Virus record (IMG/VR): IMGVR_UViG_3300022925_000005
Direction: 5' to 3' (one strand)
Source of the DNA: a virus
DNA: 64,000 nucleotides
Part shown: piece after piece, positions 1 to 64,000 of the stretch
Layout of the letters: the number at the start of each line of letters is the position of its first letter
Numbering within the stretch: position 1 is the first letter of the stretch
Program-made: the position numbers and the translations under genes
The notes under the pieces: model-generated
What the model saw: only the letters and a program-made list of their open reading frames with translations
Told to the model about the DNA's origin: nothing
Databases searched by the model: none

Positions 1-231
1 CCCAACGATTGAAATAGCAACAATCGTATCAAATACATAGAACCACTCGTTAAAAGAATTAGGATTGAACCAAATTAAATCAAAGTATTTTACAGTACCC
101 TCCACATGGCTAAAATCACTAAACCATATTTGAGTATGGGATACTACCGAAGCTATTGATAAAAAGAACAATAGTGGCTCGTAATCGTAGTAGGTTAGTA
201 TATCCTTTATCCTTTTAAAGTAACCTTTCAT
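1..231 (-). CDS. Hypothetical membrane protein, runs off window start
   Basis: Manual translation from ATG at 231 (MKGYFKRIKDILTYYDYEPLLFFLSIASVVSH...) stays open to position 1; hydrophobic segments. Confidence 0.6.
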   Translation of the reverse strand, partial: MKGYFKRIKDILTYYDYEPLLFFLSIASVVSHTQIWFSDFSHVEGTVKYFDLIWFNPNSFNEWFYVFDTIVAISIVG

Positions 232-238
232 CTTTTCT

Positions 239-1120
239 TTACAATTTTATTCCTACACCAATCCCTAATCTTAATCCATCCGCAAAGGATATACTTTCAA
301 AAGTAGAAATTTGTGATATAACCTCAATTTGCTCCCAATGGTAAATAAACCCTATCTTTAAGGTTCTGAGTTTATCCGTATCTTCATTTATAGTATAAAT
401 CCCTAAATCTCTTGGAGAGGATAATGTATAAGTTTCATCAAAGTAAGAATCCCATTGAGTTTGAGTTCCAAATCCCATTCCTACAAATGGAGATATTCTA
501 TCAATGGTAGTTCCTATACCTATAACAAATTCGTTACGCTGAATTGGGTTACCCATTGGAGTATCTTCCCACTCATCCACTTCCCATTGATAAATGTTAT
601 CATAATAAGGATATGAGTTTCTACCACCAAAATGATATTGAAAGATAGCAAAGGATTTTTGTCCAATAACCAAATAAGGTGAGATGGTTGATTGTTGGGT
701 AGTTACCTCACTCAGGACCCCAATGGATATTCTCATAGGAGGTTGAGGTGATGTTTTAGAATTATCCGTAGTAATAATGTATTCCCTACCATCCCAGCTT
801 CGATATGGATTCCAATACGGAGTGTATCCATAGATGTTAGGATTGTAGTAATAAGGTCGATAAGCTCTTTGATTTTGAATCGGAGTGTATCTATCGTTTG
901 GGGGAGTATTGGTATAGGTAGGTGTAGAACGTTGAGTTCTTTGTTCAATCACCTTTTGTTGCTTTTGAGATTTCTCCGTAGATTGTCCGTAGGTGATGTT
1001 TGTAAATAAGAATATAATAACGAAATATGGAAACCACCCATTCTTTTGAGCTTCCCATATATTATAACCAACTTTCATAATAAATTTGTATAACCTTTTT
1101 TTAAATTTCACTCTATCCAT
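239..1120 (-). CDS. Putative exported/outer-membrane beta-barrel-like protein
   Basis: Hydrophobic signal-like segment, P/Y/N-rich linker, amphipathic strands ending LRLGIGVGIKL. Confidence 0.45.
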   Translation of the reverse strand: MDRVKFKKRLYKFIMKVGYNIWEAQKNGWFPYFVIIFLFTNITYGQSTEKSQKQQKVIEQRTQRSTPTYTNTPPNDRYTPIQNQRAYRPYYYNPNIYGYTPYWNPYRSWDGREYIITTDNSKTSPQPPMRISIGVLSEVTTQQSTISPYLVIGQKSFAIFQYHFGGRNSYPYYDNIYQWEVDEWEDTPMGNPIQRNEFVIGIGTTIDRISPFVGMGFGTQTQWDSYFDETYTLSSPRDLGIYTINEDTDKLRTLKIGFIYHWEQIEVISQISTFESISFADGLRLGIGVGIKL

Positions 1121-1308
1121 CCCTTTAAATATGATATTCGGTTTAGATATAAATCTTTACATTTAGTAGAGCACATCACATCGGATTCTTCCCATCGCTT
1201 GTAGGTTTGTAGATGATAATCCGATTCCACTAATTCCCTTTCCCACTTTGGATGTATCCCCAATGAGGATGTAAATTCAAATAAGGCTTTGTTGAGGCTC
1301 TTTCCCAT
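1108..1308 (-). CDS. Hypothetical protein
   Basis: ORF track; downstream of ATATTTATA motif at 1342-1350. Confidence 0.55.
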   Translation of the reverse strand: MGKSLNKALFEFTSSLGIHPKWERELVESDYHLQTYKRWEESDVMCSTKCKDLYLNRISYLKGWIE

Positions 1309-1426
1309 ATTAATATAAATGCGTATTTTTGTACACTTAATTATAAATATAAGGAAATAGAACTATCAAAAAAAATCAAGGTTCCGACTCACCCCCCACC
1401 GAATCGATGTAAAGGAGGTAATCCCC

Positions 1427-1576
1427 TTAATCCTCTATTGATGTAATTGGAGTAGATTTTGGTATATACAAGTCAACCCCATCTTCAAAATCGGTATCGT
1501 AATTATCTCCCCGATTATCATTATCGGTGGTGGGTTCGTTCCATTCATCATTAAAGAACTTAAATGTCTCTTTCAT
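1427..1576 (-). CDS. Small acidic hypothetical protein (49 aa, not in track)
   Basis: Manual translation MKETFKFFNDEWNEPTT...SIED*; TAATG overlap with upstream ORF. Confidence 0.55.
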   Translation of the reverse strand: MKETFKFFNDEWNEPTTDNDNRGDNYDTDFEDGVDLYIPKSTPITSIED

Positions 1577-1770
1577 TAGTATATGTTTATTACAATTCGT
1601 GCTATCTGAGTTTGTGAAATCTGAATAGGTACTATGGTATCTCCGGTAATTGGATTGATTAACAACCTCCCACTTTCCAAATATTTATTTTGAGCAGGAG
1701 TTAACTTACTCAATATCTCATTTGTGATTATTGGGTCTTGTATATCACCATCTCCTAAGAATCCAAACAT
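1576..1770 (-). CDS. Hypothetical protein
   Basis: ORF track, tightly packed. Confidence 0.55.
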   Translation of the reverse strand: MFGFLGDGDIQDPIITNEILSKLTPAQNKYLESGRLLINPITGDTIVPIQISQTQIARIVINIY

Positions 1771-1771
1771 A

Positions 1772-2047
1772 TTAATATTTAGGGTCTACCACTAATAAAC
1801 ATTCGGATAATCCCTCATGCTTTGATTGTTTTGGGTTGATTTCTTTAATCACCCATTTTAAGTTTTGATATGTAATTTCACCACCAATAGATAGACAAGG
1901 TCCACCTTCGAAATCAAACATTGTTGTATTTCCTTCTTCATTTTGAGATGTTCTCACAAATTGAGATTCTCCCATTACTCTGATACGATTAGCATCAATC
2001 TTTTCGATTGTACGTTCTAATCCATATCGACTCTTAATAACTTCCAT
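1772..2047 (-). CDS. Hypothetical phage protein
   Basis: ORF track; FDFEGGP motif; A-rich leader. Confidence 0.7.
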   Translation of the reverse strand: MEVIKSRYGLERTIEKIDANRIRVMGESQFVRTSQNEEGNTTMFDFEGGPCLSIGGEITYQNLKWVIKEINPKQSKHEGLSECLLVVDPKY

Positions 2048-2062
2048 AACTTTAAATATTAG

Positions 2063-2239
2063 CTATTCATTTATACTATTTAATTTATTATTATAATCAC
2101 CCATAAGTTCATTGTATCGAACTTCATCTTTATACATATTATTGAAGTTGTTTATAAGATTCAACACACTTCCATTTGTTAAGTGGATGTATCCTGCACT
2201 TCTAATTGTATTCCAAACTTTTGTATAAGCTGCAATCAT
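2063..2239 (-). CDS. Small hypothetical protein (58 aa, not in track)
   Basis: Manual translation MIAAYTKVWNTIRSAGY...SINE*; TAATG overlap. Confidence 0.55.
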   Translation of the reverse strand: MIAAYTKVWNTIRSAGYIHLTNGSVLNLINNFNNMYKDEVRYNELMGDYNNKLNSINE

Positions 2240-2724
2240 TATCTTAATCCCTTTGTTGTTGTTCTACCTAATGCAATTGCAATCTCTGATGGTGTTGTTC
2301 CCATCTTAACTTGCTTTTTGTACCACCAATAAATATCCTCAGTAGTACCTTTTCCCCTTTGCTTTTCCAAACACTTCTCCCACAAATCCTTTCCGAACTC
2401 AGCTTCCAACTCTATTCGTAATTGACGTAATCTTAGGTTCTCTTCATTTACACCAACTTCCATCAATTTATGTGCTTTGATTCTTTTCATCTTAGCATAT
2501 TGATGAGCCTCATGCTTCTTATCATTGATATCTCTGAGAGTAGATGTTTCCATAAACTCATTATACATATCATCATACAATTGTTCATTATCCTTAGCTT
2601 CTAAAAAATAAGGAGAATATTCAAAATCCCCATTTCTAATTTTAAGTAGAAGTGGTGAATTTGATTTTAATGGCCTTTTTCGATACTTACCTTCGGTGAA
2701 ATAACGGAATGGATTGTATGACAT
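2239..2724 (-). CDS. Hypothetical basic protein
   Basis: ORF track; own promoter at 2749-2782. Confidence 0.75.
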   Translation of the reverse strand: MSYNPFRYFTEGKYRKRPLKSNSPLLLKIRNGDFEYSPYFLEAKDNEQLYDDMYNEFMETSTLRDINDKKHEAHQYAKMKRIKAHKLMEVGVNEENLRLRQLRIELEAEFGKDLWEKCLEKQRGKGTTEDIYWWYKKQVKMGTTPSEIAIALGRTTTKGLR

Positions 2725-2748
2725 GTTTTTATGGTTTTAATTATTATA

Positions 2749-2782
2749 TGTAAATATACGAATAATATTTGATATATCCTAA
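2749..2782 (-). promoter_or_regulatory. Bacteroidetes-type -33/-7 promoter
   Basis: Minus strand TTAGG...TCAAA...CGTATATTTACA; one of 17 copies. Confidence 0.65.
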
Positions 2783-2919
2783 TCTCTTTCCAAAATCTTT
2801 TTTAACTGGGATTCCTTTAACATCTTAGGTTGTTCGGAATTTTTTGATTTCTCTTCTTCAGTTGGGATGCGATAGTTCTTAACCAATCGTTCCATCCAAT
2901 CGCTTGTATTTTTACTCAT
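2779..2919 (-). CDS. Small hypothetical protein (46 aa, not in track)
   Basis: Manual translation MSKNTSDWMERLVKNYRIP...ERD*; TAATG overlap. Confidence 0.55.
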   Translation of the reverse strand: MSKNTSDWMERLVKNYRIPTEEEKSKNSEQPKMLKESQLKKILERD

Positions 2920-3248
2920 TATTTAAATATTAATCTTAATGCCCAATGTTTTATTTCATCCCACTTTGAGAATGAACTGCCCCATAGTTTCATATCATCT
3001 AAATTGGATAATTCTCTCAATAGAATAGTTCGTAGGAATAGTAAATCCCCACTAATGGATAACTTTTTTTCTGCACCATTGGGTAGATTCCACACAATCT
3101 TTAATAAAGAACCTTCCCATAGGTTATGTGATGTGTTCAATATATCAAATCCCCAACCATCCCAATTACTATTAATGTAAATAATCAATGGTGATATGGT
3201 GATGTGTATTTTTCTGAACTTCCAGCTTATCTTTTGTAGTATTTTCAT
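2919..3248 (-). CDS. Hypothetical protein
   Basis: ORF track. Confidence 0.65.
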   Translation of the reverse strand: MKILQKISWKFRKIHITISPLIIYINSNWDGWGFDILNTSHNLWEGSLLKIVWNLPNGAEKKLSISGDLLFLRTILLRELSNLDDMKLWGSSFSKWDEIKHWALRLIFK

Positions 3249-3267
3249 AATTTATGTTTTGGTTAAA

Positions 3268-3306
3268 TTAAAAGAGATTAGGGGGAGTTGAGAGCTCCCC
3301 CCTTTC
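3268..3306 (-). terminator. Intrinsic terminator-like hairpin after AAA gene
   Basis: GC stem AGGGGGAG/CTCCCCCCT followed by U-rich tract on minus strand. Confidence 0.65.
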
Positions 3307-3325
3307 TCAGCGTAATTGATTAACC

Positions 3326-4537
3326 CTAAAACATCGGAATCTCATCTTCCGAATTCGTTTCGGTTTCATGTTCATTGAAGAGAGCTTCACCCTCATCCTT
3401 CACATACTTCTGAACTAATTGCTTAATGTAAGTTCGTTCAGAATCAACCCCACCATCGTTAGAGAAGAATGGGAAGATTGAGATTTCAGCGGCCTCAAAG
3501 AGGTCAAATCCATCGTAAATCAAACCAGCCATCTCCACACTAGCACGAGTAGAAACCATTGCTGTAACTTTACCAGTATCACTCATCGATTGAACACGAG
3601 TGTGATGAGCGATTTCAGCCACAGCTTTCAAATCTTCTTCGTTCACCTCAGGGAACATAAACTTCAACAGTCCGAACTCTTGCTCATCGTTGAGAACATC
3701 CATCTCAATAGTAACGAATCGGTCAAGAATCGCTCGGTCAATAACACGAGTCGAAGTGTATTCATTACCAATGTTAGCCGTAGCGATGAAGGTAACTCCT
3801 TCAGCCACTTTCACAATTGGTGAACCTTCTGCTTCATCCAATCGGAGGTAACGCTGTCCACCATCCAATACGGTCATTAGGATGTTCCAAGCATCAGGGT
3901 GAGCACGAGATAACTCATCTAAGAGAATCACAGCGTTTGGAGTTTTGATTGCCTTCACAAACGATGATTCTGAAAAGTAAGTACCTTTCTTAGAATCGAA
4001 TTGGGTGTTCCCAATCAGAGTAGCTCGGGCATCTTGCGTTGCTCCTAAGTTGAAGTAGAAATCAGGACGGTCAAGTGCGGTAACCAAAGCCTTAGCGGCC
4101 ATAGTTTTACCACAACCAGCAGGTCCTGTCATCATAATGTTCTTAGCTCGAACTGCTGAACGAACTAAGTACTTCCACTTTAATGGGGTCATCACCAACT
4201 CAGTTGGTTTTAGATTGATTGAACCATTGTGGATAAAATCTTTAATAGCCGTATGGTCAGTTTTATCTTCAAACTGAACTTCACCTTTTTCAGTAGCCAT
4301 AGGAGCCACTAAGTTGTTGTAAACTTCCATACCAACTTTTCGGTAAACTTTCTTACCATTCTTTTGAATGTAAGCTTGGAGAGCTTCTCCATTCTCATAG
4401 GCCCCCTTACGAGTACCAGTAGTAACACCTAATGTACCAACCTTAGTACCTTTGGTGTCAATTAACTTAAATGAGTTTCCAAACTTTTCTACTTTGTAAA
4501 CTTCATTTTGAACGAATCCGATTTTGAAATCTGTCAT
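3326..4537 (-). CDS. MoxR/CbbQ/CobS-like AAA+ ATPase
   Basis: Walker A GPAGCGKT, Walker B ILLDELSR, sensor TAN, Arg finger AILDRF. Confidence 0.9.
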   Translation of the reverse strand: MTDFKIGFVQNEVYKVEKFGNSFKLIDTKGTKVGTLGVTTGTRKGAYENGEALQAYIQKNGKKVYRKVGMEVYNNLVAPMATEKGEVQFEDKTDHTAIKDFIHNGSINLKPTELVMTPLKWKYLVRSAVRAKNIMMTGPAGCGKTMAAKALVTALDRPDFYFNLGATQDARATLIGNTQFDSKKGTYFSESSFVKAIKTPNAVILLDELSRAHPDAWNILMTVLDGGQRYLRLDEAEGSPIVKVAEGVTFIATANIGNEYTSTRVIDRAILDRFVTIEMDVLNDEQEFGLLKFMFPEVNEEDLKAVAEIAHHTRVQSMSDTGKVTAMVSTRASVEMAGLIYDGFDLFEAAEISIFPFFSNDGGVDSERTYIKQLVQKYVKDEGEALFNEHETETNSEDEIPMF

Positions 4538-4580
4538 AACTTTTGTTTTTTAGGGTTTTAACATTCGGGGAACATCCCCA

Positions 4581-4627
4581 TCTCAATTACTATACTAATA
4601 TACGAAATATATTTGGAACTACCAAAC
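4581..4627 (-). promoter_or_regulatory. Promoter plus conserved GTAATTGAGA leader
   Basis: Minus TTTGGTAGTTCCAAA...CGTATATTAG-TATA-GTAATTGAGA; 28 bp identical to 6961-6988. Confidence 0.8.
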
Positions 4628-4633
4628 TTTTTC

Positions 4634-4759
4634 TCATTTATTTTCAACTTTTTTATGCTTCGATTTTCGAGTGTACTTCTTTTTGTTTTTGTAGATATTA
4701 GGACGAGTAGCCATCTTAATCTCTTCTTGCGTAACAATTATAGTTTTAATCTCTTTCAT
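4634..4759 (-). CDS. Small basic ArfA-like peptide (41 aa, not in track)
   Basis: MKEIKTIIVTQEEIKMATRPNIYKNKKKYTRKSKHKKVENK; KNKK-Y-x-R-K-x-K-H resembles ArfA core; own promoter. Confidence 0.6.
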   Translation of the reverse strand: MKEIKTIIVTQEEIKMATRPNIYKNKKKYTRKSKHKKVENK

Positions 4760-4764
4760 CTCTT

Positions 4765-4810
4765 TCTCAATTACAGTTCTAATATAAGAAATAAATTTGG
4801 ATTACACAAG
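4765..4810 (-). promoter_or_regulatory. Promoter plus GTAATTGAGA leader
   Basis: Minus CTTG...CCAAA...TTATATTAG-AACT-GTAATTGAGA. Confidence 0.7.
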
Positions 4811-4821
4811 CTTTCCTCCAA

Positions 4822-6930
4822 TTATTTTTGGAGGAAAAGCCCGTTAATCGTTTTGGTAATTTGAGCCACATTGGTTACATCGATAAGTTTTGATGATTTA
4901 CCATACATAGTTTTGAAGCCTGAAGATGGTTCACCATTTTCTGGTACCCATTGCTCAACATAGTAAGATAGGGTTTTGATTCCCATTGATTCGATTTGCT
5001 TCACCATCTTACGAGTGTGTTCGAATGCTGGTTGACCTGAGTAGTAGAATGATGAGTTACCAAAGTAAGGTTCACCATCTGAGATATTAAGGAAGTAAGA
5101 ATCCATATCATTTGTACCACCTAAGAAGTTCTTCATAATTGCTTCGTAACATAATCCTTCGGGAGTAGTTCCACCAGCGTTTAGAGAAGGGAACATTTGT
5201 TTTACCTTAGAGAACTTATCAGTACGAGAATCGTAAGCCAACACAATGTAAGGTAGGTTGTTTGAAGTAGTTCGGAATGAAACTTGAATCGATAGGTTCT
5301 GAATCATATCAACTGCCTTACAAAGTGCAACCACATTGGTTAGAGTTTTATTCCACTTCTCACCATTCATCGAACCACTAGCATCGATTGAGATGTGGAG
5401 GTTAGCTTTTTTGTAAGAATCAGTTTCAATATATTGGAACACATTCTCATTTCCGAATCCAAGTGAAGAAATCATTCTCTTATCAATCTTACCATGCTTT
5501 TGGCGATTGAAAACAGTAGAACGGTCCTCACCACGAACCTGAAGTTTCTTACCTAAGATAGTTCCAATTCGAATACCTTCAGCAACTTCTTTTTCATTGT
5601 ATCGTTTAATTGCTCCACCTTCAGAAGTATTCCAATAATTGTTTGAAGTCATTGGGAACATTTCAGATTCCAATAGTGATTGAGTCAGTTTCTTAACTAC
5701 AATACATTGAACACCTTTGGAAACTCGTCCCCAACCAATATCAACTCCATTACCAACATTGGTAATTTCAGAACCACTTTCATCAATAGCCTCAAGGTTT
5801 TCATTATCTTTCTTAGAGATGGTTTTCTTACGAACATCACCATCCATAAAGTCTTTCTGCTTCTGAATCTTCTTTTTAAGAAGTTCTTTCTGGCGGTCAG
5901 TTAGTTGAACCTTTTCAGTTTCGTTACCACCATTGGATGGAGAAGCTGGTTGTTCACCTTCCATATTTTCGGGAAGGCCGTTCACATCCATACCACTACC
6001 ACCAGTTGGATTAGAATCCATATCACCACTCATTGGTGATGAACCAGTCAATTGGTCTGAGAACTCTTCGAACTCTTCATCAGTCATTTCACGAGGTTCA
6101 GAAGAACCACCACCTTGTCCCTCACCACTTTGAGGTTGTTGGTTCTCATCATTCTCAGAACCCTCACCTTCACCATTTTCAGATGATGGTAGGTTAGCCA
6201 TAATGATTTGGAACACCTTCAGAGCGATATTAAAGGAATCTAAGGAGTTTTTCAATCGGTTGATACTACCCAACCCAATTGTTTTGTAAATCTCTCTAAG
6301 ACCCTTCAAAGCGTTAAGGTCAGTATTTTTGTTGTGAAGGTTGATGATTCGGAACATATAAGAATCAACACACTCTTCAGTATGCTCATCAGAAAGAAGA
6401 GCTTTATCAATCAACTTATCGTTGAAGTACTTATCGTACATTGCTCGGTAGTAATCACGATAGCCAGGAGCCGAATCAAATACGAATCGGTCAATTCGTC
6501 TATCTTCAACCACATTCCAAATATCTTTGATTACTGAGATTGGATTGGTAATACCTTTTTTAATTGCTCCATCTTTCATATAATCAGGAACCATTGAGTA
6601 GATATCACGTAGATAATCAAAGTTGGTTAGTTTGATGTGGGAACCTTCGTGCAATGCCAAACCAACAGCCACATCGAAATCTTTAGGTTCAACGATGTTA
6701 GAACCAATTACCACACTCTTACCATCAGTATAAGAATCACCTCTAGAGTTGAACTTAACTGGAATCTGGTCATTGGTAACGATGTTAACGAAGTTAGAGA
6801 TTGCTCTCTTAGATGCTGATAATTTGTAGAGGTCATTTGATTTTTTCTCTACATCACTCAAAGTATCAACTATAACATCATCATCTTCCCAATCTTTTAA
6901 CCAGTAAGAAGAATTTCCGTATTTACTCAT
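4822..6930 (-). CDS. VWA-domain (CobT-like) partner of AAA ATPase with N-terminal HExxH domain
   Basis: HEGSH motif, acidic G/S/E linker, MIDAS DASGSM, GGTTP, ISDGEP; start placed at MSKYG (6930) because the track start lies in the promoter leader. Confidence 0.85.
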   Translation of the reverse strand: MSKYGNSSYWLKDWEDDDVIVDTLSDVEKKSNDLYKLSASKRAISNFVNIVTNDQIPVKFNSRGDSYTDGKSVVIGSNIVEPKDFDVAVGLALHEGSHIKLTNFDYLRDIYSMVPDYMKDGAIKKGITNPISVIKDIWNVVEDRRIDRFVFDSAPGYRDYYRAMYDKYFNDKLIDKALLSDEHTEECVDSYMFRIINLHNKNTDLNALKGLREIYKTIGLGSINRLKNSLDSFNIALKVFQIIMANLPSSENGEGEGSENDENQQPQSGEGQGGGSSEPREMTDEEFEEFSDQLTGSSPMSGDMDSNPTGGSGMDVNGLPENMEGEQPASPSNGGNETEKVQLTDRQKELLKKKIQKQKDFMDGDVRKKTISKKDNENLEAIDESGSEITNVGNGVDIGWGRVSKGVQCIVVKKLTQSLLESEMFPMTSNNYWNTSEGGAIKRYNEKEVAEGIRIGTILGKKLQVRGEDRSTVFNRQKHGKIDKRMISSLGFGNENVFQYIETDSYKKANLHISIDASGSMNGEKWNKTLTNVVALCKAVDMIQNLSIQVSFRTTSNNLPYIVLAYDSRTDKFSKVKQMFPSLNAGGTTPEGLCYEAIMKNFLGGTNDMDSYFLNISDGEPYFGNSSFYYSGQPAFEHTRKMVKQIESMGIKTLSYYVEQWVPENGEPSSGFKTMYGKSSKLIDVTNVAQITKTINGLFLQK

Positions 6931-6960
6931 ATTATTTGTTTTAAAGGGTTTAACTCTGTC

Positions 6961-7007
6961 TCTCAATTACTATACTAATATACGAAATGGTTTTGACATA
7001 TACAAGC
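6961..7007 (-). promoter_or_regulatory. Promoter plus GTAATTGAGA leader
   Basis: 28-bp exact repeat of 4581-4608. Confidence 0.8.
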
Positions 7008-7022
7008 TTTTTTTGAATTATT

Positions 7023-7286
7023 TTATCCCAAATGTGAAATAAATTCGTCCATCTCCTGCTTTTCGTACTTAGCATACTGAGCTTCCATTCGTAGAACCGA
7101 ATGAAAATCAAAGATGTATTTTTTAAGATTGATTAACTTCTCATCCATCTGCTCTGGAGTGAATAAGTGTTTTTCGATGTGTAAGTCCGATAGGTTACTA
7201 GCAATACGCATCAGTACATCAGTTGTTTGAAGAGTTTCAGCGGATTGCCACTCATTGTGCTTTTCACAAAATTCTGATTTTGTCAT
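7023..7286 (-). CDS. Hypothetical protein
   Basis: ORF track; probable ATG start MTKSEF downstream of promoter 7330-7374. Confidence 0.65.
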   Translation of the reverse strand: MTKSEFCEKHNEWQSAETLQTTDVLMRIASNLSDLHIEKHLFTPEQMDEKLINLKKYIFDFHSVLRMEAQYAKYEKQEMDEFISHLG

Positions 7287-7329
7287 ATTGTTTAATTTAG
7301 TTGGGTTAACGTATTGAGTAGACCTCTCA

Positions 7330-7374
7330 CTCAATTACCCTACTAATATACAACAAAAAATTGGAACTACCAAA
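7330..7374 (-). promoter_or_regulatory. Promoter plus GTAATTGAG leader
   Basis: Minus TTTGGTAGTTCCAA...TGTATATTAG-TAGG-GTAATTGAG. Confidence 0.75.
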
Positions 7375-7390
7375 TAAAATTGTACTTTTT

Positions 7391-7546
7391 TTAATATTCG
7401 GTATCGTGTGATGGGTAATCGTGTTCCAAATCCTCTAATACAAATAGTAATTCACGTCTAGCATCATCAACCATTGTAAAATCTTCATAAGATATAGCTT
7501 CCTCTAAGGTATCCAATATATCTTGTATTCTTTCGTTGATATCCAT
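7391..7546 (-). CDS. Small acidic hypothetical protein (51 aa, not in track)
   Basis: Manual translation MDINERIQDILDTLEEAIS...TEY*. Confidence 0.6.
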   Translation of the reverse strand: MDINERIQDILDTLEEAISYEDFTMVDDARRELLFVLEDLEHDYPSHDTEY

Positions 7547-7599
7547 ATGATTTATTTTGAGTTTCTCACTTAAATATAGATTTTCAAAAAATTGATACG

Positions 7600-9117
7600 T
7601 TAATTCAACGTATTTTTAATATCATCTCTCCAATTGAGTTCTTTGTTGGGTTCCAACTTCATAAAGTCTGATTGTAATATCTCTTCTTTAACATCAACAC
7701 CTTTACAATATAATTCATCAGGCGTTCCCTTTGATGTTCTTGTTATTGTCAGATTAGTTCCCAAGAATCTAATTGGTACACTTACTTTATTTAAATGAGT
7801 ATGTAAGAAGAATTCATGTGGTACCATATAATGTCCCTTATTCAAATGCTCCATCATATAGAATACACAAGTCGAATAATAATCCATTAACTTTGGTGAA
7901 CCATATGCAAATAAATCACAAATACCATCTGAACTATCCCAATTACTAGTCTTTACTCTACCATATGGGATATTAAACATATCGTTTTGAGTGATATCTA
8001 ATCTATCATCAAAAAATACATCTGTTCTTGCTCTTATTACAATATCGTAATCAATATCCAAACTTTTAGTAAGTAGGTTTGCTCTCCATATCTTATACCA
8101 CATTGATAATGTACCATAATTTATACAAGACTCTCTTAGATGTTGTTGTAATGAGTTTGGTGGGTTGATTCCAATCCTTAATTGAGATAGAGTTGATTGT
8201 TCAAACGATTTGTATGATTCTATCTCAGTTTTCTTAACATCATATAACCTATGGAAGTTATCAAACGTATCACCTAGCTCCTCATTCTCAACATCCCAAA
8301 ACGATGCATACACATCCATATCATATTGTTTGATAAGATTACCCCAATATTCCTTAGTTCTTTCCAAATCTCTAATTTCACCAGAAAAACATATTGCTAT
8401 TTTCTTATTTGATTTAACAATAGGAGTTGAGTTTGATTTTACCAAAGATGGTTTAGTTGCTTTATTGATACCATATCCAAAGTAATCTAAATCATCTTTC
8501 CACAATTTATTTAACAACTTAATATGTTCCGCTGTGTACATATCAAAGTAATCTATTTGAGTTGGTAGTTTACTATAATCAACATCGGTTATACCAACGT
8601 ACTTTGAAAACTTATTAATATCAGCTTCAATGGATTCATACCTCAATACAATACTGTTATCATTCAATAACCAATTACCATTGATATCTTTCAATTGAGA
8701 AAATAAAGATTTTCGAAATGATGGTGCGTGAAATACAACAGACCTATCTAAGTAGATATCCACAAATTTATGAAAATCATCTATTGTATGATTATCAGTT
8801 GGCAGGTTGTGATACTTCCTACACCAAGCCCAATCATTTAGAAAATACTGATATAATAAATTAAATGGATTTCTAACAGTAGTTACGAGTATATCTGTTG
8901 ATGTGAATGCAAACTCATCAACTTCTCTAAATTTGCCCTGTGATTGCGATGTAAAATCCCAGTCTCTCCAACCCTTTATCTGAGATGGGTAGTTCCAAGA
9001 TGTACCAGTGGAATGTATTGGTACAAATAAACCATCCAATTCTACAACTTTGTTTATGAAGTTTTTGTTAAAAAGATTGTTCTCAACATTTGGTATGTCT
9101 ATATATAGTAATCTCAT
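7600..9117 (-). CDS. Sulfotransferase-like domain fused to glycan-locus domain
   Basis: N-term VRNPF / LRYE / DDLDYFGY pattern; C-term KIAICFSG...YDIVIRARTD paralogous to 27522-28247. Confidence 0.55.
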   Translation of the reverse strand: MRLLYIDIPNVENNLFNKNFINKVVELDGLFVPIHSTGTSWNYPSQIKGWRDWDFTSQSQGKFREVDEFAFTSTDILVTTVRNPFNLLYQYFLNDWAWCRKYHNLPTDNHTIDDFHKFVDIYLDRSVVFHAPSFRKSLFSQLKDINGNWLLNDNSIVLRYESIEADINKFSKYVGITDVDYSKLPTQIDYFDMYTAEHIKLLNKLWKDDLDYFGYGINKATKPSLVKSNSTPIVKSNKKIAICFSGEIRDLERTKEYWGNLIKQYDMDVYASFWDVENEELGDTFDNFHRLYDVKKTEIESYKSFEQSTLSQLRIGINPPNSLQQHLRESCINYGTLSMWYKIWRANLLTKSLDIDYDIVIRARTDVFFDDRLDITQNDMFNIPYGRVKTSNWDSSDGICDLFAYGSPKLMDYYSTCVFYMMEHLNKGHYMVPHEFFLHTHLNKVSVPIRFLGTNLTITRTSKGTPDELYCKGVDVKEEILQSDFMKLEPNKELNWRDDIKNTLN

Positions 9118-9437
9118 TCTACTAAGTACTTATCACCCTTTACACAAGGGAATTTAATTACAGTTGTTGATACTTCATTGGTTGCTCTAAAATCAGTTGC
9201 ATCACCTGGCTCCATCACAATAATATCACCCTCATTGTACACTTCTAAATTCATAACTACTCTACCTTTAGTAATAATAGTTACCTCAGTTGCTACCTTA
9301 TGGTAATGAGCAGGTTCATAATCACCCTTTTTATAGTTCTTTACAGAAACTTCAAAATCATCGGTTTTAAATAAAGATGGTTCAAAATTACCAACTACCC
9401 ATCCTTTGAAGAAATCATCTAACTTACTTACTTTCAT
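9114..9437 (-). CDS. Cupin-domain protein
   Basis: HYHKVATE cupin motif; KGWVVGNFEP. Confidence 0.75.
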   Translation of the reverse strand: MKVSKLDDFFKGWVVGNFEPSLFKTDDFEVSVKNYKKGDYEPAHYHKVATEVTIITKGRVVMNLEVYNEGDIIVMEPGDATDFRATNEVSTTVIKFPCVKGDKYLVE

Positions 9438-9438
9438 A

Positions 9439-9828
9439 TTACAAATAATCTTCTATTAACAAATCAACTACCATATCATTCCCAACAGCCATTGGAATTG
9501 AGTTTAAATTATCCAATCCAACCCACATCACATCAATATGTTCTTTAGCTATGGCTTTCGAACCATCTATTTTATTAGATGTATCGAAATCTACTAAGTA
9601 GAAGTACACATTATATGGGTCATTTTCAACATTTACATAAAAATTACCTACATTTATCAGAGCATCTAATTCCTCTACCCATTCCCTTTCCAATGCTTGT
9701 TCATCGGTTTCACCAAACTCTACCTTTCCACCAGGAAACTCCCAATGTCCATCTGGCTTTAAACCCAATAATACTTCAGGTAAATTATCATCATATCTAA
9801 TACAAATTCCAGCTACTACTCTTTTCAT
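9439..9828 (-). CDS. Nudix (MutT-like) hydrolase
   Basis: WEFPGGKVEFGETDEQALEREWVEE Nudix box. Confidence 0.9.
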   Translation of the reverse strand: MKRVVAGICIRYDDNLPEVLLGLKPDGHWEFPGGKVEFGETDEQALEREWVEELDALINVGNFYVNVENDPYNVYFYLVDFDTSNKIDGSKAIAKEHIDVMWVGLDNLNSIPMAVGNDMVVDLLIEDYL

Positions 9829-10271
9829 TTTTTATAGTTTTGAATTATATCTGAACAAATACCGATTGTTCCTTCATTAGGTTCTCTACCAAATACTTCA
9901 GGTAAAACTAATATACCTCTATCATACAAATGGGTTGACCAAATATAATTATGTGAAGTTAGGACTCCCAAATCTTCATCGTGTGAGAAGTAATTAAATT
10001 GAATTGATTTCTTCCATGCATATTCATTGAAGTAAGAAAGTGCATCCATATTCTTACAATGAATCCAAAGTGAAGTTGAACGATTTCCCAACCACTCCAA
10101 TGATACTTCATATTGAGGTTCATCATGCCCTAACCATAACTTACCATCTACATACCAAACATCAATCTCCACATCATATCCAGCCTCAATAGCTTCATCT
10201 ATATATGATGGGTGATTTTCTCTATTGGTACGCTTACCTTCTAAGTTTCCTCTATGTGATATTAGTATCAT
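9825..10271 (-). CDS. GDPD/PLC-like phosphodiesterase-fold protein
   Basis: ISHRGN...EN...VEIDV...LGHD...WIHCKN. Confidence 0.7.
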   Translation of the reverse strand: MILISHRGNLEGKRTNRENHPSYIDEAIEAGYDVEIDVWYVDGKLWLGHDEPQYEVSLEWLGNRSTSLWIHCKNMDALSYFNEYAWKKSIQFNYFSHDEDLGVLTSHNYIWSTHLYDRGILVLPEVFGREPNEGTIGICSDIIQNYKK

Positions 10272-11014
10272 TGTAGTTCGTATGGTGCTTTAGTATCTAA
10301 CAATTGTTCTATCTTTGAAATACTTTGATTCAACTCAGGCGTAAAGTTATTAATCCAATACGTTTTGAATATATTTGCAATTATCTTATAAGGTTTTAGT
10401 TCAGTTAGTGGAATAATATCAAAGTTCTCAACCATTATCTGATTCATTTCTTTTTTATGAAATTCTTCCTTATACTTAGCCATAAGATATCCCTTTGTAA
10501 GATTTATCTCCGGTTCCCAATATGAATATCTTTGCCCATCAACCACATGATATATTAATTTGTTATCAAATGCGTATTTAGTAGCACCAAACATAAACTT
10601 TAAGTTTTCAGTTGTAGATGCCATAAGATGGTCTGATATGTGATAAGGAAAATCAGTACCATGTCTAAAGAATACAGGAACTGTCCAAATCTTAGATGGG
10701 TTACTCTCTACCAAATCCCTAATGTAATCTATGTTAGAATAGTACTCATCACCCCTAACCTTTATTACATACTTAGTAGTTACATTATTCAATCCATTTA
10801 TAGTTGATACAAACTGATAGTTCATATTCTGCTCACCACTTTCTTTTGGAAGTTTGGCTTGAATAAATTGTAGGTTATTTGGGAAATATGATAAATCCAA
10901 TGTATGGTCAGACCATGTTGAAATAACAATAGGAAATTGTGGAAATGTTTCCACATAGTAATTGTATGTTTCCTGAGAAATCTTCCCCTGAATCAGTATT
11001 GTAACATCTTTCAT
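10268..11014 (-). CDS. WavE-like glycan synthesis protein
   Basis: DVTILIQG, IVISTW, QFVSTINGL, YVIKVRGDE, HISDH. Confidence 0.65.
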   Translation of the reverse strand: MKDVTILIQGKISQETYNYYVETFPQFPIVISTWSDHTLDLSYFPNNLQFIQAKLPKESGEQNMNYQFVSTINGLNNVTTKYVIKVRGDEYYSNIDYIRDLVESNPSKIWTVPVFFRHGTDFPYHISDHLMASTTENLKFMFGATKYAFDNKLIYHVVDGQRYSYWEPEINLTKGYLMAKYKEEFHKKEMNQIMVENFDIIPLTELKPYKIIANIFKTYWINNFTPELNQSISKIEQLLDTKAPYELQ

Positions 11015-11028
11015 TAAGCAAGTAACCT

Positions 11029-11211
11029 TTATTTCTTAAACTTTATATTGATAAAATTAATTAATCCCGTTATAGTTGGTGCCCACAATCCAATGAATAA
11101 ACCCAATAACTTTTCATCCAATACTAAAAACAAATAAGATGATAATACTATTGATAATAAAACACACAGCAATAGTATGTATTCTGATGTGGTTATATTT
11201 CGGTTCTTCAT
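11029..11211 (-). CDS. Small two-TM membrane protein
   Basis: Hydrophobic helices, FIGLWAPT. Confidence 0.7.
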   Translation of the reverse strand: MKNRNITTSEYILLLCVLLSIVLSSYLFLVLDEKLLGLFIGLWAPTITGLINFINIKFKK

Positions 11212-11229
11212 TTCTATTAATGCGTTGAG

Positions 11230-11367
11230 TTAATATTCATCTTTAAAATAATTCTTTTTGTACTTTTCCTTACGTTTGTAATTAGTACTCTTTTTAACAG
11301 AACCCTTTTTTTTCTTTCTATCAAACTCATCTTCCCATTCATAGGAATCTGAAATATCCTTCTTCAT
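11230..11367 (-). CDS. Small acidic/basic peptide (45 aa, not in track)
   Basis: Manual translation MKKDISDSYEWEDEFDRKKKKGSVKKSTNYKRKEKYKKNYFKDEY*. Confidence 0.55.
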   Translation of the reverse strand: MKKDISDSYEWEDEFDRKKKKGSVKKSTNYKRKEKYKKNYFKDEY

Positions 11368-11370
11368 TAT

Positions 11371-11658
11371 TTAATCGTTAAGTAGTTTTCGGTTTTCATT
11401 ATCTCTGATATCTGCTAATTTGGTAAGAGATTTATGTAATTTTTCTAGCTTTTCAATTTCCTTAGAGTATATATGTGAATCTCTGATAGCTATTTGGTTT
11501 ATCTTATCCTCTAACCTATCCAAATCTTTTTGACAATTAATCTCACCAAGTTTGAGGTCATATTTCATATCACTCATTTGATACATTAATCTAAAAATGA
11601 TTGCAATAGATACTAAAAACAATATTCCAATTGTACCAAATACTATAAAGTAATCCAT
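11371..11658 (-). CDS. Membrane-anchored coiled-coil protein
   Basis: N-terminal TM helix and heptads. Confidence 0.7.
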   Translation of the reverse strand: MDYFIVFGTIGILFLVSIAIIFRLMYQMSDMKYDLKLGEINCQKDLDRLEDKINQIAIRDSHIYSKEIEKLEKLHKSLTKLADIRDNENRKLLND

Positions 11659-11966
11659 TATTTTTTCTTAGGTGTTGCTTTTTTAGGTGTTACCTTCTTA
11701 GCCGTAGTTTTCTTAGGTGCTGCTTTCTTAGGTGCTGCTTTCTTAGGTTTTCCTTTGGCAGCATCTACAACATCCTTTGCTTCTTCAACAACTCTCTTAG
11801 CCCTACGTTTGGTTTCTTTAACTACTGCTTCGGCTTGTTCAATTTTATCTTCAACCACATCAGGAATAAAATCCCCATCAGTATCTTTAATCTTACCTGT
11901 TTTTTGTAGGTAAAATAATACTCCCGCTGAGATTCCAATCACAGCTAAAATATAAATAATAATCAT
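11658..11966 (-). CDS. Membrane-anchored protein with histone H1-like PKK tail
   Basis: N-term TM, DTDGDFIPD, C-term KPKKAAPKKAAPKKTTAKKVTPKKATPKKK. Confidence 0.75.
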   Translation of the reverse strand: MIIIYILAVIGISAGVLFYLQKTGKIKDTDGDFIPDVVEDKIEQAEAVVKETKRRAKRVVEEAKDVVDAAKGKPKKAAPKKAAPKKTTAKKVTPKKATPKKK

Positions 11967-12008
11967 AATTTTAATTTTAAGTTTAATTTAATATAAATAT
12001 CAATCAGT

Positions 12009-12155
12009 TCAAATATACATATGAATATCATCATCTTCTTCAATATTAATAACTCCACTACTTGTTGTAGGTGTGGTATTTGATTGAAGATTTGATAATA
12101 CCATTGTAGCTAAACCGATTAATAAGTTTTTGAAATACTTTTTAATCTTCTCCAT
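12009..12155 (-). CDS. Possible small protein (48 aa, not in track)
   Basis: Manual translation MEKIKKYFKNLLIGLATMVL...MYI* fills the gap. Confidence 0.4.
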   Translation of the reverse strand: MEKIKKYFKNLLIGLATMVLSNLQSNTTPTTSSGVINIEEDDDIHMYI

Positions 12156-12405
12156 ACAATGAATACTTTTTATCGGGTTTTGGTTCTATAATTGTTTGTT
12201 CTGTTTTAATTACATATGTGAAACCCTCTCTAGCATCCATAAAGAATTGTGTATCTCCATTCTTTTGATAAACATACTCCAATACATCTGTCAATGATTC
12301 AAGTATGACTGAAGTGTTGTCTAAGGGAGTCCAACGGTCACCCGGTGGTACTCTCTTAGCAACTTTTACTTTTACCTCTTCGGTAATAACTTCAGGTTCT
12401 TTCAC
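12142..12405 (-). CDS. Hypothetical protein
   Basis: ORF track; RVPPGDRW motif. Confidence 0.7.
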   Translation of the reverse strand: MKEPEVITEEVKVKVAKRVPPGDRWTPLDNTSVILESLTDVLEYVYQKNGDTQFFMDAREGFTYVIKTEQTIIEPKPDKKYSLYGED

Positions 12406-12617
12406 TATTCGATAACTCTTATAATTCTACTCTCACGAGCTCCACTCACTTTATAATCAACATTTGCGCCAGCTTCGGTGAAATCTGAGATAACTCTCGC
12501 TTCTGCTTCGGTTACTGACATAGCATCTACCAAGTAGATTTCTTTGTTTTTCTTGTCTTTACCATTTTTTAGTGTGGCTACCACTACTTCAACTGTTACT
12601 TCAAAATACTTTGACAT
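12405..12617 (-). CDS. DUF4494-like protein (Bacteroidota-type)
   Basis: YFEV...NGKDKK..E.YLVDA.S.TEAEARV pattern. Confidence 0.7.
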   Translation of the reverse strand: MSKYFEVTVEVVVATLKNGKDKKNKEIYLVDAMSVTEAEARVISDFTEAGANVDYKVSGARESRIIRVIE

Positions 12618-12653
12618 AATCTTCGTTTTTATATTTATATATATTGTTAATTT

Positions 12654-12690
12654 ATGTAAAGATACAAAAATTAATTGAATTTACCAAACT
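12654..12690 (-). promoter_or_regulatory. Bacteroidetes-type promoter
   Basis: Minus TTTGGTAAATTCAA...TGTATCTTTACA. Confidence 0.65.
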
Positions 12691-12700
12691 TTTTTCAAAA

Positions 12701-13279
12701 TTAATATTCGTAGTCCTTTTTGGGTCCAGTAAGATTACCATTAATAAGGAATGAGCAGTTAAAACACAACATTCTGAGGTTATCATATAGGTGATTCTTC
12801 TTATCCCCATCGATGAAATCCAATACCAATGGAACTCTGAAATCAGTTACCCTTCTTTCTTCAAATCCACAATTGTTACACTTCTCTAACATATACCCAT
12901 TATCCAACAATCGTTTCTTTAATTTCCAAGTAGGATATTCAGGATGTTTACCAGCTATGATATCATCTAATCCATGAGCTAATGAATGTGGATTACTACC
13001 CTTACGAATACCAATACCATGTGGATTCTTCAAATCCTCAAAGATACCATATTCTCTAGCGTATTTTTTATATGTGTTATATGATACTCCCAACAATCGT
13101 GCAGCCTCAGCAGCAGAACGTGCTTTTTGCTGAACATCTTTTATTTCAGATTCCATTAAAGGTCTAGCTCCCAAACCTCGTTTGGTTCGTTGCTTAGGTG
13201 CAGCCGATAAATCTTTAGTAGGGTCTAAGTGTGGAAACAACTTTCCACCATCTTCTTCATTGTTTATAACTTCTTCCAT
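12701..13279 (-). CDS. HTH plus degenerate HNH zinc-finger protein
   Basis: AAEAARLLGVSYNTYKKY HTH; CNNC...LDFIDGD..N...NLRMLCFNC. Confidence 0.7.
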   Translation of the reverse strand: MEEVINNEEDGGKLFPHLDPTKDLSAAPKQRTKRGLGARPLMESEIKDVQQKARSAAEAARLLGVSYNTYKKYAREYGIFEDLKNPHGIGIRKGSNPHSLAHGLDDIIAGKHPEYPTWKLKKRLLDNGYMLEKCNNCGFEERRVTDFRVPLVLDFIDGDKKNHLYDNLRMLCFNCSFLINGNLTGPKKDYEY

Positions 13280-13370
13280 TATTATATACTATTTTAAGTT
13301 TCTGTTCTTATGTATATAAATATAGAGTAATCTCTTTTTCATACACAAAACTTAAATTTCTTATAGTACC

Positions 13371-13404
13371 ACTAATATACGAAAAAAGGTTGGAATATCC
13401 AACC
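13371..13404 (-). promoter_or_regulatory. Bacteroidetes-type promoter within inverted repeat
   Basis: AAAAGGTTGGA-ATA-TCCAACCTTTT palindrome, minus CGTATATTAG. Confidence 0.7.
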
Positions 13405-13434
13405 TTTTCTCTAATTTGTTTTATGTTAAGTGAT

Positions 13435-14541
13435 TTACTTAATAGCGTATCTAGCTTCTTTAGTATCCCACTCCTGCTTAGGCATGTAACCAAATGATTC
13501 CACACCCTTTATAGTTAACATCCTATCTGAGTTTTTGTTTTTAAATAACTCAGCTCCTCTCTTAGATGCATGTACTTTGATTAAGCGTTTACCCTTCATA
13601 GTATCAACATAAGTTACATACTCATTGTTAGCTTCCTCAATTGATTCTGTCATATTTGCTGTAATCTCATCAGGTGCATTATCCTTAACCCATCTGAACA
13701 ATTTATCTTTCCAAAATTTTTCTGGGAAGATTCCACCACCAGCTTTTTTAAGTGGTAGAGATAGGAATCCCTTTACACCACCTTTAATAGTTTTACCATC
13801 TTCATCAGTATAAAATACAGTATTTTCTGGGTTGTTAAGTATTACATCCACTCTACCATTCATTCCTTTTGGAAGTGCTTTAGTTATCAATCCCCAAACA
13901 GTGTTTGCCGCACCAATGTGTGTTTTTAATAAGATATCTTCAGGTACCATTCTTGCTCTACTCTTATTGTTAACCATTGCGGTAACAAAGTTTGTAAGTA
14001 CCCAAGTTAAGTGAATGTTATCTGCTTTGTATCCAACGTTTTTTAACTGAGCTATTACATCCGTTATTGATGTTACTTTCTTTGCAGTGATATCGAATAA
14101 TATGTTTGGAAGAGTTTTTGGATTAGATTTCCCACTCAATAAAGCTGTCAACGATTTATCTTTGATACCCATTGCATCTACCAATTGATGTAGAACATAT
14201 ACGTGGTCTGGATTTGTAAGTTCTAAATCTGCCAACTTATATCCATCTTTTTTAACTTTGTTAATTAAATCCAAATCTTTAGGTGTGATATTTCTACCAT
14301 ACTTTTTAATTATAGAATCAATACTCAACTTACCCATTCTATTTAGGTCTTGAAGTTTGCTCTTAGTTTCATCAACATCCCTAACTCTAAAAGATGATGA
14401 ATCTAAAAAGTTTTTAATGGCAAATCCCTTTCCACTACCAGCTCCACCTGCAACGAATACCACCTGTCCATATGGTTTTCTATTACCATAGGTGATTAAC
14501 TTCTCATTTAATACTTCTTCTGTTATCTCTTCAAAAATCAT
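13435..14541 (-). CDS. P-loop NTPase/kinase (zeta-toxin/AAA_33-like)
   Basis: VFVAGGAGSGKG Walker A, NILFDIT, N..R.R.VP lid motif. Confidence 0.7.
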   Translation of the reverse strand: MIFEEITEEVLNEKLITYGNRKPYGQVVFVAGGAGSGKGFAIKNFLDSSSFRVRDVDETKSKLQDLNRMGKLSIDSIIKKYGRNITPKDLDLINKVKKDGYKLADLELTNPDHVYVLHQLVDAMGIKDKSLTALLSGKSNPKTLPNILFDITAKKVTSITDVIAQLKNVGYKADNIHLTWVLTNFVTAMVNNKSRARMVPEDILLKTHIGAANTVWGLITKALPKGMNGRVDVILNNPENTVFYTDEDGKTIKGGVKGFLSLPLKKAGGGIFPEKFWKDKLFRWVKDNAPDEITANMTESIEEANNEYVTYVDTMKGKRLIKVHASKRGAELFKNKNSDRMLTIKGVESFGYMPKQEWDTKEARYAIK

Positions 14542-14583
14542 TTTATTATTCCTTTATTATATATATTAAAATTTTAGAAAGTT

Positions 14584-16191
14584 CTATCTTTCTTTGATAC
14601 CTATATTGAAATTCATAGATATCCCACCACTTATTGTAACTGGTGTTGGATTTGAGAATGGCATATGTAATACTTTAGCCACACCGCCCTTCAAACTTCT
14701 ATCATTTGTCCAATCGTTTCCAGTACCAGTATTTAGAATTGCCGAACCAGCATTATCCAATAACCATTGCTTTGCTTGGGCTGGAGTCCATTCTGGGTGT
14801 AGTTCCAACATACACGCCAACACACCTGCTACTTGAGGTGATGCCATCGATGTTCCACTTATATTTGTTTGTCTGAACGATGAGTTTAAATAGTAATTCT
14901 GAGAACCACTGCCCCATTTGTTTGTAGTTGATGTTGCACTCATAATATTGGTTCCGGGTGCGTAGATATCAACACCGGGTCCACATTCAGATGATGTTGA
15001 TTTTCTATCGTTTGTTACATCATTAACTGATGAATCCATATTACCTACTATGATTGCTCTTGGTGAACCATCATTCAATGCATCTCCATATGGAGAAGAA
15101 CCTCTATGATAATACTTAACACCATATGTTGAATGAGTCCAACTGTTATTATAATCAGTTCCACCAATCTCATCTATCTTATTACTTCGGTTCCCCGCAG
15201 CAACACATATATGAACCCCAGCTTCTAATAACTCTTCAATATCAGTATCAACAGATACAATTCTGTTGTTAGCTGCATAGGTTGGTGTTAAATCAAATAA
15301 AGAATACATTAAACCATAGTTATTTTCTCTCTCCGATGTTGAATCAATTTGAGTTCCACTATAATCCGCACCTCTATAAGCAATGGTTGTGATTTCAGCG
15401 TTTGTAAATGTACTCAGAAATCCCCAACTCATATTTACAACAGTTGGTCTTTTATATCCAGTTATTGGGTCAATTGATTTAGCATTATGCCAACCTTTAA
15501 TAGCATCAAACGCATTTGTATATGATATACCAGTTCCAGAATCAGTACTACCCTCTAAACCTGCTATCTTTTGATGAAGTACTTTGGCTCCTCTAGCAAA
15601 TCCAAATGTTTTACCGGCAGCAATACCAGCACAATGTGAACCATGTCCATCGTAATCTCTATCGTGATTTACATTTTGAGTAAATGCACCTCCACTATAA
15701 GAACCCCAATCTACCGATTCAAATCTATCAGCCCATTCTGGATGGTCTATCTGAATACCACTATCTTGTATTACAACATCAACACCTTTACCAGTTAATG
15801 TGTATGTGTAACTTTCAGATGTGGTTGTGCTTGTACCATAATTATTATCTTTGGATAATGTTCTGATTAATCCCCAATTTTGATAAGTACCACTATCCGA
15901 TGTTGTTTTGGTAAATGTACCTTCTTGAGTTGCTCTTGGTGTAAGTATAATATCGGGTCTATCTTCAGGTGGAATTTCTACTGCAAGAACTCTTTCATCG
16001 TTTCTTACAATATCAGCCTCTTCTTCACTTAATGTGTACCAAGTTTGTCTTTGTGAATTTAATCTTAGATTGGGTGAATCAACTCTACGATTGGGAATGT
16101 ATAAATTACCCCCATCGTTTTCGTTTTCCATATCATCCCAAAAGGATTGATAATCTACATCCTTTCTAAGTATTACATTATAAGTTACCAT
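14584..16191 (-). CDS. Subtilisin-like serine protease (S8)
   Basis: Triad motifs IQDSG, HGSHCAG, GTSMASP; oxyanion AAGN. Confidence 0.92.
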   Translation of the reverse strand: MVTYNVILRKDVDYQSFWDDMENENDGGNLYIPNRRVDSPNLRLNSQRQTWYTLSEEEADIVRNDERVLAVEIPPEDRPDIILTPRATQEGTFTKTTSDSGTYQNWGLIRTLSKDNNYGTSTTTSESYTYTLTGKGVDVVIQDSGIQIDHPEWADRFESVDWGSYSGGAFTQNVNHDRDYDGHGSHCAGIAAGKTFGFARGAKVLHQKIAGLEGSTDSGTGISYTNAFDAIKGWHNAKSIDPITGYKRPTVVNMSWGFLSTFTNAEITTIAYRGADYSGTQIDSTSERENNYGLMYSLFDLTPTYAANNRIVSVDTDIEELLEAGVHICVAAGNRSNKIDEIGGTDYNNSWTHSTYGVKYYHRGSSPYGDALNDGSPRAIIVGNMDSSVNDVTNDRKSTSSECGPGVDIYAPGTNIMSATSTTNKWGSGSQNYYLNSSFRQTNISGTSMASPQVAGVLACMLELHPEWTPAQAKQWLLDNAGSAILNTGTGNDWTNDRSLKGGVAKVLHMPFSNPTPVTISGGISMNFNIGIKER

Positions 16192-16202
16192 ACGTTATAG
16201 GT

Positions 16203-18953
16203 TTATACGAATGCGATTTCTTTCCATTCAGTACCATTAAAGAACCATAGTTTAGAATCGGAATCTATACTACCACTATTCATAATACTACCAGTGACCG
16301 GAGATGTTGTTGGTTCTCCTATGGTTTTTCCTAAAGTCAACATATAGTTAACAGTAATATCAGCCGATGAAGATAAAATCACACCACTACCTGCGGCGGT
16401 TAGGTTAATACCACCACCATCTATATTAACAGCGTTAGTAGCTGACATATCTAAGTCAGTTGCTGAATTTATGGTTGGTGTACCCACATCACCTGCTATA
16501 AATGAATCAGCGGTTACCGTACCTAATACAGTTATAGAACCACTCACATCCACAGAACCTTTAGTATCCAATGAACCAGTTAAAGTATAATCACCATTTA
16601 AAGCCTTACTATGTGTGAATTCTTGCTCAACCGAATCATATAAAAGTATATCCCCATTTGCTACATCAATAGTTATATTACCAACATCGGATAATTCACT
16701 TAATTGAGTTGCTCCACTTGCCGCATCTAATGCGTTTATCCTACTATCAAATGATTGAGATACAGTAGTTAACGTAACATCACCACTTACACCACCAATA
16801 ACTACATTTCCAATTTGTAAATTGGTTTCTGATAAATCATATGATTGTGATACCACACCAAAAGATGCTTCGGTTAATGCGGTTGTAGATAGTGATGATA
16901 ATTCAACAGTATTATTAAATGCGGAACCCTGTCCAGTAAAAGTTAAAATTGTTCCACTTAATTGTACATCCGATACATAATCTGCTCCACCACCGGCACC
17001 TTCAACAGCTTCAAATCTGTCAGCAACTGATGCTGAGAATGAACCTGTAAATGTATTTAATTCATTAATACTATTATCTACTGAACCAGTTCTGGCTTCT
17101 AAACTATCAAATCTAGCAGTACCACTACTAACTTCAACAGCCGTTACTCTATCTGAGAATGAACCACTATCTACTATCAATGAATCAACCGATGCTGATA
17201 TAGATGCCGAATGATAATTCAGAGATGCGGTATGTGCTAGTATATAATCACTAATACCCGCTGATAAGTTAAAATATGGTATTGATTCAACATCAGAACC
17301 ACTTGTTATAGAAACACCATCACCAATAAAATATGGTAATCCATTTAAGTTAGAATAACTAACCTGCGTTGATGATGATATTAGTGTTATAGGGTTTCCT
17401 TCACCATCAAATGCACCACCATTTAGTATAGATGCAGTTACATCACCTAACGTTGTTTCAGATACTCCAGAAATTCCAGCTATATCAGATGCAATAGATG
17501 CGGATAGTTCGGTAAATGAACCTGTTATATTATCATTAAGTGCAAAAGATGATGTTGAATCGGTGGTAACAAATCCGTTTTCTACTATCTGAGTAGAACC
17601 AGATATGGTTCCTTGTGGTAAAACACTAGCTATATCAGATTCTTGTAAGAACCCAAAATTAGTAATTTGAAGTGATGATGATAAAATACCTTCACTTAAA
17701 GATACAACTCCATTGAATGCATTATTTTGACCAGTGAATGTTAATTGATTTTCCGAAAATACTACATTCGATATGTAATCACTACCACCACCAGAACCAA
17801 ATCTACTGTCTAATGATTCTGAGAAATCTATGAATTTGAAATCTTGCAATCCCGTTCCCAACTTTACATCGGTTAGGATTATATTTGATTCACCTGGCAA
17901 ACTAACTGATTGTGATATGATGTGGTAATCAGCATCATAAGCAACACCAACTTCACCCCCACCACCAGGAGTAACTTGTATTTCAACACTTTCACCATAA
18001 TCATTACTAGCAGATGATATTGATACCAATCCCAATCCAACAAATCGTACAGATGATGAAACAAATCCAAAATCAGTTATTTGTTGAGAACCAGAAATAG
18101 TTCCATCAACAGACCCACCACCTCCAGCAGTTTCTAATGTGGTTACTCTACTCTCAACAGATGATGAGAATGAACCAGTAAATGTATTTAAAGATGTGTT
18201 GTTATTATCTACTTCAGCTGATTCTAATGTAGTTACTCTACCATCGATAGAACCGGTGAATGTGTTTAATGAGGTTAAATCGGTTGCGGCTGGTGTTGAT
18301 ATTGTTACAGTTACCTCACCATTACCATCATCTGATAATGAGGAAATACCATCAAAATTTAATTTAGTTACATCACTAATAGAATCACCCGCGATATCTT
18401 CAACAGTAAATGAACCAAGTCCAATTGTTACATCACCACCACCATTATCAGTTAAAGTGCCACCACTTAAATTAATAGTATTAACGGAAGTGATATTGGT
18501 TCCACCATTTATAACAGTTAATGAACCACTATTGATAGATACATCGATATCACCACTACCATTATCAATTACATTTGCACCATATAAGGTAATGGAATCA
18601 ACATTACTTACTGAAGTTCCACCACCAATAACACCTAAATTGAAAGTAGCAGGTAATGAACCACTAAGAAGTCCTAATGAATCAATTTTAGTTTGTACCC
18701 TTGCATCGGTATAATATTGAGCAGAACCTTCCGGTATATCATCGGTATCTAATGCGTTGATTGTATTATTTAAAGCAGAAACTGCATTAGTTAACTCAGT
18801 ATCGGTTGCAACATCTGAATTAGTAAATGCCTTAATTGATGACATTTGTGTTTTTAAAGTAACTCCACCATCCACAACAGGAACTATCGTAGCTCCTTGA
18901 ATAGAGCCGGATGCTAACTCATTTAACGCCGATATTTTAATATTTTCTGCCAT
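16203..18953 (-). CDS. Large Ser/Gly/Thr-rich virion fibre-like protein
   Basis: N-term IKISAL; internal repeats LNTFTGS x3, DYxSxV...TFTGQ..AFN x2; C-term LWFFNGTEW. Confidence 0.65.
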   Translation of the reverse strand: MAENIKISALNELASGSIQGATIVPVVDGGVTLKTQMSSIKAFTNSDVATDTELTNAVSALNNTINALDTDDIPEGSAQYYTDARVQTKIDSLGLLSGSLPATFNLGVIGGGTSVSNVDSITLYGANVIDNGSGDIDVSINSGSLTVINGGTNITSVNTINLSGGTLTDNGGGDVTIGLGSFTVEDIAGDSISDVTKLNFDGISSLSDDGNGEVTVTISTPAATDLTSLNTFTGSIDGRVTTLESAEVDNNNTSLNTFTGSFSSSVESRVTTLETAGGGGSVDGTISGSQQITDFGFVSSSVRFVGLGLVSISSASNDYGESVEIQVTPGGGGEVGVAYDADYHIISQSVSLPGESNIILTDVKLGTGLQDFKFIDFSESLDSRFGSGGGSDYISNVVFSENQLTFTGQNNAFNGVVSLSEGILSSSLQITNFGFLQESDIASVLPQGTISGSTQIVENGFVTTDSTSSFALNDNITGSFTELSASIASDIAGISGVSETTLGDVTASILNGGAFDGEGNPITLISSSTQVSYSNLNGLPYFIGDGVSITSGSDVESIPYFNLSAGISDYILAHTASLNYHSASISASVDSLIVDSGSFSDRVTAVEVSSGTARFDSLEARTGSVDNSINELNTFTGSFSASVADRFEAVEGAGGGADYVSDVQLSGTILTFTGQGSAFNNTVELSSLSTTALTEASFGVVSQSYDLSETNLQIGNVVIGGVSGDVTLTTVSQSFDSRINALDAASGATQLSELSDVGNITIDVANGDILLYDSVEQEFTHSKALNGDYTLTGSLDTKGSVDVSGSITVLGTVTADSFIAGDVGTPTINSATDLDMSATNAVNIDGGGINLTAAGSGVILSSSADITVNYMLTLGKTIGEPTTSPVTGSIMNSGSIDSDSKLWFFNGTEWKEIAFV

Positions 18954-18959
18954 CTTTGT

Positions 18960-19220
18960 TTATCTCTTTTTATTCTTTTTGGGTGGGTTTAATTTCAAAT
19001 CACCTCTTTCAACTTTATCTTCAATTGTCTTTAACTCTTGTAAATGAACTGCTCTTTGCTTTTGCTTTCTATTTGAAGTAGTTGGTTTAGTGTAAGTTTT
19101 TCTATCCTTTAATTCTTGAATATGTCCACTATCAAACCCTCTTCGTTTAAATAATTTTAAAGCTCGGTTGATATCTCCATTACGAACCTCCACCGATACT
19201 CTAGCTTTTCCTTTACTCAT
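18960..19220 (-). CDS. rpsU: Ribosomal protein bS21
   Basis: V.VRNGDINRALKLFKR....G..QELKDRKTYTKPT bS21 signature. Confidence 0.9.
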   Translation of the reverse strand: MSKGKARVSVEVRNGDINRALKLFKRRGFDSGHIQELKDRKTYTKPTTSNRKQKQRAVHLQELKTIEDKVERGDLKLNPPKKNKKR

Positions 19221-19240
19221 TAGTGTAACAATTAATATAA

Positions 19241-20509
19241 TTAGTTTATGTATGAGTTTAACTCATATCCGTTTTTCATTCCATAGACTTGGATATGTAA
19301 CATCTTTCTTTGTGGTTTACCAGCCTTAGTCAACTCCAAAGATACTCTCGTTGTTTTACCAACTGAAGGTCTTTTTGAATTCATACCAACTTTGGTGAAC
19401 ATTTCATCATCTTCAACTTCAAATCCTTTTTTCAAAGCTGCTGCTCTAGCTGCTTCAATTGCAGCTGTATATGATTTAAAGTAAACACCATCGTTTTCGT
19501 TTACTACTTCTTTAAGATATTTTTTCCAATCAGAATGTTCGGGCGCCATATCAACTTGTGTGATACTACCTCTACTGAATTTATCTTGGTCTCTTAATGA
19601 GTAAACAGGAGATGCGAATTTCTTCTTCATATCCACATAGTAAAGAGCATTAAAGTAATCAATTAGATATGCTCCTTTCTTACCATCAATGTATCCACTT
19701 TTGTTTTTAATCAATACACCAGGAACTTCTAATCCCATACCATACTTACCAGTGATATACTTTATTGGAAAATCTTTTGTTAATTGGTAGTAGGTGTGTC
19801 CACTTTTTGGTTTAACCATTCCCTCACTCATTGGGTTGCCACCTAATTTGATGATATCGGTATCAATCTTATTTAGAAGTTTACCATATCTATCAGCAAT
19901 CTTACCACCTTCCGGTTCAGCTTCTTGCTCCATATCTCTCATTACCTCTGCTCTCTTCTTTTTGAGTGCTTTGATTTTGATGGCATTTTTGTTTTGTTTC
20001 TCAGTATCAATCTTTTTTGCAGCTTCTTTGTTCTTTCTCATCTGCAATGCTCTGAGTTTTACTAAGATTGGGTCATTCATATCCAATTCGTTTACCGATT
20101 CGAATGCGCTTCTACCAGCATATAAACTTTTCAACCACTTTAAGGTATCTTTATCTTTTGGGAAATCTCTGAAATCTTTGTAGAATTCTTTTACAAACTC
20201 ATTAAAGTTACGAGCTGCTTTAGCCATAATATCAATCTCACTAAAACTTCCTTCGTTTACCGATTCATCCATTTCCTCTTCTTCAGGACTCTTACCAAAA
20301 GTTTTGTGAACCAACTTATCTAATTCTGAATGGAACTCTTGCTCCTCTGCATCAGTAGCTTCAACAATTTTAACTGGTGTTAGATATGTACCATCTTTAT
20401 CACTGTACATCATTATATAAGGTACACCATCAATTGTGGTTTTGAAATCCTTATGCTTTTTGTTCCACTCTTTTTTAGTAATGGTATGTTTAATCTTAGG
20501 TTTAGCCAT
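19241..20509 (-). CDS. Multidomain hypothetical protein, probable internal head protein
   Basis: Modules separated by ESVNE/EVVNE linkers. Confidence 0.55.
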   Translation of the reverse strand: MAKPKIKHTITKKEWNKKHKDFKTTIDGVPYIMMYSDKDGTYLTPVKIVEATDAEEQEFHSELDKLVHKTFGKSPEEEEMDESVNEGSFSEIDIMAKAARNFNEFVKEFYKDFRDFPKDKDTLKWLKSLYAGRSAFESVNELDMNDPILVKLRALQMRKNKEAAKKIDTEKQNKNAIKIKALKKKRAEVMRDMEQEAEPEGGKIADRYGKLLNKIDTDIIKLGGNPMSEGMVKPKSGHTYYQLTKDFPIKYITGKYGMGLEVPGVLIKNKSGYIDGKKGAYLIDYFNALYYVDMKKKFASPVYSLRDQDKFSRGSITQVDMAPEHSDWKKYLKEVVNENDGVYFKSYTAAIEAARAAALKKGFEVEDDEMFTKVGMNSKRPSVGKTTRVSLELTKAGKPQRKMLHIQVYGMKNGYELNSYIN

Positions 20510-20510
20510 C

Positions 20511-20798
20511 TTATTTTAATTTTTGTGCAATTGAATATGTATCGAATTTAAATCCATAACCTGCTCCTTGATATGAGTGGTCTACATCAATTGGTAACTT
20601 TAGTTTCTTCTCAACTACTTTAGCAATAATCACACCAATCATATCATCGCCGGCTCCTCTATTAAGAATAGCTGTTTGTAATTCATCTAAATCCTTAGAA
20701 GATTTTGCAATTGCAATAAGGTGAGTATCTCGTTGACCCGGCATCATTTTAAAATCTACCGAATACTTCATACCACCTGCTTTAATATCGATTTTCAT
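20511..20798 (-). CDS. Hypothetical protein
   Basis: ORF track; ATATTTATA upstream (20819-20827). Confidence 0.7.
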   Translation of the reverse strand: MKIDIKAGGMKYSVDFKMMPGQRDTHLIAIAKSSKDLDELQTAILNRGAGDDMIGVIIAKVVEKKLKLPIDVDHSYQGAGYGFKFDTYSIAQKLK

Positions 20799-20832
20799 AA
20801 TATAGTGTTCTATTAATTTATAAATATGGGAA

Positions 20833-21390
20833 TTAGTGTTTTATATGTTGTACTCTCCACTTTACGTTCTTAGTTCTTAACATCTTTTTTACAGCCTCTA
20901 CATTCTTAATAGAATCATCTGCAAAGTACACATCATCGTATCCTTCGTTATCAATCTTATCCTCAATCCAATCTGCTTTTGCCTTTGGATTATTGTTTTG
21001 TAATCCAGTTACAGGTATTTTTTGATTGATACCAATATCTTTTAAGTATTTTGCTACGTGCTTATCTACTGCTTGAGGTCTTGCAGTTAAGATGAATACA
21101 CCATCACCACTATTTTTCTGAATGATTCTCTTTAATACTTTGGTGATTCTTTTCAACTCCTGTGGTTCTTGAACTGAGTAGAAATCTCTGAAATCATACT
21201 CTTCACCTGGTTTCTCAGTATAAACTGCGAATTGTGCAGGTGTTAATTTCTTCTCTTTACCATTGGGTTGTTTAACGTATATGTATGATTTAGTAAGAAC
21301 CAAAGTTTCATCAAAATCAAACACCCTTAGTTTCTTTGATTCTGAGAATAAACTTCTTGCTATCATATCTTCTTGTTCCTTTATTAACAT
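20833..21390 (-). CDS. HAD-superfamily phosphatase-like protein
   Basis: FDFDETL motif I, ILTAR motif II, K, FADDS motif IV. Confidence 0.8.
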   Translation of the reverse strand: MLIKEQEDMIARSLFSESKKLRVFDFDETLVLTKSYIYVKQPNGKEKKLTPAQFAVYTEKPGEEYDFRDFYSVQEPQELKRITKVLKRIIQKNSGDGVFILTARPQAVDKHVAKYLKDIGINQKIPVTGLQNNNPKAKADWIEDKIDNEGYDDVYFADDSIKNVEAVKKMLRTKNVKWRVQHIKH

Positions 21391-21407
21391 ACTAATATAC
21401 TAAATTT

Positions 21408-21737
21408 TTAGGATTTATCCAAATTTTTGGAAGTTAAAAACTGATTATTTAATTCCAATAATCGTAAGTTTTCTCTTTCCAAATATTGTACTTTAACACT
21501 TAGTTCTGCTAAATCCTTTGTAAGTTCTAATATTTTTTCTCTAAGGTCATCTTTTTCGTTTGAACTACGTTCTAATAGTTCCTCCAACCTATCAATACGC
21601 TTTGCGCAATCATCTTTGATGAAATCCTCTTCTTCTTTTTTGTATTGAGCACGTTTTTCATAGTACCTCCAAGCTCCAGCGGAACCTAAGACGGTAACCA
21701 ATGTGATAAATACTGCGTATAATGATTCAGTTTGCAT
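21408..21737 (-). CDS. TM plus coiled-coil protein
   Basis: N-term TM, long heptad repeat. Confidence 0.7.
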   Translation of the reverse strand: MQTESLYAVFITLVTVLGSAGAWRYYEKRAQYKKEEEDFIKDDCAKRIDRLEELLERSSNEKDDLREKILELTKDLAELSVKVQYLERENLRLLELNNQFLTSKNLDKS

Positions 21738-21746
21738 GATTAGTTT

Positions 21747-22295
21747 TTAGTTTTCTTTATCCAATTCAGCTCTAAGGTAATGTTGTGCGGATACTATGTA
21801 ATCCTTAGCTTTAATAATTTTAGCTTGCCACCAATGTGGGAAATCAATCTCCTCACCACTAGCTTCAAACTCAGCCATAAGTTCACCTAACTCTTCGGCA
21901 TATCTTTCAATAACACTTAAGTCAGCTCTTAACATACCAGGTTCATCATCTTGATGTCCTAAATCAGTATCTTCTGATAATTCTAACTCAGCATCAGCAG
22001 ATAGATTGGAAACATACTTATCTTCCATATCCTGTAATTGAACAAGATTCTTTCTACGTGCATTTATTTTTTTGGTCAAATCCTTTAGGATATTGAGTAA
22101 CTTCTCTCTCTTAGCAGGGTCTTTCTCATTGTTATAAGGTACAACAGCTTTCTTTCTGTCAGCTTCTAACTTTGTGATTTCTTTTTTAACCGCTTCTATT
22201 TTCATAAAAAGTTTAGGAATACCTTCATTCACCAATTGCTCAATAGTGAATTTACCCTCATACTTTTCAACTAAGTGTTCTTCTAATAGTTTCAT
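21747..22295 (-). CDS. Coiled-coil hypothetical protein
   Basis: ORF track; PHWWQAKI...A.HYL motif. Confidence 0.7.
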   Translation of the reverse strand: MKLLEEHLVEKYEGKFTIEQLVNEGIPKLFMKIEAVKKEITKLEADRKKAVVPYNNEKDPAKREKLLNILKDLTKKINARRKNLVQLQDMEDKYVSNLSADAELELSEDTDLGHQDDEPGMLRADLSVIERYAEELGELMAEFEASGEEIDFPHWWQAKIIKAKDYIVSAQHYLRAELDKEN

Positions 22296-22353
22296 AATTT
22301 ATTCTTTTATACTATCTCTACAATAAATATAAAGATATTTTTATTTAATGAGT

Positions 22354-22379
22354 GAACACCCCCCTATTGGGAGGTGTCC
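22354..22379 (-). terminator. Hairpin downstream of 22387-22614
   Basis: ACACCCCCC/GGGAGGTGT stem. Confidence 0.5.
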
Positions 22380-22386
22380 CATATCA

Positions 22387-22614
22387 TTATTCTTCCTTTT
22401 TGAATATTTTAGTTGCCCCATCAATTCCAAACGAACCTAATGTGATAATTACAAATGAATTAAATACCGTATCATCGATTATTAATTCAGTTCCCATTAT
22501 ACCAGTTACGATATCCGCTGCTGCGAATATTGCCATTACTGCAAATGATGCAAATCCAACGATATTTTTTTCGTTGAAGTCATTGTTGTCTTTAAAAATG
22601 TCTTTAAATGCCAT
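22387..22614 (-). CDS. Small two-TM protein (holin-like)
   Basis: Two hydrophobic helices, charged C-terminus; late-type motif upstream. Confidence 0.5.
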   Translation of the reverse strand: MAFKDIFKDNNDFNEKNIVGFASFAVMAIFAAADIVTGIMGTELIIDDTVFNSFVIITLGSFGIDGATKIFKKEE

Positions 22615-22694
22615 AATATATTTATTTAGTTAAATACAAGTAACTAATTGATACAACATATTCACTTATAAATATTAATGGATGTAATAAAAGG

Positions 22695-23561
22695 TTAAAT
22701 CCTTCCTATGAAACTATGTAGTTCGGATGGTAAGTGTGAATTGGCTTCTTTATAGAAATCGGTTTTTAAATCTGCCTTTTTAATTTTATCTTTGATAGAT
22801 GGCTCTCTATTTATCCAATCCTCTGTAATATATATACCATCTAATACATATTGTTTGATATCGTATCCCTTCCTAATAGCTCCTATTGATGCCATCATAC
22901 CAAACGTATCTTCAGGTCCATATCCACCAAATGATTCAGGTATTCCGATGAATTTCCAAAACTCCTTTGAGTACAAAGTATGCATACCACATCCAAATTT
23001 GATTGTTGGAATTTGTTTAAGTGATATTTTTGATGGTTGTTGTGTATATACACTATCCAAAGTTTCTTTAGTATTAAATTCAGTATCTCTCATAGTACCA
23101 TCAACTAATACATCCCAACTCATATCAAACCACTTTGGAATAGCTGGTGAAAGTATGTACTTACCATTTAGTAATTCAGATGCCTTTAGTTGATACATCA
23201 ATTGATGTTCATGTAATACAATATCCGTATCTACAAATATAAATTGGTCAAAGTAATCCATTCTAATTACTTCTCTCTTTTGTTGAGTAGTTCCCCACAT
23301 AGAATCATCCAATACAATCTCATTAATCTGATTTATATCTTTGTATTGGAATTGTTCGTTAAATATCTTAATGAAATAATCCTGTTTTAGTTCACTATTA
23401 TCCCAATCTGTCAACTTTGGATTTAGATTCAATGTTGCCTTCAAATAAACATCATAATCAGTACAATACATAAGAGCCTTACGATATTGAATCATAAACT
23501 TTTGAAACATCTCTATTTCATTTGGCATGATGTGAATACAAACTAAAGTTTTCTTACTCAT
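22695..23561 (-). CDS. GT-A-fold glycosyltransferase-like protein
   Basis: FVDTD DxD motif, GYGPED. Confidence 0.65.
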   Translation of the reverse strand: MSKKTLVCIHIMPNEIEMFQKFMIQYRKALMYCTDYDVYLKATLNLNPKLTDWDNSELKQDYFIKIFNEQFQYKDINQINEIVLDDSMWGTTQQKREVIRMDYFDQFIFVDTDIVLHEHQLMYQLKASELLNGKYILSPAIPKWFDMSWDVLVDGTMRDTEFNTKETLDSVYTQQPSKISLKQIPTIKFGCGMHTLYSKEFWKFIGIPESFGGYGPEDTFGMMASIGAIRKGYDIKQYVLDGIYITEDWINREPSIKDKIKKADLKTDFYKEANSHLPSELHSFIGRI

Positions 23562-24799
23562 TAGAATACATTTTTAAAGTGTGGTTGAATCATATCAACT
23601 TCTTCTAAAGAGATAATATCCAATTTGAATATATCCCAATTAAATGAACCAGTCTCACCAGTTTCTTCTATAATAAATGGTAATTGTTTAATGAACTCAG
23701 TAAAGTGTTGATTTGTCAATTTAGTAGCATCAAATGAAATAAGGATACGATTGTTCTTTTCGTTATCATATGGTTTAACTCTATCAGTTATATCATATTC
23801 TGATTTTTCATTTTCAGCATCAACATATCCGCTATAATCACAATCCACATAAATAGTATCACACCAAGGTTCTAAGATTGAAAGAATTTGAGTATTACAA
23901 TTCTTAACAATGAAACCAATATCATATCTACTTGGAACGATTGGCATCATAAATTCATCATGTAATACATCAGTATGCCACTTTCTCCACCACTCTCTGA
24001 ATTTGTGTTGTCTGAGAATAGTGTACTCTTCGGAATCTTTTGGTTTGTACCAAATTGTTCCATCGGGTAGTGGAATCTCCTTTTCAATTTCAATTCCATC
24101 TTTGAATCTACTACCTCTACAAGTCATATGATATACAAATGCATCTCTACTTTGAATCAGTTCATATCCATTTAGTAAAAATCTATTGAAGATATCAGAA
24201 TCCTCCAACTCCATTGGTGCGAATAATTTATCATGCCCACCAATTGATGTGAAATCTTCCTTATATAACATCCAAGGTGCAAATATACCATCAGTAACTT
24301 TACCTTCATTTAGATATTCAGCTTCATATACAAATTTTAAGAAATCGGATTTGGAATCAGTAAACTCATCCACATCCATTCCGAAATTCTGAACATACTT
24401 CTCAGGTCCAGGTGGATGAAGTGGTGGTTCAACTCTAGTGGCTGAAACTACACTCATTGGTTTGAGATGTTTCAACATATTACCAACATAGTTTGGAGTT
24501 ACAATCATATCTGAATGTAGTATAGATACGATTGGTGTTTTAGCTAATTGAATACCTATATCATACAATACCGTATGTCCAACTCTATCACTACTATCGT
24601 TTCGGTAAGTAATGATGTTATCTCTATCGGATGCGTAACTCTCTATCCACACCCAACTATTATCATCCGATGCATCATCTAAGATTACAATATCATGTCC
24701 ATCTCCATAATGTTCTTCAATTGAACCTACGGCTTGTTGTAAAAATCTTAAATTATTTCTACACGGAATTACAAATGTTATTCTTTGGTATTTCGTCAT
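23561..24799 (-). CDS. Glycosyltransferase family 2
   Basis: FVIPCRN, LDDASDD, LHSDM, EDSD, VYH. Confidence 0.88.
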   Translation of the reverse strand: MTKYQRITFVIPCRNNLRFLQQAVGSIEEHYGDGHDIVILDDASDDNSWVWIESYASDRDNIITYRNDSSDRVGHTVLYDIGIQLAKTPIVSILHSDMIVTPNYVGNMLKHLKPMSVVSATRVEPPLHPPGPEKYVQNFGMDVDEFTDSKSDFLKFVYEAEYLNEGKVTDGIFAPWMLYKEDFTSIGGHDKLFAPMELEDSDIFNRFLLNGYELIQSRDAFVYHMTCRGSRFKDGIEIEKEIPLPDGTIWYKPKDSEEYTILRQHKFREWWRKWHTDVLHDEFMMPIVPSRYDIGFIVKNCNTQILSILEPWCDTIYVDCDYSGYVDAENEKSEYDITDRVKPYDNEKNNRILISFDATKLTNQHFTEFIKQLPFIIEETGETGSFNWDIFKLDIISLEEVDMIQPHFKNVF

Positions 24800-25491
24800 T
24801 ATTCGGGTTTATAAGCTTTTACATAAATCCAATGAGTGTGACCACTATCGGAATAAGATTCTTTAACTTCAGTTGTTATATTAGTATATCCAATATTTGT
24901 TAAATCTTCAATTACATCAGATTCGTTATGTACTCTAACATCGTGATGTGAATTAGTCCCATGAGCATCATATGTATTGGTATAATATGCACTTCTAGGT
25001 CCCAATGGTGATTCCAATCCTTCACCATATCCCATTTGAAATGAAAATAATCCACCGGGTTTTAATGTACGAAGTAAATCACTAATTAATGATTTTCTTA
25101 TATCATAAACCGGTATATGTTGAAGTGCAATGGTTGACATAATGAAGTCATATTCATTATCTTTTAAATCGGATACATCAACTCCATTATTACAATACCA
25201 ATTACTCATTCTATTACCATATAGTGTTTTACAAAATTGAATGTTTCCCTCTGATATATCTACACCATCTACTCTACTCCAATTACATAATGATAATAGG
25301 TTAACTACATTTCTACCCTTACCACTTGCAAAATCCAATGCAACCTTACCATTCCAATCATCTTTATGCTTCAAATCACCCAATAATATATCCCAATAAT
25401 TAGGGTTATCGTTGTGTTCGGGATGATTACTCGTACCACTATGGTATGTACGCTTCTGCATTTGAGTATAGTTGTTATCTTTATTTGCCAT
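24799..25491 (-). CDS. Class I SAM-dependent methyltransferase
   Basis: ALDFASGKG, GVDIS, YDFI...LQHI, LKPGG. Confidence 0.88.
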   Translation of the reverse strand: MANKDNNYTQMQKRTYHSGTSNHPEHNDNPNYWDILLGDLKHKDDWNGKVALDFASGKGRNVVNLLSLCNWSRVDGVDISEGNIQFCKTLYGNRMSNWYCNNGVDVSDLKDNEYDFIMSTIALQHIPVYDIRKSLISDLLRTLKPGGLFSFQMGYGEGLESPLGPRSAYYTNTYDAHGTNSHHDVRVHNESDVIEDLTNIGYTNITTEVKESYSDSGHTHWIYVKAYKPE

Positions 25492-26848
25492 AATTCTCTA
25501 AGTAATGTTTTAAATCTTCAGGTGTTCCCAATCCCCACATTTTCGGTGTATCGAATGTTCTTACTTTTAACCCACCTTTAATTGCGTTGTTGTAAACAGG
25601 ACATACATAGAACTCACCATTTACTCTGATATCTTGCTCAATCATTTCTTCAGCGTATTTCACAAAATCAGAACCATGCTTCCAATAGTAGAAACCAATG
25701 GTTGCTAAATCTGAGATTGGATTCTTTTCTTGTACTTCAGTTACGAACCCATCTTCATCCAACTTAGCGAAACTCCACTTAGGGTGAGTTGAATGGAATA
25801 CTGGAATACCCCCATCTGCATCATTCTCATTCATTTTATAGAAGAACTCATTTGAATCCCATTCCACAAATTGGTCTGAGTTAGCGAAGAATAATGGATT
25901 ACCATTATCAATGAACTCTTTAGCCAATAGTGCGGTACAAGCTGCTCCTTCAGTTACACCATCCACTTCTACAATCGTACAATTTGGTGTAATTAGATTT
26001 AGTAATGTATCTAAGTTAAATTTCTCCCTATGTGATTTCTGAACTACATAAATATAATTTGCATCTATGTTCAGATTTTCTACCACAACTTGAATCATTG
26101 GTTTACCTTCTACATCAATAAGTGGTTTAGGGAATGTATATCCAGCAGTTGCGAATCTACTACCAGCACCCGCCATTGGAATCAATACATTCAATTTTTC
26201 ATCTACCCATTTAGGTTTATCATTTGTTACCCCCATTTCTATTTCAGTTAATTTTTTAAATATGTTTGTGTAGGTTACTTCTTGAGGATTTTTTACTCTC
26301 AACACATGCGATTTAGAACGAGATGCTGCAAGTAATCCATATGGTGAATCTTCTACGATTAGAGTTTCTTCTGGAAGAACACTCATCATTGATATTGCTT
26401 TCCAATACATCTCAGGATGTGGTTTTGAATTCTTAACATCTTCATTAGATATAACCAAATCCATAAACTCCATAATACCCAACTTAGAAAGTACCGTCAA
26501 TACCGTCTTTCTGATTGAGTTAGAACAAACTGCGATTTTATAACCATCCTCTACCAACGCAGCTATTACTGATTGTAGAGTTTGGTTTGGTTTCAACTCT
26601 TTCAGTTTTTGTAAAGTCAACTTTTGTTTACCTTCCCAAATATCTTTATGTAATTCAGTTGGTAAGCCTTTTCGTTCACTTAACATTTCCAACTTCTGAT
26701 TTGTTTTCAAACCATCGTAAGTTGATAGATGTTCAGCCCAACTAATTGCATACTCTTCACCCAATGCTTCATTGAGTGCATCAAAGTGGATGTTCTTGGC
26801 TTCAACCAGAACACCATCTAAATCAAAAATCACTAATTTTGTTTTCAT
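25481..26848 (-). CDS. HAD phosphatase fused to sugar nucleotidyltransferase
   Basis: FDLDGVL / KPHPE / VEDS; IPMAGAGSRF...PKPLI...EK...LGTPED. Confidence 0.9.
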   Translation of the reverse strand: MKTKLVIFDLDGVLVEAKNIHFDALNEALGEEYAISWAEHLSTYDGLKTNQKLEMLSERKGLPTELHKDIWEGKQKLTLQKLKELKPNQTLQSVIAALVEDGYKIAVCSNSIRKTVLTVLSKLGIMEFMDLVISNEDVKNSKPHPEMYWKAISMMSVLPEETLIVEDSPYGLLAASRSKSHVLRVKNPQEVTYTNIFKKLTEIEMGVTNDKPKWVDEKLNVLIPMAGAGSRFATAGYTFPKPLIDVEGKPMIQVVVENLNIDANYIYVVQKSHREKFNLDTLLNLITPNCTIVEVDGVTEGAACTALLAKEFIDNGNPLFFANSDQFVEWDSNEFFYKMNENDADGGIPVFHSTHPKWSFAKLDEDGFVTEVQEKNPISDLATIGFYYWKHGSDFVKYAEEMIEQDIRVNGEFYVCPVYNNAIKGGLKVRTFDTPKMWGLGTPEDLKHYLENYGK

Positions 26849-27531
26849 ACTATTCCTCTTTCAAATGGGTTAATATTATATTCCCCAAATAATTTATCTA
26901 ATTCGTTACTATATTCACTCATATTCCACTTTCCTTTATTGATGGCAGTTGCTATATATGGGAATATGATACTATCACAATGATATATACCTCTTTGCTT
27001 TTCATTACCTAACCTAACCATATAATGGTTATCATTAGGTTCAATTTCTTTCTCAAAGTCCCAAATATTTAATGATGGAACTGATTCTAACAAAGATACA
27101 AAATTATTTCGATTTATCAAAGTGGGTTGTATAGAAAATGTACTATTTACCAAAGTACTATCAATATCAGATGGTGGATTAGTTGAATTGGTATATATCA
27201 TCTTTATAGATTCAACTCTTCCGCTATTCACCAAATTATAATATCTCTGAATATAACTCATATCAACCTCATCAAATAAAATCATATCTTCATGTAGAAA
27301 TATAATAGTTTCTTCGTTTATCTGAGGTAGTGCTTCCTTCCATCGTTCGGTATATGGTTTAGTATCATCGTATATGATTCGTATCATATCGGATAATTGC
27401 GTATCATCTTCGTTTACTACAACATATATTTTGTTGTTGGGTAAATACTTTTTAAGTTGCCCAAAGAACATTGACCATACATCTTTCATATCTGTATGTG
27501 TGTAAACCACTATTGGTACATCTATTCCCAT
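26845..27531 (-). CDS. Glycosyltransferase-like protein
   Basis: FLHED, IWDFE, AINKGKW; glycan-island context. Confidence 0.55.
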   Translation of the reverse strand: MGIDVPIVVYTHTDMKDVWSMFFGQLKKYLPNNKIYVVVNEDDTQLSDMIRIIYDDTKPYTERWKEALPQINEETIIFLHEDMILFDEVDMSYIQRYYNLVNSGRVESIKMIYTNSTNPPSDIDSTLVNSTFSIQPTLINRNNFVSLLESVPSLNIWDFEKEIEPNDNHYMVRLGNEKQRGIYHCDSIIFPYIATAINKGKWNMSEYSNELDKLFGEYNINPFERGIV

Positions 27532-28247
27532 ATTGTATCTAAATTTATTCGTTTATCCCACAATCCATTCTTTACCATCCACCATTTGTAAAATGCAATA
27601 GCGTTTGATAAATCATTTGGATTATTTTCTATATTAGAAGCGAATTGATGAAATTCACTATCTACTTTCATATTTCGTTCCAATGAATCATACAAAGTAG
27701 TAAATGATTTCATTGTAGTTTGTGAACCATAAAACCACATATCAGCTGGTCCCATATTAAAATGTTGCCAATTGGCCATATAGATTTTATTGTTATCAAT
27801 ATCGGGTTGAAAGTTAATACATTGAACTGGATACGGATTACCCTTACCAGGCCCAGATGTGGTTCTATTGATTCTACCCAAATCGAACCTAGCTTTAATC
27901 ACAATATCATAATCAGTATTATGATTATATGCTAACTTGATTGATTGGGTTACACTATATAGGTGTGATAGAACTGATTGTGGTGGTCTTGGTGGTGATT
28001 GTAATGTATTTAATCGATTCTTATTGATTATATTAGTGAAGTCTTTTTGACCTTCGAATATAGAAGATTTAGGATTGTACAAATTATTTATTTCATTCAT
28101 TTTTTCTATTTCCCAACTATGTACAAACACATCAGTATCAACTACATCTAAGATATTCTTCTTAATGTGGTGGTACCCATCCAATCCTTTAGAATTGGTA
28201 TCGGTCAATGAATCAAATAAACCATGTAAACATAAAGCTACTTTCAT
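27522..28247 (-). CDS. Glycan-locus protein
   Basis: KVALCLHG, VFVHSW, YDIVIKARFD; paralog of 7600 C-domain. Confidence 0.6.
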   Translation of the reverse strand: MKVALCLHGLFDSLTDTNSKGLDGYHHIKKNILDVVDTDVFVHSWEIEKMNEINNLYNPKSSIFEGQKDFTNIINKNRLNTLQSPPRPPQSVLSHLYSVTQSIKLAYNHNTDYDIVIKARFDLGRINRTTSGPGKGNPYPVQCINFQPDIDNNKIYMANWQHFNMGPADMWFYGSQTTMKSFTTLYDSLERNMKVDSEFHQFASNIENNPNDLSNAIAFYKWWMVKNGLWDKRINLDTIWE

Positions 28248-28873
28248 TACTCTATAACTTTATTATCTTTGAATACAGTAAACTCAGTCAAATCTCTATA
28301 ACCATTATCTTCACCCAAATCACTCATATGTTCTGGATAGTTTTGGAACATTGATAATCCATGTGCAGCTTGTTGTGGAGTCATATACATATTCCATCCG
28401 TGGAATGTGATATCATCATCTTTATAGTACTTTTCACTTCTACCTTCATAACGAGCTTTCTTAAACCAATCAGCTGCTTCAGCGTTATCGGTTAGAATCA
28501 TACCACCTTTCCAAATTGGAAGTAACTTTTTGATGTGGAATGATAATCCCATATAAGTTCCAGGTATGTACATATTTGATGTCAATCGTTTTGCGGCATC
28601 GTAGATGGGATATGGTTTCAATTGGTATAAACCCTTCCAATGGTTAGTTTCTGCTCTCTTATCGAAGATAACTTCACCACCAGCATGCACAATTGATTGA
28701 GGTACTGATAGATACGTTTTAGATGGAATGGTTACTTCCTTTACCTCATTGTATTTACAAATAAGGAATAGTGCGTTTGTACAACTGTCAACCGAAACAG
28801 CGTAAGGAGCGCCTGTATAATTAGCAATCTCCTCTTCAAACATTCGTACAATTTTATACGGATTGTGTAACAT
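28247..28873 (-). CDS. DegT/DnrJ/EryC1/StrS sugar aminotransferase (short)
   Basis: FEEEIA.Y.G, SCTNAL, DAA, SFHIKK..GGM PLP-lysine region. Confidence 0.8.
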   Translation of the reverse strand: MLHNPYKIVRMFEEEIANYTGAPYAVSVDSCTNALFLICKYNEVKEVTIPSKTYLSVPQSIVHAGGEVIFDKRAETNHWKGLYQLKPYPIYDAAKRLTSNMYIPGTYMGLSFHIKKLLPIWKGGMILTDNAEAADWFKKARYEGRSEKYYKDDDITFHGWNMYMTPQQAAHGLSMFQNYPEHMSDLGEDNGYRDLTEFTVFKDNKVIE

Positions 28874-28877
28874 ATTT

Positions 28878-29267
28878 TTAATCTTTTGTTAGTATATAAA
28901 ACTTTTTGGAAAATCCACAAGCTTCAAATAGTTTAATACTTGCTTCGTTATCCATTTTTACTTTTGCAAATGCGGTTGGCCATACCACCATACATTTATT
29001 AATCATAAACTTACCCACTCCTCTTCCTTGAAAATCAGGGTGAGTACATACTCTAATATCATCATCAATCACTCCCACATATCCAGCAGGTTCTCCATCT
29101 ACCAAAGCGATTCGGTAAAACTGAGAGTGATTACTCATATAAGATTCTTGCATCTCTTCAGTAATGTGAACTGATTTGATGAATCCATCTAATACTCTTT
29201 CATCGTTTCTGAGAACTCTTACGAATTCCCAATATGGTGGAGAACATTCTACTAATTCCATACACAT
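28878..29267 (-). CDS. GNAT acetyltransferase
   Basis: HPDFQGRGVG acetyl-CoA loop, NEASIKLFEACGF. Confidence 0.88.
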   Translation of the reverse strand: MCMELVECSPPYWEFVRVLRNDERVLDGFIKSVHITEEMQESYMSNHSQFYRIALVDGEPAGYVGVIDDDIRVCTHPDFQGRGVGKFMINKCMVVWPTAFAKVKMDNEASIKLFEACGFSKKFYILTKD

Positions 29268-30028
29268 ATCTTTTGTATATCTTGTCCACCTCTATAACCC
29301 CAAAATGCCTCTAAATATCCTCTATGAGTTGGCATATCCATCATTGGTGTTAAACAAGTCCCAATATCAATATAGGTATTATTAGGGAACTCTCTGAACA
29401 ACTGATATACTGCCAAGTTAGTAAATGAGGATGCTGAGAAAAGGAATACATGATTCTCAATATTGTTTTCTCTAATCCACTCAGCGATTTCTTCAATTTT
29501 TCCATAATCATTTATCATTGCGTTATAACCTACTCTAAAATCCTTTACAAAGAATGGTAACCTATCTAAGTTTGCATCTTCATGTCCAACAAATACACAA
29601 TCTCTACTATAAAAGATTGGTAGAATGTGTGTAATGAATATAGGGTAGTTTCCATTTACCCACAGATTTGCCCAAGTTAAGGATTCATCATCCCCACCAG
29701 CCAAATCAACTTGCCAATCAAATTGTTCCTTACCTACACAACAACTACAACTAATTCCTTTGTAATAATTGTGTTGTTTGTATTGAAGTGATTCAACTAA
29801 CTTTTGTTGATAGAATGAATGTTCCGTTGGGTCAAAGTGTTTGAAATCAGGTTGTTGATATATACCACCTTGCTTCTCATCACCTATCTGAATCACACCA
29901 TTACCCAAAACCAATTCTTTGTTTTGTAGAATGTACATTTCACCATCAGAATATCTAGAGAATGCAAAGTGTTGTTGATTCTCTAATTTGGTTTTGAAAT
30001 CTATAAAATGTTGCCTAAAGTTCTTCAT
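29252..30028 (-). CDS. GT-D-like glycosyltransferase
   Basis: FSRYSDGE N-term and IDIG C-term motifs. Confidence 0.6.
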   Translation of the reverse strand: MKNFRQHFIDFKTKLENQQHFAFSRYSDGEMYILQNKELVLGNGVIQIGDEKQGGIYQQPDFKHFDPTEHSFYQQKLVESLQYKQHNYYKGISCSCCVGKEQFDWQVDLAGGDDESLTWANLWVNGNYPIFITHILPIFYSRDCVFVGHEDANLDRLPFFVKDFRVGYNAMINDYGKIEEIAEWIRENNIENHVFLFSASSFTNLAVYQLFREFPNNTYIDIGTCLTPMMDMPTHRGYLEAFWGYRGGQDIQKICVWN

Positions 30029-31016
30029 CTCTTAATATTTTTCGTACTTTTTCCGATGTGTGACCATCACCATAAGGACAATTTTCACTAATATAAGGAT
30101 TTTCTATGAGTTTTCCAAATAAATCATACAAATCATTTGGTGAATCACATAAATGTAAATGACCCGTATCAATACCTTCAGGTCTTTCGGTTGTCTTTCT
30201 ACATACAATCACCTTCTTATTGAAGAATGAACCCTCTTCTTGCAATCCACCACTATCACTAATGATTAGATTTGATTTAATCAATGTATTTATCAAATGC
30301 CTATGTTCTAATGGTTCAACAACAGTTACATTCTTTAAGATACTCCTATGTTTCTTTACATTTGGATTTGGATGAATTGGAAGTACGAACTTATATTGTG
30401 GATAATCCACAGCCAATCGTTCTAATTGTTCAAACCACTTGTCCATCCAATGGTGGTTCTCCCTACGATGTAATGTGATTAGAATAATATTCTCCATCGT
30501 TGGTTTAGCAACCAAAAGTAAATTATCTAATACTGAATTACCCACTACATAAATTTCACCATGCACATTTTCATCTCTCAGATTTTGTGCTGATAATTCA
30601 GTTGGTGTAAAGTTAACATCAGCGATTCTAGCAATCATTTGTCTATAACCTTCTTCAGGATATGGGTGTTTTAAATCACCACTTCTTAACCCTGCTTCCA
30701 AATAGTAGATTCGGGTTTGTCTATTGAATGCGGCTAAAGCACATCCGAACGCTGAACCAGTATCACCTTGTACCAATACTCCTCTGAAATCTCCATTGGG
30801 AAATTGTAACATACAATCTGATATAATTGAGTCCAATCTATTAGAATTTTCTGATATGATTATTTTATAATCAACCTCCACATCTTTCAACAAATCAGTA
30901 TGTTGGCCGGTAAATAGAAGTTTGTATTCACTTCTATTCATAATTCTAATCAATGGTTTAATCTTCAACCATTCGGGTCTAGTCCCAAAACATAATAATA
31001 TTGGTTTATTTTTCAT
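30015..31016 (-). CDS. wecB: UDP-N-acetylglucosamine 2-epimerase
   Basis: GTRPE, TGQH, VQGDT, EAGLRS, PEE, TLHRREN, DSGGLQEE, PYGDG. Confidence 0.95.
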   Translation of the reverse strand: MKNKPILLCFGTRPEWLKIKPLIRIMNRSEYKLLFTGQHTDLLKDVEVDYKIIISENSNRLDSIISDCMLQFPNGDFRGVLVQGDTGSAFGCALAAFNRQTRIYYLEAGLRSGDLKHPYPEEGYRQMIARIADVNFTPTELSAQNLRDENVHGEIYVVGNSVLDNLLLVAKPTMENIILITLHRRENHHWMDKWFEQLERLAVDYPQYKFVLPIHPNPNVKKHRSILKNVTVVEPLEHRHLINTLIKSNLIISDSGGLQEEGSFFNKKVIVCRKTTERPEGIDTGHLHLCDSPNDLYDLFGKLIENPYISENCPYGDGHTSEKVRKILRDEEL

Positions 31017-31776
31017 TTACTAACCTCCATCCTTTATTTCTTTGTTCGTGAAAATATTGATTCATCAATTGTTTGAATGGTGTACCTTCTACACTAGCCT
31101 GGTTTGATTCCCATAGTGAGTTAGCATCACCACCATACTCAGCACCTTTAATACTACCCCAAAGTGATTTATCAGATTTAGGATGTGGTGGTACGAATGT
31201 TGGAATACCAGCGTATTTTTGTAACATATATGAGAAGTGCATATCCTCACCACAAGTATTGTATTTTGGGTCTGGTAATTCTCTTACCATATGAGATAAC
31301 CATTCTTTCTTAAAGAACCAACTATGCCCAACTAAATCAACTTGAACAGTCCTATCATTGTTACCAGTTTCAGGCCAGCCGAATCTGAGGTAGTGTTCAT
31401 AATAAGATGAGTGTTGTGGTGGTAATGGGTTTGGGTACAATAACCCAACTGAACCCAATAAACCTTCTCTTTCATTCATAGTATTCATACAATTCTCCAA
31501 CCAACGTTCACCTGGTATTGTATCATCATCAAATACTACTACATATGGATTTCTAGCGTTCATAGCAAAGTAGAATCTTGCCCAAACTCCAAAGTTGTAA
31601 TTACAATAAGCTACTGGGATTTCACTCCCAATATCATAATTCAATAAATCATTATCACCCGGATTGTTGTACCATAATAAAATCTCATCAGGTGGTACAG
31701 TTTGATTTTTTAACGCTTCCAATTGTTCGTTGAGGTTATCTCCTCGTTTGTAACCATTTAATACTGCCGTAATCAT
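31006..31776 (-). CDS. GT-A glycosyltransferase
   Basis: YKR...QT, VFDDD, GED. Confidence 0.75.
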   Translation of the reverse strand: MITAVLNGYKRGDNLNEQLEALKNQTVPPDEILLWYNNPGDNDLLNYDIGSEIPVAYCNYNFGVWARFYFAMNARNPYVVVFDDDTIPGERWLENCMNTMNEREGLLGSVGLLYPNPLPPQHSSYYEHYLRFGWPETGNNDRTVQVDLVGHSWFFKKEWLSHMVRELPDPKYNTCGEDMHFSYMLQKYAGIPTFVPPHPKSDKSLWGSIKGAEYGGDANSLWESNQASVEGTPFKQLMNQYFHEQRNKGWRLVNEK

Positions 31777-32753
31777 ATTTTATCTTTCATATAGTTTAAC
31801 CAAATGTTTTTGGTGTAATAACTCTCATATTGTTGTCTTGCCAACTTACTACATTGATTATAGAAATCGTTATCATCTCTCAATTTCTGAGCAAGTTCTC
31901 TAGCACCTTTCACATCATCAACTTCAACTGAAGTTAGTGGATGTAGTGTTTTTTGAGTATCTACTTTGATGTTACCAATTACAGGTATTCCAAAGTATGC
32001 ACAATTAAGTGAGAATGTACCAGCTGCTACAGTTGGCATTAGATGAACCCCATATTTGAACTTAGATACTTCCCTCATCCAATCAATCCAAACCATTCTA
32101 TCAAAGTGATTCAAATCTTCCATTGCACCTTCGTTATTTCTCTTAGCATGAGATTCTTGTCCCCAAATAGGTACACCAAATTCGGTTGCTACCATATAGG
32201 ATTCGAATCCACCATACCACCTTGCAAAGTTACCACCAATCAAAACCTTATCTTCTGGTTTTGCTGAAATACCTCTAATTAAATTATCAATCATTAAGGT
32301 TCTCATCACTTCCACTTTTTTGTTTGGTAGTAATCCTTTGTAGTAGTTTACATCAGATTCATTGTGTGCAAAGATACCATCGGTTTTTGCTAAAAAGTTG
32401 TAGAATTGAATCTGGTCTACAATCTCATAATCATTCCACCACCAATGCGGTCCTTCTTGAATGTAATATACTTTTTGATTTACACTCTTCAAAGTATCTA
32501 CTATTGGTTCGTTTAGATATTGAGAAGCTGGGTTAACCCCATCTCCTATTCTAGAACCTTCAGCTGATAGGAATAACTTACCTTTTGGGAAGATTATAAA
32601 CACAACATCATATCCACTAACCGATTGGTATTTTGCTAATGGATAATGAACAGCGTTTAGAGCGTTCATCCAAGCAAACTCAGTTCTAGCGTTTGGATGT
32701 TCGTTGGGAATAGTTCCCTCAAATCCCATTTCCGTTAGAAAAGCTACTTTCAT
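31773..32753 (-). CDS. GT-B-like glycosyltransferase
   Basis: AGTFSLNCAYFGIPVIG C-terminal GT-B-like motif; context. Confidence 0.6.
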   Translation of the reverse strand: MKVAFLTEMGFEGTIPNEHPNARTEFAWMNALNAVHYPLAKYQSVSGYDVVFIIFPKGKLFLSAEGSRIGDGVNPASQYLNEPIVDTLKSVNQKVYYIQEGPHWWWNDYEIVDQIQFYNFLAKTDGIFAHNESDVNYYKGLLPNKKVEVMRTLMIDNLIRGISAKPEDKVLIGGNFARWYGGFESYMVATEFGVPIWGQESHAKRNNEGAMEDLNHFDRMVWIDWMREVSKFKYGVHLMPTVAAGTFSLNCAYFGIPVIGNIKVDTQKTLHPLTSVEVDDVKGARELAQKLRDDNDFYNQCSKLARQQYESYYTKNIWLNYMKDKI

Positions 32754-33382
32754 ATCGTATTATATAATTCGTTTTGTCTTTCCTGTCTTTCAATCTCCTT
32801 TGGATGATAGATGGCGAATGGTTCTTCTAATGGTAGAATAGTTAAAGTATTATAACCTTTAATTCTTTCATGTACTTTACCTTCCCATTCTATTACTGAT
32901 GTTCTTCGATAGATTCTAGTTTGTAAATCAGGCCAATTAACCCAACCTTCATTATTAACATTCCATCCCCATTTTTTAATATGCCCATCAGTCAAACCTT
33001 CAACTGTGTTTACTCTTGGAACAAAGAATAAATCAATATCTAAATTTGCCTCTAACAATTCATGCATATTAGCAACTAAATACTCATTTGGAATCTCATC
33101 AGCATCAATTTGAAAAATGAAAATCCCTTTAGCATGATTCTTTAAGTTGTTTTTAAATGATGCAAAATCTTTGTTAAGTGGAAAATTAATCACACTTACA
33201 TTTGAATGCAATTGTTCAATAATTTTTAAATAATCAATAACTTCTTTGGTAGCTCCATCGGTATCATATTGAATCAAAATCTCATCATCCGATTGAATTC
33301 TGGGATGGAGAAAGTTTACCAACTTTGTAATCTCATTTAATTCATTACAAACAGTAATTGCGTATGTAACATTAATATCCAT
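32750..33382 (-). CDS. Glycosyltransferase family 2
   Basis: TVCNE, FQIDADE, WEGKVHE. Confidence 0.85.
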   Translation of the reverse strand: MDINVTYAITVCNELNEITKLVNFLHPRIQSDDEILIQYDTDGATKEVIDYLKIIEQLHSNVSVINFPLNKDFASFKNNLKNHAKGIFIFQIDADEIPNEYLVANMHELLEANLDIDLFFVPRVNTVEGLTDGHIKKWGWNVNNEGWVNWPDLQTRIYRRTSVIEWEGKVHERIKGYNTLTILPLEEPFAIYHPKEIERQERQNELYNTI

Positions 33383-33848
33383 AATATTGCTTTAGTATAT
33401 TGTTTTTTAAATAAAATTCAGTAGCATATTGAATACCATCCAATTTATATGTTCTATATGCAGCTCCCTTTGCAACAAAATCTTTGTTGTTTTTTATGTA
33501 AGAATCATAAACCTTATTACCACCTAAATCCATTGGAGTTGCAAATTCATATAAAGGTATTTTAGTTCTATCACCTTCAAATAATGCCTCATCATCACCC
33601 TTTGATAATTTCTTAAACCAATTTAAGAATTTAACAGGCTCAATGTTTGAAAGTTTCAATGCAGATACCTTTCGTTGATATACACCAGTTACGAATATCA
33701 ATGTTTCATCATCACCTCTTAAATTTGTTCGCTTCCCCTCCGTATATTTGTAAGTGGAAATCTTATATAACCCATAGGGTTGGATTTCGGTTTTTGCTAC
33801 TCGCTCACCTTTATCCATCATACCCTTATATCTTAATGCGTAATTCAT
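33372..33848 (-). CDS. Hypothetical protein
   Basis: ORF track; AYRTY motif. Confidence 0.7.
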   Translation of the reverse strand: MNYALRYKGMMDKGERVAKTEIQPYGLYKISTYKYTEGKRTNLRGDDETLIFVTGVYQRKVSALKLSNIEPVKFLNWFKKLSKGDDEALFEGDRTKIPLYEFATPMDLGGNKVYDSYIKNNKDFVAKGAAYRTYKLDGIQYATEFYLKNNILKQYYGY

Positions 33849-35146
33849 TATACTTTATTTAGTTTTGGAAGTTGCATTTTTTCTTTGTTTAACTTAGGTA
33901 AGTTAAATGGTTTTTGTTGTGGGATTGATTTCACATATTTGTTCATCATTTCTTCAAAAACTTCATCCATTTTACTTAAACTAAAGTTTTTTTCTATGTT
34001 TGTTTTTAACCCAGCTGAGTTAGATAAATACGAATCATATTCATTGAATACCTTATACATCTTATTGGCTGCATCTGAGTAGTTTACAGTAAACCACTTA
34101 GCTTCTTTAAGTAAGAACTTATCTGCTGCTGATTCATCTACATTAGTTAACTGACCATCTAAGAAAACAGTGTGTTCCTTTGGTAGGAAATCAACGTGTC
34201 CACTCCAACCACTAACCATAATCGGTTTACCAGTCAATGCAAACTCAGCCAAAGGTCTACCATATCCCTCACCTTTGGTAAATGATACCATTGCTTTTAC
34301 TTTAGGATGATTATATAGTTCACTCATTTCAGAATCATCTAAATCACCATGAAGTAAATAAATCTTAGGTAAATCATCACCAAACACATTGATAATGTTT
34401 TCAATTTTTTCTCTCGTATTTTCTCTATCAATAACAGAGAAACCAGCGTGAGATGTTTTAAGGATAAGACCTGGTCTTTTATCTTTTGGTAGATATTTGA
34501 ATACCGTAGCAAATGTTTTAATAACCATACCCACATCCTTTCTATCTTGCCCTAAACTACCCTTCAACCAATGTCCTACATATAGGAAGTTGAAATCAGT
34601 TTCTAATACACCATCTAAAATATCAACTTTAGAATCTGATGGTAGGTAACGTTCTAAATCAACTCCTTCAAATAAAACTTCAACCGGCTTTGTGATTCTA
34701 TGTTCATTTACAATTTGTCCCGTTTGACTATTCTTTTCTTGATATGCCGTTTGAGTCATAATGTTCTTTGTGAACTCTGATGGTACGATTATTAAATCCA
34801 TCTTATTTGAACCATCTATAAATTCTTTTGGAATTATAGTAGTTTCAACCCCTGCGGTAATACCAATGTTAAAGTTACCCTTCGGTTCGAACTCATTAGC
34901 AACTGACATTTGCATAAAGATATCCGGCTTTCTATCTAACTTAGTTATTACATTTGGAAATACCATTTTCCCAAATTCACTATCAGGTTTGATTTGATTT
35001 TGTGGAGTATTTCCCCATCGAGTTGGTACAACTTTTACATCGTACTTATCCATTTTAAACAAGCTTCTCAAAATATCTCTCGCATGGTCTCCATAACCAC
35101 TTCGAGTAAATACAGGTGCTTGATATACTAATAAAGGTTTATTCAT
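33848..35146 (-). CDS. Glycosyltransferase family 4 (GT-B)
   Basis: SGYG, RK, GEGYGRPLAE, SGH.DF. Confidence 0.85.
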   Translation of the reverse strand: MNKPLLVYQAPVFTRSGYGDHARDILRSLFKMDKYDVKVVPTRWGNTPQNQIKPDSEFGKMVFPNVITKLDRKPDIFMQMSVANEFEPKGNFNIGITAGVETTIIPKEFIDGSNKMDLIIVPSEFTKNIMTQTAYQEKNSQTGQIVNEHRITKPVEVLFEGVDLERYLPSDSKVDILDGVLETDFNFLYVGHWLKGSLGQDRKDVGMVIKTFATVFKYLPKDKRPGLILKTSHAGFSVIDRENTREKIENIINVFGDDLPKIYLLHGDLDDSEMSELYNHPKVKAMVSFTKGEGYGRPLAEFALTGKPIMVSGWSGHVDFLPKEHTVFLDGQLTNVDESAADKFLLKEAKWFTVNYSDAANKMYKVFNEYDSYLSNSAGLKTNIEKNFSLSKMDEVFEEMMNKYVKSIPQQKPFNLPKLNKEKMQLPKLNKV

Positions 35147-35152
35147 AACTTA

Positions 35153-35476
35153 TTATCCTTTGTATGCTTTAATTTTTTCTATTTTTCTACTCTCCATATT
35201 GAAATATAATACATCCATTACCTTAATAGTTTCTGATTCTGTGTGTATTAATATCTCATTGTATGTACGATTTTCAAACTGATTACATTCAATTAACTCA
35301 AATGTCAAATCACTTTCAAACATAAGTGAGTTCATTTCTAATACATTTGTACTACCAAACCACTCACCATTCCAATCATACAATTCAACATCAGATGCGT
35401 ATTGTAGTGATAGTAAATTTAAATCTTTTTTATTTAGATTTTTAAAATATTCTTTCGAAGATACTGTAAAATTCAT
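35153..35476 (-). CDS. NTF2/SnoaL-like protein
   Basis: YF..LN.KD....YA.DV.L.DW...I..I.AY pattern. Confidence 0.6.
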   Translation of the reverse strand: MNFTVSSKEYFKNLNKKDLNLLSLQYASDVELYDWNGEWFGSTNVLEMNSLMFESDLTFELIECNQFENRTYNEILIHTESETIKVMDVLYFNMESRKIEKIKAYKG

Positions 35477-35480
35477 AATA

Positions 35481-36872
35481 TTAGTTTAATTTAAATAATT
35501 CGAATCGTTTACGTGGTTTCCAATTTTCGAAAGTACCTTCGATACCATCTACTAATGTACTACACATATTTTCTACACTCAATCCAGACTCACCGATAAA
35601 TGAATCCCTTCCAACTTGTCCGTTTGATTTAAGAACTTCTTTAGGAGTGTTGTACATTTCTTCCATAGCAGTTGCTACATCATATACATCTACTTTATCA
35701 TCCCAAATGTATGGGGTTGGTACTGAACCAGCCATAGTTTGTGCTCTACTCCATACAGGTCTAGCCCACACACCACTTTCTAATTTATCTTCCCAATCTC
35801 TCCACTTATGTAAAGAACCCAATTCTTTGTAATCTTCAGAAGTAACCAACTCACCAGTTTCGTTGTATCTGAAACCACATTGGTCTTGCAAACCACCAGT
35901 TACGTTAACAATGATTGGTGTACCAGCCATTACTGATTCTGCGGTTGTTAAACCAAATCCTTCATTACCAGCAATGTTGATTGTTACATCTCCGATGTTA
36001 TATAGGTAATTAAGTTCTTCAGTAGTTCTTCTCTTATCTGAGAATATGATGTTACAATCAGTAGCTAATGTGTTATGTACTGCTGGTAAATCCGTACCAT
36101 TGTTATCCACCGGTTGAGTGTGCATTAATAATGCCACTTTCTTAGCTTTTTCTTCACCAATTCTATCACAAAACTCTTTGAATGCCATAATCACATCAGA
36201 TGGTTGCTTTCTACGAATGTTACGATTTGACCAATAGAATATGAAATCATACTCTTTATCTTTTAGTATTTCAGAACGAAATTCAGATGGTACATCCGTT
36301 GGGAAGTATTCAGTTGAGTTGATACCATGTGGTACATATGATACTTGCCAATCTTTGTGAGGTCTCCACGTTGGTTTATCAGTTCTATTGGTTAGACGGG
36401 ATACAATACCATAAGTTTGACGAGAGATACACCCAATCCAATCACAACTTTCGTAGTAATTTCTATTGTATAGTGGGTCTGGTAAATCATCCCAAATTGC
36501 ATAGAATAGAATTGGAACATTTTGTCTTACCTCATGCTCCATATCGTATAACCATGTCCAATAACGTGGGTCAGTAAAGTGTAAGATGGCATCAGGTTGT
36601 TCTGAGTTGATTAATTGTCTAATCAAACCTTGGTCACCATAACCACTCCAAGGGAGTATTTTAACACTAGCATCTTCTACACCAGTTCTTTTTTGTATAT
36701 CTAATGATACATCTAAAATCTTTCCCTTCTCAGGGTGGTCAATTGCGGCTCCTACTTGAAACCAGTCGTATTTATCAACAGTACCCATAACCAATGCCTT
36801 AGACATGGTAGCGATACCACTTGCCATCCTTAAATCATCGGATAGTAATAGAATCTTCTTCTTTTTACTCAT
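35481..36872 (-). CDS. Glycosyltransferase family 4 (GT-B)
   Basis: SGIA, VPHGI, NRNIRRK, NEGFGLTTAES..AGTP. Confidence 0.88.
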   Translation of the reverse strand: MSKKKKILLLSDDLRMASGIATMSKALVMGTVDKYDWFQVGAAIDHPEKGKILDVSLDIQKRTGVEDASVKILPWSGYGDQGLIRQLINSEQPDAILHFTDPRYWTWLYDMEHEVRQNVPILFYAIWDDLPDPLYNRNYYESCDWIGCISRQTYGIVSRLTNRTDKPTWRPHKDWQVSYVPHGINSTEYFPTDVPSEFRSEILKDKEYDFIFYWSNRNIRRKQPSDVIMAFKEFCDRIGEEKAKKVALLMHTQPVDNNGTDLPAVHNTLATDCNIIFSDKRRTTEELNYLYNIGDVTINIAGNEGFGLTTAESVMAGTPIIVNVTGGLQDQCGFRYNETGELVTSEDYKELGSLHKWRDWEDKLESGVWARPVWSRAQTMAGSVPTPYIWDDKVDVYDVATAMEEMYNTPKEVLKSNGQVGRDSFIGESGLSVENMCSTLVDGIEGTFENWKPRKRFELFKLN

Positions 36873-36899
36873 AACTTATTAATATAACCTTTTTTTAAT

Positions 36900-37097
36900 T
36901 TAAAATTGTGAACCGCTGATTTGTAGTTTTAAATACTCATTCATTTCATTTCTGAATTCCTCATCGGTTACATATCGTTCTACTGTCCTATTTACTAACT
37001 TTTGAAGTGTTACATCCGATTCAAACGATACTTGTTTAAAATTTGAGTACACTCCTTTTATTATTTTTACAGTAGTTAATTTTGTTTCTACACTCAT
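36900..37097 (-). CDS. Small ribbon-helix-helix-like DNA-binding protein
   Basis: LTTVKI strand then two helices; start moved to MSVETK to avoid overlap. Confidence 0.5.
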   Translation of the reverse strand: MSVETKLTTVKIIKGVYSNFKQVSFESDVTLQKLVNRTVERYVTDEEFRNEMNEYLKLQISGSQF

Positions 37098-37143
37098 AAT
37101 ATATGTATTTGTTTCATATATATAAGTATATAGATATTTTATT

Positions 37144-38013
37144 TTACGATGGTTTTTTATCACATAACCCTCTGTTACCAAATTCACAAAACTTACAATT
37201 CTTTTGCCGTTCACCTGGTTGCTTTGGGTATTCCTTTTCTATGAATTTACCTTCATCATCAAATACATCATTTACAAAGTTGATAAATTCATTGTAAATC
37301 TTATTTACAGTTGGTTTACCATTAGCTGGAATATGCTTTGACATATATGGGATTGGGAATGGTGCATCTTCGTATAGTTTTCTTCTCATAATCTGATACT
37401 CAACTTTAATCTTATCCAATGGAATATTGAATAGTTCAGAATAGTACTTCTTATATAGAACAATTTGAGCGTTTTTGAACTTATCTGCTTTAGCGTACTT
37501 ATTCCAACCCATTGTTGATGTTTTCAAATCAATAATGATGATTGAGTTATCTGATAAATCTCTCATAACAACATCAATAAATCCAATGAATTGTACACCT
37601 TCTTTAATCTTAGCGTTAAGAGGTATCTCTATCCCTACTAACTCAAATCCAGTCTTTGTATAGAACTTATCTATCTTTGCCTTAAACCACTCTAATATTC
37701 TTCTACCATCACCATAGAATTCTTCCAATTCTAACTGAGAGCAGATTGTTCCCTCACTTAACTTTTCGGTTTCTTTGGTATATTCCTTTCTCATCCATTC
37801 CAACAACAACTTATCGGTATCGATTTCCATTGCTTGTTTCTTAGAAACCCCATACATCACCGAAAGGAAATGTTGAATTGTTTCGTGGATGGAAGTACCA
37901 AAAATTGTATAAATGTTAGCGGATGATTCCCCCAACTTATCGATATACCTTAACTTATATTGTTGAGGACATGATGAATATGTTGAATATTGTGAAAAGC
38001 TTACTCTAGCCAT
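37144..38013 (-). CDS. PD-(D/E)XK (RecB/Cas4-like) exonuclease
   Basis: SFS..CP, GTSIHE, E, GFID, IDLKT, Q..LY, C..C..C. Confidence 0.9.
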   Translation of the reverse strand: MARVSFSQYSTYSSCPQQYKLRYIDKLGESSANIYTIFGTSIHETIQHFLSVMYGVSKKQAMEIDTDKLLLEWMRKEYTKETEKLSEGTICSQLELEEFYGDGRRILEWFKAKIDKFYTKTGFELVGIEIPLNAKIKEGVQFIGFIDVVMRDLSDNSIIIIDLKTSTMGWNKYAKADKFKNAQIVLYKKYYSELFNIPLDKIKVEYQIMRRKLYEDAPFPIPYMSKHIPANGKPTVNKIYNEFINFVNDVFDDEGKFIEKEYPKQPGERQKNCKFCEFGNRGLCDKKPS

Positions 38014-38030
38014 AAATCTTTTGTTTGTTA

Positions 38031-38070
38031 CACAAATATACGAAAAAAGTTTGGGATTTCCAAACTTTTC
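38031..38070 (-). promoter_or_regulatory. Bacteroidetes-type promoter within inverted repeat
   Basis: AAAAGTTTGG-GATTT-CCAAACTTTT; minus CGTATATTTG. Confidence 0.8.
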
Positions 38071-38095
38071 TCACTTTTATTATATTTTAAATATC

Positions 38096-38299
38096 TTATG
38101 ATAAATCAACACTCAGTAATATCATATTGCCGGGTGATTCCTCAACATATATACTAGCAACATTACCATCAAATGTTACTTTAGTTTGAAATGGTAACTC
38201 AGCTTGTAATACAGGTCCCATAGTTGCTTTAGCTGTTTCTAAATCAGATGTTCTTCTGATTATAGCAACAATCTCTTTTACTTTATCCGTATTTGACAT
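38096..38299 (-). CDS. Hypothetical protein
   Basis: ORF track. Confidence 0.65.
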   Translation of the reverse strand: MSNTDKVKEIVAIIRRTSDLETAKATMGPVLQAELPFQTKVTFDGNVASIYVEESPGNMILLSVDLS

Positions 38300-38302
38300 A
38301 AT

Positions 38303-38752
38303 TTATAGTTTTATTTTTAATTTTTTAATAATCTTAGGGTCTGTCCCATAATCTTCAGATAACTGAATGATACGTTCTTTACCACTTTTGGAATTATATA
38401 GAATCTTCAAATAACTCTCAGCTTCTAACTTAGATACCTCATAATGATTTGCTACCAATTCCACCAACCAACCTTCGTATTTATCAGCAGTTTTTGGTTT
38501 CATATACTTCATAAAGTGCCTACCCTTTGGAAGTAAATCAATCATAGCAAGATACATTGCTTTAGGTGGTACCTCTTGCAAATATGGTTGAACTGCTGCG
38601 ATAGTTTCCACCCATTCATATTTCATAGATAGGAAACGTAACACCATATAGTTCGACCAGGTCTTTTTATCAGCTTCTTCTAACTTATCCCAATACTTTG
38701 GGTCTTGCTCATTGGTTACTGCCTTAATATGGTCGAAGAGTGATTTAGGCAT
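38303..38752 (-). CDS. Clamp loader small subunit (gp62-like)
   Basis: LFD.I..., YMV.RFLSM, KGRHF.KY; near RFC-like gene. Confidence 0.7.
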   Translation of the reverse strand: MPKSLFDHIKAVTNEQDPKYWDKLEEADKKTWSNYMVLRFLSMKYEWVETIAAVQPYLQEVPPKAMYLAMIDLLPKGRHFMKYMKPKTADKYEGWLVELVANHYEVSKLEAESYLKILYNSKSGKERIIQLSEDYGTDPKIIKKLKIKL

Positions 38753-39071
38753 TGTTTTCAGCTTCTTTATTCTTATCCATTTGCATCAATGCTTTCAATT
38801 GTTCAGGCATCAGTTCCTCACATATCTCACCACAATTAGCACATAACATTACATCAATTGGTACTACCACATCTTGTGGTGTGCCTGTGATTAGTTTAGA
38901 TATCTTACGAAACTTACCAGCCGTTACAAATACATCATCACCACAACTACCACATACAATTGGTTTTGATTTACCCAAATCGATTTGAGGTTGTCCAGTT
39001 GAATTGGTTGGTTGTGATTGAGTTGGTTTTTGTGGTTTCCCACCATTCATTCCTATTACTTTTGTTGCCAT
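38745..39071 (-). CDS. Zinc-ribbon protein
   Basis: CGSC...CANC. Confidence 0.65.
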   Translation of the reverse strand: MATKVIGMNGGKPQKPTQSQPTNSTGQPQIDLGKSKPIVCGSCGDDVFVTAGKFRKISKLITGTPQDVVVPIDVMLCANCGEICEELMPEQLKALMQMDKNKEAENNA

Positions 39072-39072
39072 C

Positions 39073-40020
39073 TTAAATTAAGTTTAATATTTCGATTAAT
39101 GTTGCTGCCATTGGAATCTCTTTATCAATAGCATTGAAGTGTCTACTCTGTCCTTCTGATAATGCGATGATTACATTCGCTGTATTTGATGGAGCGTATT
39201 CATCTACCTTCTCATACAACATAGTAAACAATTCTGAGAAATCAGTTACTCTACTATCTATGATAGCTTGTCTCATATTGGTATATTTGTTTCTCTTATC
39301 ATCATTTGATTTAAGAATATCCAACACTTTGGTTTTGTAATCATTCTCCAACAAATTTTGAGTATCTACTTGTAACTTACCTTTATTTGAGTTCAATTGA
39401 CACGTATTGATAATCTTACGAATATCAGGATACCCAGCATCAATAATTGGAACTAAATCCTTTGGTTCAAACGTTACACCCTCTGCTCCCAAAATCTTTG
39501 AGATTTGAACAGCCACATCCTTCTTAGTTGGTGGTACAATTTGGAATGATTGACAACGAGATTGAATTGGTTCGATTACTTTCTCAACATAATTACAAGT
39601 CAAAATGAATCGGCAATGTTGTGAGAATGTTTCCATCAAATTACGAAGAATCGCTTGTGCGTTTGGAGACATGTAATCAAACTCATCTAAGATAATAATC
39701 TTCCACTTTTTGAATCCCATTGAGGATGCGAAGTTCTTTACCTTATTACGGACTGTATCCACATTGTTCTCATCAGATGCGTTGATTACCATATAATCAC
39801 AATCCACCGATTTTACAATCAGTTTAGCCAATGTGGTTTTACCAGTACCAGCTCTACCATATAGTAAAAGGTGTGGTACATCACCACTTTCTAAGTAACC
39901 TTCTACTTTTGATTTTAGGTGTTCATTACCTACATAATCAACTAACTTAGTTGGACGGTACGATTCCACCCATAAACTATTATCTACTTTTTCTTCTACG
40001 TTTTGTTCGAAAAATGCCAT
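39073..40020 (-). CDS. Clamp loader large subunit (RFC/gp44-like)
   Basis: WVESYRP, GRAGTGKTT, NASD, LDEFD, QSRC. Confidence 0.95.
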   Translation of the reverse strand: MAFFEQNVEEKVDNSLWVESYRPTKLVDYVGNEHLKSKVEGYLESGDVPHLLLYGRAGTGKTTLAKLIVKSVDCDYMVINASDENNVDTVRNKVKNFASSMGFKKWKIIILDEFDYMSPNAQAILRNLMETFSQHCRFILTCNYVEKVIEPIQSRCQSFQIVPPTKKDVAVQISKILGAEGVTFEPKDLVPIIDAGYPDIRKIINTCQLNSNKGKLQVDTQNLLENDYKTKVLDILKSNDDKRNKYTNMRQAIIDSRVTDFSELFTMLYEKVDEYAPSNTANVIIALSEGQSRHFNAIDKEIPMAATLIEILNLI

Positions 40021-40039
40021 TTCTTATTTTTTGTTTTTA

Positions 40040-41260
40040 TTATCTACCTACTTCACTCAATCTCTGAGCCTTAAAATCTTCCCAACTTACACCAACTCCA
40101 TCTAAATAGAATAAGTGGTCGGTTTTCAATCTACCATCATCATGTAACTTAGAGTATCTCTTAATTGCTTGTCTCTTCCACCAATTGTTAATGTAATCAG
40201 TACCCTCTGAGAACTTCTTCTTCATTACCAATTCAGATTCTTCAATTTCTGAACGTAGGAACTCATTACCATTCTCATACATCTGAGCGAAATACACACC
40301 TCTTTTGAAACCATGATGATATTCAGATTGTTTGATACCACATTCTTTGAATATCTGTCCAAGAATCTTTTGTTTGATACCACTTACAGGTCCACTAGCT
40401 CCCTTTCCGGTTCCCATAGATTCACCATTACGAATTCTTTCATTGGTGATTGCAGTTTGATACCAATCAGCACGATTCTCTTTAATCCATTGGTGCCAAG
40501 GTTCGTAGAATTCATCATCAGGTTTCAAAGAAATCTTCCCAGCGGATTCCCCCAACGTTTTGAAGTGAGGGATTCCGTTATACTGAGAATGTATTCCATA
40601 AAGGGAAGTTGTACCAACAGCTATCAATGTTTGCCCATACTTTCTTTTCCAAAATTCCCTTACTTCGGGAACTGTAGTCATCATAGCAGTGAGTTTACCA
40701 CCTAAGAAATTGTAACCTAAAGGTTGGGTACAAACAATAGTGGAAGCGATAGTTGTATAGTTCAACTTTCCCTTTTTGAATTTATCTTCTTTGGTCCATC
40801 CGATGTATTTATCTCTAACACCCATTGAAGTAACATCTGAAGCGAGGGATACCAATCCCAACAATTTACCACTCGTCCTATCTTTGATAAAGATTTTCAC
40901 ATTACGACCAGGGTTAGCTGTCCAACTCATAGTGTGAATCATCCTACGAAGATGAGTCCACTTTGTAGATGCGTTTGCATCATCCTCAACTATCTCAACA
41001 TAAGGGTCTAACGATTCTATCTCTTTGATAGTTTGTTCCTTATTATTGATATCAGTTGGTTTCCATTGGAAATCGTAAAGAGTAGCGATTTGGGATTTAT
41101 CTCGAATCATAGAATCCTCTTGCAGCTCAACCCACTTTTTGTATAATGTTTGCTCTTCTACACTCATTGTCATAAGGTAGTCCATATTTTCAATGAGTTT
41201 TCTTTTCTCATCTTCAAATACAAATTCAGGTTTTGCTGGTTCAGTATCCCAAAAGCTCAT
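40040..41260 (-). CDS. DUF4338/DruA-like protein
   Basis: PGRN, LGLVSLASD, RD.YIGW, QPLGYNFLGGKL, TTSLYG..SQY. Confidence 0.7.
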   Translation of the reverse strand: MSFWDTEPAKPEFVFEDEKRKLIENMDYLMTMSVEEQTLYKKWVELQEDSMIRDKSQIATLYDFQWKPTDINNKEQTIKEIESLDPYVEIVEDDANASTKWTHLRRMIHTMSWTANPGRNVKIFIKDRTSGKLLGLVSLASDVTSMGVRDKYIGWTKEDKFKKGKLNYTTIASTIVCTQPLGYNFLGGKLTAMMTTVPEVREFWKRKYGQTLIAVGTTSLYGIHSQYNGIPHFKTLGESAGKISLKPDDEFYEPWHQWIKENRADWYQTAITNERIRNGESMGTGKGASGPVSGIKQKILGQIFKECGIKQSEYHHGFKRGVYFAQMYENGNEFLRSEIEESELVMKKKFSEGTDYINNWWKRQAIKRYSKLHDDGRLKTDHLFYLDGVGVSWEDFKAQRLSEVGR

Positions 41261-41282
41261 ATGTTTCTTCTTTTAAATGTTA

Positions 41283-41978
41283 TTACTTAATTTCGACAAG
41301 ATAGTAATTGCTTACATAATCTCCTTCAGTAAATGCTACTTTAGCCAAACCTTGCGAAGAGATTTCCAAAGATGATGTAGATGAACCTTTGTTAGCCAAT
41401 AGAATAGCTTTCAAATACTTAGCTGAGAATGCAATTGGTGAAACATCACCTTCACATTTACAATCAACTGAGATTGAGATTCGGTTAGAGTTGATAGAAG
41501 AATATCCTAAGATGATTTCTCCTTTGTTATCTTTACAAGTAAATGTAAATGTATCAGCATCTGCTAATGCTCCCTTAGATTTGATGAATTTGTTTACAAA
41601 CTCATTATCCAATGTAATATCTACATTGAAAGGAGGTAGTGCCTTCAAATCAGGTACCGCTGGGATAACTGATGGTGCTGCCAACATATACTGCATCTTT
41701 GTTCCTTTATCAGAGAACTTCAAAGCTCCAGTTACTTCCTCTACTGAGATGTTGTTATCCAACACACTCAATAAACCTTTTAACTGAGATGTAGTGTAGA
41801 TACCGAACTCACCATTTGGGAATTCAGATTCTGCTACTGTAACATCACCTAAAAGAGTCTTGTCATCTGAAATCATACGAACCGAAAGGTTTGTATCATC
41901 AGATTTAATCATCACCGATTCAACCTCTCCACCAAGATTGTAACGATTAATAAAACCATCGAATTTTACTTTTTCCAT
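41283..41978 (-). CDS. Sliding clamp (gp45/PCNA-like)
   Basis: 231 aa, FGIY...L, C-term YYLV; between PolB and clamp loader. Confidence 0.75.
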   Translation of the reverse strand: MEKVKFDGFINRYNLGGEVESVMIKSDDTNLSVRMISDDKTLLGDVTVAESEFPNGEFGIYTTSQLKGLLSVLDNNISVEEVTGALKFSDKGTKMQYMLAAPSVIPAVPDLKALPPFNVDITLDNEFVNKFIKSKGALADADTFTFTCKDNKGEIILGYSSINSNRISISVDCKCEGDVSPIAFSAKYLKAILLANKGSSTSSLEISSQGLAKVAFTEGDYVSNYYLVEIK

Positions 41979-42006
41979 AATTGTGTTTTAATATTTATTA
42001 TTGAAT

Positions 42007-42041
42007 TACAAATATACAAAAATTATTTGATACTACCAAAC
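42007..42041 (-). promoter_or_regulatory. Bacteroidetes-type promoter
   Basis: Minus TTTGGTAGTATCAAA...TGTATATTTG. Confidence 0.75.
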
Positions 42042-42328
42042 ACTTTTTGAATTATTTCTATTTTATTTCCCATATCTTGCTCAACTAACTTCCCACCATC
42101 AAATGATGCGAATGTTGGTAAGTTTGATACAGTTGCAAAATTTCTACTATTGGGATATGCTTCTGCGTTTACATATACGAATGTAGTATCTTCGTTTTCT
42201 GATGCCATTCTTTTGAATTTAGGTTTTGTTAATCTACAATTCCCACACCATGGTGCCCCATACATCACCATTACTTTTTTGTTTCCATTTAGGATTTCCC
42301 CTAAGTTATCACTTTCTAATTCTATCAT
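42023..42328 (-). CDS. Thioredoxin-like protein
   Basis: WCGNC, cis-Pro LPTF. Confidence 0.88.
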   Translation of the reverse strand: MIELESDNLGEILNGNKKVMVMYGAPWCGNCRLTKPKFKRMASENEDTTFVYVNAEAYPNSRNFATVSNLPTFASFDGGKLVEQDMGNKIEIIQKVFGSIK

Positions 42329-42339
42329 AATTTATTTAT

Positions 42340-44856
42340 TTAAAATGAGAAAAACTTCTCTGCCGTTTTTGTTGATGATAAAACTGCTCCCCAATTCAAT
42401 GCTCCATAGAAATCTTCTAATTTCTTTAGGAGTTCTCTTTCGAAGATTTTATCATAGTTAATATACGTTGTTACTAAGTCCATTATTTCCTTTGGGTCAT
42501 CGTAACCATTTAATGCTACTGCATCCAATCCAAATGGATTTTGTTTTAGATATACCCATTTAATCTTATCACCATCTCTTAGTGGTGCGTAAGTTTTATC
42601 TAAATTCCAATGTTTCAATAATTGATTATAAGCGATTGATGCTTTTACGTGCGCTGGACAACCTGATGGGAATTGGAACATTGCTGTTTGTTCTTTCTTC
42701 TTTGGCATATACTTTGATAAGTTTTTCACAGCCCCAGCTTTAGCAATCTTAACTACATCCATATTTACCAAATCATTTTTGAAATTGTAAATCTTATCAG
42801 TAAGTTGTTCTTCAGTATCACCTCTTAGAATTTCAATAAGTACTTCACTCATAAATTCTCTAAATGCGGCTGGATATGATGAACGTACAACATCCAATCC
42901 CTTTACATCCAACTTATCAACAGCCACACCATTATCTGAGATAATCCATTGTGCGTATCTTTTCTTAGCAATCCAAATACCAGCTTTAGATACGAATTCC
43001 TTCTTAATCTCAAATCGGTGTTTATCAATGTTGAATACTTTCTTAGCCAATATATCATAGAAGTTGTTTAGGTAATCCTGCACTTCACCAGCTATATCAT
43101 TCACAAAACCAGCAATAGTTTCCTGGTCATTATCCTTCCAATTTGGAATACGTTTATCCATTAGAGGTGCCGCTGAAAAGAATACCGAATCCGTATCAAT
43201 ATAGATGTTAGAATCTGCCTCAGGTGTTCCCAACTCCTTATTGTATTTGATGTTAGTCATATCTGCAGTTGATTTAATCACAGTTTGACCTGTTGTTGTT
43301 ACCGCAGTTGCGTTATCCACATCATAGAATCGGAATGCTGGTAATCCCAATACCCCATATAATGAGTTTAGAAGAATCTTTTGTACTAACTGTCTCTTCT
43401 TATAGAATGCGTACTTTTCTTTATCACCTTCCTCACCATACTTCTTTTCCAACTTTCTGAATTCTACCCTTTGTGAGAACCACAAATCCAAAATATCAGG
43501 AATACAACCTGGCGTATCGGTTCTATACATTACACCATTAGATGCGATTGAGTATTTACTTTCATCAAATAACTTTTGTAAGTTATCTCGCTTTATCCAA
43601 TTCTCACCAATTTGATATTCATCAACCTCACCCTTGATGAACTTCTGAGCATCCCAATCCTTAATCTTACCAACTTTGGTTTCAGGCGAAATATTGATAC
43701 TCATAATGATGGATGGGTATAGAGATGTTAAATCCAAATCATAAATCCATTCATACTTTCCAACAATAGGTGCTTTTACATATGCCCCAATGAACTTCTC
43801 TTCATTGTTATCCTTCATAGCCTGCATTCGTTCTCTTCTATCCGCAGGTTTGTTAGGTGCTACGATGTTCTTACGTTTAAGATACGTTAACAATGCCCCT
43901 TCCAAATACTTTGATGAATAAACGAAATCTTCATAAGGAACATGCCCAGCGTGGCAGATACCCCTAGCGGTATCAATGAACTGAAGTTTCTTATCAAAAT
44001 CAACAACCAATTCAACATCCACTAAGTTATACTCAATGAACTTTTCAATATCGGTTGCAAATAAGATATCCAAATTCCCCTCATATTCAATCTTACCTCT
44101 ACCCAATTCTCGTTGAGCAATAGAATCCAATCGATATGAATCTAATTCCGAATAAGTAAAGTTCTTATACAATGAAAGGTAATCCAAATAAGATACACCA
44201 GCCATAAAGTAACGTTTACGATAAGGAGACCAGAAACATTGTCCGATTGGTGATAATCGATTTGCATGACGTTCACCCAACAATCGTTTGATACGATTGT
44301 ATAACATAGGTGTATCGAAATAATCAATGTTCCAGCCAGTTACAATAGTTGGATTAATCATCTCATATAACTCCAAATACTTCATCAACATATCCTCTTC
44401 GGTTCTGAAAGGAAGTACAATTGCCTTATCGGTTTTCTTTTCCAACATTTCACCCTTCTTATCCATAACCAACACCCAATATTGATTGGTTGCTGAATCA
44501 TGTAATGCGATTGATGTTAGTTCGTTTTCTGCTTTCTCTGGGTCAGGTAATCCACTCTCCATCTCACACTCAATATCATATGTAAGTGTAATGTGTCCTT
44601 CTGATGGTAAATCTGAGTCCGTATAAGTATCTACCAAAACTCTCGTAGTTTCAGGTACATCACTTTCGAATAGATTTACATCATCCTTTGTGTACTTATA
44701 AATCTTAGTTACCTTATCACCATACAAAGTGGTATATTCACCATTTGCTGTCTTTTCATAAGCGTATCGAGTATAAGGAAAGGAACGATATCCCAATTTA
44801 TCATCCCAAATGTGAACTAAGTTCTTTTCTCTTTGATAATATGCGTTTTGGTACAT
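42340..44856 (-). CDS. Family B DNA polymerase
   Basis: Exo DIE, GWN..FD, YNLVD; pol DLTSLYP, KILLNSLYG, YIDTDS, KKRY. Confidence 0.97.
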   Translation of the reverse strand: MYQNAYYQREKNLVHIWDDKLGYRSFPYTRYAYEKTANGEYTTLYGDKVTKIYKYTKDDVNLFESDVPETTRVLVDTYTDSDLPSEGHITLTYDIECEMESGLPDPEKAENELTSIALHDSATNQYWVLVMDKKGEMLEKKTDKAIVLPFRTEEDMLMKYLELYEMINPTIVTGWNIDYFDTPMLYNRIKRLLGERHANRLSPIGQCFWSPYRKRYFMAGVSYLDYLSLYKNFTYSELDSYRLDSIAQRELGRGKIEYEGNLDILFATDIEKFIEYNLVDVELVVDFDKKLQFIDTARGICHAGHVPYEDFVYSSKYLEGALLTYLKRKNIVAPNKPADRRERMQAMKDNNEEKFIGAYVKAPIVGKYEWIYDLDLTSLYPSIIMSINISPETKVGKIKDWDAQKFIKGEVDEYQIGENWIKRDNLQKLFDESKYSIASNGVMYRTDTPGCIPDILDLWFSQRVEFRKLEKKYGEEGDKEKYAFYKKRQLVQKILLNSLYGVLGLPAFRFYDVDNATAVTTTGQTVIKSTADMTNIKYNKELGTPEADSNIYIDTDSVFFSAAPLMDKRIPNWKDNDQETIAGFVNDIAGEVQDYLNNFYDILAKKVFNIDKHRFEIKKEFVSKAGIWIAKKRYAQWIISDNGVAVDKLDVKGLDVVRSSYPAAFREFMSEVLIEILRGDTEEQLTDKIYNFKNDLVNMDVVKIAKAGAVKNLSKYMPKKKEQTAMFQFPSGCPAHVKASIAYNQLLKHWNLDKTYAPLRDGDKIKWVYLKQNPFGLDAVALNGYDDPKEIMDLVTTYINYDKIFERELLKKLEDFYGALNWGAVLSSTKTAEKFFSF

Positions 44857-44874
44857 TAAGTCTTTTTTATTTGT

Positions 44875-44908
44875 TTCAAATATACGAAATATATTTGGTT
44901 AATCAAAG
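44875..44908 (-). promoter_or_regulatory. Bacteroidetes-type promoter for PolB
   Basis: Minus TTTGATTAACCAAA...CGTATATTTG. Confidence 0.8.
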
Positions 44909-46023
44909 GATTTTCTTGCCATATTTACAAAGTTCTCTTCGATGTTCCAACTCTTTAGTTGATTCTCCCATAGAAGAGCTTCTGCAATGTGAGTTACATC
45001 AGGTCTTTGGATTTCACCATCTAATAACTTTACAACCATTTCTTTAAACTCATCTTTACTATTGTAAAGTAATGGATAATCATCATCCACCATTTCAGAA
45101 TAGCAAAAATCGTTTGGTAATAGATATGGTACACCTCTACTCAAACCATCGGTTGCACTCATACTCCAAGCTGAATAACCTTGGAATGTACCTACTCCAA
45201 AATGAGCCTTAGATAATTGATTTAGATATACATCTCTATCTGAGTGTCCAATGTATTTGGTATAAGGTTTACCCATATCTTTTAGGGATGTGTAAACTTT
45301 GAAATCTTGTCTTTCTTTCCACAATTCATCCATAGTTTCAAAGAACCACTCTGAACCAGTATAAACACCTTCTCTATGATTAAATACAATTGTTTTATCA
45401 TCATATTCACCAGATGGTGTTGCTGAATCACATCCTAAATACCAAGGTTGAATAATCTCTTCTAATTTATCAGTAATATGTGGTTGGAATGTTTCGGATG
45501 CTCTTTTAATAACCAAATCCTTTACCCATTGTGAGTTTACACCACAAACTTTCATTTGTAACATACCCTTTACGTTTCTCCAAAATGAGTTATCATCTCT
45601 AGCTCCATTATCTTTGATTTCCCACCAATGACAGTAACCAATGATTGGTTGCATTTTATTATAGATGCGTGAAATCTTAAACTCATTAGTCCATTCAGGT
45701 AAATGGCTCCAAACTAAGTTGAATTCTCCATTATATTTCTCAATAGTTTTCTCAAAGAATTTATGGGGATAATCTACTCTCATTTTAGCCGGAAAACAAT
45801 CTAGTGGGTCCATTTGTAACATTGTTACATTTGGATATTCAAAGGTATTGATAATACCTGGATGGTTATGCATTCCACCACCTGGATATGGAAGTACCCA
45901 CTCCCACTCTTTACCGATTTGTGTGTTATCTAAAAAGGACTTAAACACCAATAGGAACGAATCCCTATTGATGTCTTTTACTTGTCCAAAGTTTGTGTAA
46001 TTTGGTATAACTAATACTCTCAT
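44899..46023 (-). CDS. GT-B glycosyltransferase, candidate DNA-base glycosyltransferase
   Basis: IVFNHR, Y...L, WSMSATDGLSRGVP C-terminal GT-B motifs; sits in replisome, not in glycan island. Confidence 0.65.
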   Translation of the reverse strand: MRVLVIPNYTNFGQVKDINRDSFLLVFKSFLDNTQIGKEWEWVLPYPGGGMHNHPGIINTFEYPNVTMLQMDPLDCFPAKMRVDYPHKFFEKTIEKYNGEFNLVWSHLPEWTNEFKISRIYNKMQPIIGYCHWWEIKDNGARDDNSFWRNVKGMLQMKVCGVNSQWVKDLVIKRASETFQPHITDKLEEIIQPWYLGCDSATPSGEYDDKTIVFNHREGVYTGSEWFFETMDELWKERQDFKVYTSLKDMGKPYTKYIGHSDRDVYLNQLSKAHFGVGTFQGYSAWSMSATDGLSRGVPYLLPNDFCYSEMVDDDYPLLYNSKDEFKEMVVKLLDGEIQRPDVTHIAEALLWENQLKSWNIEENFVNMARKSFD

Positions 46024-47543
46024 TAATCTATAATTTGTTTATTTGATTTTCTAATATTAGCTCTTTTATTTCTAAGAACTAAATTTTCTTTTGAAGTATC
46101 GTTTCCACCATCTCTAGCTTCTTGATGGTCACCTTCTATTATAGAGTTAGAACCCATTAATTCTTCAAAAGTAAACTCATTACCACTAGCATCCATCCAA
46201 TCATTCTCAATAGCAGCTTCTAACTTATCATTTTTGGTGTAATTTTTAGTATCTACTAACGATACAACACCAGATGCGAATAAGTTATCGTAATCATTAT
46301 TGAATTCCTCAATCATTAGATTACTTCTAAGTTGAATATCATCTGATTTTTTAGCTCCACATTTTCTTTTAAATGATTCTGAATTTGTCATTTTCTTACC
46401 TGTAATGGGTTCAACAACAATATTACCATCACTATCTTTAATATAATAATCGGCTTCTCTTAACTTAGATTCCATTTTCATAAACCAATCCATAAATTTG
46501 TTTAGATTACCAATCTTAACCTTCTTTTGGAAAGAGTTTAGAGGATGTGATGAAGTTTCTAATATTGTAAGTAATATGAATAAGTTATCTAAAAGTGTTC
46601 TTTCAAATTTTACACTTGAAACTGTGTTTGTTAAATCCACTACTTTAGATACTACTTTTGTTGATTTTTTTAATTTTGAAGTAGATTGTCCATCTAATCC
46701 TACCACAGATGATTGTAAATCCAATTGGGATTCTTTTGGCCATTTATAGATATCGTTCTTCAAAACATTATAGTAATAACTAATCCACTCAGAAACCATC
46801 AATGAATCACCCTTCTTTAAAAGTGAATATGCACTTGATAAGTTTTTTGTATTATTGAACATAGCTTCCAACAAAGGATTATCATTCATATAACTCATTA
46901 AAAATCTATTAAATTTAGATGGTACAATGATTCTTCGTTCGTGATTATTCCAAGGTTCACCAATGTTAGTGTAAATCGTTACATCTACCATATCTTGTAG
47001 TGTTGCCTTATTTATCATTACTAATGTTAGTGGAGTTTCCAATACAGAATTTTGAGTCTCTTCAGGCATATCCTTAAACTTAACACCTTTCATATCATAC
47101 GCAATGGGAGTTTTACCATCTCTGTTGATATAATCAATTACATTTTTATCTAACGTAAATTTTGATTTAAGAAAATCCTCATATGTTTTTACTCTATGTT
47201 GACCATCAATGTTTAGATACTTCTTACCTTTTGATTTTAAATCAGATAGATAATCGATAGTTTCCTTTATTGCCGAATATTGTGTATCATCCTCATCATA
47301 ATCTGAGATGATTCCATTACAATAATCTAAACATCCTTCTATACTAATAAGAACTATTGTATAAATGTTAGAATGACCCTCAAAACAAGCTCTCATATGT
47401 TCAGCTTTAGTTTGGTCATCCCATTCGGATAACAATCTTTGAAGTTGGTGTTTATCTACATGAATGTAGGGAAATAATTCTCTGAGTTTGTTTAGAGTTC
47501 CACCCGTTAGAACTTTTGCATCAATTGATTTTTTAAATGCCAT
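46023..47543 (-). CDS. DGQHR/DUF262 (ParB-like) plus C-terminal HNH protein, GmrSD-like
   Basis: LNIDGQHR, TNIGEPWN..E, C-term EGDH...GG.....NL......N..KSNK. Confidence 0.75.
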   Translation of the reverse strand: MAFKKSIDAKVLTGGTLNKLRELFPYIHVDKHQLQRLLSEWDDQTKAEHMRACFEGHSNIYTIVLISIEGCLDYCNGIISDYDEDDTQYSAIKETIDYLSDLKSKGKKYLNIDGQHRVKTYEDFLKSKFTLDKNVIDYINRDGKTPIAYDMKGVKFKDMPEETQNSVLETPLTLVMINKATLQDMVDVTIYTNIGEPWNNHERRIIVPSKFNRFLMSYMNDNPLLEAMFNNTKNLSSAYSLLKKGDSLMVSEWISYYYNVLKNDIYKWPKESQLDLQSSVVGLDGQSTSKLKKSTKVVSKVVDLTNTVSSVKFERTLLDNLFILLTILETSSHPLNSFQKKVKIGNLNKFMDWFMKMESKLREADYYIKDSDGNIVVEPITGKKMTNSESFKRKCGAKKSDDIQLRSNLMIEEFNNDYDNLFASGVVSLVDTKNYTKNDKLEAAIENDWMDASGNEFTFEELMGSNSIIEGDHQEARDGGNDTSKENLVLRNKRANIRKSNKQIID

Positions 47544-47560
47544 AATATAATAATTTAAAT

Positions 47561-47633
47561 GGTATCGTTGTTGAGGTGATACCTTACCTCATATTTAACA
47601 ATTTTGATATCGTTATAGAGTGATATCAACTCT
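47561..47633 (-). ncRNA. Tandem H-type pseudoknot 5' leader element
   Basis: AGAGU/ACUCU with UGAUAUC/GAUAUCA, then UGAGGU/ACCUCA with GGUAUC/GAUACC; loops AUAAC and ACAAC. Confidence 0.65.
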
Positions 47634-47640
47634 TTTACTT

Positions 47641-47683
47641 TGTAAATATAAGAAAAAGATTTGAATATACCAAATCTTTTCTT
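47641..47683 (-). promoter_or_regulatory. Bacteroidetes-type promoter within long inverted repeat
   Basis: AAGAAAAAGATTTG-AATATAC-CAAATCTTTTCTT; minus TTATATTTACA. Confidence 0.7.
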
Positions 47684-47690
47684 AATTATT

Positions 47691-48494
47691 TTACCAAAAA
47701 TTTATTTCGTTTGATTCTTCTGGTGCGTATGTTGTGTGATGAACAATATCAGTATTATAATCGTTCAAATCTTTTGGATAAGGTCTGATTTCATGCTTTA
47801 ATCTACTCATCAAATCCTTTTTCTCTTTTTTGTTAGTAGCAAGTATCTGAATGTATCGATGTTTAGGTGGTTCTTCTCTTCTCCAAAATTCTTTGTAACC
47901 ATCTTTACCTATTTCCTTTCTAAGGTGTTCCAAATTACCACTTCCCCAATTATTATAAACTGTCCTACTATGAATCCAATCATATGGGTCATTTGATAGT
48001 GAGATACCCCAATTTGGCATCAACGCGATGTCCGTGTTCAAACCTTGATAAATCCAATTGGTAGCTTTGTAAATACCACCAACATGCCCTTGCCCATTAT
48101 TAGCGTAAGATAGAAGTACTTTGATGTTTTTATCGTTATCCTTTAACCATTGGAATGTTTTACCTAAAGCACAACTTTCAATGTTCGAACCATAACCATC
48201 ATCTACATATAAACGAGTAAGTTCTAAGATATTATCCTTAGTTAATCCTTCACAAACTGAAGTAGATGCCTTAGCACCAACTGGGAATCCATATACAGCT
48301 ACACCTACTAATTCTTGGTCATTTCCAAATACATCCTTTTCATCCATCGTATGATATATACCCAAAGCGTACCTACATGCTGTCCAAGCATGAGTGTAGT
48401 GCTTTTTGATAATCATATCCTTAGCGATAGATTTAGCTATTGGTGCTACACTAATTTTAGTGGCATCACAATAATGTTTTCCTTCTTCCTTCAT
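47691..48494 (-). CDS. Mom-like DNA-modifying GNAT protein (paralog 2)
   Basis: HY, GVAVYG.P, LELTRL, NIES, SYAN..GH.G.IYKATNW.YQG, KHRY. Confidence 0.8.
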   Translation of the reverse strand: MKEEGKHYCDATKISVAPIAKSIAKDMIIKKHYTHAWTACRYALGIYHTMDEKDVFGNDQELVGVAVYGFPVGAKASTSVCEGLTKDNILELTRLYVDDGYGSNIESCALGKTFQWLKDNDKNIKVLLSYANNGQGHVGGIYKATNWIYQGLNTDIALMPNWGISLSNDPYDWIHSRTVYNNWGSGNLEHLRKEIGKDGYKEFWRREEPPKHRYIQILATNKKEKKDLMSRLKHEIRPYPKDLNDYNTDIVHHTTYAPEESNEINFW

Positions 48495-48499
48495 TTATA

Positions 48500-48658
48500 T
48501 TACTTACACCATTCTTTGAATGCGATTTCATATGCATCCACTTTACTAAGTTTTGGGTTTTCTTTCATTTCTTTGTTAGCCCAATTGATTACTTCATCTC
48601 TCATATTGTGAGCAAATGCCTCCATTAGTATTTCTTCGATGTGGTCCGAGTCAGTCAT
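48500..48658 (-). CDS. Small hypothetical protein (52 aa, not in track)
   Basis: Manual translation MTDSDHIEEILMEAFAHN...KEWCK*; promoter upstream. Confidence 0.65.
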   Translation of the reverse strand: MTDSDHIEEILMEAFAHNMRDEVINWANKEMKENPKLSKVDAYEIAFKEWCK

Positions 48659-48677
48659 AATTCAGTTTTTATTTAAT

Positions 48678-48712
48678 ATACAAATATACGAAATTAATTT
48701 GAAACCTCCAAA
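48678..48712 (-). promoter_or_regulatory. Bacteroidetes-type promoter
   Basis: Minus TTTGGAGGTTTCAAA...CGTATATTTG. Confidence 0.8.
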
Positions 48713-49461
48713 TTTATTGGCTCCATTTTTATAATTTCTTCTACAAATTCTTCGTTTTCTTTTGGGTATGGAAATATTGGATGTTTTATGGTTTTCATCA
48801 ACTTCCTTCTTATACCACCTTTTGCCAATATGTACACATATCTATGTTTTCTTGGATTCTTGCGTATCCAAAATGTGGATGAACTCATCTTTTGAATTTC
48901 ATTTGGATTGTTTGTTCCGAATTTGACATAAGAAGTTCTTTGATGATGCCAATCACCATCTTCTTCCCAACGGAAATCCCAACTATCGTTAAATCTGAGT
49001 TTGTTACCTTGATACAACCAATTCGTTGCTTGGTAAATTGTTCCACAATGTCCCTCTTTAGGGTCTGAGTAAGATATTAATCCCTTTATCTTAGGAGCGT
49101 TTTCTCTTAACCAATCAAAAGTTTGAGATAGGAACCAACTTTCAATATTTGAACCATATCCATCGAATACAAATAATCGAGTAAGTTCTAATACCTCATC
49201 TCTTTCTAATAATGGTGTGATTGATTGTCCAGCACTTCTACCAATTGGGTCTCCATAACAAGCTACACCAATTAGTTTATCTTCAACACCACTAAAGAAT
49301 GGATGCTCTTCTACTTCGGAGGTAAATAAACCAATAGCGTAGGATACCTTTGTCCACAATCCACTATAATGGTTGTTTACAATGATATCCTTCGCTACCG
49401 ATTTCGTTATGAGTCTTATCGATAGTTTTGAAGTATCGCAATATGTTTTGTTTTCTTTCAT
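48694..49461 (-). CDS. Mom-like DNA-modifying GNAT protein (paralog 1)
   Basis: HYS, GVACYG.P, LELTRL, NIES, SYSD..GH.G.IYQATNW.YQG, KHRY. Confidence 0.82.
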   Translation of the reverse strand: MKENKTYCDTSKLSIRLITKSVAKDIIVNNHYSGLWTKVSYAIGLFTSEVEEHPFFSGVEDKLIGVACYGDPIGRSAGQSITPLLERDEVLELTRLFVFDGYGSNIESWFLSQTFDWLRENAPKIKGLISYSDPKEGHCGTIYQATNWLYQGNKLRFNDSWDFRWEEDGDWHHQRTSYVKFGTNNPNEIQKMSSSTFWIRKNPRKHRYVYILAKGGIRRKLMKTIKHPIFPYPKENEEFVEEIIKMEPINLEVSN

Positions 49462-49661
49462 AAACTACCAGACCAAAATTCGTTCAAATGTGTCCAAGTT
49501 TCATTTCGAACAATTCTTAGAATATTGGCTGAAGAACACTTATTGTTTCGAGCCATAACTCTCACATTTCGGTGTCCCATTTTCCATAACTTTCTTATTT
49601 GTATAACCTGCTCATCTGTCAACTTTGAAGATGGATGAGACTGACCTCTTAGTATTGGCAT
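49458..49661 (-). CDS. Stand-alone HTH resembling HNH-endonuclease C-terminal DNA-binding domain
   Basis: G..HP.SKLT..QV..IR ... I.R..TW.H. Confidence 0.65.
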   Translation of the reverse strand: MPILRGQSHPSSKLTDEQVIQIRKLWKMGHRNVRVMARNNKCSSANILRIVRNETWTHLNEFWSGSL

Positions 49662-49931
49662 TTAACTTGCTTTTTTTAACTCATTGATTACATTATTATA
49701 TGCCAACTCTGATTGTAACCCTGATAATCGTTGGATTTCTTTACCATTTTGTTCTATAACAACTAATGGAATACTACGAACTCCATACTTTGCAGCTTCT
49801 TCAAAATCTTTATCTACATCAAAGTCAGAAAAGGTAACATCAGTATGTTCGTTTTTTAACTTATTGATTGTTGGTGTCAATGCTTTACAAGGTCCACACC
49901 AAGTTCCATAAAATTTCTTTACTTCTATCAT
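49662..49931 (-). CDS. Thioredoxin
   Basis: WCGPC, VRSIP. Confidence 0.92.
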   Translation of the reverse strand: MIEVKKFYGTWCGPCKALTPTINKLKNEHTDVTFSDFDVDKDFEEAAKYGVRSIPLVVIEQNGKEIQRLSGLQSELAYNNVINELKKAS

Positions 49932-49955
49932 AATTGTTTTATTTAATTGTTTACT

Positions 49956-51737
49956 CTATCCATCACAACTTAAACATTCCGGGTCCATTGCTTGTGTTGC
50001 AATATCACCTCTGAGTACTGATTCAGTTCTCATATAATATAACGTCTTTACACCTTGCTTCCAAGCTTCCATCGTTACCTGATTTATCCACTTTGGAGAT
50101 GCGGTTGATGGGAATGCTAAATTTAATGAAACTGATTGGTCAATATATTGTTGTCTAATACCTGCCTGTCTTACCAAATCCAATTGATTAATTTCTTTGA
50201 ACGTTTTAAATACACTCTTAATAGTGAATGTTTTATCATTTTCAGTTTCATCTACATCAGATAACTTAATCACCTTACCATTCAAATAACACCATTCATC
50301 CAATTCTGAGATATCTTGTATTGAACCACCATCAGCCATAATCTTATCCCAAATTTCTTTGGTATTGATTCCAACTTTTCGTAGAACCTTTTCCAACTCT
50401 TTATTCTTACGAATAAACGTTCCTTTAGCAGTTTGTTCAGTAAATATATTAGCCGCCCAAGGTTCAATTCCAGCTGATACATCACCACTCAATTTAGAGT
50501 TAGATACAGTTGGTGCAATTGCTCTAAGGTGAGTATTTCTCATCCCACTATCTCTACACCATAATGGTTCTCCATATTCATCTGCCATATCTCTACTCGC
50601 TCTTTCAGATTCAATCTTTAGTTGAGAGAAAATCTTACGAGTTTCAAATTGTGCAGTCATACCTTCAAATGGAATACCATTCTTTTGTAAGTAAGTGTGC
50701 CACCCTAATACACCCAATCCTAATGCTCTACCTTTTTCAGCAGAACGTACCGAATTTTCAAAACCCTTTAGGTTCTTAGCCTTTTGAATGAATTCTGAAA
50801 GAACCCCATCTAAGAACCAAGTTGCGGTATAAACTAAATCAGTATCTTTCCACTCATCGTATTTAGCCACATTTAGTGAAGAAAGACAACACACAAATGA
50901 ATGTGATTCATCGGTATGTAAGGTGATTTCAGAACAAATGTTAGTCATATGAACTTTCAATCCATTTTGCTTATATGGTTCTGGGTTTTGTTTGTTTACA
51001 TTCCCTTTGTACATAATATAAGGTTCACCAGTTGCTTTACGTTTCTGAAGTAATTTACCCCATTTTCTACGAGCTTCTTCATCACCATTTTCCAACTTTC
51101 TCATAAACTTATCACCCACTACCGCACATTGGTGTAGATTAAGTGATTGTCTATTTACATCACCCTTTGGTTCTCTAATCTCCAACCACTCTTCAAAATC
51201 CTTATGGTCAATATTTAGGTTAACCGATGCTGCACCTCTACGAACTGAACCTTGATTGGTTGCAAGGATTGTTGAATCGTAGATTTTAGCGAATGGAATT
51301 ACACCATCAGATGTACCATTTCCAGTAATAGGTGCCCCAGCTGGTCTGATTTGGTTGATACCAATACCAACTCCTCCACCATGTTTTGCCAATAGCATCA
51401 ATTCTAAGTTTTTGCTACCAATATCGTAGATTGAATCAGCTACATCAATTCCGAAGCAAGAAATAGGTAATCCCCTATCGGTACCAGTATTTGAAAGTAC
51501 AGGTGTAGCAAGATTCAACCAACCTTTCCAAATGTAATCAAAAAACTTCGATGCCATTTGTGGTTTATTTAAACGTTGAGCAACTTTTGTTGCTACACGC
51601 CAATACGCATCCTTTGGTTTTTCATCATTGATTAAATACCCCTTAGAAATTGTTTTTACATATATTTCGGTGTTAGCCCATTCAGGGAAATCCACACCTA
51701 ACTCCCAACCTAAATCTTCTCCGTAATTCTTAGCCAT
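49956..51737 (-). CDS. nrdA: Class I ribonucleotide reductase alpha subunit
   Basis: ATPVLSN, ISC, GGGVG, NICSE, APTVSNS, YIDQSVS, KTLYY, C-term CLSC. Confidence 0.95.
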   Translation of the reverse strand: MAKNYGEDLGWELGVDFPEWANTEIYVKTISKGYLINDEKPKDAYWRVATKVAQRLNKPQMASKFFDYIWKGWLNLATPVLSNTGTDRGLPISCFGIDVADSIYDIGSKNLELMLLAKHGGGVGIGINQIRPAGAPITGNGTSDGVIPFAKIYDSTILATNQGSVRRGAASVNLNIDHKDFEEWLEIREPKGDVNRQSLNLHQCAVVGDKFMRKLENGDEEARRKWGKLLQKRKATGEPYIMYKGNVNKQNPEPYKQNGLKVHMTNICSEITLHTDESHSFVCCLSSLNVAKYDEWKDTDLVYTATWFLDGVLSEFIQKAKNLKGFENSVRSAEKGRALGLGVLGWHTYLQKNGIPFEGMTAQFETRKIFSQLKIESERASRDMADEYGEPLWCRDSGMRNTHLRAIAPTVSNSKLSGDVSAGIEPWAANIFTEQTAKGTFIRKNKELEKVLRKVGINTKEIWDKIMADGGSIQDISELDEWCYLNGKVIKLSDVDETENDKTFTIKSVFKTFKEINQLDLVRQAGIRQQYIDQSVSLNLAFPSTASPKWINQVTMEAWKQGVKTLYYMRTESVLRGDIATQAMDPECLSCDG

Positions 51738-51738
51738 T

Positions 51739-52047
51739 TTAATTTTCGTCTTTTACAAATACACCATTTACGGTATTTCCTGTTCTATCTTTAATTTCAT
51801 TCCATGCTGCTTCCAAACATTCAGTTGGATTCAATCCCATTTGATAAGCAAGGATAATTAGGGTAACAAAAGTATCACCAATCCCATCCATAATCTCATC
51901 AGTTTTCTTATTCTTAGCAATGGCACCTGCAGTTTCACCGAGTTCCTCCATCACTTTCATTAGTTGTTTAGGAGCGTTTTCTTGTTTAAGGATATCCTTA
52001 GCATCAGCCCATCCTTTTACGTTATTTATTAATTCGTCAAATGTCAT
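51739..52047 (-). CDS. MazG-like NTP pyrophosphohydrolase
   Basis: KVMEELGE...DGIGD, AWNEIKDR. Confidence 0.85.
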   Translation of the reverse strand: MTFDELINNVKGWADAKDILKQENAPKQLMKVMEELGETAGAIAKNKKTDEIMDGIGDTFVTLIILAYQMGLNPTECLEAAWNEIKDRTGNTVNGVFVKDEN

Positions 52048-52454
52048 TTTAATATTGTATTTTTTAAATTGTAGGTTCCGAATAGTTCTTCACCTTGTTT
52101 AATGGGTTTTATTATCTTCTTTGTTACAGAATCAACATTACCATCCTCTTCCTTTGTATTAACGTATGCCCAAGGATTCGATAAATTAAAATACGAATCT
52201 TTAAACAATCTAAACCAAATAAACGGATATTCTTTTCGATTTTCATATGATTTTAAAATCAAAAATTTAGATGAATCTGGTAATATATTAAATTCATCTT
52301 CCGATACTATATATGATTTAGTTTCACCACCCCATCTGATAAAAACATCCTCACCAACTTCCAAGTCTCTAAGAGCAAAAGTCCCAATGCCATGTGTTGG
52401 TGAGGGTGCTATATCAGTTTTCAAACATTCATTTAAATATGTAAATGGTTTCAT
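52044..52454 (-). CDS. SET-domain protein (lysine methyltransferase-like)
   Basis: PS.THGIGTFALRDL..GE, YVN (canonical NH reads NT), IKQGEEL..TY. Confidence 0.72.
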   Translation of the reverse strand: MKPFTYLNECLKTDIAPSPTHGIGTFALRDLEVGEDVFIRWGGETKSYIVSEDEFNILPDSSKFLILKSYENRKEYPFIWFRLFKDSYFNLSNPWAYVNTKEEDGNVDSVTKKIIKPIKQGEELFGTYNLKNTILK

Positions 52455-52456
52455 AC

Positions 52457-52491
52457 TACAAATATACGAAATTTATCTCAATTTACCAAAG
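52457..52491 (-). promoter_or_regulatory. Bacteroidetes-type promoter abutting SET start codon
   Basis: Minus TTTGG...CGTATATTTG-TAGT-ATG. Confidence 0.75.
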
Positions 52492-52496
52492 GTTTA

Positions 52497-53492
52497 TTAA
52501 AATAAATCTCCCCAATCTTCACCTTCACCCGCCTTTGAATAATCGGTAGGTCTAACTGCGAAGAAATCGGTATGAGTCAAACCACCAGTTAAGTGATAGA
52601 ACCACTCTAAGTTCTCAGTTTGCTCTTTGTTGTATTCGAAGATGGAATCGTATCCCAACTCCTGTAATTTGGTATTTGCTCTCGCTTTGATAAATTCTTT
52701 CAAATCAGATGATGATAGATTTTCTAAATCACCCATTTCAAACATTTTATCAATGAATTTTGATTCCAACTCAACTATAAGTCTAGCTGCCTCTTCGATA
52801 GATTCTCTACTATCACCTTTAAGTTCAGGAAACTCATTACACATTTCTCTAAACAATTGACAACCCATCTTTGAGTGAAGTGATTCATCTCTAACACTCC
52901 ATTTCATTTGTTGCCCAATACCCTTCAATAGATTTCTCATTTGGAATGAATATAGAACAGCGAATGAAGAGTAAAGTGAAACACCCTCACTAAATGCTGA
53001 GAAGATTGCAAGTGAACGAGCCACTTCCTGTCTAGCTTCAGAATTTTTCTCCAAATCGGTATGTGTCCAATTGTTAGTTGTTGCTGTTAGGAGTTCAAAC
53101 TTCTCAGCTGTTGCAGGTTCATGCAAAAATGCCGAGAAGTCATCCAACCCTAATGTTTCATTTAAATATGAATATGCCGTTGCGTGGATTGTTTCTTGGG
53201 AACCAAACATCATAGCCATCTGCTTAATTTCATGCTTTGGGAACCAATTGGTAACCATCGTAGTCCAATAATCAGATACAGCACATTCAGTTTGAGCAAA
53301 TCCCAAAAGAATGTTACCAACTAAGTTTTTTTCTTCTTTAGTAAGATGTTCGTTCCAATCCTTTACATCACCCTGCATAGGTATCTCAGTATGTAGCCAA
53401 AACGCTTGTGCTTGTTTTAACCAACCCTCAGTATAGTAATCAGGATATTCAAATGGTTTGTAAGGAATTCTTTCTTTAAATAATTTGCTCAT
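52497..53492 (-). CDS. nrdB: Class I ribonucleotide reductase beta subunit
   Basis: FW..TE, ETIHATAY, EG..LYSSF, RDESLH, DFF...PTDY. Confidence 0.95.
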   Translation of the reverse strand: MSKLFKERIPYKPFEYPDYYTEGWLKQAQAFWLHTEIPMQGDVKDWNEHLTKEEKNLVGNILLGFAQTECAVSDYWTTMVTNWFPKHEIKQMAMMFGSQETIHATAYSYLNETLGLDDFSAFLHEPATAEKFELLTATTNNWTHTDLEKNSEARQEVARSLAIFSAFSEGVSLYSSFAVLYSFQMRNLLKGIGQQMKWSVRDESLHSKMGCQLFREMCNEFPELKGDSRESIEEAARLIVELESKFIDKMFEMGDLENLSSSDLKEFIKARANTKLQELGYDSIFEYNKEQTENLEWFYHLTGGLTHTDFFAVRPTDYSKAGEGEDWGDLF

Positions 53493-53500
53493 AATTGGTT

Positions 53501-53671
53501 TTATTTAGATTCTTCTACTGAAAGTTTTCTATAATCCGTTACCAATTTTTTAATCTCACCAATATGTTTGCGAGCTCTTGATTTAGCTGCTTTGGTTGTT
53601 CCGTTGTGATTTTCTTCGAACGCTACGAATAGTTCTTGAATTTGTTCGAATACTTCTTGCGATGTTGCCAT
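53501..53671 (-). CDS. Histone H1-like Hc1-family protein (56 aa, not in track)
   Basis: MATSQEVFEQIQELFVAFEENHNGTTKAAKSRARKHIGEIKKLVTDYRKLSVEESK; KAA..RARK...E..KL...R..S.E pattern. Confidence 0.75.
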   Translation of the reverse strand: MATSQEVFEQIQELFVAFEENHNGTTKAAKSRARKHIGEIKKLVTDYRKLSVEESK

Positions 53672-53862
53672 AAATTTTATTATTTTTAATTGTTAAAGTT
53701 ACCAACCCTTATTTGAGTTGGGTGAATATAACTATCGTATATATTCTAAAATGAATAAATTTTTGATAGTATTTTTTTATAAATTACTTTTTGATATTTT
53801 GAGTACCCATCATAACTCAGGTGTTAAAATACCTTAATTGTAATTTAATAGATTTACAATCA

Positions 53863-55221
53863 CTATCCAAAGTTTTCTACATATTTTTTGTGTAGTAATT
53901 GCTTCTCCATTTCTTGCCCATTTGCCGATTCTTTCTGAGTAATGATTCCATCTGATGAGTTACCATCATAAACCTCAATGAATCCATTATTAGTATCCAT
54001 CTTAGATGGGAATGTAATCCCATCAGGTCCAAAACGATTCTTCATAATGTGGAATCTAGCAGTATTGTTCAATTTATCTTTTGCTTTCCTACTGATACTC
54101 ATAATGAAATCTGCGTTCATTACCTTAGCGTAAGAATCCGCTATCTTGTCAGCTTCAATAACTTCTGAATCAATTGCTGAACGATTGGTTTGGGATGCTG
54201 TCCAAATTGGAATACCCAACTCACCACTTATACCTCTTAACTCAATATATACACCACCCTGCTCACCATAAGTTGAATCGGATTTATTTGTATGAGATAA
54301 TAACAAATCAGCGTAATCAACTATTATCAAATCAGGTTTATTACCCGCTGCTGTCATTTTCTCAATATGTGCTTCTATTTTCTTAGGAGATACACCCTTT
54401 GGTGGATAATACTTAATCAAAAGTTTACCTCTCAGTTTACTAATCTTATCCAATACTATTTCTTTCTTCTCCTTCACATCAGCTGATGGAATTTGAGTAA
54501 AGACGGTATCGTAACGTTGTCCAACATAATGTTCTGAAAGTTCTAATGAGTAGTGTACTACGTTCAATCCGGCTTTTACAGCGGCTGCTCCTAATGCACA
54601 TAATACCCAAGTCTTTCCAACACCAGATGGTGCAACTGCTACTCCCAATTCACCAGGTCCCAAACCACCATCCATTACATCATCAATACATTCCCATCCA
54701 GTTGAAACTGAATTTCTATCAATCTCAGTTGTTCTTTCCTCAAAGTCCAAAAGGTAATCATGTCCCAATTCGGAATCAACTCCCACCTTCATAGCCTTAT
54801 CTACTAAATCTTTGATTCTATCGTAGTTTCCAGCTTTGAGTAAATCAATTGATTCAACAATTGCCTGTTTTAGATTTTGGTTGATACAAAATGATGAAAA
54901 TTCCTTCTTCACATAATCTAAATCGGAATCACCAATTTGTGTGAATACTGATTTTAGTTGCTCAATTACATTTTTTTGAAATCCCTTATCATCCAACTTA
55001 GAAACCTCAACTTTAAATACATCTAACGTTGGTGATTTCTTAAACTCAGTATGATAGTTTATAATCTCCTCAGCAATCCACTTATTTGATTCAGCTTCAA
55101 AAAACTTTGGATGTATAATTTCACTTAATGTATCTAATAAACGAACATCAGCAATCAAAGATGATAACACCTTTGTTTGAAATGATTGTCCGAATTTAGC
55201 AAGAGTATCTATATTTTGCAT
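53863..55221 (-). CDS. DnaB/gp41-like replicative helicase
   Basis: APSGVGKT, YSLE, IVDYAD, TASQTNR, KNRFG. Confidence 0.93.
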   Translation of the reverse strand: MQNIDTLAKFGQSFQTKVLSSLIADVRLLDTLSEIIHPKFFEAESNKWIAEEIINYHTEFKKSPTLDVFKVEVSKLDDKGFQKNVIEQLKSVFTQIGDSDLDYVKKEFSSFCINQNLKQAIVESIDLLKAGNYDRIKDLVDKAMKVGVDSELGHDYLLDFEERTTEIDRNSVSTGWECIDDVMDGGLGPGELGVAVAPSGVGKTWVLCALGAAAVKAGLNVVHYSLELSEHYVGQRYDTVFTQIPSADVKEKKEIVLDKISKLRGKLLIKYYPPKGVSPKKIEAHIEKMTAAGNKPDLIIVDYADLLLSHTNKSDSTYGEQGGVYIELRGISGELGIPIWTASQTNRSAIDSEVIEADKIADSYAKVMNADFIMSISRKAKDKLNNTARFHIMKNRFGPDGITFPSKMDTNNGFIEVYDGNSSDGIITQKESANGQEMEKQLLHKKYVENFG

Positions 55222-55240
55222 CTATAACCTAATTTGATTT

Positions 55241-55275
55241 CACAAATATACAATAAATTTGTGATAAAACCTAAT
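55241..55275 (-). promoter_or_regulatory. Bacteroidetes-type promoter
   Basis: Minus TTAGG...TGTATATTTG. Confidence 0.65.
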
Positions 55276-56322
55276 TTATTTTGTAATAATGTTGTGGAAT
55301 GTTGATTGTAACCAATCATTAATATCCCGCCAATTCTGAAGTACCTTATATTTATTACCCACTTTAAGGAAATCTAACTTATTGAACTGAATATCCTCTT
55401 CAGCAAATCTGTCCAATATTTTCAATTTCTTATTGGTTGGGATATGTGGTTCATCCAACTCCATTAATCTCTTATTCATCAAAAGTTGGTCTTTTGCTTC
55501 TAAGATATCATTATAAAGTTTAATCTTACCACTCTTCTCCTCACACATTTGGAAGAACTCCTCATGTGTTATAAGCCTATCCTCAGAAAGTTCAGGAAAC
55601 CTCTTTAAAAGAGTTTTAATACCACATCCTCTGATGCCAGGTATGTTATCAGATTTATCACCATCCAATGTACGATACAAAAGTAGGTTTTGAGGCCATA
55701 TTCCAAACTCATCAAATACAACTTGTCTATTATATAGTTTCTTTTTGGTAGGTGAGAACACCAATACCTTATCAGAAACTAATTGTAGAAAATCCTTATC
55801 AGTTGAAACAATAACAACTTCACCATCTAACTCATTCTGAGTATATTGAGTTAAATATGCAATGGTATCATCTGCTTCAATTCCATCATAAACCATAGTT
55901 GATACTGGTAAGTAATCTAAGATATCATTCAACCAAACAAATTGTTGTCTCATTGATAATCTCTCATCTTCCTCACTCATCATCTCACCATAGGTACGAT
56001 TTACTCTAAATCGGTTTTTCTCTCTACCAGCTTTGTATCCTTCGTGAATCTGCTTTCTGGATTTAGAACCATCTTTACCATCGAATGTAACCACAACTCT
56101 CGTTGGGTTAAATTCTCTGATTTGATATCCAATGGATTTGAGTGAACCAATCACCCCACCCGTATGGTCACCATCCTCATTCATTGTGGGGTTGGTTGTC
56201 CAGCTACGGATGAAGGTGTTTAGTCCATCAATAATAAGAACTCTACTGTTCCTTTCTCGAAGGTGATTCGTTTTGTGTTCCTCACTTACTTCGTTGAGGA
56301 TATCTTTGTAGAGTTTTTTCAT
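55276..56322 (-). CDS. 5'-3' exonuclease / FEN / T4 RNase H-like
   Basis: IIDG.N, FDG, YKAGR, EADD, STDKD..QL, GDKSDNIPG..G.G.KT. Confidence 0.93.
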   Translation of the reverse strand: MKKLYKDILNEVSEEHKTNHLRERNSRVLIIDGLNTFIRSWTTNPTMNEDGDHTGGVIGSLKSIGYQIREFNPTRVVVTFDGKDGSKSRKQIHEGYKAGREKNRFRVNRTYGEMMSEEDERLSMRQQFVWLNDILDYLPVSTMVYDGIEADDTIAYLTQYTQNELDGEVVIVSTDKDFLQLVSDKVLVFSPTKKKLYNRQVVFDEFGIWPQNLLLYRTLDGDKSDNIPGIRGCGIKTLLKRFPELSEDRLITHEEFFQMCEEKSGKIKLYNDILEAKDQLLMNKRLMELDEPHIPTNKKLKILDRFAEEDIQFNKLDFLKVGNKYKVLQNWRDINDWLQSTFHNIITK

Positions 56323-56576
56323 TATGTTGTTGTTGTTGTATAACCATTACCATTAACCAATCCAACCTGTGTAGGGGATAGGTACTTTTCAATTGCTTCC
56401 AATCTATCATCTGCATCTACCAACATCTGAAGTGCTTCTTCAGCGTTATCGTAGAAATCTTTTGTAGAATGGTCACCAATTCCAGCGGGATGGTTTTCCA
56501 ACAACTCCAACGTAAGGAGTGCCTTTGCTCTATCAGCTTCCGCTGATGTGCGTAACATATTTGCTAATTTACTCAT
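56322..56576 (-). CDS. Hypothetical phage protein
   Basis: ORF track; PAGIGDH motif. Confidence 0.7.
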   Translation of the reverse strand: MSKLANMLRTSAEADRAKALLTLELLENHPAGIGDHSTKDFYDNAEEALQMLVDADDRLEAIEKYLSPTQVGLVNGNGYTTTTT

Positions 56577-56595
56577 AACTTATTATTTTTTAATT

Positions 56596-57717
56596 TTAAT
56601 CTCCAATAACTTGGTCATCTACTACTAAGTTATCCAAATCTTCAGCTGCTGATTTATATTCTCTGATTGTTGCTTCACATATTTTGTTATAAATCTGCTC
56701 TTCCAACTCTTTGTTGTTTTGTAACAACTCAGGGAAATCTTTAGCTTGGAATTTGTGTTCCTCACCAGTTTCAGTATCAATGTAAGTGTACCAAGCTCCA
56801 CCCTGTTTAAGAATACCATTCTCTTTCATAACAGCCAACCATGCTCCATAATTATCAATACCTCTATCGAACATTATTTCAAAATCAGCGTGTCTAAGTG
56901 GTGGTCCCATTCGGTTTTTAACAACCTGTGCTCTTACCTTAATACCAACGATTCTATCAGTACCATTTACCTTCGCCTTAATCGTTCCCATACTCTTCAA
57001 TCTCAAACGAACCGATGCGTGGAAAGCGATTGCTTTACCACCACTCGTAGTCCAAGGGTCAGAGAATGGCATTGCGTTCATCTTCTGTCTCAACTGATTT
57101 GTGAAAACCAATGTGATTTTCTGTCTACCAATTAAGTTAGTGATTTTACGCATTGCCTTTGAGATAATAATTGCCTTATCGGTAGCATATCCATCTTTAC
57201 CATAATCTGCATCCATCTCCTTTTCAGTTGATGCTGCTGCAACTGAATCTACTACGATAGTTACGAGTCTATCTTTCGATGCTACTCTCACCTTTTCAAT
57301 AATAGTTTCAGTATATTCGAAACATTGTTCTACTGTCTCAGCTGCTACATATAGTAATTTAGATACATCCACACCGATTACTTCTAAGAACTCTTTACTT
57401 ACTGCGTTCTCAGTATCAATTAGTACTGCAAGTCCACCTTTCTTTTGTGTTTCCGCAAGGAGGTGAGCTGATACTAATGATTTTCCAGATTGTTCAAGTC
57501 CAGTAATCTCTGCGATTCTACCAACAGGGAATCCACCATAAGGTCTATTCGAAATGGCAACGTCTAGCATTGATGCTCCAGTTGAAACCCAATCAGATAC
57601 ATCGGTAGGAGAATCTCCCCCATCCAAAAAGAATGCTACCTTTTGGTCTTTTGCTTGTTTGTTAAGAGATTCGGCAAGTAAACTTGCCAAATCATCTTCT
57701 TTTGTCTTTTTTGCCAT
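56596..57717 (-). CDS. recA: RecA/UvsX recombinase
   Basis: STG...LD, GLEQSGKS, IDTE, VVDSVAA, NQLR, GGKA..F.ASVR, KNR. Confidence 0.95.
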   Translation of the reverse strand: MAKKTKEDDLASLLAESLNKQAKDQKVAFFLDGGDSPTDVSDWVSTGASMLDVAISNRPYGGFPVGRIAEITGLEQSGKSLVSAHLLAETQKKGGLAVLIDTENAVSKEFLEVIGVDVSKLLYVAAETVEQCFEYTETIIEKVRVASKDRLVTIVVDSVAAASTEKEMDADYGKDGYATDKAIIISKAMRKITNLIGRQKITLVFTNQLRQKMNAMPFSDPWTTSGGKAIAFHASVRLRLKSMGTIKAKVNGTDRIVGIKVRAQVVKNRMGPPLRHADFEIMFDRGIDNYGAWLAVMKENGILKQGGAWYTYIDTETGEEHKFQAKDFPELLQNNKELEEQIYNKICEATIREYKSAAEDLDNLVVDDQVIGD

Positions 57718-57729
57718 TAAGTTTTAGGA

Positions 57730-58545
57730 TTATGAGTTAAATAAATCGTCAAATGCGTTTGCTACATCATCCAACTTCTTTCTATCTTCTACCGCTGGTG
57801 CTGCTTGTGGAGCAGGTGCCGCCGGAGTTGATTGTGGAGTTGATGGAGCTGAAAGTGATTGTTGTGATACACTTTCTTGTGCACCTTCTGCTGTTGGGTT
57901 TAACCAACCTTCCAACACACCTTTCAATTCATCGTAAGATAACTCTGAATAGATATCGGTAATGTTTGTCTGTCCATCCAACAATTGTTTAACCTGCGCC
58001 TCATCATTTGTGATAGGAGTTTGTGATGGTTTAACACGAATGGTAGTTACAGGATAAGATGTTCCTGCATCTTCAGCTGATGTGTACTCAATAGTAATAT
58101 CTCTACCAGTTGTTGGGTCAGTAATATCACCATAATCCGGGTCAGCGATGTAACCTAAGATTTCTTGGTAAACAGTTTTACCGAATCCCCAAAATTTGAT
58201 TCCTTCACCTTCTTCACCACGAACAAGAACAGGTACAAATGTACGGAGTTTTGGTTCCATTTTCTTTGCGGCTTTCCAATCTTCTTTATCACCCATACGC
58301 TTCAATTTATCAGCGAATTCTACGATAGGGTCAGGACGCCCGAACGATGATGGAGATAAGTAAGTTTTGTTGTTGATGTTGTAGTGAAAATACAATTCAA
58401 TGAATGGATTCTCTTTGTTGAATAGGTAAGGTACGATTCGTACTTGATGTTTACCAGGAGTTGGTTTCCAAAGGTTACTTTTTGAGTTTCCAGTGTTTTG
58501 TAGTTTGTTCAGTCTACCTCTGATTGCGCTCAAATCTAGTGCCAT
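57730..58545 (-). CDS. Single-stranded DNA-binding protein (gp32-like)
   Basis: WKP..G...VRIVP, WGFGK.VY, DITD...GRD, acidic C-term AFDDLF. Confidence 0.8.
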   Translation of the reverse strand: MALDLSAIRGRLNKLQNTGNSKSNLWKPTPGKHQVRIVPYLFNKENPFIELYFHYNINNKTYLSPSSFGRPDPIVEFADKLKRMGDKEDWKAAKKMEPKLRTFVPVLVRGEEGEGIKFWGFGKTVYQEILGYIADPDYGDITDPTTGRDITIEYTSAEDAGTSYPVTTIRVKPSQTPITNDEAQVKQLLDGQTNITDIYSELSYDELKGVLEGWLNPTAEGAQESVSQQSLSAPSTPQSTPAAPAPQAAPAVEDRKKLDDVANAFDDLFNS

Positions 58546-58660
58546 AATTTTTAAAATTTTAAGTGTTTAAATTATTTAATGGTTTTATTTTGGTGTCTTT
58601 CCTACACCTTATATAAATATCAAGAAACCTAATTTTAAGAGGGTCTCTCTCCATTTGTTA

Positions 58661-58695
58661 TACAAATATACGAAATAAAATTGATACTACCAAAT
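58661..58695 (-). promoter_or_regulatory. Bacteroidetes-type promoter
   Basis: Minus TTTG-N20-TATATTTG exact consensus. Confidence 0.82.
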
Positions 58696-58701
58696 TTATT
58701 T

Positions 58702-58980
58702 TTACTTTTTTTCATTGATAAAAAAGTCATGCAAAAAGATAGGTGTTTTTTCTCCCACATAGGTGTTGAAAACATTGAATTCAGCATAATCGATTGCATC
58801 AATCATTTCCAACTCTAACTCGTTTATCAGAATCTGAATCACCTTTTCTCTTGAATAGAATACAATACCAGTATCCTCCTGAATTCCTATGATTGCATTA
58901 TCGAATCCTTCTGCAAGAACCAATTCATCCCAATACTCAACTGCTGCATCTAAATCTACTGAAGTACTCATCTCTTTCAT
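58702..58980 (-). CDS. Hypothetical phage protein
   Basis: GFDNAIIG...FN...YVGE.TP. Confidence 0.7.
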   Translation of the reverse strand: MKEMSTSVDLDAAVEYWDELVLAEGFDNAIIGIQEDTGIVFYSREKVIQILINELELEMIDAIDYAEFNVFNTYVGEKTPIFLHDFFINEKK

Positions 58981-58991
58981 ATTTTGTTGAA

Positions 58992-59026
58992 TACAAATAT
59001 ACGAAATATTTTTGATATAAACAAAT
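58992..59026 (-). promoter_or_regulatory. Bacteroidetes-type promoter
   Basis: Minus TTTGTTTATATCAAA...CGTATATTTG. Confidence 0.78.
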
Positions 59027-59053
59027 AAAGGGGAGAATTTCTTCCCCCCTTTT
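59027..59053 (-). terminator. Intrinsic terminator after endolysin
   Basis: AAAGGGGAGAA/TTCTTCCCCCCTTT imperfect stem, U-rich tail on minus strand. Confidence 0.7.
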
Positions 59054-59129
59054 GTTTTACCACATTTGTAGTGTTTCGAAAAAAGCTACTTGTAGTTTAC
59101 ACCACAATACTCTTAATTTATGTTTCATC

Positions 59130-60053
59130 TTATAGTGATACTAACATATCCAATAGTTCCTGTTGTGGGAACATATCGAACTTATCTTTACGAGTGTTAG
59201 TGTGAGTCCATACACCTTTTACTCTACCATAGTATGCATCTTCGTTAAATTCAAATGCATCAGCACCATGTTGTTTAACCAATGCAGGTAAACCAGCTGA
59301 GATATCGATGTTATCTCGTTCAGCGATGAATTTTAACCACTTTTCTAATGCTTCTATTTGTTTGTTGGAATATCTATGCCAAGTAGAGTGTCCTCTAAAT
59401 GGTTTTGCTAAAGTTACGATTTGTGATTCTTCAACAGCAGCACCAGCATAAGTTTTTCCATCTTTCACATATCCAAAGTTACACACCTCCATACCAATAG
59501 AGTTTACGTGCATCTTTTGTGAACCATTCTTACCTAAGTGGTATCCCCAGTTTCCAGCAGGGAATGCTTGAACTACTTCGCCATCGAACTTATCATCATT
59601 TCCTTTTACTGATGGTCCACCCATTACGAATTCAGTTGCGATTGCACCATTCTTATCAGCATCCCATTGTTTGATACAATTGTATGGGTTGTGCCATCCA
59701 GCAGTATGGTGGATAAATACCCACTCTGCGTTGATAGGACCTTTTTTGTATTCATCATCCGGCATAAAGTATTCAATGATTTCCAAACCATTTGATGTTG
59801 TGTAAGGTTTCTTAGTATAAAGTCCTTTTGCATCTTCAGGGTTTGCACCACCAGCACCATTATCAGTATCCAACAATTCCATTTTGGCGAGTGTTCCTCT
59901 ACCAACTAAACCATCAGCATCTAAACCATTTGCGGCTTGCCATTTCTTTACTGCTTCAGCAGTACCTTTTCCAAAAATTCCATCGGCACCAACACCAACG
60001 ACTTCCTGTACATCTTTTACGAGTTCTCCTCTTGAACCAATTTTTAGTAGCAT
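59130..60053 (-). CDS. Endolysin: PG-binding domain plus N-acetylmuramoyl-L-alanine amidase
   Basis: DGIFG..T..AV..WQ...GL..DG.VG; IHHTAG, IGME, TH...KFD. Confidence 0.9.
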   Translation of the reverse strand: MLLKIGSRGELVKDVQEVVGVGADGIFGKGTAEAVKKWQAANGLDADGLVGRGTLAKMELLDTDNGAGGANPEDAKGLYTKKPYTTSNGLEIIEYFMPDDEYKKGPINAEWVFIHHTAGWHNPYNCIKQWDADKNGAIATEFVMGGPSVKGNDDKFDGEVVQAFPAGNWGYHLGKNGSQKMHVNSIGMEVCNFGYVKDGKTYAGAAVEESQIVTLAKPFRGHSTWHRYSNKQIEALEKWLKFIAERDNIDISAGLPALVKQHGADAFEFNEDAYYGRVKGVWTHTNTRKDKFDMFPQQELLDMLVSL

Positions 60054-60062
60054 ATTTATTTT

Positions 60063-60464
60063 TTATTTTTGATTGAATTCTATAACCTCGTAGATACGAG
60101 TCTGAATTCTCTTCGTACCTTCTGTATTAGTAAGTATAATTGAGTTTCTAAATTTTGGCCAATCTATCACAAATGATTTATCCAATACACCACCATTTTC
60201 TTCTTTCACCAATTGATTTAGTGCGTTGATTGTGTATAGGGTATTTGATTCTTTCTTACGATGGATTAATATTGTATCTCTTAATGGTTGTGTTGGCCGA
60301 TACTCTGTATTGATATTGTAAGTTATATACAGTTCATCCAAATCAGTCTTATTTTGTAGTATATAGATATAGTTATACACTATCACATAAGTTTCTCTAA
60401 TTTCTTGTAGAACCTGCTGTAATTCAGACTTTGTTGTAAATGTACACAGTAGTTGTGTTTTCAT
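60063..60464 (-). CDS. Conserved-looking hypothetical phage protein
   Basis: LLCTF, HRKKESNTLYTINALN. Confidence 0.75.
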   Translation of the reverse strand: MKTQLLCTFTTKSELQQVLQEIRETYVIVYNYIYILQNKTDLDELYITYNINTEYRPTQPLRDTILIHRKKESNTLYTINALNQLVKEENGGVLDKSFVIDWPKFRNSIILTNTEGTKRIQTRIYEVIEFNQK

Positions 60465-60548
60465 ATATTCATTTCTCTATATTGAGAATTCCCTTTGTTA
60501 GGTATAAATATAAACCAACACACCAAAAGGGTAATATTTAATTAAGTA

Positions 60549-62753
60549 TTATTTGATTTCACCTACCTGCGAATTACCGAATTTCTCTTTTAGTTCCGAA
60601 CCAATATATGATACCTGTGCCCCACCACCACTTCGTCCAGCAGTTCTATACATTCTAAAGTTAATATACCACTCATCTCTATCAGTTGTACCAGCAACAG
60701 TTGTATTCTTTAATGTACCATTATCATAGTATTGTTTATTGTGAGTTACCCCCTCATATCCATTAGAAGTTACGATTTGATTTGCCAATGATAATCCACT
60801 TATAAAATGAGCTGCCCCAAAGTCGTACTTACTAGCAACTCTACCATTTCTAGAACCTATAAGTTTGGAGAATTTTTCAACAGACACTAAATCCTTTAGT
60901 TTACTATTTAATTCTACCAAAGATGGGTCTTTTAAAATATCTTTTTGTAATTTAGCCCATCCAACTTTATCCATCTTACCATCTTTCTCATACTGAGCTT
61001 TAAGTTGATTGATTCTTTCTTTGGATTCATAAACGATATTTGAAATTTCATCCAATTCAATATCATTAAATATACCCTGTACATCGGGCATCTCATCAAT
61101 CATAGATTTTATGGATTTCTTAGTAGTTTCTTTATCAGATACTAAATTATCATTAACCGCTAATGTGTATCCACCTTCACCAATATATTGGCCCTGTCTA
61201 TCTCTTTTGTTTATATCTGGATGTAGGGTTTGTAATGCTTTCGAATTTGCAGGACAACCATATACATCTCCATTCTTACCATATTTTACCGAAACAAACG
61301 ATACTCGTTCAGTACCACCGGCTCCGTTTTGGAATACCAACTTATCACCAGCAGGGAATGAACCATCGCCAGGTAGATAAGCTTCATCACCTTTAGCAAT
61401 CTCAGAATCATACAATCTCATTTCTGCAAATTGCTTCAACATACGAGATGCAAGGTCTTGATTTTGTTTCATCAACTCATCAAACATTTTAGCGTATGAT
61501 AAATCAACTGCATTTGCAGCTGCTTCGGATGGTATCTCCATATTATTCAATACATCACTCATTCTTTGTTTATGAGCTTTTACCGAATTTGCCAATTCTT
61601 CTGAAATCTTACCGTCAGATGCATATTTCTCTAAAACATTAATAGTATTATCAACCGAAATATTGTTATCAATTGAGAATTTTAAATACTCCTTTGAATG
61701 TTGTGATGATGGTGTCAATAAGTTACCATTATCATCCGTAGGTCCGAAAACACTTTTGAATTTCGTAGTATCAATCCTATCCAATGGTGGTGTTTTAAAC
61801 AACTTCTCAACATTGATATCAGCCACCTCATCGGTAAATCCTTTTGATGTTTTCTTATATAATGAACGAATATTCTTAGAACCTAAATCAGGCTTAGCTG
61901 CCGCTTCAATCTCAATTGACATTTTATTATCATCTTCAGGCAACTCCATATATTCTGCAATTTTGTTAATTGCTGAGATAGCTCCTTTTGTACCATCTCC
62001 TAAGATTTTATACAATCCACCACCATGCTTTCTCATATCATCTAAATACAATTTTTTTCTATTAGATGATACCGATATATTCATATCAGATATTGTGTTT
62101 ACTATATCTTCTTTTGATTTTGATGTATCGAAAATTACCGAAAGTTTTTCAATTAATTGATTTGCCTCAGCTTTAGCTTGAGAACTCATTGATGATTTTT
62201 CAACTCTAGATTTAAAACCATCTATTGTTTGTGCATCACCTTCACTAAAATTTGATTTAGGTAAATTTGTTGGAACTTCACCATCATTATCTATGTAACC
62301 AGCTTTAACTGCCGCTTGGTATGCCGCATCATCTTTTCCTAAACTCTTTATATAGGATAATCCATCTGGAGTTGATGCATCAAATGTAGATGGTTTTTGT
62401 TCTTCTTCGGATTCAGTACCATCATCCTTAACCAATGAATACTTACCAGAATCGGATTTTTTAAATTTATCACCACTAAATCCATCTGGGTTTGATTGCC
62501 ATCTTGTATAATCAGATTTTTTTACATACATCGGTGGTTGTCCACCAATACCAGAATATTTATCATCTTCGGTACTACCATCGGCCTCCAATAGATTTTG
62601 AATTAATTCATTTTTGATTTCACTTAATCCCCAATCATCCAATATTTCAGATATCAGAGTAATATGAGTAGATTTAGTTAATATCGGATATCCCTCATCT
62701 GAGCGATAAGATAATTCTGATATTAATTCGTTGATAAATTCCGTTTTATTCAT
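60549..62753 (-). CDS. Large hypothetical protein (possible internal virion protein)
   Basis: 734-aa ORF; ATATTTATA directly upstream. Confidence 0.7.
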   Translation of the reverse strand: MNKTEFINELISELSYRSDEGYPILTKSTHITLISEILDDWGLSEIKNELIQNLLEADGSTEDDKYSGIGGQPPMYVKKSDYTRWQSNPDGFSGDKFKKSDSGKYSLVKDDGTESEEEQKPSTFDASTPDGLSYIKSLGKDDAAYQAAVKAGYIDNDGEVPTNLPKSNFSEGDAQTIDGFKSRVEKSSMSSQAKAEANQLIEKLSVIFDTSKSKEDIVNTISDMNISVSSNRKKLYLDDMRKHGGGLYKILGDGTKGAISAINKIAEYMELPEDDNKMSIEIEAAAKPDLGSKNIRSLYKKTSKGFTDEVADINVEKLFKTPPLDRIDTTKFKSVFGPTDDNGNLLTPSSQHSKEYLKFSIDNNISVDNTINVLEKYASDGKISEELANSVKAHKQRMSDVLNNMEIPSEAAANAVDLSYAKMFDELMKQNQDLASRMLKQFAEMRLYDSEIAKGDEAYLPGDGSFPAGDKLVFQNGAGGTERVSFVSVKYGKNGDVYGCPANSKALQTLHPDINKRDRQGQYIGEGGYTLAVNDNLVSDKETTKKSIKSMIDEMPDVQGIFNDIELDEISNIVYESKERINQLKAQYEKDGKMDKVGWAKLQKDILKDPSLVELNSKLKDLVSVEKFSKLIGSRNGRVASKYDFGAAHFISGLSLANQIVTSNGYEGVTHNKQYYDNGTLKNTTVAGTTDRDEWYINFRMYRTAGRSGGGAQVSYIGSELKEKFGNSQVGEIK

Positions 62754-62788
62754 AATGTGGTGTTTTCAATCTCTATATCTTATAAATA

Positions 62789-64000
62789 TTAAAGTTTTCC
62801 ATAATCCGTTCCCCAATCAGCTTTAATAGGAAATCCAAAAGATTCTATAATTTCCTTCAACTTTCTTGCATCTTCTTTAGGTGTATCTAATGGATAACTA
62901 AATAAAAATGAATCATAGGTGTATAAGGTTAGCTCAATTTTCGTTTGTTTAATAAACTCAACAACCCTCCTCATTACTCCCATATTCAACTCAGTTTCAG
63001 TCGCTTGTAGTAAATAGTTGAATAACTTCTGCGGATTCACTCCTTCTATCGAGCTCAGAGGTATTCTCCTATGTTGTGTTTGAAGATATCCCACTTCAGT
63101 ACTCTTACTCCACAATTTATCAATAAACTCTCTAACACCCTTATAATAAGGTATTTCATCGAACTCCTCAGGTATCCCACCATATAGTAATTGAAAGGTG
63201 ATTCCCTTTGATTCTTCATATGGAACTCCGTATTGGTCCGCTAACCATTGGTGAACCGAAGTTTTCGGTAATTCATAACCTATCAACTTACCAATGATAC
63301 GTGGGTGATATGCATCATAATCCATTTGTAGGAATATACTATTCTCCTTTGGTACAAACACATCTCTCGTACCATCTTTTTTATTCAAAGCCGAAAAGTT
63401 GATTCCACCAAATCGGTTGGATGGACGGGATGTAATAGTGTATGGGTTGTATTCGGTGTAAAGGGTTGTATCTTTTAAGTGTTTAGTAGCTTGAGGCCAT
63501 CTATCAAGAAATTTTTCCTCTTCGACCCGAACCCCATATCGTTCAATATCTGAGAGTAAGGGAATTACATCGTTATTAATCCAAGAAGGAGATGGAGTAG
63601 GGAGAGAAAGAGAATCAACAAAGGATGTAAGATATTCACCCCATTTCATAAGAGGTGCTATCTTTCCCAAATTTTCTCTTATACCCAAACGATTGTAATG
63701 TGAGATAAATGATTGTTCTTCGGGTTTGAAATCCAACAAACGATTCTCCTCAAAGAACGTATGTGTGGATATATCAAATAAATTTTGGATGTTGGTATCC
63801 ATCTGCATTAAACCTTTCTTATTCCATACCCATTTTGGTTGTGTGGAGGTTGAGAGGTCTAAATGATGGGATTTCCCATCAATATGGTTATATATGAGAA
63901 TAAAGGTGGTTTTACCCATCACCACAAATAAGAACGAAAGCTCGTTATTCATTGGATGCTTCTCCAAATCATTCCAGACAGGAATTATTGTAGATGGAGT
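62789..64000 (-). CDS. Short family A DNA polymerase-like protein, 5'-truncated by window
   Basis: TSRPSN, motif A MDYDAY..R, motif B K..TF..LYG, NY..Q, motif C YDS; frame open to 64000. Confidence 0.8.
   Translation of the reverse strand, partial: TPSTIIPVWNDLEKHPMNNELSFLFVVMGKTTFILIYNHIDGKSHHLDLSTSTQPKWVWNKKGLMQMDTNIQNLFDISTHTFFEENRLLDFKPEEQSFISHYNRLGIRENLGKIAPLMKWGEYLTSFVDSLSLPTPSPSWINNDVIPLLSDIERYGVRVEEEKFLDRWPQATKHLKDTTLYTEYNPYTITSRPSNRFGGINFSALNKKDGTRDVFVPKENSIFLQMDYDAYHPRIIGKLIGYELPKTSVHQWLADQYGVPYEESKGITFQLLYGGIPEEFDEIPYYKGVREFIDKLWSKSTEVGYLQTQHRRIPLSSIEGVNPQKLFNYLLQATETELNMGVMRRVVEFIKQTKIELTLYTYDSFLFSYPLDTPKEDARKLKEIIESFGFPIKADWGTDYGKL

Follow-up and report, generated by a model that had tools for sequence, protein, structure and literature searches.

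Among the closest described systems to the locus analysed here are the GmrSD-family enzymes, such as BrxU and Eco94GmrSD, in which a DUF262 domain (motifs QR, DGQxR and xxxxN) is fused to an HNH domain with the residues D-H-N-N (PMC4619093; PMC8565348); BrxU cuts DNA carrying 5mC, 5hmC or glc-5hmC and is non-toxic (PMC8565348). SspE and DndI likewise possess a DUF262 NTPase, accompanied by an HNH domain in SspE, beside a separate module that marks self DNA (PMC9646914), and in jumbo phages Mom-family modifiers stand beside a nuclease whose proposed target is superinfecting DNA or that of the host (PMC7824862). Phage GT-B glycosyltransferases encoded in replication clusters, sometimes with a second, GT-A enzyme alongside, include the T4 alpha- and beta-glucosyltransferases, HY126 AfhG and the 5mYOX-linked enzymes (10.1101/2023.12.21.572611; PMC13326640). 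As to RNA, the 5′ leader of phage T4 gene 32 forms an H-type pseudoknot that serves as its operator, and an A/U-rich stretch precedes the start codon (PMC3014915), while type III toxin–antitoxin ToxI arrays follow the order promoter, repeated H-type pseudoknots, potentially toxic nuclease gene (PMC8860590). All these arrangements have likenesses in one minus-strand locus of the window, the whole 64,000-nt stretch of viral DNA that was analysed (IMG/VR record IMGVR_UViG_3300022925_000005).

A first-pass annotation had described this locus as a discrete two-gene operon, in which a glycosyltransferase marks phage DNA and a partner nuclease attacks DNA marked differently or not at all. Both genes are present, one encoding a 506-aa DUF262(ParB/Srx)–helical–HNH protein (46023–47543) and the other a 374-aa GT-B, GT4-like glycosyltransferase of a virus-specific family (44899–46023), and the TAATG stop/start overlap that joins them at 46021–46025 is real; counting ORFs of at least 100 aa, the window has five junctions with this one-base stop/start overlap, so the overlap between nuclease and glycosyltransferase is not special. 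The two bounding promoters were likewise recovered with a custom motif. One, TTTG ... TATATTTA (47643–47674), a Bacteroidota sigma-type motif, lies 5′ of the nuclease cassette and is kept ahead of the slot gene in close relatives, and the other, that of PolB (44877–44907), overlaps the glycosyltransferase stop codon. The Bacteroidota-like motif TTTG..TATATTT[AG] has 15 minus-strand copies versus one on the plus strand, while sigma-70 and terminator scans stayed at chance level. The description as a discrete unit does not hold generally, however, as the terminator scan found no terminator-like site between the glycosyltransferase and PolB genes, the glycosyltransferase overlaps PolB directly in many relatives, and further genes belong to the module. 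Upstream are two Mom-family GNAT genes (47691–48494, Pfam Mom E 4.7e-45, and 48694–49461, E 9.5e-44), of which the former is conserved upstream of the slot in relatives and forms its left boundary; both are found in 4/4 near-complete close relatives. Downstream, the family B DNA polymerase gene (42340–44856) is the constant neighbour of the glycosyltransferase in the close clade, and a DruA/DUF4338-family gene (40040–41260; Pfam DruA E 8e-21), which adjoins the glycosyltransferase or the slot in more distant relatives, completes the conserved module. The Mom and DruA partners, the behaviour of the slot and the pseudoknots had not been part of the first-pass annotation. Metatranscriptome RNA contigs from three sets, which cannot give strand, start or level, cover parts of both genes, and none of them covers the leader.

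The 506-aa protein is, by sequence and structural model, a GmrSD/BrxU/SspE-like DUF262+HNH enzyme with predicted activity, in line with its original assignment as a DGQHR (ParB-like)+HNH protein. The NTP-binding motif DGQHR (residues 113–117; 47193–47207) is invariant in 29 homologues apart from one H to N change, Q35–R36 and D113–R117 are invariant or nearly so in the same set, and T189xxxN193 is invariant at the place equivalent to FxxxN, with the F replaced. In the C-terminal HNH (approximately residues 435–506; 46026–46241), D472, H473, N487 and N496 are all invariant, leaving the site intact, and a dN/dS of 0.05–0.07 indicates purifying selection on the gene. The top fold match is BrxU (Z 7.5, rmsd 14.6, 298 residues aligned), followed by SspE (Z 6.5; N-domain rmsd 3.8 over 145 residues), with DndI also among the second and third matches, and the Cas9 HNH (Z 6.3; rmsd ~3 over ~69 residues). 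Its ESM Atlas neighbours are GmrSD_N+HNH proteins (score 0.95–0.97), GmrSD_N being carried by 22–100% of members, and the PADLOC profile NsnA matches at E 1.4e-8. Neither PF03235 nor DUF1524 matched above the Pfam cut-off and Ntox17 remained below it; Pfam, PHROGs and NCBIfam gave no significant match to either the 506-aa or the 374-aa protein, and tblastn against cultured-phage records and a PDB sequence search returned none. In contrast to the described GmrSD family, the protein is phage-encoded in an exchangeable slot with an RNA leader, has DGQHR rather than DGQQR and TxxxN rather than FxxxN, escapes Pfam GmrSD_N detection and carries a minimal HNH at its extreme C-terminus. In contrast to SspE and DndI, no Ssp or Dnd genes were seen in its neighbourhood, the candidate marks would be acyl (Mom) or sugar groups, and the setting is not host defence; compared with the jumbo-phage Mom systems, the DUF262+HNH nuclease has an exchangeable gene of its own, in a module that includes a glycosyltransferase and DruA.

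Comparison of relatives established that the position ahead of the glycosyltransferase is a hypervariable cassette slot, of which the nuclease is the current occupant, while the glycosyltransferase is a core gene. Grouped at 50% identity, its occupants fall into 12 allele classes, and the slot can also be empty (7 of 56 informative close loci and 10 of 41 distant ones), with PolB downstream almost throughout. In 12 locus pairs, glycosyltransferases at least 96% identical stand beside different slot classes; loci L046 and L047 combine an identical glycosyltransferase with two unrelated occupants, four glycosyltransferases of 98–99% identity accompany four classes, and, conversely, nucleases 92% identical are paired with glycosyltransferases of only 57% identity. 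Spearman correlations, computed on pairs that are not independent, were 0.73 for glycosyltransferase–PolB, 0.21 for nuclease–PolB and 0.39 for nuclease–glycosyltransferase: nuclease identity is decoupled from both. In backbones 95–99% identical, exchange points coincide with the promoter or the start codon of the slot on one side and with the glycosyltransferase ATG on the other, demonstrating that recombination at gene boundaries replaces one occupant by another, and this nuclease lineage has recently spread over backbones of 57–60% identity. In a distant clade the same slot lies between DruA and the glycosyltransferase and accommodates this nuclease lineage, group II alleles, ParB-like fusions, a GHKL ATPase fusion or an N6/N4 methylase, and close relatives with an empty slot often have a GHKL ATPase after PolB (an Mrr-type match was weak). 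GIY-YIG-like and endonuclease VII genes invade the region, a PLOD-type GT-A is inserted directly before the glycosyltransferase in seven loci, and occupant types of 607 and 614 aa have Gln in place of the HNH His. Homology between the window's lineage and the group II occupants was considered and is not demonstrated: no profile comparison reached significance, and the alignable parts, although ordered as expected, are limited to segments of motif size (motif II, global score 7.4 versus at most 4.5 in controls; motif III, local E 0.028; for the HNH segment, a score inside the control range).

The GT-B fold of the 374-aa protein, already called in the first-pass annotation, was confirmed by the model (pLDDT 87.6). 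It resembles the T4 alpha-glucosyltransferase (Z 18.7) and the HY126 DNA glycosyltransferase (Z 21.9), but GT4 enzymes score higher (up to Z 28.5) and the fold is nearer to small-molecule GT4s, with MshA, BshA and sucrose-phosphate synthase closest; a likeness to MshA and PglH is also seen in phage GT-Bs whose action on DNA is proven (10.1101/2023.12.21.572611). Identity to the solved phage enzymes is 8–11%. The protein groups apart from the GT4s of the window's glycan island (E 4e-102 versus 0.002–0.004). Distant family members of ~450 aa carry a basic winged-helix-like tail, a feature of much of the family that sets it apart from T4-type enzymes, and family neighbours elsewhere include N6/N4 methylase, ParB, gp32, clamp loader and DruA genes. 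In Arthrobacter phage Kitkat, gp88 and gp93 are members of the family (E 3e-24 and 3e-34) and adjoin HNH, ParB and methyltransferase genes. Because of these tails and of the methylase, ParB or HNH neighbours in distant homologues, the glycosyltransferase plausibly acts on DNA, which we regard as fairly probable. Counting against this are the lack of the tail in the window's own enzyme (net acidic, approximately −13 as computed on a 99%-identical homologue), the GT4-like fold and the failure to find a hydroxylated-base route in near-complete relatives. In ~65% of phage glycosyltransferase contigs no gene of such a route adjoins the glycosyltransferase, and DNA modification was considered less likely for these (10.1101/2023.12.21.572611). 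One homologue, 49% identical, is a neighbour of bS21 and has neither a Mom nor a nuclease gene close by, and another family member occurs in a Marinimicrobia cellular context.

Base-modification routes were sought with Pfam profiles in five near-complete relatives, a search that divergent enzymes could escape. It recovered no hmC, 5mC or deazaguanine route, no hmC, hoC or hmU synthase, no hydroxylase, TET/JBP, C5 methylase or TET–methylase combination, and no second thymidylate-synthase homologue, QueC or TGT/DpdA; a single canonical-looking ThyA is present in 4/5. With no known hydroxymethyl-base route found in these genomes, the T4 model of hmC glucosylation on which the first-pass annotation drew does not appear to transfer to this locus.

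The structured leader noted ahead of the nuclease gene folds better than shuffled sequences (z −2.3) and, judging from compensatory changes in both stems, very probably consists of two tandem H-type pseudoknots. Unit 1 (47606–47633; S1 5 bp, L1 1 nt, S2 6 bp, L3 5 nt) has 99.3% of cells paired over 13 distinct sequences, both-side changes in 6 of 11 pairs and a covariation of 0.55; unit 2 (47561–47591; S1 5–6 bp, L1 2 nt, S2 6 bp, L3 5–6 nt), which ends 17 nt before the start codon, is 99.4% paired over 16 distinct sequences, with five pairs changed on both sides and one position showing five pair types. For each unit the shuffle count was 0/500, which is not a probability, the sequences being related. 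Readings of the leader as two plain hairpins or as a palindromic DNA operator were both rejected, because the S1 stem covaries on its own, five pair types occurring at a single position. The exact unit 2 pattern matches 15 IMG/VR contigs, each of which encodes a nuclease of this lineage, and the leader is found only 5′ of that lineage; basal members lack it, as does one derived member (L126), so it is dispensable. An alternative form has four shorter tandem units, which may bear some resemblance to a preQ1-like riboswitch. Searches against Rfam gave chance matches only and none to ToxI, and the tandem pseudoknots represent an RNA fold not described before. Their loops share the terminal AAC of the T4 gp43 operator loop; a PolB operator is not favoured, since the leader follows the nuclease and not PolB. 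By analogy, the leader is most likely an autoregulatory translational operator, bound by the dimeric enzyme and capping its own level, an assignment to which we give an even chance. Compared with T4 gene 32, such a putative operator would comprise two (or four shorter) tandem units, 17–20 nt from the start of a nuclease gene. The units are similar in size to those of ToxI arrays, but they are two diverged copies rather than near-identical repeats, no terminator-like site is present, and the protein is a DUF262+HNH enzyme instead of a ToxN-type (ToxN/CptN/TenpN) RNase.

We favour, at slightly short of an even chance and with activities that are predicted, the reading that a fixed self-modification module is combined with an exchangeable, RNA-regulated nuclease against foreign DNA. 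The locus would then belong to a module for DNA modification and conflict in the replisome cluster of huge Bacteroidota-type phages. Its fixed part, the two Mom-family enzymes, the DruA-family protein and the GT-B, probably marks phage DNA after replication, with a mark not tailored to any single nuclease; the only visible candidate acceptor for the glycosyltransferase is a group installed by Mom or DruA. Its variable part is a single cassette slot, from promoter to glycosyltransferase start codon, for exchangeable conflict genes, whose turnover probably reflects diversifying selection exerted by rival phages or by inhibitors of the host. The present occupant would be an NTP-driven nuclease most likely directed at the DNA of a co-infecting phage or the host, sparing the phage's own, marked genome much as SspE or BrxU would (for the combination with self-marking, see SspE, PMC9646914), and its lineage comes with its own pseudoknot leader, for which T4 gene 32 offers an operator precedent (PMC3014915). 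That the nuclease is active on foreign DNA is reasonably probable, whereas it is doubtful that the sugar is the protecting mark. Besides the points on the glycosyltransferase given above, the favoured reading is weakened by the 6 of 39 loci in which no glycosyltransferase adjoins the nuclease, by group II occupants that do not align significantly with this lineage, by the Gln in place of the HNH His in two allele types and by the dispensability of the leader. Quite unlikely is a sugar-based but non-cognate restriction–modification system, in which the glycosyltransferase glycosylates a base made by Mom or DruA, the mark shields against all exchangeable DUF262+HNH nucleases, and the nuclease is checked by the pseudoknots of its own mRNA. 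Such a system would need no hydroxymethyl-pyrimidine, and in the pseudoknots a DNase would have an RNA that controls it as operator or antitoxin.

The linkage that suggested a cognate pair, with matched specificities of glycosyltransferase and nuclease, is genuine: of 39 loci, counted without dereplication, 33 have a glycosyltransferase directly 3′ of this nuclease lineage, an adjacency that persists at identities as low as 40% and in rearranged genomes, under a common promoter and with intact catalytic residues. Against matched specificities stand the empty slots, the identical glycosyltransferases with unrelated occupants, the four near-identical ones with four classes and the similar nucleases beside divergent glycosyltransferases. 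On these sequence comparisons the two genes do not evolve as a lock-and-key pair, and the co-evolved restriction–modification pair first proposed is highly improbable. The nuclease could instead be a type IV weapon against modified DNA of rival phages, with self DNA lacking the target marks and the glycosyltransferase a mere neighbour. BrxU as top fold match, its cleavage of modified DNA without toxicity (PMC8565348), the failure to find C-modification genes in relatives and an allele turnover that fits changing targets agree with this; we nevertheless consider it unlikely, as it explains neither why the slot stays at the glycosyltransferase in two distant clades nor why a non-toxic enzyme should have a dedicated RNA regulator.

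Precise exchange at gene boundaries, the recent spread across diverged backbones and the entry of GIY-YIG-like and endonuclease VII genes into the region would also be expected of a selfish, freestanding homing-type endonuclease at a tolerated site, its expression restrained by the pseudoknots. This is improbable, however, given the strong purifying selection on the nuclease, flanks that are 95–99% identical up to the boundaries with no allele-linked target-site divergence seen, the methylases and GHKL ATPases that occupy the same slot, and the presence of an NTPase domain, a feature for which homing endonucleases are not known. Equally improbable is that the glycosyltransferase acts on a protein, glycan or metabolite and that DUF262–HNH proteins are in part non-catalytic sensors or helpers of modification enzymes. 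The MshA-, BshA- and sucrose-phosphate synthase-like fold, the lack of a known base acceptor among near-complete relatives, the HNH His missing from two allele types and the existence of ParB-type activators of phage DNA-modifying enzymes (PMC13229309) speak for it; the winged-helix-like tail and DNA-enzyme neighbours across the family, the separation from the glycan-island glycosyltransferases and the invariant HNH of the window's lineage speak against it.

A widespread GT-B family with signs of DNA binding and no known acceptor route points to an undescribed base modification, and the cultured Arthrobacter phages Kitkat and BeatusComedenti, both of which carry family members, are available for analysis now. 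The slot itself may be regarded as a phage weapon slot, in which GmrSD-like enzymes, normally part of host defence, are exchanged between genomes, and its occupants would constitute a ready panel of modification-sensing nucleases, possibly differing in their targets. The leader adds a covarying tandem-pseudoknot RNA without an Rfam match to a group in which, according to a 2010 review, T4 gene 32 was possibly the sole viral pseudoknot used for translational autoregulation (PMC3014915). The viruses of this family are very large, their hosts are aquatic bacteria, and the phage analysed here occurs in salt-marsh viromes; a bS21 gene is present in 3/5 near-complete relatives, and huge Bacteroidetes phages encoding bS21 have genomes of 180–330 kb (PMC9723584).

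Both minus-strand reading frames of the first-pass annotation, for a 506-aa DUF262+HNH protein (46023-47543) and a 374-aa GT-B glycosyltransferase (GT; 44899-46023), are present, together with their TAATG overlap (46021-46025) and flanking promoters; one-base stop/start overlaps are frequent in the window, at five junctions. That annotation proposed a cognate restriction-modification pair in which the GT marks phage DNA with sugar and the nuclease attacks other DNA. The observation was borne out, the interpretation only in part: nuclease presence strongly predicts the GT (33 of 39 loci, down to 40% identity), while the link from GT to nuclease is not specific. In 58 close loci, the slot in front of the GT start codon holds the window's allele (12), one of eleven other classes (37), a truncated gene (2) or nothing (7), and these classes are scattered over the GT tree. 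Slot class differs within twelve locus pairs whose GTs share at least 96% identity, and in one case the very same GT has two unrelated occupants; nucleases that are 92% identical occur with GTs of 57% and PolBs of 60% identity. Exchange points fall on one side at the promoter or start codon of the slot gene and on the other at the GT start codon. The same pattern recurs between DruA and GT in a distant clade with tailed GTs, where the slot is empty in 10 of 41 and otherwise holds the window's nuclease lineage, group II alleles, ParB-like fusions, a GHKL ATPase, a methylase or unknown genes. This recurrence with swapped occupants indicates an old slot, enriched for NTPase-nuclease and modification genes, in which modifier and nuclease are not matched.

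The order of motifs is the same in group II alleles as in the window's lineage, but comparisons between the two gave no statistically significant homology. The 607- and 614-aa slot alleles (related loci L002:779-2602 and L031:5141-6985) carry Gln in place of the HNH histidine and may be nuclease-dead. In loci with an empty slot, PolB is followed by a GHKL ATPase fusion with a weak match to Mrr-type nucleases (L040:11759-13363; L039, L041-L044), and in the distant clade a GHKL ATPase fusion is itself the slot occupant (L204:1544-3157).

The 506-aa protein has the defining motifs of GmrSD (QR, DGQQR-like, FxxxN-like and D-H-N-N; PMC4619093), invariant or nearly so among 29 homologues; dN/dS is 0.05-0.07, and we infer nuclease activity. 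PADLOC NsnA matches the protein (E 1.4e-8); other standard profile libraries did not recognise it. The top fold matches of its AlphaFold model (pLDDT 84), BrxU, DndI and SspE, are weak over the full length (Foldseek E 0.02-0.1; Z 7.5 and 6.5); Cas9 HNH domains match the final 70 residues. Its ESM Atlas neighbours form many clusters, all viral, with GmrSD_N + HNH, so phage genes of the DUF262+HNH type are widespread, though unnamed.

Between promoter and nuclease start codon lie two H-type pseudoknots, unit 1 (47633-47606) and unit 2 (47591-47561), both on the minus strand, the final stem ending 16-20 nt from the start codon. Across relatives 99% of cells are paired, both stems of both units show two-sided changes with tolerance of wobble pairs, and pairing collapses in slid controls; one relative carries the identical change in stem S2 of both units. 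A strict scan of the 64-kb minus strand returned one structure (unit 2) against 0-1 in shuffles, and the exact unit-2 pattern matches 15 of 2.9 million viral contigs, every one encoding the window's nuclease lineage. An Rfam search of the leader gave no match. Basal members of the lineage have no leader pseudoknots, and in one subclade the leader consists of four pseudoknot-like units that are shorter and have A-rich loops (L028:2740-2861; L087, L127, L128, L129, L145), which travel with their gene between different backbones. [quoted passage not shown] An autoregulatory operator, the simplest function, has in our judgement an even chance of being correct; an RNA antitoxin, a 5' stabiliser and a ligand sensor are other possibilities. 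In L025 (~1870-1945), a different, longer pseudoknot with two 7-bp stems can be drawn by eye in the leader of a 625-aa allele (single sequence).

The 374-aa protein, modelled as GT-B (pLDDT 88), most closely resembles small-molecule GT4s (Z up to 28.5), ahead of the phage DNA enzymes HY126 GT (Z 21.9) and T4 alpha-GT (Z 18.7). This ranking does not settle the substrate, because phage GT-Bs proven to act on DNA likewise resemble MshA and PglH (bioRxiv 10.1101/2023.12.21.572611). The family is almost wholly viral and separate from the GT4s of the window's glycan island. A basic tail, winged-helix in appearance (sequence pattern; weak HTH_24 match, E 0.23), extends most of the distant members, which adjoin DruA and clamp loader, or gp32, or N6/N4 methylase and ParB. 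Two members occur in Arthrobacter phage Kitkat (L170, 38767-42698), beside genes for HNH, ParB and methyltransferase proteins; in this phage 95% of sequencing reads map to a single strand (PMC5513430), a bias that might reflect unusual DNA. DNA is, in our judgement, somewhat more likely than not to be the substrate. A 49%-identical GT in L068 (8001-9476) adjoins bS21 where the structural region switches strand, away from Mom and PolB.

Near-complete relatives yielded no TET/JBP, C5 methylase, QueC or TGT, and one canonical-looking ThyA at most, leaving no sign of the usual hydroxymethyl acceptors. Two Mom genes and one DruA gene, all modifier-like, accompany the GT constantly. A probable 2OG-Fe(II) oxygenase lies upstream of the Mom genes in some relatives (L010:3386-3952; L004, L012, L017); its Pfam family occurs in only two of five near-complete genomes and is not a universal acceptor source. 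A PLOD-type GT-A gene, which could add a second sugar, is inserted with a 92-109 aa gene immediately 5' of the GT-B (L032:7245-7994; Pfam GT_PLOD E 1e-27), with similar insertions in L001, L031, L037, L049, L050 and L056. The glycan island (22695-36872), read by sequence as GT2-like and GT4-like genes, a UDP-GlcNAc epimerase-like gene, an aminotransferase and a HAD-nucleotidyltransferase fusion, is a possible sugar-donor source.

From the observed domain content, selection, slot exchange and RNA structure we propose, tentatively and at slightly under even odds, that Mom, DruA and GT would mark phage DNA generically, while the slot enzyme would cleave foreign DNA through its HNH domain, gated by NTP hydrolysis, its expression capped by the pseudoknots and its turnover driven by conflict with rival phages or host inhibitors. 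Such gating would resemble that of SspE, where NTP-gated HNH cleavage is tied to a self mark (PMC9646914), or BrxU, for which foreign marks are the cleavage cue (PMC8565348). A pure type IV weapon, for which the BrxU fold match speaks, is a reading that we consider unlikely; it leaves unexplained why the slot keeps its place at the GT in two distant clades. Gene-boundary exchange across diverged backbones could also describe a selfish endonuclease, and the GT4-like fold a GT acting on something other than DNA. Against the first stand strong purifying selection and the methylases and GHKL ATPases that occupy the slot, against the second the winged-helix-like tail and the DNA-enzyme neighbours of the family; we regard each as improbable. 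Least credible is the cognate pair, to which the one-way association lends some appeal and which is contradicted by near-identical GTs with different occupants and similar nucleases with divergent GTs. The locus belongs with known kinds, namely Mom-plus-nuclease modules (PMC7824862) and the GmrSD family, to which it adds an undescribed RNA element and a GT with no evident acceptor.

Window genes are uniformly minus-strand (G+C ~33%) and include a T4-like replisome (PolB, clamp, clamp loader, DnaB, NrdAB). The promoter motif is of Bacteroidota type, and near-identical DNA comes mainly from salt-marsh metagenomes. Relatives are records of 180-270 kb, and bS21, encoded in three of five, ties them to the huge bS21-carrying phages predicted to infect Bacteroidetes (PMC9723584). 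A MoxR-type AAA ATPase is paired with a VWA gene at 3326-6966 of the window, and a homologue of the ATPase lies upstream of the nuclease in L137 and L138. A split PolB occurs in L047 (9106-12616, around a 275-aa frame) and L048 (9106-11603), an arrangement that suggests an intron or the insertion of an endonuclease; genes of GIY-YIG-like type also adjoin Mom1 and GT (L001, L028, L048). Ribonucleotide reductase genes, too, have been replaced by distantly related versions in relatives that are otherwise close (L059:324-5634 region, nrdA 568 aa and nrdB 425 aa; L039, L040 and L066, 618-aa gene).
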